A DNA stretch of 64,000 bases, taken from Naegleria gruberi (lineage: Eukaryota). The position numbers and the translations under genes were made by a program. A model generated the notes under the pieces. That model worked only from the letters and a program-made list of their open reading frames with translations. It had not been told where the DNA came from and did no database searches. Location of the stretch: NCBI GenBank assembly GCA_000004985.1, contig GG738898.1. The stretch is one strand, 5' to 3'. Of this stretch, positions 1-64,000 are shown in pieces (position 1 is the stretch's first letter; the number at the start of each line of letters is the position of its first letter).

Positions 1-700
1 AGAAATTCAAACATTGCCAAAGTATGAAGAAAGTTTCTTTATCAAAAAGTTACTCTCAGACGAAACTCTAAATGATATTTCAGTGTTAAGGAGAGCCACT
101 AAGGAATTCTCTCTCAAATTAGATTCACTTCCATATTTTATTCGAAACTTTGGGAAATTCAACTATGAAATGCTATTGTTTCTTGTTGAGGAAACTAATC
201 ATGCTGTGAATGAACCCATTTATGGATGTTCTCTGCTGTGTGAAATGATTTACAATGCACATTTGAATAATATTTCAATAGCAAATGATATTCTCTCAAT
301 GGTGGAGAAGGGTGCAATAATTTCAATAGAAACTCAAGACGAAAGATATTCAACCGATGAAATTCTAGAATATTTTTACGAAGAAGAGGAATTTTATTTA
401 CCAATTATGGAAATATTAGTTGATATTTGTGGAGTTAGATTTAAAAAATTGGATCATTTCATACGAAGAGTGGCTAATAATTGTCGAAACTCTAAATGTT
501 TCTCTCCCACTGGACTAATCTCTGTAATTGAATTTGCTGGTAAATATTTAAATGTTCAATCCATTTCTACAAGAATATTTCAAGATGCTATGAATCATTA
601 TTATGACATGTATGTGGAAGAGAAATTTAATGAAAAACAAGCAGAAGAATTCAAGAATTATATTAATGGAAAGTTTGGTGGAAATACCTTAATAAACTAA
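1..700 (+). CDS. Hypothetical protein, C-terminal fragment (gene begins upstream of window)
   Basis: The frame is open from the window edge (codons start at nt 2) to TAA at 698-700. Codon usage matches the rest of the window. No recognisable domain. Confidence 0.4.
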   Translation, partial: EIQTLPKYEESFFIKKLLSDETLNDISVLRRATKEFSLKLDSLPYFIRNFGKFNYEMLLFLVEETNHAVNEPIYGCSLLCEMIYNAHLNNISIANDILSMVEKGAIISIETQDERYSTDEILEYFYEEEEFYLPIMEILVDICGVRFKKLDHFIRRVANNCRNSKCFSPTGLISVIEFAGKYLNVQSISTRIFQDAMNHYYDMYVEEKFNEKQAEEFKNYINGKFGGNTLIN

Positions 701-745
701 TAGGATTAATTACTGATTTCAACAAACTGTTTATATTTTGAATTC

Positions 746-1948
746 TTAAAAGTATACTGAAATAGATGACGCACTTGTCATTGTAAGAATCAATTCTTCG
801 TCCTCTTCACTTATTTCATTATCTATCAATGAAAGACTAGATAAATGTTTCAATTCTTGTATAAGGTGGAAAGCTCCTTTTCCAATTAAATTTCCTTCAA
901 CACTGAGGTTAAAAGTTTCCAATACATTCTGATCCTTCGCGACCAATCATGTTACTAGAAACATCAAGTTTTGTTAAATTTTCGAGTTGGCAAATGTATC
1001 TTATACCTTCCTCTCTTAATTGACAGTATGAAATATTGAGTCTTGTTAAATTGTTCAAATTACCAATGAACTGGGCACCCAAAGCACCAAATTCATTTGT
1101 TCCAATGTCAAGATCCGTCAAATTGGTTAATTTTCTTATTGATTTGGCTCCTTCTTCACTCAAACTATTATCTAACACATCCAGTGTTCTCAATTAAATC
1201 ATCTCAGATATAATTCGAGCTCCAACATCACCAATTCTACATCCTGACATTTTAAGTCTCTAAATTCTTCATTTTACTAATCAATCTCATTCCCTCAATC
1301 CCAATTTCATTGTTACTAACATTGAGGTATCTTAATTGTTCTAATTGGCTAATTGTACTTGCTCTGTCAACATTAATTCCACATTCTTCAACGTCAAGAC
1401 AGGTCAATTGCTTTGGTAGCTTTATGGATTCAATATTCATGCAATTCATACTCATTCTTAATGATTTCAATTGTTCCAGTTTTTGTAAAAACTCTCCCTT
1501 ACGAATACTATTGCAGGAAATTGATAAATGTTCCAAATTTATCATCCTTTCAAGACAATCCAAAAACAATTCACCATCAATTAGTGGCTGATCAAAGTCT
1601 CCATCAATTATTAAATCGACAATATTTTCTAAAAATTGACTCTTTAAGAGGAACGTTGCTCTTTGGTTGTCCATTTCGGAATGCAAATTAAGGCAGAGTT
1701 TTGAATGATTCCTCACCACTCTAAGCCACTGCTTGGATACCAATACAATACTATTTAATATGAACCATGATGATGATGAACTGTCGTTCATGGTTAAATA
1801 GGTTAATATTTCACTACATATTTCATCAGGAACATTAAACCCTAAACAATTAATTATACACAAAGTTATTAATACCTTAAATAATAAACAATAAACAATG
1901 AAAATTACAATTACTTGATGATTTGCTGCTTTCAATTCTAACGACCAT
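746..1948 (-). pseudogene. F-box-like / ribonuclease-inhibitor-type LRR protein, probably pseudogenised (paralog of 37841..39100)
   Basis: Three minus-strand ORF fragments (1252-1935, 909-1193, 746-946) all encode RI-type LRRs (e.g. LDVSSNMIGREGSECIG, LDIGTNEFGALGAQFIG) after an F-box-like PDEICSEILTYL...KQWLRVV segment. Three lesions break the frame with no GT..AG solution: a 1-nt frameshift in an A-run near 1250-1253, an in-frame TAA at 1194-1196 replacing one residue of an otherwise intact LRR, and a second frameshift near 925-945. Confidence 0.5.
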
Positions 1949-3198
1949 TTTTCTGATGATTAATTAAATATTTTTTTTATCCACTAATCTGCCGATTAAG
2001 GATCGCAGTAATGTACTAGTGATCGATATTATACTCATTGAGAATTAGGAAGTGCTAGATTGGATAGTATTAATATCATGATCCTTAATATATTCTTTTA
2101 AGATAACTTTATTTCGTCAGGTGTGTGGGAACCAAAGGTATTTAAATTGATGAGTAATCAGTGAAGTGCACAATTAATAATAATCAAATTAAACTCCAAG
2201 CCAATCAAATTATTTGTTCCAAGCTAGATAAAAATCCTAACGCAATTCTAGAATAATGGACATGTTAATTATCAAATAATATGATCAATCATTACTGTTG
2301 ATGAAAACTTGTAGTTTAAATTTACGGAACACAAAAGTTGCAAAATTACCCTGACACAATTAGTTTGGTGAGGAAATTGTTGTCGTTTTCTCAACAAAAA
2401 TCAAGATGAAAATCCAATATTATGTTCAAAATTCTATTCACAATGAAGACATCACATCTAATTCAATTTTTGCATTCTCTTTTATTTTTTAAAACAACAA
2501 AATTAACTTCAGCACTAACAATTATTATGGAACCCCTGAACAGAGCAATGCAGTGGACAACCTTCATGAAGGCTTTTCCAATATATATTATCCAACAAAA
2601 CAACAAGAAAGGAACTTTGATATTTAATGTATTTAAATGGTTGAAATGCAATTACAATCTATACAACAACATTTTCGATATTGAATATTCAAAACCCATT
2701 ATCGCTATGAAGTTGATGATATCTAACCCGATGTCATTTACTGTGGTGTCACCTTATGAAAGTCACAGCTCTTATTGTGCTTTGGTAACCGAAAATAACT
2801 CATCTCACCTGCCTTTAAATCCCTTCCGAATCTTGCCTTCCTATTTGTATTCATTTGGCCAATTTCATTCCTCAATAGAAAATTATCATTTTGCCTCAAT
2901 AAGATAATCATTAACAAAACGGAACCTATTATCAAATATTTGGTGACTTACAAAACCTCAGCGAATCAACAAGAGAAGCAAATTTCAATATCAACCATGC
3001 GAGCTTTCAGTTTCAACCTGTCAGTGTCGGAAATGCAACAGGTTAAAATCCATCATCTATCCCACCATCATGAGGCGAGTCATCCCAAATAACGACTTGG
3101 AATCGTATGAGTCACCTATTAGCTGTTTCCTTTCTTTTAACGGCATCCATTATTATCATAACCATTTCTTCATCATTAAAAAAAAATCAGAATATTAT

Positions 3199-4192
3199 AT
3201 GGCTAATACTGTACTTGGTAGCACAACCGCTGCTAAACATGCAGTTGGTTTCAACCTTTCATTGTTGGTATGTAGATTTCACTTTGTTTATTGTCTGACA
3301 CTTGCTTGCGCACTATACTTTTGACATTTGGCGTTCAATAATTTTTCACACTCCATGCGAAAATGTTTAATATACACAAATATCTATTGCGAATTCGAAT
3401 TAACAGAAAGGTGGTACTATTACCCAAACAATTATTGGTGCAATTATTACAGCTTTGGTAATTGCTTCAACCGTTGCAACCATTATCTTGGTTTCTGTTG
3501 GTGTTGGTTACAATCCACCAGTTGCGTAAGTATTATCTAATTTATTCGAATTAATTTACGAATCTAAATTCTTTTTCACAGTGCCAATGACTTTGCTTCT
3601 ACTTATAAGAGAATGCCAGTCACTGTCGATGTACTCATAAATGATAACGATCCACGTGGTGGTAATCTTACTTTGACTCAAATTGTTAATCAACCAAAGT
3701 ATGGTACTGTCAAGATCCTTTCTCGTTCCCAAGTTGTTTATCAATCCATTGGTTCTTTCTCTGGAAATGACACTTTCAGTTATGAAGTTAGTAATTCCTT
3801 TGTTACAGCCAATGCTACTGTTACTGTTCAAGTTTTGAATAGACCTCCTCAAGCTGTTCCAATCTATAAGAAGATTTCCAAGAATGCTCATAAGGCCCTT
3901 GTCGATATTTTCAATTATGTTGGTGACAATGATGAAAGAATTAGTGATATCGATAATGATGTCTTGTATGTTACTGGCTTCGCTGATCAACAAGTTATCA
4001 GTGGTAATGCTCAAAGTTTGGGATCCATTGAAGTTGACACTTACAATGGTTTCTTGTACACTCCTGTTACTGGTTTCAATGGTATTGAAAAGTTTAATTA
4101 CACAATCTCAGATGGTAATGACACTGCTTCTTCAACTGTTACTGTTGAAGTTGAAAATGATGCTCCTATTGCCGTTGATGATTACTTTAGAA
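3199..4192 (+). CDS. VCBS/cadherin-like tandem-repeat membrane protein, copy 1 (3' end lost in assembly gap)
   Basis: Exon 1 is 3199-3267 (MANTVLGSTTAAKHAVGFNLSLL), with donor GTATGT at 3268. Exon 2 is 3407-3525 and encodes a TM helix (GAIITALVIASTVATIILVSVGVGY), with donor GTAAGT at 3526. Exon 3 starts at 3582 after acceptor CACAG and runs into N at 4193. Exon 3 encodes ~95-aa repeats with PVAVDD ... (V/N)L(I/A)ND(N/Y)D signatures. This is a paralog of 60163..>64000. Confidence 0.8.
3582..4192 (+). repeat. Segmental duplicate of 60802..61412 (same strand, 57,220 bp apart) with a sharp identity boundary
   Basis: Positions 3631-3875 differ from 60851-61095 at only 2 positions by eye, with no indels. 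Positions 3582-3630 against 60802-60850 are only about 70% identical. Beyond 3876 identity falls to roughly 88-90%. Introns and exons 1-2 are much more diverged. Confidence 0.8.
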
Positions 4193-4802
4193 NNNNNNNN
4201 NNNNNNNNNNNNNNNNNNNNNNNNNNNNNNNNNNNNNNNNNNNNNNNNNNNNNNNNNNNNNNNNNNNNNNNNNNNNNNNNNNNNNNNNNNNNNNNNNNNN
4301 NNNNNNNNNNNNNNNNNNNNNNNNNNNNNNNNNNNNNNNNNNNNNNNNNNNNNNNNNNNNNNNNNNNNNNNNNNNNNNNNNNNNNNNNNNNNNNNNNNNN
4401 NNNNNNNNNNNNNNNNNNNNNNNNNNNNNNNNNNNNNNNNNNNNNNNNNNNNNNNNNNNNNNNNNNNNNNNNNNNNNNNNNNNNNNNNNNNNNNNNNNNN
4501 NNNNNNNNNNNNNNNNNNNNNNNNNNNNNNNNNNNNNNNNNNNNNNNNNNNNNNNNNNTCTGTAAACATGACACTTGTGTGAGTATTGACCATCCCTNNN
4601 NNNNNNNNNNNNNNNNNNNNNNNNNNNNNNNNNNNNNNNNNNNNNNNNNNNNNNNNNNNNNNNNNNNNNNNNNNNNNNNNNNNNNNNNNNNNNNNNNNNN
4701 NNNNNNNNNNNNNNNNNNNNNNNNNNNNNNNNNNNNNNNNNNNNNNNNNNNNNNNNNNNNNNNNNNNNNNNNNNNNNNNNNNNNNNNNNNNNNNNNNNNN
4801 NN

Positions 4803-6059
4803 GCGAAATTGTTGGGATGTATCCATTTTCGACAGTGGAAATGATTAGAATCCAATCTAAACCATTATCCTTAATGGTTGTCACACTAATTCTCCTACCA
4901 TCATATTGAAAAGATGAACTGTTAACTTTCAATGTCAAACTTTGAATATCATTAACTTTTTTTGAGTTATTTAATCGTAAAATATCACGTTTGTCAAGCT
5001 CGTTTGCTAATCGTTCGTTTCTACTATCTATTTCAGTCATTTGAAATCGTTTTCCATCTACTATATTCGGTTGAGAAAATGAATTCGAAACTAACATTCC
5101 ATTACGCTCAACCAAGACAATATCAATACTGTTGGTGTTCATGTCTAAGTGTCTACAGACTGTATTATTGAGTAATTGATCCATGTAGAATAGATCATAT
5201 TGCATTCCAATTATTTCTTCCACAAGAATCATTTCAGTTCCATTTTTAATAAATATTGGAAAATCCAATTTAGTAACTGCTGAAATTGATGGTGTGTTGA
5301 ACAGGTAGTGAATCCAAATATCTGTCCAAACGTATTGTGGGTATGTGTATTGATTAATATACCAAGGTCTTGTCGTGCAATCATACCCTCCTTTTTCAGT
5401 TGTCGTATTCGAAATTGGTTGAAAGTATTCGTCAAAATCAGACGATTTCAGTATGAGATCAGGTCCACTAGATTGAACTCTACTTCTATTCTTTGAAATT
5501 TCCAAACTAAACAATTGTTTTTGGCTATTTCCATAGGTTATTTCAGAGAAAGTCCTCGTAGACGAAATAATTGGTGCCAATTGACTCACCACTCGTTTAT
5601 AATTCTCAGTAAAATTCCCAATTTCATTGCCATAGATGTGTTGATGTAAAAAGAGAGAAGTTCTCAGATTGGATAAAATCTGTCTCGAAGTATGTACGAA
5701 ACCTTCCACCTCCCTTACAATATTTTCTTCTCTAATTTTGGAAGTGTTTGCAAGAGCTGTTTCTCCACTTTCCAATTTTGGATTTTGATTAAATTGTTGA
5801 AAACTAACCTCGAATAAATAATTATCAGCATGCACCCAATGCAGACGAATGTTTGTATGAGGAAAATTGAAAGGAAAATATTTTGAATGGTGTTACATTT
5901 CGAACAGGGAATTTTCCTTGGTGAAACAATTGTTTTTTCAATGTCGTCCGATTTTTCACAGGAGGACGATTCTGGTGGTGAGGTTATGCTTGTCTGCATT
6001 TTTTTGTATATGTGGGGGAGGTACCGTTTGTCCTTCTGTTGTCCAAAACCATTATCCAC
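4803..6059 (-). CDS. dCache (double Cache) extracellular sensor-domain membrane protein, N-terminal part (rest lost in gaps 4193-4802)
   Basis: Exon 1 is 6059-5809 and ends in a TM/signal-anchor segment (NIFLSIFLIQTFVCIGCMLIII). A 41-nt intron spans 5808-5768 (GTTAGT...AG). Exon 2 runs from 5767 to the gap in the frame of ORF 4132-5835. It contains a long helix and then the Cache hallmark GYDCTTRPWYINQY. Splicing is inferred because it joins the TM ORF in frame to the Cache ORF. Confidence 0.65.
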
Positions 6060-6524
6060 TGTTGTCTTTCTAAATATGGAAGTATTCCATTTTGGTTACA
6101 ATCGTTCCACTACCATTTGTGAATGAAATTAATCATATAATTCGGCACAAAAGATGATATCTATCTCTTCTTGATGATATTGCTTTAGAGGAAATGTTTA
6201 GAGGTAATGAAACCCATAAACATGTTTAGTCATGTCCAAATTAAGGTCGGCAAATATCTTAATCAATGTACGTTATTTCTTTGAATTTACTTCAAGTTGA
6301 GATTGAGAATCTTGTATGTTTCCTTTAATAACCAGTTGTATCTCTCTTACTGAGGACTAATGGGGCTCATTAAATGTTTTTCCTTTCGTTATAATCACAA
6401 CATTCGATTAGTTTCCAATAGTTGTTGCATGTGATCACACATCTATGGCATCTAGACTAAATATCAGTTTGACGGACTAACCAAACCAGAAACATGATCG
6501 GCACTCAAAGTATCACTACTAAGA

Positions 6525-7034
6525 TCACTGATTACCACTACTCATCAATGAACTATTAGCACTACTACTACTACTGCTGCCACTATCCACTGACACCACT
6601 GACACCATTGCACTACTACTACTACTACTGCTGCTTGTTATCATTGAAGTGGAAGATTGATTTGGATTGATAATTGGCCGCACAACCATAGCTCCCATTA
6701 CAATTTGAGATTTTGGAGGTTTGTAATTAATTGTTGGCAAATGACTGATTGGTGTTAAGGGAGTAAATGCAATGCAATTTCCCTTTTCCAAATGAGATTT
6801 GAAATCAATCATGTTATCGACCAAGTAAACATGCTTCTTGCATGCTTTACAATATTTGGTAGAGTTTGATTTGGATTTCAATTTTTCAAATTTTAATGGA
6901 CATTCGTATAGCCATTCACAATTTTCAATAAATTCTGAGCCTTTAAAAGAGGGAAGGACGTGTTTAGTTTCTTGAAATGGAATTTTGATTGAATTTAAAT
7001 GTTGAATTCTCCTTCTAAGAATGTGTAAATAATT
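6525..7034 (-). CDS. Cys-motif (putative zinc-ribbon, CEWLYECP...YCKACKKHVY) plus poly-Ser tail ORF; either a separate small gene or the C-terminal end of the giant gene across the gap
   Basis: The frame is open from gap edge 7034 to the stop at 6525. It carries a C-x5-C ... C-x2-C motif and a Ser-rich C-terminus. The 5' end lies in N-gap 7035-7545, so the relationship to the upstream giant ORF cannot be read. Confidence 0.35.
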   Translation of the reverse strand, partial: NYLHILRRRIQHLNSIKIPFQETKHVLPSFKGSEFIENCEWLYECPLKFEKLKSKSNSTKYCKACKKHVYLVDNMIDFKSHLEKGNCIAFTPLTPISHLPTINYKPPKSQIVMGAMVVRPIINPNQSSTSMITSSSSSSSSAMVSVVSVDSGSSSSSSANSSLMSSGNQ

Positions 7035-7545
7035 NNNNNNNNNNNNNNNNNNNNNNNNNNNNNNNNNNNNNNNNNNNNNNNNNNNNNNNNNNNNNNNNNN
7101 NNNNNNNNNNNNNNNNNNNNNNNNNNNNNNNNNNNNNNNNNNNNNNNNNNNNNNNNNNNNNNNNNNNNNNNNNNNNNNNNNNNNNNNNNNNNNNNNNNNN
7201 NNNNNNNNNNNNNNNNNNNNNNNNNNNNNNNNNNNNNNNNNNNNNNNNNNNNNNNNNNNNNNNNNNNNNNNNNNNNNNNNNNNNNNNNNNNNNNNNNNNN
7301 NNNNNNNNNNNNNNNNNNNNNNNNNNNNNNNNNNNNNNNNNNNNNNNNNNNNNNNNNNNNNNNNNNNNNNNNNNNNNNNNNNNNNNNNNNNNNNNNNNNN
7401 NNNNNNNNNNNNNNNNNNNNNNNNNNNNNNNNNNNNNNNNNNNNNNNNNNNNNNNNNNNNNNNNNNNNNNNNNNNNNNNNNNNNNNNNNNNNNNNNNNNN
7501 NNNNNNNNNNNNNNNNNNNNNNNNNNNNNNNNNNNNNNNNNNNNN

Positions 7546-10500
7546 GAGTGTGGATAGGAACAGGATTTTCATAGTGATGATGTTCCATATGTAATTCCAC
7601 ATCTGCTGATGAAATTATTGGCTTGTGATGAGAATCATCTTCCACTTGTGGAGTTTGTGGAATTTGTTCCTCTCCTTCCCATGCTCGTTTCACATTGGCA
7701 ACAAATGTTGTTGGAATACCAGTTGCTTGTTGCATAGTACCATCCACTTTGAGTGTTCTTGTTGATGATTGCTTCTCAAAGAGGTTACTAATATTGTACG
7801 TAGTGGTGGTTGTGGTGGCTGTGGTAGCTGTGGTGGCAGGTCTTTCTGAAATACAGTCTTGTGCATTCAAACTTTCCAAATTAACTTTAGAATTAATTGG
7901 TAGGATACTATTGATAGAGTATTTGAGTGATCTTGAAGTTGCTGGTGTTGATGGTTTAGTTGATGATTGACTGTAAATAGAACTAGATGGTTGAATAACA
8001 TGATGGTCAATCAAGTCTATGGAATCAACAACTTGTTGTGGAACAACCGAATTCTTCTTAATCAGGTCCAAATTCAATTCCTTGATAGAAATGACAGAAT
8101 TTGCAGTGGATGGCCTCTTGTCTTCCTCTTCAGTTGGACGAGTTGGTGTAGATGGTATTTCTTGATCGGGATTATATTCCTTTCTAGGAATGTAAAAATT
8201 TCCTTCAATATCTTCATGACTTGGAACAGCAATTTCACTTTCGTCACCATAATGTTTCTTTGAAGGAAGCTTAATCTTTTGTGGTTTGAGGTCATCATGA
8301 GTAACATAGGACAAGTGACGAAGAAGTTTTGGAATAGGACGTGGTCGAATAGGTCTGACCGGTCCAGAACCTTCCTTTGGGTTGGTGGAACCATGCTTAT
8401 TCTTTGAATTCTTGGTATTTCTCTTTCTCATAAAGAAACATACAAGGAAAAGCAACAAGAACATGCAGGACAATCCACATACTATGGCTGCTGAAAACAC
8501 AGCTGCTGCAACGTACATGTACGAGTAGTGAGAAACTGTGGCAGTCTGGATGACAAAGACATTGGTAAAGTGAGAACATTTACAATAGGCATGTGTATCA
8601 TTCTTCAGTTGGAGGGAACATGAGTAGGTAACTTCAGTAGTTCCATCTAAAAAGTCTGCACATGCATAACTGTCTGTTTCCTCTGTAAAATCGAATGAAC
8701 TTGCTGTACTAGATGTAAGAGTACTTGTAGTATTGATGGGAATAATGTAAATGAGGCCATCTTCCTTCATAGGAACACTCAAGTCCGTGAATTCAACCGA
8801 GACAATTGGAGAAATAAGACTTGACGTTCTAGTTGTCGAGGCAGAAAGTTTTTGTGAAAGTTTTAGCTTTCTATCAAGAGAAAACACATCATCTGTTACT
8901 GTCATTACGTACGTGAATGGTTTTTTAACAAGTGATGATACCTTATTTTCAAAAACAAAGAAATTGTCTGGAATTAGAACAGAAGTAGATCTTTCAGAGT
9001 CAGTAATGATATTCTCATAATCATAAATGGTACTTTTACCCATAATCATGGAGAAGAATGGTCCTTTGGTTCTAGTAATAGTACGAGAAATGTACATGTC
9101 TCTGGTTTGAAGATTTGACGACATTTTGAGTGCGGATAATAATTTTCTAGAATTGGAAGTTTGGTCAGTAATGTACTGTCTTTCCATAATGTAGTCATGG
9201 ACAGATTCAACACAAGCATTCAATAGGTTTTGCACACCTGGAGATAATTTGATTTTTCCAGAATCTTGGGCAGTTGTTAAAAACCTATTCAGGGTGCATA
9301 ATGCCTCTGAAATTGTCTTGGAATTGAGGAAATGATAATTAACAAGGATTGAATCAACAGCAAATGAGAGTAGAGAAATGTAATCCTCATTCAAACCATC
9401 AGTCTTATTCATACTTGTAGTAATATCATTTAGGACAGTTAATTTGCTCTTTTGGATGTTAGAAAAATCTCTAATGGAGGTTTCACAATGAGTACCAATA
9501 TATCCATCAGCACACTTGCATTCGCCTGAAACTTCTACACCACTTATACATTGAAGATACTTGGTTGATCTTTCATTTATGGAACGCTTAAATGATAAAT
9601 CTCCAAGGGTTTCTTTCAATAGAACCGAATCTGTTCTAGAAGTAGAGGCAGATTGATAGATGCTCTTACTGAAATGACCTTCGGACATGTAGGTTGCACT
9701 CACCCCTGACCAAGTCGATACAATTTCTTGAACTTGTTCAATGTCTGTTACTGTTGGTTTGGAAATTGTAATATTCTTCTCCATAAGAGTTGTACCGCCT
9801 GTGACAGTATTGATAATTTCAAAGAAACAAGTCACTGTATCACCATAGAATGGTGCAGGTAGTTTGGAGGCAAACACTTCACCAAGGTTGTACAGATAAA
9901 TCTTGGATCCTGATCTATCATCCAAAAAGCCATACTTAAAGTCAATATTTTCATCTGGATTTTTACAATTGGTACAATAGAAATCAAATTCAGTTTCAAG
10001 TGCAATACCTGTTGATGGATTAATGGAGCAATCACATGGTTTTGGAATGGAAGCCATTGAGAATGCATACGCTGTTCTCACAGTAACACCAGAAGAAGTA
10101 TCTCTTGCTGCAATAGTAAGAGTATTGGTTGAACCCTGCACAAGCAAGGTTGTATCTATGACTCCTGTCACCATTTCTGCAGCACCAACTTGCTGTACTA
10201 TGAATTTAGACTTGTCAAGAATCATTCCATTGAGAACCCATGTGGTTTCTGTGGAGGAAGTTATTTCTGATGAGATTAAAGTTTGAACGGAAAGTTTTTG
10301 CCCAGGAATCAAGTATTGAGTAGTAGGATTAATATCAAGGATATTCACCACAGGTGGAATATTATTAAAGTAAACAATGGTGGACTTTTCCACAATTCTG
10401 TCAGTTTTGGAGACTCTTAATCGAAGTTGAAGTGATGAAGGAACAATCATGCTTCCAAACAGGGCTGAATCAATGGTGAATAGCTTGGCTTTTGTGCTTG

Positions 10501-13500
10501 AAATGGATCGAAGCAAACTGAGCAAATCAGGATTGCCACTATCTAAGCAACTCCATGTCCATGTTTCCACTGATTCATAATTGATGGCATCCTCTGGATC
10601 ACTGTATTCCACTTTAATGACTGTATATGTCTTTCTGGATTCTAATTGAACAAGATTTAGATAGAGGTCTGGAGATTTTGTTGTCAATGTCACAGTAGAG
10701 GTTGAGGAGAGTGTTGGATTTGAAGCATAGTAAGCTTTCACTGTGAATGAGTAGCTCACACTTCCAAAAGTTCTCAATCTAGAAATGTACAAATTGTTAA
10801 ACTTGTCTACAGTGAATTCTATGGCAGGCCCTGATGTTTGAGCCCAATCAATTGTAACAGATTCTGATGCACATGTTGACTGAGTAACAACCTTCTTGAT
10901 TGAAGAAGGAAAATCTGTTGTGAGCTTTTCAACCAAGGATGGAGCCATCACTAAAGGAAGAGGTTTCTCAGACTTGACAAATTCCCTCGAATATACATAA
11001 GGACTAATAGTATTCAATGAAGGGCTATGGACCTGAAGCATCATTCTATATCTTCCAGCTGGAAGTGATGCTTCCAACTTGATAATAGCTTGATTGGGAT
11101 AACTATTAGATACAATTTCAAAGGTAGTTGCATCGAGTAAGGACCAATAATAGCTCAATTGCTTTCCATCATTGGAGTGGCTCAGAGTGCCATCTACACT
11201 AATTTCATCACACGAACTAAACATGTCTATATTGGCCATACTAATGAAGGCAGTTGGGGTGTTATTCTGTAAGGGCATGACAACTGGAATGGAAATATAT
11301 TCCTCTCTGGTTGTTAAGTTATTGTATCTATCGTAGACGAGTGTATTCAATTTGATTGATTGACCACTTTCTAATGTATAATCAATTGAACCAAAAGTGA
11401 TCATGAAAGCATAGCTTGCCTTATTCAAATATTTACATTTCACATTAGAGAAGGAACCATAAACATTTCTGGACCTATCTTCTGAACTGATAAGATTCGA
11501 GCACGGAATTTCCACACCAGTAAATGCTGTTGGGAGGTTGAGTTTAAATACTAATCCAGAAAAATCGGAAAGAATAGTGGCAGGTCCTTCAATCTTGGTT
11601 GCACAATTAATTCCATAATAGCCATTCAAACAAGTGTCACATAAGGAGCCATTCCAGAATCCACGTTCAAAACTTGAATAACATTTGCAAGTCAAATCAG
11701 ATTTACATTCTCCATTATTGAAACAATTATTTGCACAAGTACTATTTACAACAGTTGTTGGAGTACTGCTTGAATTATTGCTAGTATTGCTAGTTGCATT
11801 GTTTGAAATCGGTGGAACTATAACCTCGTTACTTGTGTTGTTTGTTGGAGTGGTTGAGTTTTCATTGGGAATGGTAATGTTTGGATGTAATTGTTCTGAA
11901 CAATTAAATCCCAAGTATCCATCCTTACATTTACAAGTGTCAAAATCAGTACACTGACCATTACCAGAACATACTAACTCAGATGTGGATTTAACAGAAA
12001 AGCAAGTTGTGAAATTACAGTTTGGTCCAAAATATGGCAAGTTACAGTCACAATGATTGAAAGATTCACACCTACCACGGGATTGACAAACAAGGGATTC
12101 ATTACTCAATACACCAAAACAACTTGTCACAGAGCAATCACTTCCAAAGCTATTTGGTTCACATTCACAAGTGTCCAAGTCTGAACAAACTCCTCTTTGA
12201 GAACAAACAGTCATATCTAACTTGGATTTACCGTAGCAATAAAAGTGAGAGCAATCTGGGCCAGAGTATCCTTTGTTGCAGACGCACGTATCATGACTTG
12301 TACAACTACCACGGCCAGTACACGTCTCAGAGCTATTGGACGATTTTGAAAAACATGTAGTCAACTCGCAATTCATTCCAAAATAGTTTTCAGCACATTC
12401 ACATTGGTCGAACTCAACACATTTTCCTCTGGAATTACACACAGAAGAGGAATTTGATGGAATATTGTGGCATAGAGGAATTTCACAATTAGATCCAGTA
12501 TATGAAGAATTGCAAGAGCAATGATTTAAGGTGGAACAATTTCCTCTTGAATTGCATACATTTGGATCATGAGAAGAAATTCCAAAACATGTAGTGTACT
12601 GACACCAAGGTCCTGCATACTCTGATGGACAATGGCACTCATCAACCTTTGAGCAATTTCCAACAGAATTACATACTTTGGAAGAGTTTGAGGCAATTCC
12701 AAAACATGTAGCCAACTCGCAATTTCTTCCTGTATACTTTTCATTACATGTACAATTATCTGGTGAATGGCAAGGGCCGTGATAGCTACAAACTGAAGAA
12801 TTACTATCCTTAATACCAAAGCATAGAGAACCAAAGCAATTATCACCATAAGAGCCGTGGTTACAAATACATGTATTCGAATCGGTGCATGAACCATGTC
12901 CAGAGCAAACACTGGATTGGTTATTCATTACACCAAAGCACTTGTAATTTTCACAATTGGATCCATAATAACCTGATTTACATTCACACAGATTGTAATC
13001 TTTACAAGAACCATGCGCAGAGCAAACATAAGAATCATTAGAAGCAATACCTGCACAATAGCTCTTTTCACAGTTGGTTCCAAAGTAGTGAGCTGAACAA
13101 GAACACTTATCGGCAGAGATACATTGGCCATGAGAGGAACAAACTGAGGAAACATTACTTAAAACTCCATTACATTGTGTTACTTCACAATGCTTGCCAA
13201 AATAATCCTTTAAACATGAGCAAGTCTCAATGTCAATACAAGTGCCCCTTCCTGAACAAACTTTAGTATCGGTACTGAGTGTACCATTGCATTTGAATAG
13301 TTCACATTTGCTTCCTGAGTAACCACTCTTACATGTACAGTTATTGAAATTAGAACAGGTACCATGAGAAGAACAAACTGAAGAGCTATTAGAAAGAGTT
13401 CCATAACATGAAGAAACCTGACAAGTTGAACCATAGTAATTTGCTGAGCAGATACAATTATTGAATGAGCTGCAATAACCATGTGAGTTACAAACACTTG

Positions 13501-16500
13501 GAGATGTTGAAAGTTGAGAGCCGCAGGTTGTAATCTCACATCTAGACCCCGAGTAATGATCTTGACACGTGCAAGTGTTTGGGGATGTACAATTTCCATG
13601 TGAGCTACACACAAGAGATGAATTGCCTGTTGTACCATTACATATTGGAATTTCACACCTACTTCCCAATGAATTTGATGAACAAGCACATGTATCAGTA
13701 TCTACACATGTTCCATAACCAGTGCACACTTTTGGAGATGTATTCTTGATGCCAAAACAATAGTGTTCTGAACAATTTTGCCCAAAGTTACCTTGAAGAC
13801 AAGAGCAATTATTAAACTCTCCACAAATTCCCTTTCCAGAACAAACAGAGCTAATGTTTGATAGGAATGAATAGCAAGAAGTAATTTCACATTGACTTCC
13901 CATGTAATTATTCAAACATGAGCATGTATTGAATCCAACACATGTTCCCCTTGATGAACAGACAGATGTATCATTACCAAGTTTTCCGTAACATTTAGAG
14001 ATGGAACAATTATTTCCGTAATAATTATTGGAACAAACACAAGTGTCAATATCCACACATGTTCCTCTTCCAGAGCAAGTCTTGTTCGAATAGTAAGGAA
14101 TGTCGTAGCACTTGTAATCAGAACATGTGCTGCCATAGTAGGTGTGATTACATTGACAATTATTGTAACTAATGCAGGAACCTCTTCCAGAGCATACATA
14201 CTTGCTGTTAGAGAAAACTCCAGAACAAGTAGTCAATTCACACCATTGTCCCAAATAGCCAGTTTTACAAAAACAAGTATCAGGTGCTATGCAACTACCA
14301 TGCGAATTACATACAGTGGTATCATTGGAAAGTGTTCCATTACATTGAACCACACTGCAATCCATTCCAGAATAGCCAATATTACATTTGCAAGTATCAG
14401 GACTAGTGCATGATCCTTGACCACTACAGACAAAGGTAGAATTGGATGAAGAAATTCCATAGCAACTTGTCTCCTCACAATACTCTCCAAAATATCCACT
14501 ATTGCATTCACAAACTTCGTTGGCAATGCATGAACCCCTTCCTGAACAAACAAAAGATTCATTATTACTTAGCATGCCATTGCAAATGTAGAGCGAACAA
14601 TCTGTTCCATAAGCTCCATAATTACACTTACAGCTGTTGTAGTCGATGCATTGTCCATTTCCAGAACATGTACTATTGTCATTGGAGTTGATACCATAGC
14701 ATTTTGTAAAGTTACAGCTGTTGCTTAAATATGGCTCAAATGGATCGAAACTCTTTGGTGGTTCAAATATGACACTCTCTAAAATAACATACGAGTTGAG
14801 AGCCCATATAGATCCAGCAACTGTTCCATGCACGTATAGATAGTCATCCTTGGTGGCTGATATAACAGTACCAGCTATTGGTTTTGTGGAAGAACCCCAC
14901 ACTTGTGATGAAGATCCAACCACCCAGTATAAATTTCTATGTGAGGCACAATTTAAAAAGGTAATACTTGAATTTGCATAATAGAGTGACGGAACCTTAA
15001 TTACTACTGGCTCTGTTCCAATAATAACAATATTTTGAGTTGGTTTTACAAACCAATTTGTTAAAAAACAAAGAACAGCTCCATTTCTAATGATTAGAGT
15101 TGAAGAGACATTGGTTGAGGTTAAGTATTGTGTACATGCCATATTTTGAATGAGATCAATTGATTTTGTCATTTCATCAACAAGCATCTGGCCAATTGGC
15201 TCAGAGGTCAAAACAATTGAAGCATTCTTATTTGGCAAGTACGGGAAGTATGAATATTCTTGTAATTCTAAAACCATACTAGCTGTCAATAACTGATACT
15301 CTCTTCCTATTGAGGAAATGACATGTTTTGAGCAGATCACTTTGTAACCGGCGAATATATCAGTCTTGAGTTTTTCGCAATTTTCACCTCCAAATCTATT
15401 TCCACATTGGCAAGAATTGAAATCAACACATTTTCCATTTCCAGAGCAAACATTGCTATCATTGGATGGGATACCGTGACATGAATTAATTTCACAGAAA
15501 GGACCATCATAATTAAGAAAACATTTGCAAATGTTGTAGTCTGTACAAGTACCATGTGAGCTACAAACTGAGGAAACATTTCCAAGAGTTCCATTACATG
15601 TTGTAATAGAACAATTTAAACCTAATCTGTTAGCTCCACATTGACATGTGTCTGGACTTGTGCATGAGCCATGGCCAGAGCACACTGAACTATTAAAATT
15701 ACTCACTCCAAAACAGTCATAATTGGAGCAATGGTTTCCATAGTATTTGTCTGAGCAGGTGCAATTTTCAAAAGAAGAACATTTTCCATGAGTAGAGCAA
15801 ACCAAAGAATCATTTGAAAAGATGTTTCCACATTTTGTTATATCACACTCCTGTCCATAGTAATGTTCTTCACAAGAACAATTGTTAAATGGCCAACAGA
15901 TTCCTCTTCTGTGGCATACCTCACTGTGATTGGAGAGAATTCCAAAACACAATGTCATTTGACAGAATTCTCCAAAATAATTTGAGGAACAATTGCACAT
16001 ATCATTAGCTGTACACGATCCATAACCATTGCAAACATTAGTGTCATTACTAAAAGTTCCATTACATTTAGAAATTTCACACTCATATCCAATGTAATGC
16101 TCAAAACAAGAACATGAATCTTTTTGAGAACAATTTCCTCTTCCACTACAAACAAAACTATTATTCATATTACTCACACCAAAGCATTCGAAATATTCAC
16201 ATTCAGAACCCGAATATCCAGGTTGGCAAGAACAATTATTGAAATCATTGCACTGCCCAAATCCCTTACAAACGAGTGAGGAGTTTTGTTGAATACCAAA
16301 GCAGGTTACAAACTCACAATATTTTCCGTAATACCCTTCTTTGCATTGGCATGTTTCTGGTGCAATGCAAGTTCCTCTTTCTCCATGACATTCTCCTATC
16401 GTACCATTACAAAGAGGTATTTCACACTCTGATCCTCCGTAGCCCAAAGTTGAATTGCAAGAACAGTTATTGGATGATATGCATTTACCTCGTTCATTAC

Positions 16501-19500
16501 AAACAAGTGGAGAGCTGTATGAATAATTTCCACACACATAGTCAGGCGCAATTTCCAAAATCGTAGTATTGGTACTGTTTGAAGGTTCTGAAATATTAAC
16601 CGAAAATGAACAATTCCCACACAAAGTTTGATTCCAATAAGTTTCATTGAGGGGATTGCTATTATTCGAAACTGTAATGTTTTGCTGCGTATTGGTACTG
16701 TTCATAGTAATGGTTTCATTTGAGAATAGAGTGGAAGAATTTAAAGTATAGTTTTCTGAGGGTGTACTATTGAAACCTAAAGTAGTACTATTGGTTTCCA
16801 CACATGATGAACAATTAGCTGTTGTATTGGAAGAAATACTCTCATTATAGATTGTAGAGTTGGATATTTCTAATGTGCTACTACTGGTTTGATTGTTAGA
16901 GATTTGATTATCAGAATTGTCTTCATGTTTGGTTTGATTGTTAGAATGGCTGGTTTGATTTTCACTTGAGGAGGAAAAATTCGATAGAATATTTGTGGAA
17001 TTATTTGTGAGAGTTTCATTCAAGGTTTGGTTGAATGTTTGAGAATTATCTTCCAATTCTCTTCCAAATTTGTGCGCTGAGTTGTTCAAAGTGCAATTAC
17101 TTCCCACTGGACAGTTTTCTAAAGCTGTCGCATTTTCCAGCAGAGAGCTAGTTGTCTCATTGAGTGATGAGGTATTAAGAGTGGTGGAGTTCTGAGAGAA
17201 TACAGTTCCATTCACTGTGTTATTTGACTGGAAAGAAGTGTTCCACGAAGCAATTTCACTACTGGAATTAGTTGTGCTCTCAAAAGTAGTGTTGAACGTG
17301 AACGTATGATTCGACAGAATTCCAGTGCTGTTCTCCAGACCTGTTTGATTGAAAATAATTGATGAGTTCATGCTGTTATTACAATCGGGAGATGTTACAT
17401 TGAGAGAGGTATTGATCCAAATCGTGCTGTTTCCTCCTTCATACGTATCAGAACTGTTGTAATGTTGAAGGATTGTTCCATTTGAGGTACTAGCATTATA
17501 ATTTTCACTGCTTGTAGTATTTTCCCAAACGGATGAATTGGAAAAGATAGTCGATTCGTTAGAGTAGGAAGTGAAATTCGATTGTGTGCCATTCCCCATG
17601 AACCATTCAGTTGAATTAGTAACAGATGTACTGTTCTTGTCTAAGGTTTCATTTGTACCATAAAGACAAGTATCACATGTGATGTTCAACACTGTGTAAT
17701 TGGAAAAGTTTGAAGAGTTACTAGTCAAACTCTGATTGGTGGCCAATTCGGTGTTGTTAAGACGAACATTTGAAAAATTTCCTGTAGAATTGCTTCCTAC
17801 TTCTAAGGAATTGTTGGTTACATTATTTGTACTGGTAGAATTATCAGAAATGGTGGTATTAGTATTAGTTCCAGTAGAATTATCCGAATCAGTTCCGTTT
17901 GTTTGACCAACAAAGTTAGTTCCATTATTTGATTCAGTAGTATTACTTGAAGAGGTGCCATTTGATGGAGTATTATTAATAGTTGAATTAGTGTTTGTTT
18001 CATTAGTATAAATAGTTCCATTATCCAATTCAGTAGAATTAGAAGAGAAAGGAATGGTTTCATTGAACGAAGTATGTTCGTTTGTAAGATTGTGATTTGT
18101 TATATTACTTTTGGTATTTTCTAACTTGGTTTGATTTACCATATTTGTAGCATTGAGCTGTGTATTGTTTGCTAAATTCGATGAACTATTAAGGGACAAG
18201 CTATTTGTCTCATTTGAAAGGATTGTGGAATTTATGACAGTTTGATTTTCTCCTTGAAATATTTCAGTTACTGTCCCATTATTGAATGGAGAGGTACTAT
18301 TCTCATAACTTTGGTTGTAAAAGCTTTGATTAGTGACAACGGAATAGTTTACAGTGGTGTGATTAAAGTCGTGAGTTATGTTGCCATGTACTACACTACT
18401 GTTGCTCACTGAATTATTCTCAGCCCTTTCAGTTATATTTAACACTGTAGAATTTCCTTCAGATTCACTAACTTTTCCTTTTGTTGGTATTGAATCATTA
18501 AGATTTTCACTGCCATTCTTTGAAATAGGATTACTTGAATTTGTAAGTTCCGTATTGTTTTCTGCTATTAAAGAAGTATTAGAAATACTGTGGTTTGTTT
18601 TTTCATGGTTTGTATTATTCAAAATGGTGCCATTAATTGTTTCATTCAAAGATATAATAGAGCTGTTACTACTTGTAAAGTTATGCATTTCTGTATCATT
18701 AAGCTGAGATCTGGTAATATTATTATAAATAGACTCATTAACAAATGATATCTGTGTTGCATTAAGAGATACAGAATTGTTAGACAATAGAGTATTATTC
18801 TCTTCGGAGTATCTCGTAAAGTTAGCATGGGTTTGATTAAGATTAGTACTATTTATCAGTGTGGAATTATTTTCATTCACTGTTCTATTCAATTCAGAAT
18901 GGTTATGTGGAGGTGTTTCAGTGCTGTTTTCTACAACTTTGTTTGAACTATTGCTGAATGTTGAATTCCACTGGTCAGTGACATTGAACGAAGTATTTGA
19001 AAGTGGATTTGTTGAATTGAGTAGACTTGAATTTGATACAGTACTTTGGTTGCCAAGGGAGGAGCTGTTCCCAAAGGTTTCTGTTCTGTTTACAAATTCG
19101 TTTGTGTTGTTATCCAAAGAGTTTGATCCTGTTATGTTACAGTTTGTATTATTTAAAGCAGCTGTAGTATTACTATTCTCTGTTGCATTAGCAAATCCGA
19201 AAGTGCCATTAGATAAGGAATTGTTGAAAGTTGCAGTATAACCCAAGTTTAGGGAATTGTTTGAATTTGTATTGGTGATGTTTCCTAATTGTGTACTTTC
19301 TGTGTAATTTAAATCATTCGTAGAATTAGAAGAAGTGAAATTCTGATTTGTACTGTTATTGGTATGTTCATTACTTGTATGGTTTGTTGTTGTGTTATTT
19401 TCCACCAATGAATTATTTAGTGCTGTAGTGTGATTTTGAACAAAAGTCTCATTGTTCAAGGTTTGTGTGTTATTTACACCAAATAAAGTCTCATTATTCC

Positions 19501-22500
19501 CTGATTTTCCTTCCAAAGTTTGATTCCTGGTTTCGTTTAAAAAACTTGAATTAGTGATAGCAGTATTATTTTCCAATACTGAAGATTGATTGTGTAACTT
19601 TGTGTTATTCTCAAATAGAGTGGTATTAATTGTCTGAGAATCGTCGATCATAGACGTTGCGTTAGTGTTAATTGTGAGATTCTCATTATTAACTGTAGAG
19701 TTTGTTTCAATACTGGGTACAGATGAGCTATTCTGATTCTCAGTTTGGTTGTACCTACTATGAAGAGACTCGTTCCCTATCATTGTTTTGTTTTCATTTA
19801 TCAGGGTGTCATTATTTACAAGAATTGTAGAACTAATAGATCCATTGAGGTACGTATCATTGAGTTGAAAGGTAGATTCATTAAGGAAGTTTAGACTTGA
19901 ATTCAAATTTGTATAGTTCACAGATATTGAAAGTGTTTGATTTTGTGATTTGATATTGACAAAAATGGAACTGTCATTCCTCAGAGTTTCGTTCAATGTT
20001 ACATTACCAACTGTGGTGACTTTGGTAGAATTTTCTGAAGAATTTCCATTCAAGAAACCGGTTTGGTTACTTATTGCCGTTCCATTTTCGGCAGGCATTG
20101 TTTGCTTTTCGAAAGTTGTAGTGTTGTTTTCAGCAAAACTATTATTTTCGGGCCTTGTGGTATTTTGAGTGGAAACTGTAATAGACATATTGCTAGAAAT
20201 TTCTCTGGTGATGTTGGAGTTTGTCATATTAGGATTAGTATTTGCCAAGTTATTAACCACTGAGCCGTTTTCCTGCAACGTTTGATTTCTTGTTTCCAAG
20301 CTGTCATCAGATCTAGATGTCGAGTTACTAGCAATACTGGTATTTGTTATTGAAATAGTTGTGACATTACTTTGTTCAGTGTTGTTCCAATTGGTTGAGT
20401 TCATTGTTTTGTTGCTTTCAAGGTTTTCTAGTGTTAAGTTCTTTGAAGACGTTTCATTAAGAAAAACGGTTTTGTTTGTAATAGTATCTTGTGAAGAATT
20501 ACCTCCGTTAGTATTATTGCTAGTGGTGATATTGAAAGATTCTGTGCGATTGATAAATAAATCAGAAGTGTTGTTTAGCACAAGCAATGAACTGTTAAGG
20601 TTAGTGGAGTTCTCAAGTGTTATGGTTGAATTGATTGAGATTGTTGAATCATCCAAAACAAACTGGTTTGTATTATTCAAATCTGTTGAATTACTTGTTT
20701 CATTCACCAATAATACGGAGGTATTAGAATAGCTATTGGAGAGTGTGTTATTCTCAATAGCATCAGTTGTATTTAAGCCTGTTGAATTCACAATTGATAA
20801 ACCTGATTCGTTAGAATGGTTTGAATAGTTATCAAACTTTGAGCTGTTGCTCCCGGTTAATGAAAAGTTGGCTACATCATTAAAAGTTGAATTATTAACA
20901 AGACCATGTGATTGACCCGAGGGACCGCTAATTGTTTGGTTTTCTGGGAAATGACTAGTGTTGAGCCTTGTTGTATAATTTGAATCAAGAGTGTTATTAG
21001 AAATAATGTCTGAACTAGCATTATTGGAAATTCTTGTACTATTCCCAGTGGTCATGGTACAGTTATTTGAATCATTAGAAGTAATATTTGAAACAGTACT
21101 ATTTGAAATTGTTGAATTGTTCACTGTTTCATTTCCTTGCTTAGTAGCTATGGTTGCATTCAAATCAACAGAGGAGTTGGATGGAACACTTGGAATATTA
21201 GATTCGTTTGAAAAATTTGTAATATTATCAAACCTAGAGCTGTTTCTCCCATTCAAAGTTGAGTTTGTAAGGTTATTAAATGTTGAATTCTCGAATGTCG
21301 ATAGGTTACTCCCACTCAGTGACGAGTTGGTAACATCTTTTAAGGTTGAATTATTAACTGAAGTAATGTTGGTTTCATTCTCAATACCAAATGATTGATT
21401 TGAGGGACTACCACTATTTGATAATGTTTGGTTTTCGGAGCTATAACTCGTGTTCACACTAGTTGCATTTTTTGAATCAACAGTGTTATTATTAGTCATG
21501 TTTGAACTAGTATTAGATAGTATTGTATTGTTAAAAGTTTCATTTCCTTTTTGTATAACAGTTGAATTCAATTCTAAAGTAGTATAGTATATACTTGTAT
21601 CATTTTGTTCAATAGATGAATTATTTGATAAGACGGTCTCATTTAGAATAACAGATCGATTATTCCAAGTACTGTCACTTGCATTTGTTTCATTTAGTGT
21701 GACAGTTACGTTATATGTCAGACTTGTATTGAAACTGGTCTCATTCTTAATTTGTCCATAAGAATTGTTCATTGAGGATGTTTCATTTGGATGAATTAAA
21801 GTCTCATTAACATTTACATCTGATTGGTTTGATGCTGTGTAAGTACTATTCCTTCCTGGACCAGTAGAGTTATTGAAAGTCGTCTCGTTGTTAGATGTTG
21901 AATTGTTTGATGTCAATTCACTTTCGTTGAATGTTGTATTTGAAGATGATCCAGTATCGTTTTGTCCATTACTGCTAACATTTAAACTTGTTTGGTTTGT
22001 TAAAGAAGTATTGGAATACATAGAAGAGTTGGAAACTGGTTCGTTAGTAAAGGGTGTATGTTGATCGGTTGCATTGTCCAGTAATGTCGAGTTATTAACG
22101 ACGTACGAGGTAGTATTGCTCTCAAAATAGGATGTATTGCTCTCTACATTTAGCTCCGTAGTGCCATTACTGACTTGTGAATCAGTTGTTTGGTTATCTT
22201 CTCTAAATATTCCAGTACTATTTGTTGAACTAGTATTATTTACAAGACTACTATTATCGCTAGAAATAGTAGCATTATCAAAACTAAAGTTCTTGGCGGA
22301 TGAGGTATTAACTGCCTCTGTGATTGTGGAAGTATTACATGCCAAACCGGTGTATCCATCTGTACAATTGCAAGTATTAAAATCAACACAGGTTCCATAT
22401 CCACTGCAAGTTGATGAGCTGTTCGATTCCACATCAAAACAGTATGTATATTGACAATGTGTTCCAAAGAACTGTTCCTCACATGTACATGACGACGTTT

Positions 22501-22945
22501 CATTACTGAGCCAAGAACAGTTACCATGTCCTGAACATGTGATCATGGTACTGTTATTATACTCACTTTCATTCCATGTCTTGGCTATCGAAGAACACTC
22601 CACATACTCGCACTCTTCTCCATAAAATCCCAACTGGCATTCACATTCAGTGTCATTTGTACAATTTCCTCGTCCAGAGCATATATTTATGCTAAGATTA
22701 TCATCAGTGAATAGCCTTAATTTGCAACTGTTGTGTCCCGATGATGATGTAGCAATTACTTTCGATAAAATTGCTCTCTGAATTATTAAGCATTGTATCA
22801 CCAATATTATCATGATCATAATATTTGTTATTGTTGTTATTCGCGTTTTCCATTTTACTCGCCTCCACACTTTGAATTTCTCATCCAAAAAGGTTGCTCC
22901 TTCACACGTATGATGATGAGAGTGAAGATGAACACGAATCGGCAT
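7546..22945 (-). CDS. Giant (>5,100 aa) single-exon surface protein: signal peptide, EGF-like (tenascin/ComC-type) repeats, ~1,600-aa NxS/T sequon-dense stalk, ~60 EGF-like repeats, beta-rich REJ/PKD-like region, GPS motif, one TM helix, Ser/Thr/Pro-rich cytoplasmic tail
   Basis: This is an uninterrupted 15.4-kb minus ORF from ATG at 22945 to gap 7545. The EGF repeats follow a ~33-aa periodicity of C..SG.G.C.....C.C...Y.G..CE. A GPS-like ...C..F...YSCSLQLKNDTHAYCKCSHFTNVFVIQ sits immediately before TM VAAAVFSAAIVCGLSCMFLLLFLVCFF at about 8440-8520. Codon usage is consistent throughout. Confidence 0.85.
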
Positions 22946-23564
22946 TCTATATTATTATCGTTATGTTGTTTTTATTTGGGCGCTTAATGGTCCAAAACAG
23001 AAGCAACACTTCGTGGTTATATTATTTTTAAGGCTCTGAGGAAAATGAAGATGCGCACTATACCCTTCCTTAGGTTCGAGTTGGGAGAGATGATTTTTTA
23101 CTCGAATGGAAAACACAAGCGATGGTGGTGGTTTTGTTTGTTATTTTCTCTTGTTGTTGTTTATTTCATTATTGATTCAAGTGCAAGATAATGGTTGTAA
23201 CTAACTTAGCCATTTGGTTAAAGGAAGATATTGAGGAAGTTTTGCTGTAGACCTTCGGAAGATGTGCTTAATTAAAGGAATGGATATGGCGAAGTGTTGA
23301 TGAAAGATTCACCAAAAAGGAGCTGAAGGGAAATTGCATTTGGCCTCTTTGAGAAAAATCTAATCGTAGAGGGGCAATTAAATTAAAGATGTGTCGTAAA
23401 GTTGATAAGATTATAAGATACAATCTTGCAAGATTGGAATTCATCACAGCAAAGGTAAATAACCAAGTGAAAAATCAATCAGTAATTCTACAAAGTTTAT
23501 TGGAAAAGTGAATGTGGACATGTTGCAATAGTTTTTGATAATTTCCATTCAATACCACAACCTA

Positions 23565-26121
23565 TTACAGTTTAGAAATTTGTTGTTTTGCAAGATTGAT
23601 CAAGTGAACTTCATCAGGACCGTCAGCAAGTTGCAATTGACGAGCACCAATCCAAACACGAGCAATGCTGAATGCTGATTCTTCGATTGGTGATGTATAG
23701 TCAGCAGGGGATGTCATTAATCCTTCAGCCCCAAATACTTGAATAGCTCTGTCTGCAACTCTTTTAGTGGCTCTTGGAACGGCAATCTTAATCATGGCAA
23801 TTTCAGCACGAGCATGTTTAGCTCCCACCTTATCAATCATGTAAGCTGCCTTTAAAACCAATAGTCTTGCCTGTTCAATGTCAATTCTCGATTCTCCAAT
23901 GTATTGTTGAATGATGGCATGTTGTGAGAGAGTCTTTCCAAATGTTTTTCTGGCCTTTGCTCTTCTAACCATCTGTTCAAATGTTCTCTCTGCCAAGCCA
24001 ATCATTCGCATGGCGTGGTGAATTCTTCCAGGACCAAGACGGGCTTGAGCAATGTTAAATCCTTGTCCTTCCTCGAAAATCAAATTCGATACTGGAACCT
24101 TGACGTTATCAAATGTGATTGACCAATGCCCAGATGGTGCATCATCAAGACCAAATGTAATGGCAGCTCTCTCCAATTTAACACCAGGTGCATCCAAAGG
24201 AATGAGAACCATTGATTGTCTGTGGTGGACGCTTGGATGTTCTGGATTAGTTTGACCCATGAAAATGGTGAATTTACATCTCTTATCACCAGCTCCAGTA
24301 ATGAACCACTTGACACCATTGATAATGTAGTGCTTTCCATCCTGTGTCTTTTTAATGGTGGAACGTACATTGGTAGCATCAGATGAACTGTTATTGTATT
24401 CAGTCATGCTAAAACATGATCTGATTTTGCCGTCCAATAGTGGTTTCAAATACTTTTCCTTTTGTTCTGGTGTTCCAAATTTCATCAAGACTTCCATATT
24501 TCCTGTATCTGGTGCATTACAATTGAATACTGAAATATGAAATAATTATTTAACATTTTCTTAAGAATGAAAAAAACAAACCTTCTGGTGCAATAAATGA
24601 TCTTCCCATAATTTCTGCCAAAACTGCATATTCCACATTTGTCAAGTGTTCAGTTGGATGATGGTGCACGAGGAAGAAATTCCACAAACCTTCCTTCTTT
24701 GCCTTTTCTTTTAATTCTTCGAGAATTGGAGGAGTATCCCACTTGTCCTTCATTTCGTGAATTTGATTTTCAAAAATCTTTTCACCTGGATAAATGTGTT
24801 CATTCATGAACTTTTCCAATTTTTCCTTGAGACGAAGAGCTTTGGTAGAGAGACCAAAATTCAATCCAGAATCACTCACTGTCAAATTGTCCTTCTCTGA
24901 ATTTACAATCAATTCCCAGGCAACATCTGATAATGAACCAGCTAACAAACCAACTTGAAGAGCATAATCACTGCTTGCATTTCCTTGTTTGTATCGTTTA
25001 TAGACTCCCTGAGTAATTCCAACAAGTCTGAAAATTGAAAATGCCAAATAGAAATGCCACTTGTCGATTGGTTTACGCTTGGCAAAGGTAGTGTACAAAT
25101 TTAAGCATTCAGCCTCTGTTAAAATACCAGTCTTTTGGAAGTTTACATCCTTGAGACCAGTAAATCCAGGCATTCTTGGAAAATGATAATACATGCAAGA
25201 GTAGGCCAAATCAGCAATTGGATGACCCAAAGTTGACAATTCCCAATCCAAAACAGCAATTACTCTATTCTCGGTAGGATGGAATATTACATTATCAAAC
25301 TTGTAGTCACCATGTGTAATACATGAAGATTCTGTCAAAGTCTCTTGTGGAATATTTTGAGGCAACCACTTGATCAATCGATTCATAGTTTCATTTTCAT
25401 GAGTTTCAGAAGCAACATATTGTCTAGTCCAAGTTGTAATCTGTCTCTCATAGTAATTCTCCTTCTTTTGTCCATTATTATTATTCAATGATGATGCTGC
25501 CTGTTTATACAATCCATTCAACAATTCAAAATCTCTAAAATTCACACTATGCAATCTGGATAAAGTTTTCACAAAATCAATCATCATTTCTCTTCTATCA
25601 TCGGCAGTCAATTGATCTGGTCCCTTTGCATCTGAAACTCCTCCTCCAACAACTTTATGCATTTGAGTAAAGGTAGCATCCTTGAAAATTCTACCTCTCA
25701 CAAACTCCATCAAGTAAAATTCAGTGCCAATCACTTCAGTTTCCCTGCAATACAAGTACATGTTCGGCACTGGAAATCCAATCGAGTGCAAACTCTTCAT
25801 GATGGCATATTCTCTGTAAATATCGTGAGCTGAAGGTAGGAGTTTTCCAGGTGGTTTCTTTCTTAAAACCAATTCAATTGTATTTACTTGTTGTTGTTGA
25901 TCCTTTGATGATGTTGTTGTTGGTGCTAATTGAATAACAACTTTAAAAGAAGGATTTGATTGCCCATCCGAAAATTGTACAATGCTCTGTAGGGAAAGGC
26001 TTGTTGTATGATGATTATTGTTGGTCTTGTTGAAAACATGAACGTTTTGTGAAAGATATTTGGCAAAGGCCTCCACATTGAACATGTGTTGAGGTCGAAT
26101 TTGAATATTATTGCTGATCAT
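23565..26121 (-). CDS. ACAD10/ACAD11-like acyl-CoA dehydrogenase family protein (N-terminal aminoglycoside-phosphotransferase-like kinase domain plus C-terminal ACAD domain), 2 exons
   Basis: The APH motifs HGDYKFDNVIF and DWELS are present. The ACAD C-terminal domain is present (...FNCNAPDTGNMEVLMKFGTPEQKEKYLKPLL...). A 52-nt intron at 24581-24530 (GTTTGT...CAG) joins ...IAPEG to VFNCNAPDTGNMEV, exactly as in ACAD10/11. Confidence 0.85.
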
Positions 26122-26267
26122 TTTGTTTTTATTTGATTATTTTATTATTTGATCATGTTGATGATGGAAGGACAAGTAAATTGATCCGTATCGTTGCTTT
26201 GATTTTCTCTCCGATTCTTATTGAGTACAACAAGAAGAATATTGCTCCGTTACTATTTGTTGTTTTC

Positions 26268-29200
26268 TTAAATATTGCAATTGATGGAATGTTTTTCCAA
26301 GAGTGGAATTAAATCATTCTTAAACTTCTTCTCAAGATAGACACTCATTTGGAGATTTTGCTTACTGACATGTTTTCTACGTTGTGTGAGACCTTCTTTG
26401 AGTTGGTAGGCAAGTTGAGAGAGTCTGGTCTTGTATTTCTCAATTAAGAGTTGATTTTCCTCAGTGAGATTTTCGAGAGCCTCTGGTGATAGGTAGCGTT
26501 CCACATCCTTGTAGATTCCTCCGTGAATTCTTGGATCAATTAGGCCAGTCAGCTCAGAATCAAGAGAGGCTGTTAGTAAATTACTTTCATTCAATTTGTG
26601 GCTAACGACCAATTCCTGAACAGCATGAATTCTCAATTCTAAATAGTAAATGGCCACTTCAAGACTGTTCAATTTGAAGAGCTTCTTTTCACGAACTTCC
26701 TGAATGGTGTACATGTTAGGGAATGGTTTCTTGATGGCAAAGAAGAAAATTGAGCCATCTTGATCATCCATTGATTGTTTTGGTTCATCCATATTGCCAG
26801 CACTTGCTGATTTTTCCTCTGTTTGTTCTCTCTTAACTTTGACTCTTTTGAAAACTTTGATATTGTGACTCTTGTGATATTGTTGAATCTTTGGTGAGAT
26901 AGTTGGATCTAATAATTTGAAACTATCCTCCCCAGTAGTTTCATCCATGAAAGAGTTAATTTCCTGTTGACTGGATGGCTCAACTGGGGCCAAAAAGATA
27001 ACTTGCTGTTCACTGGTTCTGAATTTAGTCTCATCGAAACTGGATGGAATTTCTCTCTTAATAGTAGCTCCCTTGAATTTGAGTTTGATAAAGTTGACAA
27101 AATCTGCAAGTTTTTGATGATGAGCATTAAAGATAAAGTTTGTGTTCGACATGGATTTACCATAAAATCCAACAAAGTAATACTTGTTGTACTCTCTGAT
27201 GGAGGTGACAATCTTCTTGTAGAGCTTACTCTCCTCTGAGTGAACCACTGACAATTCGGCATAATTCATCTTGTTCTTGTAAATGACACGAAGCTCCTCA
27301 TTGAGAGAGATGGCTCTTTCCCAATCCTTACCCTTCTCGAACAAGTCAATAACTTCCTTGTAGAGTTTAATCTTTCTTGTACACTCTGGCTCTTCTGGAT
27401 AATTGTCAGAGAAGAGAGGCAACTCAATGTTACTATTAAAGTTTAACATTTGTGCATGTTGGAAGATGGCAAGACCAGCTTCAATATAACGTTTTCTACT
27501 CTTCTGCATACTAGCCAACAAGTGCAAATACTTGAAATACAATTGAACATTGCTATTCTTCTTGAAGGATTTGAGAGCGTTCTTGAAGGACTTTTCTTGA
27601 TTTTGGAAATTCATGGTATTTGGATCATTGGTGCTGGCAGCCTCGATATCTCTAATTTGTTTGAGCAAGTGATGAAGAGATTCCATTAAAACATCCATCT
27701 TGTTTGCAAATTCATCCTCTGCCTCAGGTCCCAACAATTCTACCATCAGTTCCTTGTAAGATTTGAGCTTGGATTCAACACATGAAATGAATGTTCTCCT
27801 AACTCCTTCAAGACCAGAAACTTCACTGAAAAATCTTTCAGTTGCAGCTTCACACAATGACAAGGAATTTCTAGAAATATGCTCCAATTTCAATAAATCA
27901 AAGAATAAATTCTTGGCCACTGATGCAATTTCAGAGACATGAATCTTGAACAATTTGATTGTCTTTTCGATTAAATCAGGAAGGAGACTTTCTTGCAGTT
28001 GTAGTGGTGAAAAGCTCCAAATACAATCATAAAAGACCTGTAGAATTCCGTGACGAGTATCGTTTTGACTGAGGAAGAGTTTTCTGTCATAGGATGGCAT
28101 CTTTTCTGGTTCAAAACTAAAGATGGCATCAAACAAGTGCCTAACCAACAATTGAGAGAGTTTAACAATTCTATAAACATTAAACTCAGCAGGAGGTGAA
28201 TTAGTTGACACGGATCGTTCTTGTGACAAGTTGTGAATGGTAGTGATGGAGCAACCTTCCATGGTTGTAATGTACTTTTTCAACTTTAGGAAAATCATTA
28301 GAATAATGTTTGCAATTGTGCCGTATTGGTAAATGTTGAGTTGTGTCCAATTCTTTGGGAGTGGGTTCTTCTTGGATAGCACAATAGAAATCAAATCCAA
28401 GAGAAGGTCCTTTGTATCGAGTTCGGCAAGTTGTGAATTTTCATTCAAATTTGCAAAGATAGTATCCAAAACTCCCTTGAATGTTAAAAGATCTAAAAAG
28501 TTAACAATGGTGAGAATAATATCACAACTGATACGTTTGGCTTGGTTGATTTCTGGTTCAAATTTTTTGGCAATCAATGAATTATTTGTCCTGGCATCTC
28601 TAGTAGTGGAATCCAAAGTTTGAGTGGCTGTCTCTTGTTCAGTTCGCTCTCTGGAATATTCTGCCTCCAATTCTTCTGTTCTCTCCAGAGAAACATCAAA
28701 AGCCTCCTTCAACATGCTCAGTAAACCGAAAAAGTCAATCAAACTTGTGGCACATTCTTTCATCTTCTCTCTGTGCTCCTTGCTTAGAAGAGCAGTGTCA
28801 GTTTCCTCCTCACTAACAACAGTCATTCGTTCCGTTTGATGCTCGGAAGTTGTGGAGATGTTCAAATCACCCAGTCCAAAAGTACTCTTAAATGACTTGC
28901 CATCGTGTGACATACGAGTTTTGAAGAGATGAATAATCTTGTTCATGATCGATATTGATTTTGGTTCGAGGAAACATTCACTATAACCCTCAAGTGCCTC
29001 TAAAACTATTGGATAGAGAGTTTTAGATAGTGTTCCTTTTTGGAAAGGTTCTGAGGAAATGATATTATCAAAAAAGTGTAACTTTCGGTAAGATTCTTCT
29101 GCAGGTATGGCAGAGGAAAACTTTTCAATAATTCTTCCTAATCTATGTTCATTGAACAAATCTCGTACTGTTGTGAAAAAGTCTGGTGTCATTGTATCAA

Positions 29201-32200
29201 AGAGGGCATTCTTGACAGACTTGAAGATTGTTATTGTTTCTGTTTCTGGCTTTTGAATGAGCTGGTTAAGTTTTACATTTATCAGAGAAAGCTCATTCTG
29301 GAAAAATCTCAACTCCTCCTCAGCAAATTGTGGATATTTACGTTTAAAGTTGGTGAGGGAACTCTCAGCAATTTTGAGTAAATAATTAAGAGATTTGATG
29401 GCACGTATAAGTTTTTCTTTTGTTCCTACAGTCATATCATCAAGCTTAATCAAATCAAAATGCTTATTCAGGTAGAAAAGTATGAAACGATGACTCAGAC
29501 TGTACTGAAGAGACTTCTTGAAATCCTCAATGATAGAGATGGATGTTTCTGGAGAATCAACAAACTGAGCCAACAAAATACAAATCTTTTCAAAGACCTT
29601 CTGTAAAAGTTGACTCTCTTTGAATTCAAATGAATCACTTGTCTTTGGTTTGCCATACTTGTTGGCAATTCCAAGGAATGATGTCATTATCTCACGGAAA
29701 CATATAGTCGTATCGACTGTCTTGAAGTCAATATTGTTAATAATTGATTGAATGTTAGTTTCATCCATAATATCCCACTTTAAAAAGTCTCTCAGATTAG
29801 GATTGATCGCAATTGAAGTAGAGACAACATTAACAGCAAGACAGAGCTTGGCATTCTTTTGACACTTTTGTTTGATTGGTTCATTTTGGTCAAATTCATG
29901 AATATTCGTAAAGCCCTTTGTGAAATCATAGCATGGAAGAGGATCAATTTGAGTTTCATTTCCAAGTGTTAGAGTTCTGGTTCCATCATCAACATGGAAG
30001 TAAGCGAAAAAGTCTGGTGAAATTTCATATGCATTCTTCTTGGTATTTACAACATAAAATTCGAATACAATGATGGCAGATTGAAGTTGATGAGAATTTA
30101 CATTGACTAACAGAATTTCACTCCATGATGGGTTTTTCATTCTCACAATAGCACTATTAAAGAGTAAATTAAATTGTTTGATTATTCCTACTTACGATCT
30201 GTAAACTCTCTGCTTTCTATTGATATCACATTGAATAGTCATACCATCTTTGCCCTTTATGTACATCTTAGCTTCGACAAAGAGAGTCTTGACATTCTTG
30301 TTCAGAACATTCTTAACATTGATATAGATATCATTTCTAATATCGTCCGATATGATAGAACTGCTGAATCTTGTCATTGGAACGAGAGGAAGTTGAGAAA
30401 GTTGAGGATATTGCTTGTATGCTTTGTGATAATCTCCTGTGACCATACTGAGTGAAACATCAATTCCCATAATATCCTCTCTCTCAAGATTTTGATCATC
30501 ATTCATTACTTGATCGAGGAAGGAATCCAAATTGTCATTGCTCTTGAAGTTGAAAAAGGTAACCTCATGTTTAAGAGTGACACCACCAGCAAGTTCAGAA
30601 ACCACAGACTTGGTAAGTTTTGGTGAAACACCAACCGCCATAGGTATTCTGCAATCCAAAAAGGTCTTTCCATTGACTGGTGTGTCCAATTTAACTCTCT
30701 CCACTCTGAAGGCACGTACAAGAATGAGCATTTGTTCCCTCTCTATGAAAGCTCTTGAAACATCCTTGAAGAGTGCATAGAGATTTTGTCGTTGTCTAAG
30801 AGTTGCATCTTCCTCATCATGGTTGCCTGAGGAATTAATAGAAACATGTCNNNNNNNNNNNNNNNNNNNNNNNNNNNNNNNNNNNNNNNNNNNNNNNNNN
30901 AACTTGTCGCTATCTTCAAAACCTCTTCAGGGCCAGTAACACTCACTCTAGAATGATGCATGCTCGATGTGAAAATAACCAAATCTTCAGAAAGGAATGA
31001 TTTGGTAGAAATATCAAACAAACTAAATCTCCACTCCACTTTCAAATAGTAGGAACAGCCTCCAATTTCTATGGCCAATTGAGAGTTTCCTTCAGGTATT
31101 CTACTATATGATCTTCTCTTAGTCTTTAAAATGCTAAGGGCCAAATTACTCTCCTCCTTGTCAATAGTTTCCCAGTACATTTTGTACAAGTCGAAGAGAG
31201 GAGTATTGAGAGGTGACAATTTTTCGCCATTCTTCTTAATAACAACATCTTCACTAAAGAGAGATGCCCCCTCCTCTCTCAAGCTTACTTGAGATTTGAG
31301 AATTTCCTTCATTCTGGATTTGTAATTTTCCGAATCTTCTCTCCTCTGATAGGAATAATAATCAATGAGATAATTGATCATTCTAGCTTCAATTTCGAAT
31401 ACTCTCATGAATCGATCTCTGTTATCTTCCTGAGTTACCAAGGATTCAAAGTGACTCAAATTCCACTCATACACAGTTTCAATCATGGACTTGCAGAAAG
31501 GAACAGCCAAAAATGGTGAGAACCAATTATCCTCCAAGAAGGGAACAATTTCTCGTTGATAGTGTTGTGACATGTTTTGCAAGATTTCAACACTAGCTCC
31601 CAAATAGTTCGATTGTGCATAAATTTGTTCTGGAAAGACATTTCCAAGAGCTATCAATGCATTCGAAATGATAATATTTGCATTCTTTGGAGCTATGGCA
31701 AAAGCTGCATTGGAAGCAATGCTTTGGCTTCTTTTTCTGTCATGATTGCTACCTTTTGGAGAGAGTAATTTATCATTGTCATTACCACCACTGGAAAAGA
31801 TGTTATCTGCAAGGGAAGAAGTTCTCTGATTGGAAAATTCTTCTCTGCTAGCACTTGCTGAGAAAACATTTGACAAGTTCATACCTGACAAATTCAAACT
31901 AGCTCTCTTATTCTTTGAGGAATCATTGATAATACTTTGTCTCTTATCCACTGTTGGTGTGAGTGGCTTTCTTTCTGACTTTTCTGAAGGAGTTGGTGAT
32001 TCATAGCTCTTATCTTTTGAAATGTAATTTTCCAATTTTTGTTTGGTAGCACTAAAACTATTCATTAAACCTCTACGAAATGATTTGGCTCGATGTTGTT
32101 GATGTTGATTAGCAGGTGAAGTAAATGTTGGACTGACGTGTCCAGTTCCATTCATGTGTAAATTACTATCCGAAATGCTAAATGCACTATTAGAAAGAAA

Positions 32201-33978
32201 TAAATTATTTGATGGAAGTGATTGTGGTTGTGTTGTTCCATAAAGTCTTGGACTTGTCAATCCAGTTTCTTGCAAAATTGAATTGCTAATGATTGAATTA
32301 TTATTCATCTCATCCTGGAGTGATGAGTTAGAGGAGGACGAAACTGTTATAGGTGGAACAACAATACCTCCTCCATTTCCACTATTAACAGTACCAGCAG
32401 GAGTACTGCCACCACTAGAATTATTTTCATTAGAAAGGAATGGATTATTTGGTGATCCATTATTACTGTTCATGTTAGAAGATAGAAGAATTTGCAACTC
32501 TTGGGCTTGGCTCTTCAAAATTAAAAGCTTGTGAATTTCTGGTTCCATCATCCGATCGTGGTGATAAAAAGTTTGATTGTTGACTGTTGAGTGAAGAACC
32601 CATGGCTTGCAATTGTTGTTGAATGTAAGCTAGAGTAATTTCCTGGTTGAGTACCAATGATTGTCTATTAGGATTATTCTCAATACCTGTTGAGAGTTGA
32701 TAATTCAAAGAGAAGGGATTATTTGGACTTCCATCAAATCGAATCACATGAGTGGCAGGAAAGAAACCTTTAGAAGTCATGTTCAACTTGTCCTGTTGTT
32801 GATCACCTCCATTAGAATCATTCTTCCTTCTCTTGGATGATGACGATTTGGAAATTTCCTTATCATCTGATGCAGTAATTATCATGGAATTGTGTTGTTG
32901 TGTCCAATTTCCAACACCATTATCATTGGTGGATGAAGCAGCAGCCACAATAGCAGCTGAGAGATAATTGGTTGGTTGGAGACCACCTGTTGGAGAGGTC
33001 GGCATCATGTTGAGAGTATTGGGTGAAGTGGGTGGTGGTAGAATAATTTGTGGATCCGAATCAGAGAGGGAACTAGAACCCAGGAGGCCATTGTTGTTGT
33101 TATTCCTTCTCGAGGAGGCTCCTGATGGTGATTTGGATTTTAGAGAGGGATGGGCAAGATTGAGCATACTTGGGAATCTGTTGGGTGATTTAATTGATGA
33201 AGAATATTATTAGTAGTATGATGATGTAATTAATTAATAATTGGTTAAATATCATGACGATGATTGGTAAGAGAAAGATGATAAATATATGAACGTACCT
33301 TTCGCCCTTGTACCATCCTTCGTTTTCTCCCTTGATGAGAACTAAATCTCCCAAGGAAAGTTTAATGCAATAGTCGGCATATTGTGCTGGTGGTTCAAAG
33401 GGTTGAATGACTAGTAGCAGACAATTTTAAGATCATATTCGATTTTCCATAAAATATTTTGAAAATATTTTTTCGAATTGTTTTGTGTAACAGTAAAAAA
33501 CAGACAAAAGTGGCGGCAGAAGTGGTTGATATGATATCAGGTTATTTGTATGTTGATGTTATCAAATAATCCAAATATTTAATCCACAATCATGATGATT
33601 CAACAACATGTTATCATATGATGATCATTTGATCAAAATAACAAAAATATATCCGTGTTCATAATTTTCCAATACAATTTCATACAAATTTCCATCAACA
33701 AATGTTATCATAATTTTCCATCAATATAATGATGACGATGATCATATGAAAGATAATAGTAATTGCCAAAATATCAATGTATATTGATTTCATACAAAAT
33801 TAGATGATGATCATTCGTTGTATGAGAAACAATCAGCAACAAGACTAAACCTACCAATTCCGAATGTATGTTCATATTGTGGCCACAATTGTTTGGGCGT
33901 ATTATTGTTGAAGAATCCTAGGGAACCACCTCCAAATATTTCACCAAAAGATGAAATTGTAGATAATGCTGGTGGCAT
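26268..33978 (-). CDS. DOCK180-related (DOCK-A/B type) Rho-family GEF: N-terminal SH3, DHR-1 (C2-like), DHR-2 (DOCKER) domains, multi-exon
   Basis: Exon 1 is 33978-33855 (MPPALSTISSFGEIFGGG...), with donor GTAGGT. Exon 2 is 33410-33299 and encodes an SH3 domain (PAQYADYCIKLSLGDLVLIKGENEGWYKGE). Intron 2 is 33298-33169. The DHR-1 motifs are RNDIYINVKNVLNKNVKTLFVEAKMYIKGKDG and NPSWSEILLVNVN...IIVFEFYVV. A 42-nt intron (GTAAGT...TAG) joins ORF 30192-30731 to ORF 26268-30146. The DHR-2 motif is DWERAISLNEEL...YYFVGFYGKSM...FIFNAHHQKL. Frames around 32475-32551 and across gap 30851-30900 are unresolved. Confidence 0.75.
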
Positions 33979-34185
33979 ATTTTTTTGAGTTTGTTGACGT
34001 GTGGTTGATGGTTTGACAGAAGAACTATCTAAAGTAAGAATTGGCGGTATTAATCAGGAACCAACATACTAATATCGTAACACAAGAATCAATGAGAATA
34101 GCAATTTGATTGCACACTTCTGTTTGGGCAAAGGTCACAGGATATTTATTGAATTGTACATGAATTTTTTCATTAATTATCGCAA

Positions 34186-34272
34186 CCGATGATAGCTCAG
34201 CTGGTAGAGCATGGGACTGTAGCAAGAAAAACTGTCATCCTGTGGTCGGCGGTTCGATTCCGTCTCATCGGA
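34186..34272 (+). tRNA. tRNA-Tyr (anticodon GTA) with 14-nt intron (34223-34236)
   Basis: The cloverleaf is CCGATGA / GCTC-AGCTGGTAGA-GAGC / anticodon arm with CTGTAG / TTCGATTCC T-loop / TCATCGG acceptor. An intron follows position 37, as is usual for eukaryotic tRNA-Tyr. A TTTTT run follows at 34275-34279. Confidence 0.9.
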
Positions 34273-34274
34273 TC

Positions 34275-34279
34275 TTTTT
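34275..34279 (+). terminator. Pol III T5 terminator downstream of tRNA-Tyr
   Basis: A TTTTT run lies immediately 3' of the tRNA acceptor end. Confidence 0.5.
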
Positions 34280-34807
34280 GTTGTTTTCTGTAATGAAAGA
34301 AGCTTTTAAACCAATTTCTGTGTACGGTTGCTTTTTCTAGAAACATGCTGACCTGGAGTCGTTATCAATTCAAGATATGAATATTACAAGGCATGGTTCA
34401 ATGTTTTTTATCAATGAAACATTCTATTTGAACTTAAACTTCTAATAGCAACACATACAAATGATTACAATAGTATCCAATAGTCTTCCACGATTATTCC
34501 TTCTCTCAATATTTTATAGACCTGACTTCCAAATTATCATATATAGCTGGAGATAAGGAGTTTAAAAATGAGCGATTCATTACAAGGAAGTCTAATTCGA
34601 ATTTATCCCTACGAAGAGTGAACAGTACTACTTCCTTTTCCATTTCATCATCTCATTTAATTATTTCCCCCAAGCAACCTTCCACTGTAATCAGAGCAAG
34701 ATCCCGGCTCCGTGAAAAGGTCGTCTCTGTGTGAATGCTATTAAACTATTGCCTTCTTGTGTTGTGGTCTGCAAATTTCAATCAAGAAAAAAACTTGTGA
34801 GATTAGT

Positions 34808-37723
34808 ATGAGAAAAGGTAACAAAATGACCAGCCGCTATCATCAGCATCATTGGTCCATAATGATAATGATACTGTTGATTATTTCTTTTTCAATGATT
34901 GTTAACATTCATGCTGCATGGGATTTTAGTAGATTTTCCACTCACATGGAACAAATTCAACAATTGCACAATACCTTCTTCGCCAATATCAAGGGAGGTG
35001 CTTCCACTGCAATCTTATTCAGAAATGAAACTGTTGGCGAGGTGTTTGCTGGCATTGCTCAAGGAAATCAAAAGCCAACCAGAGATACCAAGTATAGAAT
35101 TGCTTCAGTAACCAAGACATTTGTCTCTGCTGCCATGATGGCCTTGAGAGATGAAGGACTCATTGATTTGGATCAATCAGTTTGTGATTTTGTTCCTGAA
35201 TTTTGTACCTTTCCAAATCCTGATGGATTATCTTCCAATTTCACATTCAGACAACTTTCATCCTATTTGAGTGGATTGCCAAGAGAAGCTCCATGTGTTC
35301 TCACTGCATGTGATTATTCCAATGGTCAAATAATGCAAAGAATTAAGGAGAATGGATTGTTCCTTGTTAGAGATGGTGATCATTATCCAATTTATTCCAA
35401 TCTTGGATATTCCTTCTTGGGACATGCATTGGAGAGTGCTGCCAAGATTAGTTTCGAACAAGTTATTCAGAGTAGAATTTTAGACAAGTTGGGCATGAAG
35501 AATTCTGGCTTTGTCAATAAGGACAATTTGAACAATCTCATTTTGGCTGAAGGTTATCATGAAAGTGAAAGAATTTACACCAACAACAAGACCATCTCTT
35601 GGTCTCAACCTGCTGCTGGAATGTATTCTAGCATTGCTGATTTGACATTGTACGTCAAGAATTTGATGAATGCATTTGCAAATTATGGAAACAAGATGGA
35701 AACATCCATCATGAGTAGACAAACATTGAGAGAGTTTTTGAATGCACAACATGTTCTTCCTCATGGCTCTGCTGCTGTTGGATTGAGTTGGGAAATGGTT
35801 CATTATCCATTCTTGGGAGGTTGGGCCATTATGAAGAGCGGTTTGATTGGTGGTTACAATGCTCAAGTTGTCATGATTCCTCATTGTGAGATGGCTGTCA
35901 TTACATTGCTTTCAAGAGATGATGGTGCACAATCTTTGGCTTTACAATCTGCTGCAACTATTGCTTCTGCAATGAAGGATTACTTGACTGAATTGAGAGA
36001 GAAGGAAATTGCTGGTAATTTTGGCTCTTTAGTCTCACAATACAAACAATCTGGAAATATTGTTAGTTTGGAACTTGGTAATGTCACCAATTCCAACCAA
36101 AAGTTACTCAATATTAGAAACCCAATTAGTTCACTTTCTCAATCTTTCAACTTGCTTCCAAGTAAGGAAAATGAATTTATTATTCAACCATACGATATTC
36201 CAACAAGAGTTCAATATGAAAAGGGATTAGGTGGAAGTAGGGTTATGACAAGAAGTGATCTTGCCAATATCACTTCACCTGATTTTGATTTATTTGCCAA
36301 CACCCTGTCTACTTCCAACAAGAGAAACTTGGAAAGACAAGCTATCACCTCTGTTTGTAATCACATTCCAAAGGATGTTTCACTCTCATTGCCAATCACT
36401 CAAAGTGATGCTGCTACTGCTTTGAAAAATTTGGGAGATTCAGTTTCTGCATTTGCTTCTCAAACTGGATCAAAAGTTGCTATCCAAGTTAACTATAAGG
36501 GTCAACAGGTTATTATGTTTACATTTGGATCTAGTACTGATTCTACTTCCTTCAATATTGGAACACTTACTCAACTCTTTACTTCCACTGCTATTCTTAT
36601 TGCCAAAGAGAAGGGACTTATCAAATCACTCGATGATCCTATTGTTAAATATCTTCCTCAAATTGTTTATCAAGAAAACTTGCCATTTGAGAATAACATG
36701 ACCATACGTCAATTGATGAATCATGCTTCAGGACTTCCAATTATTGCACCTTGTGATGATACTGACACCTGCTCATTGAACTGGAATCAATATGTTGAAA
36801 AAACAATGGCTGAACAACACATCATTCAACCAAGCTCAACTCTTAGAACATTCTCTACTATTGGATTTTCAATTTTAGGAAGATTGATTGCTTCTTTGAA
36901 AGGAGTAGTTTCATTCAATCAATTCGTTACTGACAATATTTTGACTCCTCTCAAAATGACTGATTCAGGATTCAAGTCTGCTTCATTCTTGGCCTCAAAT
37001 TCTGAAATGTATTCATCCATTAGAGATGTTTCCAAGTTTTTGAATTGTATTTCTGGAATTCATAGGGAATGCTCAATTATTAAGAAGGAATCATCCAGAT
37101 TACTCCACTTGAGAAATTTACTCTCCAACGACAAGGCAATGAGTATGTCACTTGGTTCATTTGAGCATGAATTCTCTAATGGCATTTGGTTTGCTTCCAA
37201 GTATGGATCTATTAAGGGTTACAGTTCCTATGTTGCTATGAATGACGATTTGGATCTCTCTGTTGTTGTATTGTCATCTTCAGATAATAATGTGGGAAAG
37301 TATCTTGTCAATAACCAAAGTGCCATTCCAAACTTGTTCAAAGCATTCACAACAGCACTTCAACAACAACCATCTTTCTTAAAAGCCAACACATCTCTTC
37401 CTAGTCAGGAATTGCTTAAGGATATGAAGGGTATTTACAAGGTATTCGATCAATTCCTTCTCTTTACTCAATATCTTCAAATTGATTACAATGCTCAATT
37501 GGGTTTGATCACTTTTGCATTTGTTGAAAGTGCTACTCCAGCACAATCTTCTGCATCTCCAAACTTTGTTTTGGAAATGATATCACCACAAGATAATCTC
37601 ACTTACAAGGTTAAAACATTGAGCACATTGTCTTGTATGGGAAATGTNNNNNNNNNNNNNNNNNNNNNNNNNNNNNNNNNNNNNNNNNNNNNNNNNNCAG
37701 GCATCCAATGCATTATTGAATAG
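34808..37723 (+). CDS. Secreted serine beta-lactamase/esterase-fold protein (LACTB/PBP4-like) with two tandem beta-lactamase-like domains
   Basis: A signal peptide (IMIMILLIISFSMIVNIHAA) is followed by domain 1 with SVTK (SxxK) and YSNLG (YxN) motifs. Domain 2 (..FTFGSSTDSTSFNIGTLTQLF..) has the SxxK serine replaced (TLTQ). The ORF crosses a 50-N gap at 37648-37697, so the C-terminus is uncertain. The start could be ATG 34808 or 34826. Confidence 0.7.
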   Translation: MRKGNKMTSRYHQHHWSIMIMILLIISFSMIVNIHAAWDFSRFSTHMEQIQQLHNTFFANIKGGASTAILFRNETVGEVFAGIAQGNQKPTRDTKYRIASVTKTFVSAAMMALRDEGLIDLDQSVCDFVPEFCTFPNPDGLSSNFTFRQLSSYLSGLPREAPCVLTACDYSNGQIMQRIKENGLFLVRDGDHYPIYSNLGYSFLGHALESAAKISFEQVIQSRILDKLGMKNSGFVNKDNLNNLILAEGYHESERIYTNNKTISWSQPAAGMYSSIADLTLYVKNLMNAFANYGNKMETSIMSRQTLREFLNAQHVLPHGSAAVGLSWEMVHYPFLGGWAIMKSGLIGGYNAQVVMIPHCEMAVITLLSRDDGAQSLALQSAATIASAMKDYLTELREKEIAGNFGSLVSQYKQSGNIVSLELGNVTNSNQKLLNIRNPISSLSQSFNLLPSKENEFIIQPYDIPTRVQYEKGLGGSRVMTRSDLANITSPDFDLFANTLSTSNKRNLERQAITSVCNHIPKDVSLSLPITQSDAATALKNLGDSVSAFASQTGSKVAIQVNYKGQQVIMFTFGSSTDSTSFNIGTLTQLFTSTAILIAKEKGLIKSLDDPIVKYLPQIVYQENLPFENNMTIRQLMNHASGLPIIAPCDDTDTCSLNWNQYVEKTMAEQHIIQPSSTLRTFSTIGFSILGRLIASLKGVVSFNQFVTDNILTPLKMTDSGFKSASFLASNSEMYSSIRDVSKFLNCISGIHRECSIIKKESSRLLHLRNLLSNDKAMSMSLGSFEHEFSNGIWFASKYGSIKGYSSYVAMNDDLDLSVVVLSSSDNNVGKYLVNNQSAIPNLFKAFTTALQQQPSFLKANTSLPSQELLKDMKGIYKVFDQFLLFTQYLQIDYNAQLGLITFAFVESATPAQSSASPNFVLEMISPQDNLTYKVKTLSTLSCMGNXXXXXXXXXXXXXXXXXXGIQCIIE

Positions 37724-37840
37724 TTTCCTCTTGTACTGTTTGATGGTTGCATTCATGTTTGTAAACTTGTAAAAAATTCCTTAATAAATTGTATTTACTA
37801 CACAATTTTTCAACTCGGTAGAGGAATAATTGGTGCAATA

Positions 37841-39100
37841 TCATTCATTACATAGTTGCGTAAGGTTTTTCAATTTGGAAATTTCTTTCAATCCTGTCGC
37901 ATCAATCCTAATATAATTTTTAGAAATATCAAGTGAGGTGAGGTTGAAAAGACCTGTTCCAATATACTTTGCTCCTTCTGAACTGATATTACACCAACTA
38001 ATATCAAGTTTTGTCAATTTTGTCATTGTGGATATTTGTTTTGCTCCTTCAGTGGATAATCTATTACCAAATATTGACAGGCTAGTCAGATTTTCCATTG
38101 AGCTGATTATACTTGCACCAATGCTATCTATGTTACAGTTTGCAACATTTAAGCTCGTAATTCCTTTCATTCCATTAATCAATTTCAAACCTGAAATACG
38201 AATAGTATTTTCCGAAATGTTCAGGAGTTTCAATTTTTTCAATGGTAACAAAAAATTGACATCCGTTAACTTATTGTAAGAAATACCTAGAGAGGTCAAA
38301 TTGGTAAAGTTCTTGATTACTTCGGCACCTGATGCTGCTATTCTATTTCCACTAATATCTAGGAATGTCAAATTGGTGAGATTACTCAAACATAGAGCTC
38401 CATCTGCTCCAATACTATTATCAGAAATGTCCAATTCAGTCAGTCCAATTAATTTTCCAATATCTTCCGCACATCTATTATCAAAACGATTTTTTGAAAT
38501 GTTTAGTGATAATAAATTTGTCAGTGAGCTTGTATTTTCACATTTATGCATTACATTTTTGGAAAGGTTTAGCTTTCTCAAACCTTTTAGCCTTCCAATC
38601 CATTTAATTTCCTTTTCTAATGCAAGAAATCCGATCACTCTTTCCATATCCAATGATTGAATTCTTTCAATAAACAATTTTTGTTCTGAAGTTTCCTCTA
38701 AATTCGAATACTTTCGTAACATGCTCCTAAATCTCTTCCAAGCTGACCAATCACTTATTTTCACATCAAAGACATGTCTTGTACAAGCCACACGAAACCA
38801 CTGTTTAGAAATTAGAAAACAATTCCTAATCACCTCCTTCGATGAAAAATATTCCATCACTTCGTAACAAACATCATCGGAAAATTCCAAACGATGATCA
38901 ATTGTTCTTTCATCACTAATTTCCGATAAATTAGGCTTGATTTTTTTGATGATTGAATCGGAAGAGCAAGAGGTTATTTGTGCTTCGAGATTTCTTTTCA
39001 TTTTTTTGAAGTAATCCAAAATTGGATTTACTACTTGATTGAAAAACATTAATATTAATGGTTCTCTCCGAATGATAAACAAACCAAAAAGTGGTGCCAA
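37841..39100 (-). CDS. F-box-like / RI-type leucine-rich-repeat protein (intact paralog of the 746-1948 pseudogene)
   Basis: This is a 419-aa single-exon ORF. It has an F-box-like CYEVMEYFSSKEVIRNCFLISKQWFRVAC segment, then about 12 LRRs of the L..L.L..N.IG..GA..I type. Confidence 0.7.
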   Translation of the reverse strand: MAPLFGLFIIRREPLILMFFNQVVNPILDYFKKMKRNLEAQITSCSSDSIIKKIKPNLSEISDERTIDHRLEFSDDVCYEVMEYFSSKEVIRNCFLISKQWFRVACTRHVFDVKISDWSAWKRFRSMLRKYSNLEETSEQKLFIERIQSLDMERVIGFLALEKEIKWIGRLKGLRKLNLSKNVMHKCENTSSLTNLLSLNISKNRFDNRCAEDIGKLIGLTELDISDNSIGADGALCLSNLTNLTFLDISGNRIAASGAEVIKNFTNLTSLGISYNKLTDVNFLLPLKKLKLLNISENTIRISGLKLINGMKGITSLNVANCNIDSIGASIISSMENLTSLSIFGNRLSTEGAKQISTMTKLTKLDISWCNISSEGAKYIGTGLFNLTSLDISKNYIRIDATGLKEISKLKNLTQLCNE

Positions 39101-39168
39101 AAGAATGAAAAAAATTAAGATGTTCCCAGTTGTTTTTGTTATCTGATTATTTAATCAAGCAATATGAT

Positions 39169-39259
39169 GGTGAGTTGGTCGAGTGGTCTAAGACGACACG
39201 TTAAGGTATGTTTAATACCGTGTTCCGCAAGGGCGTGGGTTCAAATCCCACACTCATCA
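39169..39259 (+). tRNA. tRNA-Leu (anticodon AAG) with ~11-nt intron (39207-39217)
   Basis: It has a type II cloverleaf: acceptor GGTGAGT/ACTCATC, D-loop AGTGGTCTAA, anticodon loop TTAAGG, long variable arm TCCGCAAGGGCG and T-arm GTGGGTTCAAATCCCAC. It lies in the 258-bp spacer between two minus-strand genes. Confidence 0.85.
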
Positions 39260-39358
39260 ATTTTGCCTCCCACAATTATTAATATATACATCATCAATAT
39301 TTGCCTCGAATCAATATTATTGGATTTTTAATAATAAATTAATACCAAGTCTATTTCT

Positions 39359-42300
39359 TTATTCAAAAATCTCATCTTCAACAACTGCTTTTACATGGTG
39401 CTTATCTGACAACAGATACGTGTTGCATAACCCTTTTCCTTTAACTTCGACACTTCTTTCCTCAAATTCAAATCCAATATGCTTCACTCTTTCATAAGTT
39501 GATAGTGAAATTTGAATCCTTCCTGAAAGTGATGTCGATTCCATTCTAGATGCTGTATTAACAGCATCACCCCACAAGTCGTAGGCAAACTTTTTTGTTC
39601 CAATTACACCAGCTACAGATTCTCCAGTATTCAAACCAATTCTAATATTGATCTGATGCCCAAATTCTAGTCGATGTTCCTCATTGTAAGATCTCACCAC
39701 CTGAAAAACGTCTATGGCAAATTTGAGTGTTCTTTCTGGATGGTCATCCTTTTCTGAGAGCTTGATTCCACCCACACAAAAGTAGGCATCACCAATGGTC
39801 TTGATCTTTTCCAAATTGTGTTTGTCAATGAGGGCATCAAAGCCATTCACTACATTATTCAACATGCCAACCAATTGAGTTGGATTAAGAGTTGAGGACA
39901 TTTTCGTGAAACCGACCATATCAGAGAAGAAACAAGTCATGTCATCAAACTTTTCTGCAATAAATGTATCTCCAGATTTCAATCTACTTGCGACACTCTC
40001 TGGTAAAATGGATCTTAACAAGTTTTCAGACTTTTTCTTTTCTTCAGCCAAGAGAGCGAGTTGTTTCTTGTCATTGGTCACGTCCTTAATGAAACAAGTA
40101 ATAACAGGCTTGTTATCAAAGAGTGTGGAAAATAAATTGACCTTTGCTGGAAATTTAGTTTGATTCTTTCTCAAACAATCTAAATCTACAGTTTCACCTT
40201 GAGATTCCTTTGTGGTGAGAGTTGATTGAATTAATTCGGAGATTAATCGGCTCAGCTCGTCTCTATTGTTCCTGTCGAAGAGACTTGTGAGTGAAGTACC
40301 AAGGGTATCACTTTGTTTGCAATTGAACATTTTCTGGGCTGCTGGATTGAAAATTTCAATTTCACATGCACTATTGCAAAGAACTGCTCCGTCAACAACA
40401 GAATTGAGAATATTTCTCACTTTGGATTCATCACCTGTTCCTTTAGAAATATTCTTCTTCTTTCCAAAAAGTGATCTACTTGGAAGTTTCTCATAGAGTA
40501 CGTACTCTCTTAGCTCATCAGATAATTCCAACTCTTCATATTGAACATAGTTTAAAAGCATTCTCATGTGTTCCGTATTTTTCGAATGTGATTTGAAAAT
40601 ACTTCTCAACATTAAAAAGATTGAAACAATGCAGATAGCACCAAGCACTCCAAAAACAATTACCATTGAGACAGAAGGAGTGGAACGAGTGATGGTGAAT
40701 AATGCGAGGAATTCCAGCAAGACTATACTAATGGTATGTGCCAACTCATCAATTTGGAAATGTTTCTCCAATAATTGAGAATCTGAGTAAATATTCTTCA
40801 TCAAGTCTTCATTTAGCTTTACACAACTCACCACGAATTCATCTACAATAGATTCCAAGCTGGAGCAGTTTTCACAAGCTTTAGTGGTGATAATTTCATC
40901 AATTCTTGGTACTATTCCCAAAATGGAAGGTGAGACTCCAATCTTTCCATAAATCATGTCATTATATGTAGATCTAAGATCTGTTACATTGAATCGGATA
41001 TCGTCTTTGAATAAATTTAAGGCTGAGTCATTGAACAGAGTTTTTGAATTGAAAAGTGAGCTCGGTAAATTACTGAAAGTCAATTCACCCATCTTGAATC
41101 CAATATTCTGAGTCAAAACAAGGGTCTCTGTTGTTTGTTTGACACTCAGCATGGTAGAGTAACCCAATTCTGAATTCAATACCAACTCGGCAAACATCAT
41201 AGATGCACATAATAAGGAAGCAAGAGCCATAACAATGAAAATTAAATATCGAAGCATATTTCTCTTCCTGTTGAAGGTGTTCAAAAATTGAGACGAGTTA
41301 CTGTGTGTGTACTTTCCCAATTCGGTATAAATATTCGAGATGAGCTCCTTCTTGATGTTCTTCTCGTAAGTTTTCAGAGTTCTTCCAATCTGAGAAAAGA
41401 AAATCTTCATGTACAAAAGGAAAGAAACAGCACAGATAACATAGACTCCACCAATGCTCACGAAAAAGTACAAGTAATCATTTGTAAATGTGTTCGCATT
41501 TACCTTGCATCTTTCAATGAAATCAAAGCAAATTTCTACAAAAGCATTTGTAAAACTATTGTAATTGAGATAGAGAATCATAAAGTTGTAAACATCAACT
41601 GTAGAATTGAAACCACTACTAGGATAGGACTCCACCAAGTGCATAAGAATGGAGGATATTTCTGAGAGTGAAACATTTTTTACAATGAAACTGTCATAAT
41701 ATCCACTGCTTCTTTTGTTTACAGTTGGAAGATAGAGCTTTTTTGTTTCTCCATTGTAGTCGTCATACATTTCAGGTGTGAACTTTCCAATCTTTTTTCC
41801 TTGTGACATTAGTTTAACATGCTCAATGTGTTCAACGTAGAAATCAACCCTTTCCTTCAATAATTCAGTAATTTTCTCCACCGATTGATCACTCTGTTCC
41901 AATGATAATACCATTTCATGATAAATTTGAGGAAGTGCCTTCTGGAGCGAAACTGAATTTTGAGACTGACTCATCTGCAACACTATTTGCTGATTTCTAA
42001 TCTGTTTGAAAATTGCATAACTTGAAACTGTTGGCTCGCAAACTTGCTGAACGAATTTCACATCAGCTAACACTCCATCAGAGAATACCAAACTCAATAC
42101 TGCCGCACAAATCAGGAAAGCTGCAGAAAGAAGGCAAAAACATAAGGCAAGACAAATATTGAACTCGTGTCCAATTGGTTGTGCAAGAGCCATCTTGAAT
42201 TTTTGATCTCTCTTTAAACTTGGATCTTCCTCCACACCATTCAAAAGTACATTCTCTGATATATCATCCAAATCCACTTCTACAGATTTATCATTCGCCC

Positions 42301-44437
42301 TATTATTATACAAGCCCTCAAGAAAGGCGATACTCTCCCCTCCTACTGCAGAAGTTTTCATTGCTTCCACTCGTTTTGCCTTCTTTGATTTTCTTAACAA
42401 GTTTGCTGCTTCTTCCTCTTCAAGCTCGTGTGCTTCAGAGTAGAATTCATTTGCAGTTTCTGAATCGAACTTGACCTCTTCCAAATATCTTGCATAAATT
42501 CTCAAGAAGGACTTGTTCATCTTGAAAGCTGAGAGTCTGTTTGAAAATGCAGTGTCCAAATCATTCATGATGGCTGTGCATTGTGTATTGATGATTTCTA
42601 ATGTTTCCACATTCACAATATCATTCATCATTTCCTTGAAGAATTCTCTATGGAGTGCTTTGAATTCTTTCAGTTTGGAGTCTAAACGAGAGGCAAGTTG
42701 TTCTGCATCGGTATGGATAGCGACAACTGGTTTGTTCTCCTTCTTGTTAATTTCCTTCATCAAATCATGACAAGCAATCTTGTCAGTGAGTGATGTACTT
42801 ATTCTACTTAGTTTTGTCATTAGTGAGAGGGAATAATTTGTGGCTCTCTCCTCTGTCATGCAGTAATAGACCAATAATGTGGCAAAATATAAGGTTATTG
42901 GATTTGCCAAAACTCTACTACTATGAGCCCCCTTAATGAGTGCCAGAGCCATGTCAGTATCTGTGAGTGAGCTATTTGGATCCTTTGGTTTTTCCTCATA
43001 ATTTGTTGCTCTCTTACGAATAATATCAACTGAGAAGCTAAAACGGAGAAAAATATTCAGTTGATTTGTTAGTTGTTTTTCTGAAATGTAAACTAGTATT
43101 GAGGTGGCTTTCTTTTCAATGAGACTTCGTATAGTCTCATTAGAAAGACTCTTTATAAGATTTGATTCTTTAGAAGAACTCAAATCCTCATATTGCCCAC
43201 CTTGTGTGAGAATAATCTGTCCAATTCTTCTCTTGATAATTCTAATGTAAGCTTCCATAGCTATAATTCCTCCAACGAATCCAATGACAATCAACCCTAA
43301 GGTAAGACCCATCATTCCCAATCCAAAATCCCATTTCACTGAAGTGTTAGTTAAAGAAGATATTAATGATCCAATGGCACCTCCAACTTTTGCTCCTGCA
43401 ATTCCTGAATAAATCGAATTTTCCCAAGACTTTTGGAATGGAAGAGATAGAAACAAAGGAATAAACCATGAAATAGACATGACCAAATGCACAATTGCTC
43501 TCCCAAAAACTTTTTGAGAGGGTATAAAGAAAATAATGAACACTTGTGAAATATTCGTGATGGAGAAGAATGTTAAAGGCCAATCATAAACCGGTTTGAA
43601 AACAAGAGAGCTATCCCATGTAGGAGAAAAACTAAAACGTGTCGCCATTATACTAATGCACAAAGTGATGAAGGCAACAATTGAGAATGCATAAAGAGTT
43701 AAATTTGAATTTCCAAAACATCTCACACTAGAAAATCTCTGCAATGCATAATCTGAATTATCAATCTCCTCAAAGTATACTGTCTTTGAATAATCACATT
43801 CGATAAAACTTGTCAAAATAAAGGCAAATATCATTGATAACCCATTCATGAAAAAGCCAACAAATAGTAATAGATTCTTCAGTTTCTCCATGTGCTTACT
43901 AGCTTTAAAAACTCCCCAAGCGGAGAACATGACCACCAACATGGCTATAAAACAAATGGTAATGACCAAACTAGTGATAACAACCATAGCATCATAGGGT
44001 ACTAAATCCAATGAGAGTGTAATTGGATAATTGAGAGCACGAAAAACCCACTCTCCATACTCTCCAAAATTAAAAGATCCCAACGTTGAGACCCAAACAC
44101 TAGTCCACAATATATACAAATTATACGCAACAGATAATAAAAGCTGTTTCCATCCTCTCCTCTGTTTTCTATCTTTCATTGATGAGATGAATGTAAAGAT
44201 TGCCTGTTGTCCATTCCTCATGATTGACGAAGTGATTGATGAAGATCGTCCCGTCTGATGACTTGTCTCACTCTCCACTATACTACTTCCATCGAAAACT
44301 TCATTTTGAGGCCTCCTTATTCCCTCAAAGAGAACTGTTGAATTATCTATTGATGCTGCTTGTAGTTGATGATGAGAAACCCCACCCTGAATAAGTATAC
44401 TCGTTCGCGGAGAAACAACAACACCAGAATGTTCCAT
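39359..44437 (-). CDS. Multi-pass membrane adenylyl cyclase with PAS domain and single C-terminal class III cyclase catalytic domain
   Basis: This is a 1692-aa single-exon ORF. It has two clusters of about 6 hydrophobic helices (residues ~95-400 and ~950-1250). A PAS-like segment (NILNSVVDGAVLCNSACEIEIFNPAAQKMF...) follows. A cyclase transducer element (LLRSILPESVASRLKSGDTFIAEKFDDMTCFFSDMVGFT) and the catalytic core (KIKTIGDAYFCVGGI ... AYDLWGDAVNTASRMEST) follow, at about 40117-39487. The specificity residues K and D indicate ATP rather than GTP. Confidence 0.85.
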   Translation of the reverse strand: MEHSGVVVSPRTSILIQGGVSHHQLQAASIDNSTVLFEGIRRPQNEVFDGSSIVESETSHQTGRSSSITSSIMRNGQQAIFTFISSMKDRKQRRGWKQLLLSVAYNLYILWTSVWVSTLGSFNFGEYGEWVFRALNYPITLSLDLVPYDAMVVITSLVITICFIAMLVVMFSAWGVFKASKHMEKLKNLLLFVGFFMNGLSMIFAFILTSFIECDYSKTVYFEEIDNSDYALQRFSSVRCFGNSNLTLYAFSIVAFITLCISIMATRFSFSPTWDSSLVFKPVYDWPLTFFSITNISQVFIIFFIPSQKVFGRAIVHLVMSISWFIPLFLSLPFQKSWENSIYSGIAGAKVGGAIGSLISSLTNTSVKWDFGLGMMGLTLGLIVIGFVGGIIAMEAYIRIIKRRIGQIILTQGGQYEDLSSSKESNLIKSLSNETIRSLIEKKATSILVYISEKQLTNQLNIFLRFSFSVDIIRKRATNYEEKPKDPNSSLTDTDMALALIKGAHSSRVLANPITLYFATLLVYYCMTEERATNYSLSLMTKLSRISTSLTDKIACHDLMKEINKKENKPVVAIHTDAEQLASRLDSKLKEFKALHREFFKEMMNDIVNVETLEIINTQCTAIMNDLDTAFSNRLSAFKMNKSFLRIYARYLEEVKFDSETANEFYSEAHELEEEEAANLLRKSKKAKRVEAMKTSAVGGESIAFLEGLYNNRANDKSVEVDLDDISENVLLNGVEEDPSLKRDQKFKMALAQPIGHEFNICLALCFCLLSAAFLICAAVLSLVFSDGVLADVKFVQQVCEPTVSSYAIFKQIRNQQIVLQMSQSQNSVSLQKALPQIYHEMVLSLEQSDQSVEKITELLKERVDFYVEHIEHVKLMSQGKKIGKFTPEMYDDYNGETKKLYLPTVNKRSSGYYDSFIVKNVSLSEISSILMHLVESYPSSGFNSTVDVYNFMILYLNYNSFTNAFVEICFDFIERCKVNANTFTNDYLYFFVSIGGVYVICAVSFLLYMKIFFSQIGRTLKTYEKNIKKELISNIYTELGKYTHSNSSQFLNTFNRKRNMLRYLIFIVMALASLLCASMMFAELVLNSELGYSTMLSVKQTTETLVLTQNIGFKMGELTFSNLPSSLFNSKTLFNDSALNLFKDDIRFNVTDLRSTYNDMIYGKIGVSPSILGIVPRIDEIITTKACENCSSLESIVDEFVVSCVKLNEDLMKNIYSDSQLLEKHFQIDELAHTISIVLLEFLALFTITRSTPSVSMVIVFGVLGAICIVSIFLMLRSIFKSHSKNTEHMRMLLNYVQYEELELSDELREYVLYEKLPSRSLFGKKKNISKGTGDESKVRNILNSVVDGAVLCNSACEIEIFNPAAQKMFNCKQSDTLGTSLTSLFDRNNRDELSRLISELIQSTLTTKESQGETVDLDCLRKNQTKFPAKVNLFSTLFDNKPVITCFIKDVTNDKKQLALLAEEKKKSENLLRSILPESVASRLKSGDTFIAEKFDDMTCFFSDMVGFTKMSSTLNPTQLVGMLNNVVNGFDALIDKHNLEKIKTIGDAYFCVGGIKLSEKDDHPERTLKFAIDVFQVVRSYNEEHRLEFGHQINIRIGLNTGESVAGVIGTKKFAYDLWGDAVNTASRMESTSLSGRIQISLSTYERVKHIGFEFEERSVEVKGKGLCNTYLLSDKHHVKAVVEDEIFE

Positions 44438-44870
44438 TGTTTTTATGGTTGTTGTTATTTGGTGGCTATGGAGAAGTATTAATAATAATAATGATGATGA
44501 ATAATATGATGGTGCGAAGCGTTTTTTTAAGGTTCTGTTTTAATGACTCTCTCGAGAATCTCTATTACGATTATTCGAGAGTGCACGGCCACGACACAGT
44601 TTGTGTGTTATTTCAAGTTTGTAAATAAGTGAGAGAGTTTGAAAGGTAGTGAAAGAGAGTCATTCATATTAATAAATTAATACAAATTTATTAATTAGTG
44701 GGACAAATCAAGAAGTAAATTTTCTTGGAATCATTTGATAATGGTACATAATATTGGTTGGATTAATCCTCTGTGCTTTCTAATGGTTGAATTGGTCCAT
44801 TGATTGGAATTTCCATAGTATTGGTAGTATTATTGGTTTCAGGGTAATTGCAGTCTATGGAATTAATAGT

Positions 44871-45596
44871 CTATGGAGAAATCCTGACCCATCCTTGATC
44901 GACCAAAATATTTGAATCATAGACAGCAAATTCCTTTTCACTTTCAGCAATTTCAATTTCACCACCTCCATTTTCAAAATGAGTTTTTAGTTTGGCCAAA
45001 AATTCCTTGTGAAAGGTATCACATTCTTCCTTTGGAGTTGGGCTAAACCATCTGAAAGTGAGCAAATGTCCACAAATATCATAATGTTTACCAAGTAAAT
45101 TTTGGCTTCTAGCAACTTCTTCCTTGATTAACAAACTATCCAAATGGGCCAATTGAGCAACTCTATCTTGACCTCTCAAATAAATCTTGGTATGATATTC
45201 AAAATATTTCATATCATTACCACTTGAAGAATCAGAGCTTAAATTCTTTTCAATATTCTTACAATTAGCCATAGCTTCCAATTTAACTCTTAACAATTCA
45301 AAACCATTATTTTTGATAGTATCAGCCATACCAAGAATGTGTTTCAAAACATCAGATTTCTTACCACTATGATAGGAAGATGACATTAATTCTTGTGGTC
45401 TATTTCTGATGGATTCAACTGGATAATTATCTTCAGAAGGATACAAGACCAACACTGGTTTACATTTTAATTCTTCTCTACATAATTTGGAAAATCTTTC
45501 AACTTGTTCGGATGACGGAGTCTTTCCATCCATATGGTTCTTGACAGTAATATGACATCCGAAGAGTCCTGATATTTCTTCAACTACGTTGCTCAT
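44871..45596 (-). CDS. Hypothetical 241-aa protein (possible 2H phosphoesterase-like fold; one clear H-I-T-V motif)
   Basis: This is a clean ORF with typical codon usage. GCHITVKNH and CGHLLTFRW are weak HxT/S-type motifs. The assignment is tentative. Confidence 0.45.
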   Translation of the reverse strand: MSNVVEEISGLFGCHITVKNHMDGKTPSSEQVERFSKLCREELKCKPVLVLYPSEDNYPVESIRNRPQELMSSSYHSGKKSDVLKHILGMADTIKNNGFELLRVKLEAMANCKNIEKNLSSDSSSGNDMKYFEYHTKIYLRGQDRVAQLAHLDSLLIKEEVARSQNLLGKHYDICGHLLTFRWFSPTPKEECDTFHKEFLAKLKTHFENGGGEIEIAESEKEFAVYDSNILVDQGWVRISP

Positions 45597-46242
45597 CTTG
45601 TTGTTTTGCAGTATTATTATTAAACTGTTTGTGTTTTTTTTTGTTCAATTCAAGTTCACCGTTTTTGTTTTTAAAAGAAAATCAACGGAAGGTAAAATTA
45701 GAGTTTGCAGTTCGATGGAGTTAGTTTACTAGTATTCTCTGGCTTTTGTAAGTTACAACTTCGGTTTCTTCGGTATACATTTCATAAGGATTGGATGGAA
45801 TTTAATAAATAATAATGAAAGAAAATCAATTTTGAAACACGTGTTGTTGTTTCAAAGTTCACACAGTGCGACCATTCAATGAATATTACATTGTGAATTA
45901 AGTGAAAGTTCATAGACTAATATCGCATTGCATTGAAAGGATAATAAGGAAATTTATTTGGACAATGAATGCCATCTTCTTGTCCAAAACAAACAAGTAA
46001 CTATTAAAGAATTTACAAATTATTATATCGCCCTAGTATAGTGAAATACTACATTAAAGAAGGTATTCTATTAAGGAAAGTACTTGAAAAAAATTGAGAG
46101 AAGAGTTAAGGGTAGGAGCAATTCAAATAGAGAGCGTTTGTAAATAATAAGAATACCACCACAACAACTAGAAACCATCTCCTCATTTCCAACCTCTCTA
46201 ATATATAACAGCATAATAAGAAAATATAAAATCATAATAATA

Positions 46243-47627
46243 ATGGGAGCTAGTAAATCTAAGGTATTCAGAGAAATTGTTCCGAAACGAGTGTTACTTT
46301 TGGGACTTGATGGTTCTGGTAAAACAAGTAAGTTACCTTTCCACATTACTCGAGTAATGTTAAACCTTGTCCCTAGCCATACTATATTCCATTAAATTAG
46401 GAAAATTCATCACTACAGTTAATACAATTGGATATAATGTTGAGACGATTAAGTGTGGCAAGTATGAATTGAATATTTTCGTAAGTGGTATTATTATTAT
46501 AATTATATTCCTAAACTCGACCATTAATAATTCAAATATAACCAATTCATACATTTACATCATCATTCACCTGAAAAAAACAGGACGTTGGAGGAAAGAA
46601 ACACATCAGATCATTATGGAATTGTTACTATGACAATAATCAAGCTATAATATTTGTTATTGACTCGTCGGAACCAACTCGATTGAGGGAGGCAAGAAGA
46701 GAGTTGAGAAAGTTACTATCCGATGAACGTCTCTCTCATCTTCCCTTCCTCATCATGATTAATAAGGTTGATTGTTGTAAGGCAATGTCACATACATCTT
46801 CTCATTCGCCACAACATATTCCTCTCGAGGATTTTGAGGATTTTCTGATAAGAGGTGTTGAAAGTGATGCTCTTCAACAACTAAGATTGGAAGCACTCAC
46901 TGCCATGGATGAACATCATGATGAAACTGATGAATCTCTATTATCGGAACACAATTCTGAGAGTTCAGGAGGTGCATTCCTTCAGCAACAACAACAGAGG
47001 GAAATGCCAGCTGTTATAGAGAATAGACACTTGAGTAGAGTGAGATTTGCCATGGATTATCCCTCAACAAGTACACAACCAACAACTAGTTTTGATAACA
47101 CAAATTCCACAACAGCATCTTTCCGATTTGCCAATTCTCCAACAAGTGAAAAGATCCTTCTGAAAACTCTAAGAGAAAGGAAAGGTTTACTACAATCATC
47201 TCCAACCACTAATGTCAATAATAATACGAGTGTAATATCCAACTCTCCACCACTACAGCAACAAGTAAGCTCACCTTCACCACCTTCCATCTTTCCAAAT
47301 ACACTTCAAATAGGAGATAATTCACCATGTTATAGTGACAACTATCTGTACAGCAATAATAGTCAACAGGGTGGAGGAACATGTTCCACATCTGATTTGG
47401 ATTCATCCTTCCAATGTTTGCATCACTATGAAGAGGAGGAAGATGATTATGCAGAGCTGAATTTTCCACTCGGAAAGAAACAATACCACCTACAGCCTTG
47501 TTGTGCACTTGATGGAGGAGGAATTATGCAAGGTTTTGCATGGATGTGTTCCTACTTTGATAGTCTTGAAGAGGAGCAGAGATATTCTTCTGCCTCTGGA
47601 GAGAACAAGACGATCCAGCTCAGATAG
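46243..47627 (+). CDS. ARF-like (ARL) small GTPase with ~230-aa Ser/Gln-rich C-terminal extension, 3 exons
   Basis: Exon 1 is 46243-46327 (MGASKSKVFREIVPKRVLLLGLDGSGKT). Intron 1 is 46328-46376 (GTAAGT..TAG). Exon 2 is 46377-46480 (TILYSIKLGKFITTVNTIGYNVETIKCGKYELNIF). Intron 2 is 46481-46583. Exon 3 starts at 46584 (DVGGKKHIRSLW...FLIMINKVD...). No canonical G5 (SAx) motif was found after NKVD. Confidence 0.7.
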
Positions 47628-48331
47628 AGCCATGTCATGTTCTTCAGTGGATCATAATCCACCACCTGTAGCGACAAGGCATTCTTCCAGTGGATCTTTA
47701 ATAAAGACACAACAGCTGTTGTAGTTTAGTCAACCAATTATCTAGCACATCTTTTGTTTGCATAACTTCCGGACCGTTGCGTTACGCAATTTGGTTTTTT
47801 TTACAAGAATAAATTTCGAAAGCATTTCAAAAATTTTTAAAAAAATATTTTATCCAAATAATCTAAGCCAACACTGTGGTCGTCCTATTTATCAAGGAAC
47901 AAACACTACGAACCACACACAACATCACCATCAACTCTAACTCTACGAACAGTTTATTTCTAAATTTTAGGTTTTCTCCAGCTGAAAGTTTAAAAGCGAA
48001 AACAATTGTCTAGAGTTTATTAAACATAACGGAAAAAGTTTTAATATTGTTCAGGTAAGCTATTGATCATCACTATGATTATATATTTATTAATATTAAT
48101 TCTATTAATTATATAATGTTTTTTAACCTTCCGTGATGATCACCATAAAAATTAAAATTTTAAAAATCGAATTGGTGTTGTGATGAAAATTAATAATACA
48201 AAATTTTATAATAATATTATTTGGTTGAACCATCATGTATTCAACAATAATTATCACCCGACCATCATCATCCTTTGACTTTGCTCAACCACCTCTCTTA
48301 ACAATGTTAAACATTACTATTATTTAGGAAA

Positions 48332-49963
48332 ATGTCAGAAGTCAGCACAGAAACAAACGATACCAAGAAGGAGGAAACTCCAGTTACTGAAGAAGCTCCT
48401 AAAAGCCCAACCAAAGTGGCTGATCCAACTAGTGCAGAATCAACAACATCAACAACAGATCTAGGTAAAAAAGAAGAAATAATCTCAGACTTGGAAGCAA
48501 CAGCAATGACTGATGAGTTTGAATACTTGATTAATGGAGCCACCAATCCAGCAGGTTCTTCTAATGGTAGAGTTTCATTCTTGTCTTCAGAAGAAGAAGA
48601 GGAAGAAGCTGCAATGCAAGCACCTATTGTCTATCAATCAATGCAACCATCTAGTTCCACAATGGATGAAGAAGACCTCTATCTTGTCAAGACCACCCTC
48701 AAGTCAGACTATGATGAGGAATCTTTGAAATTCGAACATGAATACTTCCCTAAGGATATTATTCACAACTTTGCAATTACCTTGTGGAGAATGCCAATCA
48801 AGACTATCAAACATATTGCTAGTAAGAATAATGTTACCATTTCCGATCCAAAATTAAAGAAGGGAAAGAGACTCACAGAAGACCACAAGAAGGAATTCTT
48901 GATTTTTGAAATTGGAAAGAAGGTTGTTAGTGTTGGTGTCAAACATTTCCTCACTGAATTGGATAGAGAAGATATGAGATTTGCTCTCAAGGATTTAATA
49001 AGCAACGAGACTGCTATGGATATTGTTGAAAATGCAAAGCAACAAAAGGACATTGATGAAGAACATTTATTGAGTGCTAAAAACATCCATCTCTTTAAGA
49101 AATCTGATTTGAGATTTAACTTTAAATTGATTTTCGAAAAGATGGGTGCTGAAGAATTGTTAGATGCTCTCACTGATGCCACACTCATTCTCTTCTTGCA
49201 AGCTTTGGAAATTAATGAAGTTGACACTACTCACTCTAACTTGGTTGATGCCATCTTGGAAGAAGTCTTCTTGTATGGTGCAAAGGAAGTTTTGGCCAAG
49301 TGTAAAAAGTCAATTCTCAGAGAAGCTGCTGAAGCTGCTCAATATGAACAAAAGAAACAAGTCTTTGATGCATCACCAACTAAGGAAATGCTTTCTGAAG
49401 TTATTCTCGTTGATGAATTCCCTCATGTTGCTGAGGATTTAATGTCAAGACTCAAGAAGAAGAAGCCACACTTGTTCGATGATTCTAGCAATATTAAACC
49501 AAAGAAGAGATCATACACTGAAGCTGCTGCTAGTGTTGTTGCCTCTTCCTTGACTGAAGATGATGAATTTGATGATCATTCTGATATTGATGGAGTCAAT
49601 TCTCCAAACTCTAAGAACCACAAGAAACGTGGAAGAAAACGCGTCATTAATACTGAAGGAGAAAGACCACAAATTGATCGTGGCATTACTTATAATGATC
49701 TCAAGGACAAGTATTTGGTACAAGAATTAATCTCCTTTGCTCAATCTAAGGGAATCAAATACGTGGGTGTAAAGAAGACAGACCTCTGTAACAGTATCAT
49801 TAAGTATTTGAATGGTGAATTGGTTCCTTCCTTGAAGAAGAGGGGAAGAGGTCGTCCACCAAAGAAGAGAAAGGAAAATCCAGAAGATGGTGATGATCAC
49901 GATGATGATGACACTATGGAAGAAGGTCACGAAGTTGCTGATTCTATGGAAGGTGAAGAGTAA
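48332..49963 (+). CDS. Acidic nuclear protein with C-terminal SAP-like domain and AT-hook (DEK-like architecture)
   Basis: This is a 543-aa ORF with acidic E/D runs. It has a SAP-like ITYNDLKDKYLVQELISFAQSKGIKYVGVKKTDLCNSIIKYL segment, then an AT-hook KKRGRGRPPKKRK. A possible 5'-UTR intron lies upstream (GTAAGC at ~48056 ... TTTAG at ~48329). Confidence 0.6.
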   Translation: MSEVSTETNDTKKEETPVTEEAPKSPTKVADPTSAESTTSTTDLGKKEEIISDLEATAMTDEFEYLINGATNPAGSSNGRVSFLSSEEEEEEAAMQAPIVYQSMQPSSSTMDEEDLYLVKTTLKSDYDEESLKFEHEYFPKDIIHNFAITLWRMPIKTIKHIASKNNVTISDPKLKKGKRLTEDHKKEFLIFEIGKKVVSVGVKHFLTELDREDMRFALKDLISNETAMDIVENAKQQKDIDEEHLLSAKNIHLFKKSDLRFNFKLIFEKMGAEELLDALTDATLILFLQALEINEVDTTHSNLVDAILEEVFLYGAKEVLAKCKKSILREAAEAAQYEQKKQVFDASPTKEMLSEVILVDEFPHVAEDLMSRLKKKKPHLFDDSSNIKPKKRSYTEAAASVVASSLTEDDEFDDHSDIDGVNSPNSKNHKKRGRKRVINTEGERPQIDRGITYNDLKDKYLVQELISFAQSKGIKYVGVKKTDLCNSIIKYLNGELVPSLKKRGRGRPPKKRKENPEDGDDHDDDDTMEEGHEVADSMEGEE

Positions 49964-50092
49964 AATATTTTGTATTGTAAATAGTAATAAAACCAATTGA
50001 CTTATGATTCTTAACAAATCATTTCCTCTCAGGAGACAGACAAAGTATGAGAACATTCTCAAGTCCTTCCTCCTTACCATCCTCGGGTAAGG

Positions 50093-51700
50093 CTATGTCT
50101 TGTCAAATAGCTCAACTAATGGTGAAAAATCATCCTGAACATTTAGGTCAAACCAAACCATATATCCCAATCTTAAAACCTTAACACTATCACAATTCAG
50201 CAAATGATGTGAAATCCACTCTACAATTTCAATCATTTTCTGTACAGTCATATTCTCTTCCTTATAATCCTTATCTTCTCTTTCTATTTTAAATATCAAT
50301 TGTTTCAATTGTTGCAATTTCTCAAGTTCCTCAAAAAAGATTCCACTCTCTTCCTTCGTGACTCGGAAATCATTAATTCTTAATATTCTCAAATTTGTCA
50401 ATTTACCTAAATGCTGCCATTTCTCTTTTCTATATTTCAAGTCATATTGTTCCTGACCAATGGAGTCTCTTGATACTTCTAATTCTTCCAAGTTGGGAAT
50501 TAGAGTAAAATTTAGAAATTTCCAACCAAATGAAAGAGCTAGGGATTTAAGGACAGGAAATCCATTTTTAATTAGTGATTCATTCCATTTCTGATACGAT
50601 CTAACTCTTAATTTCTGTATTGATTTGGATTTGGCAAGTTCAGCAAACGATGTAAATTGCAAATAACAGTCTAGGGTTAGTATTTGTAATTTTGAAACTT
50701 TTGAAATTATTGAACAAATTTCTTGTTCAACATTCTCGAGATAATTACCATTAATGTCTGATATTTCCAATACCCTTAGGTTTTTCAATCTTGTTAACAG
50801 GTAAACACTCTCAAGGTGGAGCCCATTGTTTATACTAAACTCTTCTAAATTTGGAAAACAGGGAATAAAATCATAGGTTAATGTGTTTTTTCTGGATGAT
50901 ATTGAAGTAATTATTTTCAAAGTTTTACAAGTATTGGCTTTAAACTTTTCTTGTGAATTATATCCAACATAATTTCCTAGTTCAATATTTTCCGTATTTG
51001 GAAATACCTTCAACAATAAAGGCAACAATTCCATTCCATCTTTCTTCAAATTTATAGATTTAATATGTTTAAATGCTGATTGGTTTTCTTTTGATTTTAA
51101 CATTATTTCAGTTCTTTTTTTAAGTTCTTCCATATATGTATGTTCTTTTGTAAACATTCTTTCATTAATTCTTGTTGCTTGTTTAATTATTTGAGCCTCC
51201 CAAAATGATAAATTGGGTGAATTTAATCTTTTTGCAATTCCAAACAAAATCTTGACTTGTTCCAAACTATATTTATGTTTACAATCAAGAACAATGCCAT
51301 GTTTAAATGTGAACCGAACTCTACCATCCAAATAATATCTTCCAAACCAATCCTTTGCAAATCGGGTCCAATTCATGAATGAATCATTCCAAAATTCCCT
51401 CTTTCCAACATTGGGTTCAATCTCAACTGTTCCAACAAAATCAAAGATCATATCAATGCAATCATAGGCAATCCAAGCAAAACTTCGTTTCGGTGGTCTT
51501 TTAGTTGGTTGCTTATTATTGCTTAATTGATTCTTTGCATTCCGATGAAGATTATTGTTATAATTTGAGCATGATGATTTCAAAGTTCGATTATCCAATA
51601 CTGCAAGAGTATTTGTATTGGTTGTGTGAGTAGTGGATCTTCGGGTTGGTTTGATCATTTTTTTAATGGATATTTGGGATTTACTTTTGTTACAGCTCAA
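50093..51700 (-). CDS. Leucine-rich-repeat protein (F-box-like N-terminal region), hypothetical
   Basis: This is a 535-aa ORF. It contains SFAWIAYDCIDMIFDFV and then repeated L..L..L.L units (NLRVLEISDINGN, KLQILTLDCY, NLEELEVSRDSIG...). Confidence 0.55.
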   Translation of the reverse strand: MSCNKSKSQISIKKMIKPTRRSTTHTTNTNTLAVLDNRTLKSSCSNYNNNLHRNAKNQLSNNKQPTKRPPKRSFAWIAYDCIDMIFDFVGTVEIEPNVGKREFWNDSFMNWTRFAKDWFGRYYLDGRVRFTFKHGIVLDCKHKYSLEQVKILFGIAKRLNSPNLSFWEAQIIKQATRINERMFTKEHTYMEELKKRTEIMLKSKENQSAFKHIKSINLKKDGMELLPLLLKVFPNTENIELGNYVGYNSQEKFKANTCKTLKIITSISSRKNTLTYDFIPCFPNLEEFSINNGLHLESVYLLTRLKNLRVLEISDINGNYLENVEQEICSIISKVSKLQILTLDCYLQFTSFAELAKSKSIQKLRVRSYQKWNESLIKNGFPVLKSLALSFGWKFLNFTLIPNLEELEVSRDSIGQEQYDLKYRKEKWQHLGKLTNLRILRINDFRVTKEESGIFFEELEKLQQLKQLIFKIEREDKDYKEENMTVQKMIEIVEWISHHLLNCDSVKVLRLGYMVWFDLNVQDDFSPLVELFDKT

Positions 51701-51846
51701 TTACTCCTATTCCTTAAATTCCGTAACAATAAAAAACCAAATTGGCCAAGTACCTGGTACTCCAGCCTTTTTACTTTGCATATTATTTGAAAATTATTAA
51801 GGAACGAGATCTATGTACATTAAAAGTTATTATTTTTTGGGATTTG

Positions 51847-51954
51847 ATGGCTACGGCCATATCACGATGAATGCACCTCATCCCGTCCGATTTGAGAAGT
51901 TAAGCATCGTCGAGCCACATCAGTACTGAGGTTGGAGACAACTTGGGAACCTGT
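51847..51954 (+). pseudogene. 5S rRNA copy, 3'-truncated (lacks the 3' strand of helix I)
   Basis: Positions 51847-51954 are identical to the corresponding 108 nt of the intact copy at 52316-52435 (ATGGCTACGGCCATATCACG...GTTGGAGACAACTTGGGAACCTGT). It then diverges into AAATTCATTTT instead of GGTGCTGTAGTC. Confidence 0.6.
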
Positions 51955-52310
51955 AAATTCATTTTACAAATTGTTAGATGAATTGTGGGGTGGATTAGCA
52001 TTTGAATTTGTGAAGAATTCAAATAGGATAAAGACTATTAACAAACAAACATTATTTTTGATCAATTTGAAGCATTAACAAATATAATTAGATTACATAA
52101 ATCTTTTCTCATTGTTTCCACTAATTAATTCTAATCCAAATTTGTTTGCCTTATTAAATCCAATAACTTGAAGGAAAATCTTGGAAGACAGAGAGTACTG
52201 GAGTAAGATTGTGCTTAGACTTGAAATTCTAAAAATATTTTGAAAACAACAAACTCGTGTCCCTGAATCATGGTATTTTAATTGGCATTTCCTATTCTCT
52301 CCATAAAGAT

Positions 52311-52315
52311 AAAAA
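52311..52315 (-). terminator. Pol III T5 terminator of the intact 5S gene
   Basis: AAAAA on the plus strand lies immediately 3' (minus sense) of the 5S 3' end. Confidence 0.5.
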
Positions 52316-52435
52316 GACTACAGCACCACAGGTTCCCAAGTTGTCTCCAACCTCAGTACTGATGTGGCTCGACGATGCTTAACTTCTCAAATCGGACGGG
52401 ATGAGGTGCATTCATCGTGATATGGCCGTAGCCAT
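52316..52435 (-). rRNA. 5S rRNA (120 nt, intact)
   Basis: It has the canonical 5S motifs (ACGGCCATA, CATCCCGTCCGAT, AAGTTAAGC, GTACT, GGGAAC). Helix I pairs the 5' GGCUACGGC with the 3' GCUGUAGUC. A TTTTT run follows on the minus strand (plus 52311-52315). Confidence 0.85.
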
Positions 52436-52733
52436 TCACTAACAAAAAATGTTGAATATTAATGAAGAAAACTCTTGTCTGCAATTATGAAACATAAATT
52501 GACCTCCTAATAATCCAATAGTCACAATCCAGTTCGTTATCTTTAAAGCAGCAAACAATTTCCATTCAAATTTCATCTTGCTCATTCATTTCCATTTATC
52601 AACAAGCAACTTGGCATCTCTGATAAAGACACATCAGGTCCAAACTAATCCACTCCTCGACCCGTCAATCTACAAAATCAGATAAACACATCTACGAAAT
52701 AAGAACCATCAAATATCCAAACATAAAAAAAAA

Positions 52734-55366
52734 ATGAACAAGACATTTGGCATGTTATCATGTCTGTTACTCTGTCTCATTGTATGCCTCGTCAGTGAAG
52801 AGACACACGCATTGACAGCAACAGAATTATTGCAAGTTAGAGCAACTCTCCTTTCAAATGTCACTTCAATTCCTTATTCATATGTTGGTTATTTGTTTAG
52901 TCATGGCAGCAATTCTGTTCCAATTATTGTTGGTTCTGGAGGTAATGCAGTAGTAGTTGCAGCTACTAGCTCCAATTCCTTGTCCACAGCTGGTCGAATT
53001 TGTGCATTTGGACATAACGGTTATGCATACACATCTGACATGACATCTGGCACAGCTCAATTATTGAAAAATTGTGCTAAATGGACTACCAAAAACAAAG
53101 CCAATGTCAGTTACATGCTACACGGAGTCAGTCAAAGTGGTGGCTCCACTTTTTATAACTCAATTTCAGGATTTTCATTGAACACATCAAAGAATGCATT
53201 CGACGAATTGGTTCGTCCATTAGAAAGCGTTGATTTACTAATTTTGAATTTAAATTCACTCTCAGGTGAGGCAACCTCCACTCAAATCCAAATGCTCTCC
53301 GACTTTTTGAATAGAGGTGGTGGAATTATTTGTGTAACTACTGCTTGGGCTTATTCCATTTCTGGAAATAGATTTCCTGGAAATGTGTTCTTTTCCAGAT
53401 TGGGAGTTTCATTCTATACAGCTTATTTTGAAGGTAGCCCATTTGTGGCATCTACTAAGGATTTGAGTGAAGTGAATGCTTATTTCAAATTGGAACAAAT
53501 TCAAAATACCTTTTCTTTATATGGAAATGTTTCTACAGATGATGTGAATACAGTTGGAAATATGCTATCCAATGTGTATCCAACATTGCCACAGCCAATT
53601 ACCTTAAATTCCATTGAAACGAATCAAAAAGCCAAAACTGTCTATGATTCCATTTGTGGAAGTACAACAATTTCCTTCCCAGTTTCGTCTTCTTTCCAGA
53701 AATTCTGTGTAGTCATGGTGGACACACTAAACAAGGCAAACATTTTACCAATCTCAAATAATCCACAAGTTTTGGCAGGTGAAAACTTCCCNNNNNNNNN
53801 NNNNNNNNNNNNNNNNNNNNNNNNNNNNNNNNNNNNNNNNNNNNNNNNNNNNNNNNNNNNNNNNTATATCGTATAGTGGAGGTACCATTTACTTTGATGT
53901 GTCCAAAATTCCGTTATCCTTCACTGCAACCATCACAGGACAAGTGGTAAAAANCTCCCTTTTTTAGAAATGACCTTCACACAGATTCTGATTGGAAAAA
54001 TACCATTAGAAATTATCCAGGACCTTGGGTAGAAGTTGAATCCGATTATTTCGTATTCAATGTTGAGTCGTCCTATGCCAGAAACTTGACAGAATTGACC
54101 AGTGTCACAAATTACTGGAAAAAGGTTTTGGAGCTTTATTATGAACTCTCCCAAAGACCAATTAGAGATTATAAGGAAAGAATGCAAATTGATATCGATA
54201 TTTCAATTGGATATATGCATTCTGGATACCCAATTATGGCATTTCAGGACCAAAATGAAGGAACTATTAAGGCAGTCAACCCTGCCAACATGGCTCTTGC
54301 TTCAAAAACTCCTGGACGTTGGGGACATTACCATGAATTGGGACACAATTTCCAAGTTTCTGATTGGACCTACTCTCAAGCAGTTGAAGTAACTTGTAAT
54401 ATTTTCTCTTTATATTTGGAAGAGAATTTCCCAGATTCGGCCAATACTTATGGAAAGTCGTTTAATCCACCGAGAGGTCTTGAGACCACTTTTAAGGGAA
54501 ATACTCAGGATTATAAGGGGGATTGGACAAGTGCTGGTTTATTGTTTTATTTGGATTTGATTCAAGCTTTCGGTTGGGTTTCTATTCGAAAGGCATTTGC
54601 TGAATATTATACAGCAGCTTCTGGAACTTTACCAACCAGCGAGGATGAAAAGAGAGATCAATGGGTTGTAAGATACAGTAAGATTGTTGGTAGAAATCTT
54701 GGGCCTTTCTGTGATGCTTGGAGTTTCCCAATTTCACAATCAGCCAAAAGTCAAGTTTCTAATTTAACTTCATGGATGCCAAATAATTTCATTGTTGGAT
54801 GTTCAGTAGCTCGTTTCTCTGATTCACCTTGTGCTTCATTAACCATTCAAGATAATTCCTATGCCAAGTCAACCACCTATGAAGTGAAAATTGTAACTTG
54901 GACACCAGTGAGAAGTATTTATGGTGAACGTTTCATTTTCACTTTCGGTGGTGATTCTCTTCCTCAATTACAAACTGGAACAACAGCTCTCACCTTATTG
55001 GATGGAACAACAAGTTTGAACTCAACTGCTGTTGTGACTAATAATAATGGAACGAGTATTACACTTTCGACCAATGTTGTCGAGTTTGTCAAATCTGGAC
55101 AACTATTGAAATTCTCCTTCCAAGCAAAGAATAGTGTCAAGATTGGAAGCTTTACCACTTCAATTAAGATATTGGATTCAAAGAATGTATTGGTAAATGT
55201 TGTGGAGAGACCATTAGAGTTTACCAATTCAATTGTCATTCCAACTTCATCTTCAACAGTGGTTGGAAAGAAGAGTACAGTTACTGGCAATTCTACCAAG
55301 AACGGGATGAATGTAGTGTTAATTGCATTCTTGATTGGTTGGGTATTATTTGTTTATTCCTTCTAG
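52734..55366 (+). CDS. Secreted/anchored peptidase M60-like (enhancin-like) zinc metallopeptidase with HEXXH motif
   Basis: A signal peptide (MNKTFGMLSCLLLCLIVCLVS) is followed by an N-terminal accessory region. The catalytic region contains WGHYHELGHNFQ (HEXXH). A hydrophobic C-terminus (GMNVVLIAFLIGWVLFVYSF) is compatible with a TM or GPI signal. The gene is split into two ORFs by N-gap 53792-53864 and an ambiguous base at 53954. It is probably one continuous gene. Confidence 0.7.
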
Positions 55367-55436
55367 ACACAACTGGTAAATAAGGATGTTATTGAAATGT
55401 CCTGAATAAATATTTTACATTCAAGATAATACATTT

Positions 55437-56978
55437 TTATTGCTTCTTTGCAACTACCTTCTTAACCTTCTTGACAACTCTCTTCTTTTGTGGTTTAACA
55501 ACTCTACCAGTACCACGAGAGAGGACAAACTTGATATTGAAAGCATCATTTGGTAAAGCGTAATACTTCATGACAAATGACTTGATAATAGCTCTGGAAG
55601 TAGTTTGGTGAGTTTGAATATACTTGACACGATCATTAAAAAGTTTCTTCTTCAAATATTTTGGAGAAGTCTTATTCAATGACTTGCTCTTCTTAAACTT
55701 GGCAACTAAACGTCCCTTATCGTTGAGTGAAAGTCTGACACGTTGTCTGAGCCATTTGGATTTGATCTTTTGAATATTCAAAATGTTTTGACCAATAACA
55801 TAGGAAACCTTAACCAAGGTCTTTGTCTTGTGGAAACAAATGAGTGGTTTGAGGAAGAGATCATTGGTAACTGATTGAGATTCAATCTTTTCCTTATTAC
55901 TAGAATTCTTGCTGACTGTACAAATGTATGGGAGTTTGTTCTTCTTTAAAGCAAGTCTAATGTAGGTCTTTTCAGTATAATCGACTGGCTTTGGAAGACT
56001 CTTCAAAAGTTCATCCTTGTTAGAGGCAGTTTCATAAATCTTCTTCTTCTTTTCAATAGCAGCAACTTGCTTTTCATACTTGGTCTTGAGGAGTTTATGC
56101 AATCCCTTTGGAAGAGTAATCTTACGAGAGGAGAGAACAGCGGCAGCTTCTTTCAATTTGAGAGCGACCTTTTCAAGAGTTGTCTTGGCCCTCTTGATCA
56201 AAATGGTACAAGTGGCAATGTGCTTTTTGTATTGTTCAATCTTGACCTTGCTAACTTGGAGAACTCCCTTCAATTTGTTTTTAATGACCTCAGTGGTAGC
56301 AGCTTCTAATTGTTTTTCCCATTCGACAACCTTCTTCTTTTCTTCTTCCAATTTCAAGTTAAAGACCTTGGAACGAGCATTTTCATAGTTCAAAACCTTG
56401 AAGACATTATTTCTATGTTTGACCAAATAGTTCAAGACAAAGATTTGTCTTCTCAAATAAAAGTACATGGCATTGGAATATCTCTTTTGAGCAATTAAAA
56501 CATCCAACTTGGCAAAATTGACAAGGTATGGAGCAATAAACTTGGTCTTGCCATGCTTTTCCTTTTGAGCCTTGTAAATAGAGACGGCTTGTGACTTACT
56601 CTTCAGAGCAATCTTGTAACGTTTCAACAATTTGGCAATGTGTAAGTTGATCAACTTTTTCAAACGGTTGTATGCAATGGCCTTCTTGGTCTTGAGCTTT
56701 TTGAGATTGTTCAAAGCATTCTTCAACTTGTCATTGTTCAACTTTTTAAGTTTTTGCAATCTGGTGACATTTCTTTCAGCCTTAATCTTGTTATGTTGAT
56801 GTTCAGCCTTGTTTTCCTCATCCTTGCTATCTTCCAAATTCTTCTTTGTCATGACAACCAATTGTTGCAATGGATAGAGTTTCTTATTAATAATAGATCT
56901 CTTTTGTCTGAGAGCCTTGATTATTGTTCGAGCATCAGAGAGTTTTCTAGTGAGGCCAACAAAATGTGAGCCAAACAT
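55437..56978 (-). CDS. Lys-rich basic coiled-coil-like hypothetical protein (513 aa)
   Basis: This is a long ORF with AAG/TTG/GCT/AGA codon usage typical of the window. It has low-complexity K-rich sequence and no recognisable domain. Confidence 0.45.
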   Translation of the reverse strand: MFGSHFVGLTRKLSDARTIIKALRQKRSIINKKLYPLQQLVVMTKKNLEDSKDEENKAEHQHNKIKAERNVTRLQKLKKLNNDKLKNALNNLKKLKTKKAIAYNRLKKLINLHIAKLLKRYKIALKSKSQAVSIYKAQKEKHGKTKFIAPYLVNFAKLDVLIAQKRYSNAMYFYLRRQIFVLNYLVKHRNNVFKVLNYENARSKVFNLKLEEEKKKVVEWEKQLEAATTEVIKNKLKGVLQVSKVKIEQYKKHIATCTILIKRAKTTLEKVALKLKEAAAVLSSRKITLPKGLHKLLKTKYEKQVAAIEKKKKIYETASNKDELLKSLPKPVDYTEKTYIRLALKKNKLPYICTVSKNSSNKEKIESQSVTNDLFLKPLICFHKTKTLVKVSYVIGQNILNIQKIKSKWLRQRVRLSLNDKGRLVAKFKKSKSLNKTSPKYLKKKLFNDRVKYIQTHQTTSRAIIKSFVMKYYALPNDAFNIKFVLSRGTGRVVKPQKKRVVKKVKKVVAKKQ

Positions 56979-57730
56979 AATAGATTACAATTATAATTAT
57001 TTCTCTTTGCATGTCTGACACTACGTTTCAAATACTTTTTGTGATTTAATTGTTGTTCACTTTGAGTAGACAAGGTAGCAACTCCACTTGAATCAAGAGC
57101 CTCATCAAGACCATATCCTTCACTAGTATTTGAAGAGGCTTCCTCAATCTCAGATTCACTATCCTCATCATTTAAAGTTTCTACCAATTCCTCATTTTCA
57201 TCCGAACTAACTCCTTCACTAGCAGCAGCAGCTTCCTCCTCCAAGTCCTCTCCATTCAATCCCTCTTCCTGATTCTCCAACAAGTGTCCCAACAAATTTG
57301 AAATCTCCTCATCATTATTCAATTCATGAGCGGTGGTAGCTGTGTTGAGAGTATTTTTTTCAAAGGCTCCAAACGACTCCTCATCACTCAAAACAACGGA
57401 GCCGTAACTTTCCAACTGCTCTACCGGTCTCAAGGAGGTCATTGTCATGGCTGATGTTGTTGATGATGATGTTGTTGTGGCGGCAACAAGTTCATTCTCT
57501 TGTATGATGGCAGCGGTTGCGGCTTGTTCGCTGTTTGGGGAGGCCCACGACGAGGTTAAACCGCCTAATCGATTCTGTTTGGCACTCTCATCGATACCAC
57601 CAGCTTGCACCACTGTTGTTGTTGATGATGATTGGAAGAGAAAGATGAGCAAGCAGGTGAGAGCGAAAAAGAGAAGCAAACGGTTGCTCCAACTTTTCAT
57701 TTTGTTTTTTTTTGAGATGTGACTTGACAT
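56921..57730 (-). CDS. Secreted acidic hypothetical protein (269 aa); may be the N-terminal part of the 55437-56978 ORF
   Basis: It has a signal peptide (LLLFFALTCLLIFLFQSSS) and then an E/D/S-rich sequence. It overlaps the downstream ORF by 58 nt in a different frame. I found no convincing intron. Confidence 0.4.
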   Translation of the reverse strand: MSSHISKKNKMKSWSNRLLLFFALTCLLIFLFQSSSTTTVVQAGGIDESAKQNRLGGLTSSWASPNSEQAATAAIIQENELVAATTTSSSTTSAMTMTSLRPVEQLESYGSVVLSDEESFGAFEKNTLNTATTAHELNNDEEISNLLGHLLENQEEGLNGEDLEEEAAAASEGVSSDENEELVETLNDEDSESEIEEASSNTSEGYGLDEALDSSGVATLSTQSEQQLNHKKYLKRSVRHAKRNNYNCNLLCLAHILLASLENSLMLEQ

Positions 57731-58045
57731 ATGACTCGATGACCTTGCTGGCTAAAATATTTTTGGCGCTGAGGTTGTGATTCGCAGTGGTAATGTTGAA
57801 GAAAGAAGGGTTTCAAGATATTTCAAAGTGAAATTTCAAAGAAATTGTAAATTTTATTGTTTTTTGTAATGCATAGGGTTGAATGTTTGTATTGTGTTTT
57901 ATTGTTGTAAATGGCAACCATTACTTTCTAGAATTGGAATTTGTCTTCTTTCATTTTATTTGTATTAAAAAAATGAACGGTTTCGAATATCAAGAACACA
58001 ATTCACTACAAACACAAATTCCGATAATGTTGAATCACTTTAAAT

Positions 58046-59377
58046 TTATCTCAAGTAAAGAGCACCATTTCTGTTGGTGAGTGTAGCACTAGCAACACTT
58101 GTTGTATCATAGACGTATTGAACACCAGGATTGAATCCAGGACCTGGACCTCCCTCAGGACATGAAGGATAAGTATAAGTTGCCCAAACCGTGCCTGCAC
58201 CTGCATTCATGAAAGAGTCAGTTGTAGCACGTGGAATACCCATTCTGAACCCCATACAGTGCATATCTGATGTCTTACTATAGGTGACATAGGTTGGAAG
58301 AGTTAGAACATTCTTCAAATTGTAACATGTTGCAGGAATGGCAGCATAATAAGTTTGCATCGTTGGATCACTGTATGCTGTTACTCTTGTTCTTTGAACG
58401 TAATCTCTCAATCCTTGTGGAATTGTACAATAGGCACTATATTGCCAATCATTTGTAAAGAAATTAGAAAAAGCAATAGTTGCTGCATTACCACTGTCAG
58501 TGGATGCTCTAATCTGAGTGGAAATATTCATCAAATCAGATGTTGGAATGTGGAATGTAATAGTATCATTTGTAGTGGTGGCAGCATTATCATCAAAGAC
58601 GTGGAAGTGAGCTCCGTAATAGTCTCTTCTAATACCAGCAAACATGGTCCATCCTCCACCGTCTGTATCCATATCACAATAGACTGTCATGACTGTATTT
58701 CCAGGTTTAATTTGATACAATCCACTTCCTTCACCCAAGTACATTCTAGGAGCTATTGGATTTCTATACTCCTTACATGATCTTGCATAGGTTCCATCGG
58801 CATATTTAAATCCACTCACTGAATTATAGCTGGTTGTTGTACCATTGACTGTTTCACAATTATCTCCAATGTAAGGTGATTTACAGGAACACTTATTGGA
58901 GGATGTACAGTTACCACGTCCAGAACAAACTGAGGCGCTTGTGGCGAGTACACCAAAACATGCCATTTGCATGCAATTGATTCCGGCCCATCCTGAGGCG
59001 CATCCTTGGTTGCAATCATCACCACTATAATGTTGACATGTTGTTGTGATGGTGTTAACTTCCAATGAGAGACTATCGATGGCGGTTTGAATTTTATCAG
59101 ATTGTTTTTGTCTCAGTATTATAATTGAGGTCAAATTTGCATTTCCAGTAGAGTTGAGGAGGGAAATAGCAGACGTGATTTTAGCCTTTGTACTCACTAG
59201 CTTTGCAAGTTCTGCATTAAGGTCGGTAAGGTAGGATCTAATGCTGCATCCTCCTGGGAGAGTGCATGTAAAATTTTGTTGTCCATTCACAACATGATAT
59301 GTTGCGGATGATGATAACAACCCAACCAAAATGAGCAGCAAGACTCGTGTGGAAATGAGATGAGCGATGCCTTGCAT
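58046..59377 (-). CDS. Secreted EGF-like plus fibrinogen-related-domain (FReD/FBG) protein (tenascin/ficolin-like)
   Basis: It has a signal peptide and a helical N-terminal region. One tenascin-type EGF follows (CFGVLATSASVCSGRGNCTSSNKCSCKSPYIGDNCE). The FBG core is ...SGLYQIKPGNTVMTVYCDMDTDGGGWTMFAGIRRDYYG.. The VYCDM.TDGGGWT motif is diagnostic. Confidence 0.8.
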   Translation of the reverse strand: MQGIAHLISTRVLLLILVGLLSSSATYHVVNGQQNFTCTLPGGCSIRSYLTDLNAELAKLVSTKAKITSAISLLNSTGNANLTSIIILRQKQSDKIQTAIDSLSLEVNTITTTCQHYSGDDCNQGCASGWAGINCMQMACFGVLATSASVCSGRGNCTSSNKCSCKSPYIGDNCETVNGTTTSYNSVSGFKYADGTYARSCKEYRNPIAPRMYLGEGSGLYQIKPGNTVMTVYCDMDTDGGGWTMFAGIRRDYYGAHFHVFDDNAATTTNDTITFHIPTSDLMNISTQIRASTDSGNAATIAFSNFFTNDWQYSAYCTIPQGLRDYVQRTRVTAYSDPTMQTYYAAIPATCYNLKNVLTLPTYVTYSKTSDMHCMGFRMGIPRATTDSFMNAGAGTVWATYTYPSCPEGGPGPGFNPGVQYVYDTTSVASATLTNRNGALYLR

Positions 59378-59782
59378 TGCGTTTTTTTTCTAAGGATTGT
59401 TGGGTGGTGGAACAAACATATATCGATATTGAAACTGTAGTTGGGTAATTTGGACCCTCAAATACCGAATGCCTTATTGATACTCTTTTAATTTTCCAAA
59501 AACCAATTGACCAAGGAAGTGTTGGTAAATATTTGACACTTCAAGTAACGTGGGAAATTGGAAAATTCACAGAGTTTTAAAGTTAGTAGGAATACTTGTA
59601 CAAAGATTTTGAGCCTTTGGGTGCTGTTTGATACTTGTACGAGAAGCAGTAACTAACTGTAATGTGAAATATTTCCATCAATACTGCTCAAATATTCCTA
59701 CATCCAATCAACTGATAACTCGCTAGCAGTAGATGCTCAGAACAAGCAAGTTGTGCATCACCTCTGGTATTGTAATCATCAG

Positions 59783-59913
59783 CAAACATTCAGCATGTTC
59801 ATGCACATAAAATGTACTACTACAGCTTGTTGTATTGATTATCGAACGCGAATCACTGACAAATGTCACAACCATTGTACATTTTAAATGTGCATGAACA
59901 TGCTGAATGTTTG
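59783..59913. repeat. Intergenic inverted repeat (arms ~35 bp, 59783-59817 and 59877-59913; ~59-bp spacer)
   Basis: The left arm CAAACATTCAGCATGTTCATGCACAT(AAAATGTAC) is reverse-complemented on the right as (GTACATTTTAA)ATGTGCATGAACATGCTGAATGTTTG. The 26-bp core is perfect. It lies between divergent genes (FBG gene minus, VCBS copy 2 plus). Confidence 0.6.
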
Positions 59914-60162
59914 AAATGAACACTTCAAACCTCTAACATGTGAAAGGTTTAAAACCTATGAATTTTCAATAGAGCGGTAAATTAACGAGGAGGATTCCAG
60001 AGTGAACTGCCTTACTGTCGTTGTAAACTGCCCTATTCACTCAACTTTTTGATGTCAAGTGGTTTGATACTTTCAACTCTACCACTACGAGTGTCAAAAG
60101 TCAATAAAACTAACCTTCCACCTCGAGCAAAACATACTTCATCATTAAAAAAAACAATCAAG

Positions 60163-63100
60163 ATGCCAGCTACTATCTTGAACGGTTCTACCACTTCAAG
60201 TTCTGGTCTCAATATTAACCTTTCATTGTTGGTAAGTTTACATATTTCACATGAGCTTAATTATAATTCTTTATTGTTGTTGTTGCTGATCTTTCTCCAC
60301 ACCAATGACATCTGGCACTGTGATCTCTCTTACTCTTTCGATATTTTAATATCACATGCTAAACTAATTACTTTGAATGGCCATGTTGTTTCTTTTCTAA
60401 ATTCTCCACTTTGACCAAAACGCGGTCAATTCAACTTTTTAAAAAATTGGCATCACATTTGATCTTCTGAATCTTTGCAACGCGATTTTCCTTCTTTGCT
60501 CCTTTGGCGCTTTTTCTGGTGCGGTTCAATCATCATCAATATTAATTTATTGTTAAAATTACTTTTTTAAATGATGAATCCGTGTTGAGTAGAAAGGAGG
60601 TACTATTAGTCAGACAATTGTATGTTTTTTAAATATTTTGTATGTTTAATATTTTGAATGTTAGGTTGGTGCAATTATTACAGCTTTGGTAGTTGCTTCC
60701 ACAGTTGCTACTATTATCTTGGTTTCAGTTGGTGTTGGTTATTCTAGTCCTCAACCGTATGTACTTTTAAAATTCATTATTTGAAATTAATTGAAATCTA
60801 GTCAACCTGATTTTGCTACTACTTACAAGAGAGTGCCTATTACTGTTGATGTACTCATAAATGATAACGATCCACGTGGTGGTAATCTTACTTTGACTCA
60901 AATTGTTGATCAACCAAAGTATGGTACTGTCAAGATTCTTTCTCGTTCCCAAGTTGTTTATCAATCCATTGGTTCTTTCTCTGGAAATGACACTTTCAGT
61001 TATGAAGTTAGTAATTCCTTTGTTACAGCCAATGCTACTGTTACTGTTCAAGTTTTGAATAGACCTCCTCAAGCTGTTCCAATCTATAAGAAGATCTCCA
61101 AGAATGCTAATAAGGCTCTCGTTGATATTTTCAATTATATTGGTGACAATGATGAAAAGATTACTGATATTGATAATGATGTCTTGTATGTTACTGGCTT
61201 CGCTGATCAACAAGTTACCAGTGGTAATGCTCAAAGTTTAGGTGCAATTGAAATTGATCCTTACAATGGTTTCTTGTACACTCCTGTTAATGGTTTCAAT
61301 GGTATCGAACAATTCAAGTATACCATCTCAGATGGTAATGACACTGCTTCTTCAACTGTTACTGTTGAAGTTGAAAATGATGCTCCTGTTGCTACTGATG
61401 ATGTTTACAGAATTCCAAAATATAGTAGTTTGGAATTGCTCATTTTACAAAATGATTATGATATCAATGGTGATGATTTCAATGTTACCAACGCTGTTGG
61501 TGCTGGTTATGGTGCTCTTCGTGTTCAAGACAAGACTGTTGTCTATTTCACTTCAAGTGTTTTAACCAAAAAGTATACTGATTCTTTCGAATATTCAATT
61601 TCTGATAGTCAAGCTTCAGGATCTGCTGTAGTTTCTGTTCAAGTTTACAATACTGAACCAACTGTCTACTCCAAGACTGTCACTGTTGGAAAGTCCTCTT
61701 CCAATAACCTCATTTCAATTGATTACTCTGATCCTGATGGAAAGGATGTTGTCGTATTGACCAAAGTTACTCCTGCATTGGCCTCTCTTAATCCAGCTGC
61801 TTCCATGCAAGTTGCTAAGGGTACTAAACGTGTCAACCTTGATTGTTGTGATTGGGTTAGCGTTGAAACTAATAATTACACTATTGTTTATACTCCAACT
61901 CCTGGAGTTGTTTACTCACAAACTTTGGATATTTCCATGACAGATGGTGAATCTGATGGCTATGGTAAGATTACTATTAATGTAGTCAATAATCCACCTG
62001 TTGCTGTTGATGACACTGTTACTTGTAATAAGAATCAACAAGTTTTGATTAATGTTCTTGCCAATGACTATGATGTTAACCCAGGCGATACTGAACTTCT
62101 TCAATTAACTAATAACGGTTGGCAATCAACTACCAAGAATGGTGGTTCTGTTTCTATTTATAATGCTACACATGTATTGTATGTTGCTCCAAAGGGTAGT
62201 TTGGCTACTGATGTTGCCTCCTATAGAATCTATGATCAAAGCAAAGATGTACAAGGTAATCCAGATTCTACTGGTTTCTCAACTGGTAAGATTAGTATTA
62301 ACATTATCAATAATCCACCTGTTCCTGTTGATGATGTTTTTACTATTTCAAAGGGTCTTAATGCCACTTTGAACGTTTTGAATAATGATTATGATCCTAA
62401 TTTCGATCTTATTTCAACAATTAACTCTGTTGATAGATCAACTGTTAAAAATATCTTGGCTACTATTGTTAAGAATTCTGGTGAAAATGATACCTTATTC
62501 TATACTGCTGCTAATGAAGAGTACACTGATTACCTTACTTATGATGTAATTGATGTTGACGGTTTGGTTTCTGAAAATAAGGCCACTGTCACTTTGAATG
62601 TTGTCAATAATGCTCCAGTTGCTAGAGATGATACTTATAGTGTTAACTGGAATCACAATATTTTGTGCCCTGTCAAGACTAATGATGCTGATATCAATGG
62701 TGATTTGCCTTCTTCCAAGATTGAAATTTATCAAAATCCATCTAATGGTGTTGTTGAAGTTATTAGTGATAGTGTAAGATATACTCCAAATACTGCATTT
62801 GTTGGTGTTGATACTTTCCAATACAAGTTGAACGATGGTAGTGTTGCCAATTTCTTGTCAAATGCTGCTACTGTTACAATTAATGTTTTGAATACTGCTC
62901 CTGTTGCTGTTGATGATACTGCCACTACTCACTGGAGAAATGATGCTGGTGTTTTAGTCAGTGTTTTGGTTAATGATTCTGATAATGAAGGTGATTCCTT
63001 GTCTGTTACCAATGCTCTAGTTGATGCTGTACTGCTTCAGTTTTTGATAGTCAAACTGTCAAGTTTGTTTCAACTCAAACCTCTGCTACTGTTGGTACTA

Positions 63101-64000
63101 AGCAAATTAAGTATACCGTCTCTGATGGAAACAAGAATACCATTGGAAATGTCAATGTCTTGGTTACAAATACCAAACCAGTCGCTTTTGCTGATGCTTA
63201 CACTTACCACTGGGCTGCTCCAAAACAAACATTGAGTGTCATGTCTAACGATAAGGATGCCGACCTTGATCCAATTTCAATCAAATCTGTTTCTGGAAGT
63301 GCTGCCGCTGTTAAGAATGGAAATGATATTGATTATACTCCAAAGAAGGATGGTGTTACTGATACCTTCCAATATGTCATTACTGATACTGTTACTGATG
63401 CTGATCCAGCAACTGTCACTGTTACTTTCACTAACAATGACAAGCCAGTTGCTTCAAGTGTTTCAACTTCTATTCACTGGAGAGCTTTCGCTGCTCAATC
63501 TAATCAACAAGATTTCTCTGTTTATTCCTCAACAACTGATGCTGATGGTGACGCTCTTACATTGACTGTTAATCCAACTGCTACTGGTATTTCTGGTGCT
63601 TCATGTAGCAAGACCACTGATTCAATTGCCAAGGTTAGAGTTACAGCTCCAACCAAGACTACTGGTTCTGCCACCTGTTCCTTCTCAGTTTCTGATGGTT
63701 TGGCAAATACTGGATCAAAGACTGCTACTGTTACTATAACTAACAATGCTCCAACATGTACTGATATTACTGTTTTCTTCAATGCTATCTATGTGTCAGT
63801 TGGTCAAACATTCTCCGTTTCTTCATCTGTTAGTGATGCTGATTCTGCTGATGTTCCTTATTTGGCAGCTAGTAGTGCAATCATGTCTGGTTCATTCTCA
63901 GGTGATACATTCTCTGTTTCAAATGGTAACCTCCTCTTCAAACCAAATGGTCAATTGGGTAATCGTGTTTATGGTTATAAGGTTACTGATGGTATTGTTG
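60163..64000 (+). CDS. VCBS/cadherin-like tandem-repeat membrane protein, copy 2 (continues beyond window end)
   Basis: Exon A is 60163-60231 (MPATILNGSTTSSSGLNINLSLL), with donor GTAAGT. A 433-nt intron follows. Exon B is 60665-60756 and encodes a TM helix (VGAIITALVVASTVATIILVSVGVGY), with donor GTATGT. A 45-nt intron follows. Exon C starts at 60802. It contains at least 11 ~95-aa repeats with PVAVDD...NVLANDYD...GD motifs. There is an apparent 1-nt frameshift near 63030, after which the coding frame continues to 64000. Confidence 0.8.

What the first reader, a model, noticed from the sequence alone, without database searches (positions are those of the whole stretch)
60802..64000. Bacterial-style VCBS/cadherin-like repeat array in an intron-containing eukaryotic gene with an added TM exon
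The ~95-aa repeats are punctuated by PV(A/P)VDD ... (N/V)VL(A/N)ND(Y/S)D...(G/N)D motifs. Such repeats are typical of large bacterial adhesins (VCBS / cadherin-like / tandem-95 repeats) and are uncommon in eukaryotes. Here they sit in genes with host-like codon usage, GT-AG introns and a separately encoded signal-anchor TM helix. This suggests an old horizontal acquisition that was then domesticated into a surface protein family. An apparent 1-nt frameshift near 63030 may be a sequencing error.
Basis: partly seen in the sequence, partly recalled or inferred. Interest (0 to 1): 0.55.

Follow-up and report, generated by a model that had tools for sequence, protein, structure and literature searches.

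The report
Bacterial-type adhesin repeats in Naegleria gene
This is a Naegleria gruberi gene for a membrane-anchored giant surface protein whose long stalk is built from ~95-residue repeats otherwise typical of bacterial adhesins. It belongs to an uncharacterised family shared by Naegleria and Willaertia amoebae that was probably founded by an old gene transfer from bacteria.

Summary
From 60802 to the window end there are 10 complete and 1 partial tandem repeats of 86-113 aa. They match tandem-95 (NF012211, 153.5 bits, cutoff 90), Big_9, Cadherin_4 and Cadherin_5, but not VCBS or eukaryotic cadherin. The window is Naegleria gruberi NEG-M. The gene has GT-AG introns and a signal-anchor helix. 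The 1-nt frameshift is real in the assembly (incomplete codon at 63029-63030); whether it is an error or a mutation cannot be told.

The gene is the orthologue of N. fowleri FDP41_006209 (2312 aa). It belongs to a family in three Naegleria species, Willaertia magna and environmental contigs. The family architecture is a conserved N-terminal tail, a TM helix, about 20 tandem-95 repeats and a C-terminal VWA domain. All other relatives examined are bacterial.

Signs of long residence:
- host codon usage;
- lineage-specific introns;
- position-by-position repeat orthology;
- strongly diverged sibling repeats;
- a 2-3 fold depletion of N-glycosylation sequons relative to bacterial homologues.

The VWA head resembles eukaryotic integrin-I/collagen VI domains, so the protein is probably chimeric. 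The TM helix has its own exon only in this copy. A second, gap-truncated copy lies at 3199-4192. Interest is moderate.

The parts
60163..60231 (+). Exon 1: start codon and cytoplasmic tail, MPATILNGSTTSSSGLNINLSLL (69 nt)
   Evidence: Read directly, followed by GTAAGT. Aligns to the N-termini of copy 2, N. lovaniensis P0001 and N. fowleri P0131.
60232..60592 (+). Intron 1 (GTAAGT...TAG, 361 nt)
   Evidence: Defined by the conserved micro-exon that follows. An intron at this position (after NLSLL) is also in copy 2 (3268-3406) but not in N. fowleri or N. lovaniensis.
60593..60619 (+).
   Evidence: Flanked by tAG and GTATGT. KGGTITQTI is present in copy 2, N. lovaniensis, N. fowleri and Willaertia proteins. 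No RNA evidence.
60620..60664 (+). Intron 2 (GTATGT...TAG, 45 nt). The position is shared with N. fowleri and N. lovaniensis within 1 nt and is absent from copy 2.
60665..60756 (+). Exon 3: signal-anchor TM helix, VGAIITALVVASTVATIILVSVGVGYSSPQ(P)
   Evidence: Kyte-Doolittle 19-residue mean of 2.54. The TM segment is nearly identical in N. lovaniensis and N. fowleri.
60757..60801 (+). Intron 3 (GTATGT...TAG, 45 nt, phase 2). Same position and phase in copy 2; absent in N. fowleri and N. lovaniensis.
60802..64000 (+). Exon 4: tandem-95/Big_9 repeat array. It runs off the window end.
   Evidence: Pfam and NCBIfam matches. Collinear with residues about 67-1140 of N. fowleri FDP41_006209 and N. 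lovaniensis C9374_005925.
60803..61060 (+). Repeat R1 (86 aa)
   Evidence: Own HMM and tiling. Best match is repeat 1 of the N. lovaniensis orthologue.
61061..61378 (+). Repeat R2 (106 aa, atypical)
61379..61651 (+). Repeat R3 (91 aa)
61652..61990 (+). Repeat R4 (113 aa, atypical, with LDCCDW)
   Evidence: The CC motif is conserved in the N. lovaniensis and N. fowleri orthologues and in N. gruberi paralogue P0002.
61991..62893 (+). Repeats R5, R6 and R7 (107, 99 and 95 aa). This is the segment that was modelled.
   Evidence: AlphaFold2 mean pLDDT 90.1, three all-beta domains. Foldseek hits to Aeromonas RTX-adhesin repeats (6xi1), the cadherin-like domains of 6dlh, and animal cadherin ectodomains.
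62894..63171 (+). Repeat R8, interrupted by the frameshift
63029..63030 (+). Frameshift site: an incomplete codon 'gt', one base missing relative to the orthologues (Gly there)
   Evidence: As assembled, the reading frame ends at the stop codon 63233-63235.
63172..63435 (+). Repeat R9 (88 aa)
63436..63747 (+). Repeat R10 (104 aa, degenerate)
63748..63999 (+). Repeat R11 (partial, cut by the window end)
3199..4192 (+). Second copy of the gene (paralogue). Exons are 3199-3267, 3407-3525 and 3582-4192. It is cut off by assembly gaps (N runs 4193-4558 and 4598-4802).
   Evidence: tblastn gives 90.5% aa identity to copy-1 residues 57-257. Sequence. 88.6% DNA identity over 756 nt.

Best explanation
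The locus is the N. gruberi orthologue of N. fowleri FDP41_006209 and N. lovaniensis C9374_005925. It is a member of a multigene family found in Naegleria and Willaertia that encodes giant type II membrane proteins.

Architecture: a conserved tail of about 32 residues, presumably cytoplasmic; one signal-anchor TM helix; an extracellular rod of about 20 tandem-95/Big_9 cadherin-like beta-sandwich domains (10 complete and 1 partial inside the window); and, in the full-length relatives, a distal VWA domain with an intact MIDAS motif and a Cys-rich insert.

Most likely function: the repeats keep the acidic (L/V)xNDxDxxGD loops and form a long, calcium-stiffened stalk. The stalk holds the metal-dependent VWA head far from the membrane, where it binds substratum, prey or matrix. 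This would make it an adhesin.

Origin: the stalk most likely came from a bacterial tandem-95 adhesin gene transferred before Naegleria and Willaertia diverged. It was then joined to a eukaryotic anchor and a eukaryote-type VWA head and adapted to the secretory pathway.

Shown: domain identity, gene structure, family distribution, orthology, predicted fold, codon adaptation, sequon depletion.
Inferred: membrane topology, calcium binding, adhesive function, direction and single origin of the transfer, and the presence of VWA in this particular copy, whose 3' end lies beyond the window.
For: - Organism: four window ORFs are exact N. gruberi proteins.
- Domains.
- Predicted fold: pLDDT 90.1, with RTX-adhesin and cadherin-like matches.
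- Family: ten representatives are collinear with the query from residue about 15-73 onward. Those that carry names are N. fowleri, N. lovaniensis, N. gruberi and Willaertia magna proteins.
- Shared N-terminal tail, TM helix and C-terminal VWA.
- Orthology: an NJ tree places the window gene as sister to the N. lovaniensis and N. fowleri pair.
- Repeat orthology: window repeats R1-R11 best match repeats 1-11 of the N. lovaniensis orthologue, in order.
- Bacterial relatives: 36,409 hits overall. The named top hits are bacterial (Burkholderiaceae, Mycolicibacterium, MAGs). The nearest short hits sit in bacterial gene neighbourhoods and have 62% GC.
- Host adaptation: GC3 0.22-0.24 and CAI 0.81-0.83; introns at lineage-specific positions.
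- Repeat divergence: the median within-protein repeat score is 52, against 124-397 in bacterial proteins.
- Sequons: N-x-S/T observed/expected is 0.51 here and 0.29-0.57 in most family members, against a median of 1.34 in 120 bacterial-type hits. In the calcium-loop motif, the ND-x-D position is S/T in 71% of 3231 bacterial motifs but only 17% of 104 family motifs.
- N. gruberi has the N-glycosylation pathway (PMC4973528).
- VWA profile: best PDB matches are collagen VI, PTMP1, integrin alpha-I and MIC2.
Against: - There is no RNA or protein evidence for expression, splicing or localisation.
- As assembled, the gene is frameshifted and would stop at 63233-63235, inside R8. This copy may be non-functional.
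- Its 3' end, and therefore its VWA domain, is outside the window.
- No resolved phylogeny or donor lineage exists. Repeats are about 25-35% identical to bacterial ones, so the similarity is close to saturation.
- Other eukaryotes could not be surveyed systematically. The libraries lack taxonomy, and one search tool returned only hits up to about 1.75 times the query length.
- At least one unrelated amoeba (Vermamoeba) also carries a tandem-95 homologue. The domain is therefore not unique to this lineage among eukaryotes.
- PDB is biased towards eukaryotic VWA domains, which weakens the conclusion that the head is eukaryotic.
Confidence: 0.72

Rival explanations
1. This copy is a recently inactivated pseudogene. 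The 1-nt deletion at 63029-63030 is real, and translation stops at 63233-63235 inside R8. The result would be a headless protein of about 870 aa or no stable product. Paralogues (copy 2, P0002, NAEGRDRAFT_72752) would cover the function.
For: - The frameshift is in the assembly and not in a homopolymer.
- No ~100%-identical N. gruberi model of up to 1389 aa was returned.
- Paralogues exist in the same genome, one of them 57 kb away.
Against: - The frame downstream of the shift stays open for all 321 codons to the window end.
- That downstream frame still scores Big_9 at 3.6e-19 and stays collinear with the orthologues. Any inactivation must be very recent.
- The region is hard to assemble: copy 2 ends in scaffold gaps.
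- The N. lovaniensis orthologue is also split by a probable assembly frameshift next to short A5 and T4 homopolymer runs.
Confidence: 0.35
2. The repeats are vertically inherited from an ancient eukaryotic cadherin-like or Ig-like repertoire and were lost in most other eukaryotes. No horizontal transfer took place.
For: - The family predates the Naegleria-Willaertia split.
- Its repeats are highly diverged.
- The fold resembles animal cadherins.
- Other eukaryotes were not surveyed systematically.
Against: - The sequence matches bacterial Pfam and NCBIfam families at E about 1e-45 to 1e-66, with no hit to eukaryotic Cadherin PF00028 at E<=1.
- Each window repeat is on median more similar to bacterial repeats than to its own sibling repeats.
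- Among the 120 best hits, only Naegleria entries are eukaryotic.
- Sequon depletion relative to bacterial homologues is what is expected after import into a glycosylating host.
Confidence: 0.1
3. A complete bacterial adhesin gene (repeat stalk plus vWFA ligand-binding domain, as in RTX adhesins) was transferred whole. Only the N-terminal anchor was added in the eukaryote.
For: The order of stalk followed by a C-terminal VWA mirrors the layout of bacterial RTX adhesins (established knowledge; the Legionella RtxA paper PMC11264772 was listed but not read).
Against: - The 60 best PDB matches listed for the family VWA profile all carry names of eukaryotic extracellular VWA proteins: collagen VI, mussel PTMP1, integrin alpha-I, apicomplexan MIC2, von Willebrand factor.
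- Pfam VWA PF00092 scores higher than VWA_2.
- The family-specific signature TDGxxNxPCS has no relative in 185,579 bacterial and archaeal species genomes.
- Orthologues have no RTX nonapeptide or retention-module hits.
Confidence: 0.12
4. Bacterial contamination or a chimeric assembly produced the repeat array.
For: None beyond the bacterial-type domains.
Against: - The array is contiguous with N. gruberi genes on a 310-kb scaffold.
- It has 35-39% GC with host codon usage, against 62% GC in the nearest bacterial gene.
- It has spliceosomal introns.
- Orthologues are present in three other independently assembled genomes.
Confidence: 0.01

Closest known systems
Bacterial tandem-95 / Big_9 / 'bacterial cadherin-like' repeat proteins: giant Ig-like adhesins, including the extender regions of RTX adhesins such as the Aeromonas hydrophila adhesin 6XI1, and the Pfam Cadherin_4 type that UniRef labels RapA2 cadherin-like
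   Same: - The same repeat family by curated HMM thresholds.
- The same ~95-aa period.
- The same acidic (L/V)xNDxDxxGD loops.
- The same predicted beta-sandwich beads-on-a-string fold.
- The same overall logic of anchor, long stalk and distal ligand-binding head.
   Different: - It is encoded in a eukaryotic nucleus with introns and host codon usage.
- It is anchored by an N-terminal TM helix instead of an outer-membrane retention module.
- Orthologues have no RTX nonapeptide repeats or T1SS signal.
- Repeats within one protein are far more diverged from each other (median score 52 against 124-397).
- N-glycosylation sequons are purged, especially in the calcium loop (NDYD instead of NDS/TD).
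- The VWA head is closest to eukaryotic matrix and integrin-type VWA domains.
Dictyostelium SibA-D ('similar to integrin beta') adhesion receptors
   Same: An amoebal surface adhesion receptor built from a VWA domain, 'bacterial-like repeats (RTX family/adhesin-like)' and one TM helix (table in PMC2651865). The VWA domain is distal to the membrane and the bacterial-type repeats form the stalk.
   Different: - Sib proteins are type I, with an N-terminal VWA, four repeats and a C-terminal TM plus a talin-binding tail (my recollection of Cornillon et al. 2006; that paper is not held).
- The family here is type II, with an N-terminal anchor, about 20 repeats and a C-terminal VWA carrying a Cys-rich insert.
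- Herman et al. 2021 could not identify Sib orthologues in Naegleria (PMC8296547).
- Sequence homology to Sib repeats was not tested here, so this may be a convergent assembly.
Heterolobosean paralogues and orthologues already in databases: N. fowleri FDP41_006209 ('VWFA domain-containing protein') and FDP41_003925 ('Tandem-95 repeat protein'); N. lovaniensis C9374_005925 and C9374_012226; N. gruberi NAEGRDRAFT_72752 and P0002; Willaertia magna ABK040_005755
   Same: The same family. They share the N-terminal tail motif, the TM helix, a collinear repeat array (35-62% identity over the first ~800 aa) and the VWA head. The window gene is the orthologue of FDP41_006209.
   Different: - The window copy carries a frameshift and is cut by the window end.
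- Intron positions differ between members.
- The long subfamily (2800-3560 aa) has more repeats and an extra C-terminal extension.
- None is experimentally characterised, and none of the four locus tags searched (FDP41_006209, FDP41_003925, NAEGRDRAFT_72752, C9374_005925) appears in the searchable literature.
Vermamoeba vermiformis tandem-95 homologue (g6416)
   Same: An amoebal gene whose best match is a bacterial tandem-95 repeat protein. It is reported as a transfer candidate and as the most highly expressed bacterial-like gene (PMC7125106).
   Different: It is from a different supergroup (Amoebozoa). Its sequence and architecture are not available here, so any relationship to the heterolobosean family is unknown.
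Animal classical cadherins and protocadherins
   Same: Tandem calcium-linked beta-sandwich ectodomains. They are structural neighbours of the model in Foldseek.
   Different: There is no sequence-level membership: PF00028 is not hit. Identity in the structural alignments is 10-18%, and the topology and anchor differ.

Membership tests
Tandem-95 repeat domain (NCBIfam NF012211) | Score above the curated cutoff (90 bits) | tested here: met
   153.5 bits in 5 stretches for 60803-63028. The part downstream of the frameshift scores 45.1 bits on its own.
Pfam Big_9 (PF17963) / Cadherin_4 (PF17803) / Cadherin_5 (PF17892) | Score above the gathering threshold, with multiple tandem stretches | tested here: met
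   220.9, 184 and 96.7 bits, 7 stretches each. Downstream part: 69.9, 42 and 40.9 bits.
Tandem-95 / Big_9 repeat proteins | Head-to-tail repeats of about 95 aa with PVAxDD ... VLxNDxDxxGD ... YTP ... DG motifs | tested here: met
   11 units of 84-113 aa. Their motifs line up with the consensus of 55 homologues.
Tandem-95 / Big_9 repeat proteins | Ig-like or cadherin-like beta-sandwich fold per repeat | tested here: met
   AlphaFold2 model of R5-R7 with pLDDT 90.1, all-beta. Foldseek probability 1.00 to 6xi1, 6dlh and cadherins. This is a prediction only.
Tandem-95 / Big_9 repeat proteins | Calcium binding at the acidic loops | not testable with these tools
   The motifs are retained in R1, R3 and R5-R9 (read directly). 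Binding itself was not assayed.
VCBS repeat (TIGR01965 / Pfam PF13517) | Match to the VCBS model | tested here: not met
   No VCBS hit in NCBIfam at E<=0.01 or in Pfam at E<=1. The JGI 'VCBS' labels on some homologues are the annotators' names only.
Eukaryotic cadherin (PF00028) | Match to the cadherin domain model | tested here: not met
   Absent from the Pfam hits at E<=1. The resemblance is at fold level only.
Bacterial RTX / LapA-type T1SS adhesins | N-terminal retention module, C-terminal RTX nonapeptide repeats and T1SS signal | tested here: not met
   The N-terminus is a tail plus a TM helix. The full-length orthologue and paralogues have no PF22352 or PF00353 hits. The C-terminus of this copy lies outside the window.
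Heterolobosean tail-TM-tandem-95-VWA family (defined here) | Conserved N-terminal tail (..NLSLLKGGTI(T/S)QTI) followed by a TM helix | tested here: met
   Exons 1-3 encode MPATILNGSTTSSSGLNINLSLL|KGGTISQTI|VGAIITALVVASTVATIILVSVGVGY. Compare P0001, P0131 and P0155.
Heterolobosean tail-TM-tandem-95-VWA family (defined here) | Repeat array collinear with other members, repeat by repeat | tested here: met
   R1-R11 best match repeats 1-11 of the N. lovaniensis orthologue. Single collinear HMMER stretches to ten family representatives. Tree.
Heterolobosean tail-TM-tandem-95-VWA family (defined here) | C-terminal VWA domain with MIDAS (DxSGS..T..TDG) and a Cys-rich insert | not testable with these tools
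   The 3' end of the gene lies beyond base 64000, and the N. gruberi scaffold could not be fetched. The feature is present in the orthologues and paralogues.
Dictyostelium Sib family | Type I topology with a C-terminal TM and a talin-binding cytosolic tail; sequence homology of the repeats | not tested
   No Sib sequence was available and the original paper is not held. The topology here is the reverse (N-terminal anchor). The architecture description comes from PMC2651865.

The most novel reading that the evidence does not exclude
The family may be the missing adhesion receptor of Naegleria. It would be a functional counterpart of integrins and Dictyostelium Sib proteins, assembled independently from a bacterial adhesin stalk and an integrin-I-like VWA head. 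Its N. fowleri orthologue (FDP41_006209) would contribute to attachment to extracellular matrix, possibly accounting for the unexplained 'integrin-like' reactivity. The sequon purge of the calcium loops would then be a general, datable signature of bacterial surface proteins being adapted to the eukaryotic secretory pathway.
Probability: 0.2. Interest if true: 0.7.

Novelty: new member of a known kind. Interest (0 to 1): 0.4.

Why it matters
Herman et al. [quoted passage not shown] The window gene belongs to a conserved, uncharacterised family with the architecture expected of a long-reach adhesin: membrane anchor, about 20 calcium-type beta-sandwich domains, and a MIDAS-bearing VWA head closest to integrin I-domains and collagen VI. 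This gives concrete candidates, including an orthologue in the pathogen.

In evolutionary terms it is a clean example of a bacterial adhesin module built into a eukaryotic membrane protein. Host adaptation is measurable in codon usage, intron gain, loss of repeat homogenisation and removal of N-glycosylation sequons from the calcium loops. It also parallels the VWA plus bacterial-repeat design of Dictyostelium Sib proteins in an unrelated amoeba lineage.

For genome annotation it flags three problems: a missed micro-exon, a frameshift to be checked in N. gruberi, and a split gene model in N. lovaniensis.

Tried and rejected
- Contamination or misassembly as the source of the array. Rejected on scaffold context, introns, codon usage and orthologues.
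- VCBS and eukaryotic cadherin membership. No model hits.
- Bridging the frameshift with an intron. The only GT..AG nearby (gtactgcttcag) is 12 nt long and a multiple of three, so it would not restore the frame. The orthologues are collinear with no gap there.
- Fetching the rest of the N. gruberi gene or scaffold. The look-up of encoding contigs holds no N. gruberi genes.
- Checking whether the gene is annotated. No ~100% hit was returned. However, that tool returned only proteins up to about 1.75 times the query length, and the representative library merges sequences above 50% identity. The answer is 'cannot tell'.
- Origin of the VWA head. The word-index search with the N. fowleri C-terminus gave only one environmental fragment. 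The pattern scan of bacterial and archaeal genomes found no relative. The PDB profile search gave eukaryotic VWA domains.
- A viral vector. No relative in IMG/VR.
- Close environmental relatives that might show the unshifted frame. None in metagenome contigs.
- PDB sequence search with the repeats. No hit at E<=0.001.
- The Cornillon 2006 Sib paper is not held.
- A suspected C-type lectin domain at the end of the long subfamily was not confirmed by Pfam and was dropped.
- Literature searches found no paper on this family: Naegleria with cadherin-like, adhesin/HGT or von Willebrand; tandem-95; and the locus tags.

Full report
OBSERVATION. The + strand from 60802 to the window end is one long coding exon. 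Translation in the frame of 60803 runs to about 63028. From there the homologous reading continues one base further on, in the frame of 63037, to base 63999. The product consists of ten complete repeats and one partial repeat of 86-113 residues. Pfam matches Big_9 (2.8e-66, seven stretches), Cadherin_4 (6.3e-55) and Cadherin_5 (7.2e-28). Downstream of the shift, Big_9 scores 3.6e-19. NCBIfam's tandem-95 domain NF012211 scores 153.5 bits against a curated cutoff of 90. No VCBS model and no eukaryotic cadherin model (PF00028) is matched. The precise label is therefore tandem-95 / Big_9 / bacterial cadherin-like.

ORGANISM AND CONTEXT. Four ORFs of the window are exact matches to annotated Naegleria gruberi proteins (EFC39609, EFC39675, EFC39676, EFC39678) on a 310,422-bp scaffold. 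Neighbouring genes are typically eukaryotic: a DOCK DHR-2 protein, a PAS-cyclase, an M60 peptidase, a fibrinogen/EGF protein and a 5316-aa EGF/teneurin-like ORF. The repeat gene has 35-39% GC and GC3 of 0.22-0.24. Its codon adaptation index against the neighbours' codon table is 0.81-0.83, at or above the neighbours' own values of 0.68-0.78. The nearest bacterial homologue examined has 62% GC. Contamination is excluded.

GENE MODEL. The parts are as follows:
- Exon 1 (60163-60231) encodes MPATILNGSTTSSSGLNINLSLL.
- Exon 60802 onward encodes the repeats.
- All phases fit.

It encodes KGGTISQTI. The same nonapeptide (KGGTITQTI) sits at the same place in the second N. gruberi copy, in N. lovaniensis, in N. 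fowleri and in Willaertia. Both models are in frame, so RNA data are needed to exclude skipping.

THE FAMILY. The word-index search found N. lovaniensis C9374_005925 (60% identity) and an N. gruberi paralogue carrying VWA (56%). Every other listed hit that carries a source organism name is bacterial (one is an archaeal MAG), at about 25-35% identity; the rest are unnamed metagenome entries. That tool returned only proteins up to about 1.75 times the query length. The exhaustive representative search was more informative. It gave 36,409 hits, most of the top ones giant multi-repeat proteins. Ten hits were collinear with the query over a single stretch starting at residue about 15-73.

The names for those collinear hits are as follows:
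- N. fowleri FDP41_006209 (2312 aa, 'VWFA domain-containing')
- N. fowleri FDP41_003925 (3547 aa, 'Tandem-95 repeat protein')
- N. lovaniensis C9374_012226
- N. gruberi NAEGRDRAFT_72752
- Willaertia magna ABK040_005755
- one EukProt entry of unknown species
- four environmental contigs

All share three features:
- a conserved N-terminal tail (MPExITLGSTT..GFNLSLLKGGTITQTI) followed by a TM helix;
- about 20 tandem-95 repeats;
- a C-terminal VWA domain with an intact MIDAS motif (DxSGS...T...TDG) and a conserved Cys-rich insert (TDGxxNxPCSC...CxPC).

An NJ tree of the first ~800 residues places the window gene as sister to the N. lovaniensis and N. fowleri pair. It is therefore the orthologue of FDP41_006209. 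Window repeats R1-R11 find their best matches in repeats 1-11 of the N. lovaniensis protein, in order. The array therefore already existed in its present order before these species diverged. The N. lovaniensis annotation splits the gene into two models at an apparent frameshift next to short A5 and T4 homopolymer runs (L001 about 13690-13710). Joined, it is about 2298 aa and ends in VWA. By inference, the window gene continues about 3.5 kb past base 64000 and ends in the same head.

BACTERIAL ORIGIN AND DOMESTICATION. The top non-family hits that carry names are bacterial: a Burkholderiaceae MAG, Mycolicibacterium and other MAGs. The best short hits lie among dapB, DHDPS and aspartate kinase genes, or among Tn3, resolvase and HepT genes. 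No single donor stands out.

Several features indicate long residence in the eukaryote.

(i) Codon usage is host-like.

(ii) Introns are present, but their positions are lineage-specific:

| Gene | Intron positions |
|---|---|
| N. gruberi copy 1 | after NLSLL; after QTI; after the TM helix |
| N. gruberi copy 2 | after NLSLL; after the TM helix |
| N. fowleri | after GSTT; after QTI; one in VWA (TM helix and all repeats on one exon) |
| N. lovaniensis | after GSTT; after QTI; two inside R1 |
| Willaertia paralogue | none |

The TM helix therefore has its own exon only in the window copy. The exon structure is not evidence for exon shuffling.

(iii) Repeat homogenisation is absent. The median similarity score between sibling repeats is 52, against 124-397 within bacterial proteins. 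Most window repeats resemble typical bacterial repeats more than they resemble their own siblings. Only R5 and R6 look like a pair.

(iv) N-glycosylation sequons are depleted:
- The ectodomain has 10 N-x-S/T sequons where composition predicts 19.5 (z = -2.6).
- N. fowleri has 14 against 37 (z = -4.5) and Willaertia 16 against 55 (z = -6.9).
- Most family members have observed/expected ratios of 0.29-0.57.
- The median ratio for 120 bacterial-type hits is 1.34, and only two fall below 0.6.
- Other proteins of this window lie at 0.76-1.2, and the EGF giant at 2.33.
- The main contributor is the calcium-loop motif. In [LIVMF]xNDxD, the x between the two aspartates is Ser or Thr in 71% of 3231 bacterial motifs, which creates a sequon. 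It is Ser or Thr in only 17% of 104 family motifs, where Tyr is commonest.

N. gruberi has a near-complete N-glycosylation pathway (PMC4973528). The simplest reading is selection against glycans in the metal-binding loops once the protein entered the ER. This also supports an extracellular, type II orientation.

THE HEAD IS NOT OBVIOUSLY BACTERIAL. A profile of eleven family VWA domains finds collagen VI, mussel PTMP1, integrin alpha-I domains, apicomplexan MIC2 and von Willebrand factor among solved structures; all 60 matches listed carry such eukaryotic names. Pfam VWA scores above VWA_2. The TDGxxNxPCS signature has no relative in 185,579 bacterial and archaeal genomes. With the caveat of PDB bias, the protein looks chimeric: a eukaryotic anchor, a bacterial-type stalk and a eukaryote-type head.

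STRUCTURE AND MECHANISM. An AlphaFold2 model of R5-R7 is confident (mean pLDDT 90.1) and shows three all-beta domains in a row. Foldseek places it with the tetra-tandem extender repeats of an Aeromonas RTX adhesin (6xi1), the cadherin-like domains of a fucoidanase (6dlh) and animal cadherin ectodomains.

Taken together, the most likely function is a type II membrane adhesin. A short conserved cytoplasmic tail would be a candidate site for a cytoskeletal or sorting partner. One TM helix follows, then a calcium-stiffened rod of about 20 domains, then a MIDAS-dependent ligand-binding VWA head at the far end. If each domain spans about 4-4.5 nm, as in RTX-adhesin extenders (established knowledge), the rod would be on the order of 80-90 nm long. 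Topology, calcium binding and adhesion are inferences.

THE FRAMESHIFT. At 63029-63030 a codon has only two bases (gct | gt | act gct tca). Both orthologues read through with Gly. As assembled, translation would end at 63233-63235 inside R8. The downstream frame stays open for all 321 codons to the window end. It still matches Big_9 and remains collinear with the orthologues. The lesion is therefore either an assembly error or very recent. The site is not a homopolymer. On the other hand, this family is evidently hard to assemble, as shown by the gaps in copy 2 and the split model in N. lovaniensis. I cannot decide between the two.

SECOND COPY. A paralogue lies on the same strand at 3199-4192. 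It has the same tail, TM helix, R1 and R2, with 90.5% amino-acid and 88.6% DNA identity. It runs into scaffold gaps. A 240-bp tract (60867-61106 against 3647-3886) is 237/240 identical, while the flanking coding sequence is 85-88% identical and the introns about 40%. This suggests recent gene conversion.

COMPARISON WITH WHAT IS KNOWN. At the domain level this is a member of the tandem-95/Big_9 superfamily; all testable criteria are met. It works like a bacterial RTX/LapA-type adhesin but is not one, because it has no retention module, no RTX repeats and no T1SS signal. [quoted passage not shown] Sib proteins have the opposite topology, and homology to them was not tested. A tandem-95 homologue that best matches bacteria is also reported as highly expressed in Vermamoeba (PMC7125106).

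The heterolobosean proteins are in public databases with automatic names. I found no paper that describes them, and none of the four locus tags I searched appears in the searchable literature. Herman et al. 2021 found no Sib orthologues or integrin-like protein in Naegleria and called its adhesion factors mysterious.

VERDICT.
- the repeats are not VCBS;
- a micro-exon was missed;
- the TM exon is not a family feature;
- the transfer probably concerns only the stalk;
- no donor can be named.

The finding is a new member of a known kind, in an uncharacterised family of moderate interest. What was added here is the family definition, the chimeric architecture and the sequon-purge signature.

Noticed in passing
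window 3199-4192 (+), gaps 4193-4558 and 4598-4802: A second copy of the same gene (tail, TM helix, R1, R2; 90.5% aa identity) sits 57 kb upstream on the same strand. It is truncated by two runs of N, so whether it is complete is unknown. It lacks the intron after QTI that copy 1 has.
   Followed up: yes
window 60867-61106 versus 3647-3886: A 240-bp tract is 237/240 identical between the two copies. Flanking coding sequence is 85-88% identical and the introns about 40%. This looks like a recent gene-conversion tract, or possibly an assembly collapse.
   Followed up: partly
family-wide; window 60803-63999: N-x-S/T sequons are 2-3 fold depleted in the heterolobosean proteins relative to composition and to bacterial homologues. 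The calcium-loop motif changes from NDS/TD (71% of bacterial motifs) to mostly NDYD. The few retained sequons (for example GNDTFSY and ANATVTV in R1) are conserved between species.
   Followed up: yes
L001 about 13690-13710 (N. lovaniensis PYSW02000025.1): The N. lovaniensis orthologue is annotated as two genes (C9374_005925 and the next model, 13849-17403). They are separated by an apparent frameshift next to short A5 and T4 homopolymer runs. Joined, they give a protein of about 2298 aa with a VWA domain.
   Followed up: partly
window 6995-22945 (-): A single 5316-aa ORF is made largely of EGF_2 and teneurin-type EGF repeats. It has 388 N-glycosylation sequons where composition predicts 166 (ratio 2.33), the opposite trend to the tandem-95 gene.
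   Followed up: partly
window 52734-53876 and 54086-55366 (+): The second ORF carries the C-terminal four-fifths of a Peptidase_M60 (enhancin-like) domain (3.9e-44) and ends in a hydrophobic tail. The upstream ORF has no Pfam hit. The two may be exons of one gene.
   Followed up: no
window 58046-59377 (-): NAEGRDRAFT_72633, the immediate upstream neighbour, has a weak fibrinogen C-terminal domain hit (3.3e-06) and an EGF-like hit. It is another putative secreted or surface protein.
   Followed up: no
window 39359-44437 (-) and 34757-37723 (+): A 1692-aa protein with PAS and adenylate/guanylate cyclase domains, and a 988-aa protein with two beta-lactamase-fold stretches. Both appear ordinary for this genome and unrelated to the finding.
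   Followed up: no
P0002 (N. gruberi paralogue on a 707-kb scaffold): This 1343-aa model starts inside the TM helix. Relative to the orthologues it lacks about 900 residues (R8 to about R16) and part of the VWA insert. It is either a shortened paralogue or an incomplete gene model.
   Followed up: no
N-terminal about 32 residues of all family members (window 60163-60231 and 60593-60619): The presumably cytoplasmic tail is strikingly conserved from Naegleria to Willaertia and in the environmental relatives (..N(L/F/I)SL(L/V/M)K.GT..QT..). This suggests a binding partner or sorting signal. It contains a conserved NLS tripeptide, which would be a sequon if the tail were lumenal.
   Followed up: no
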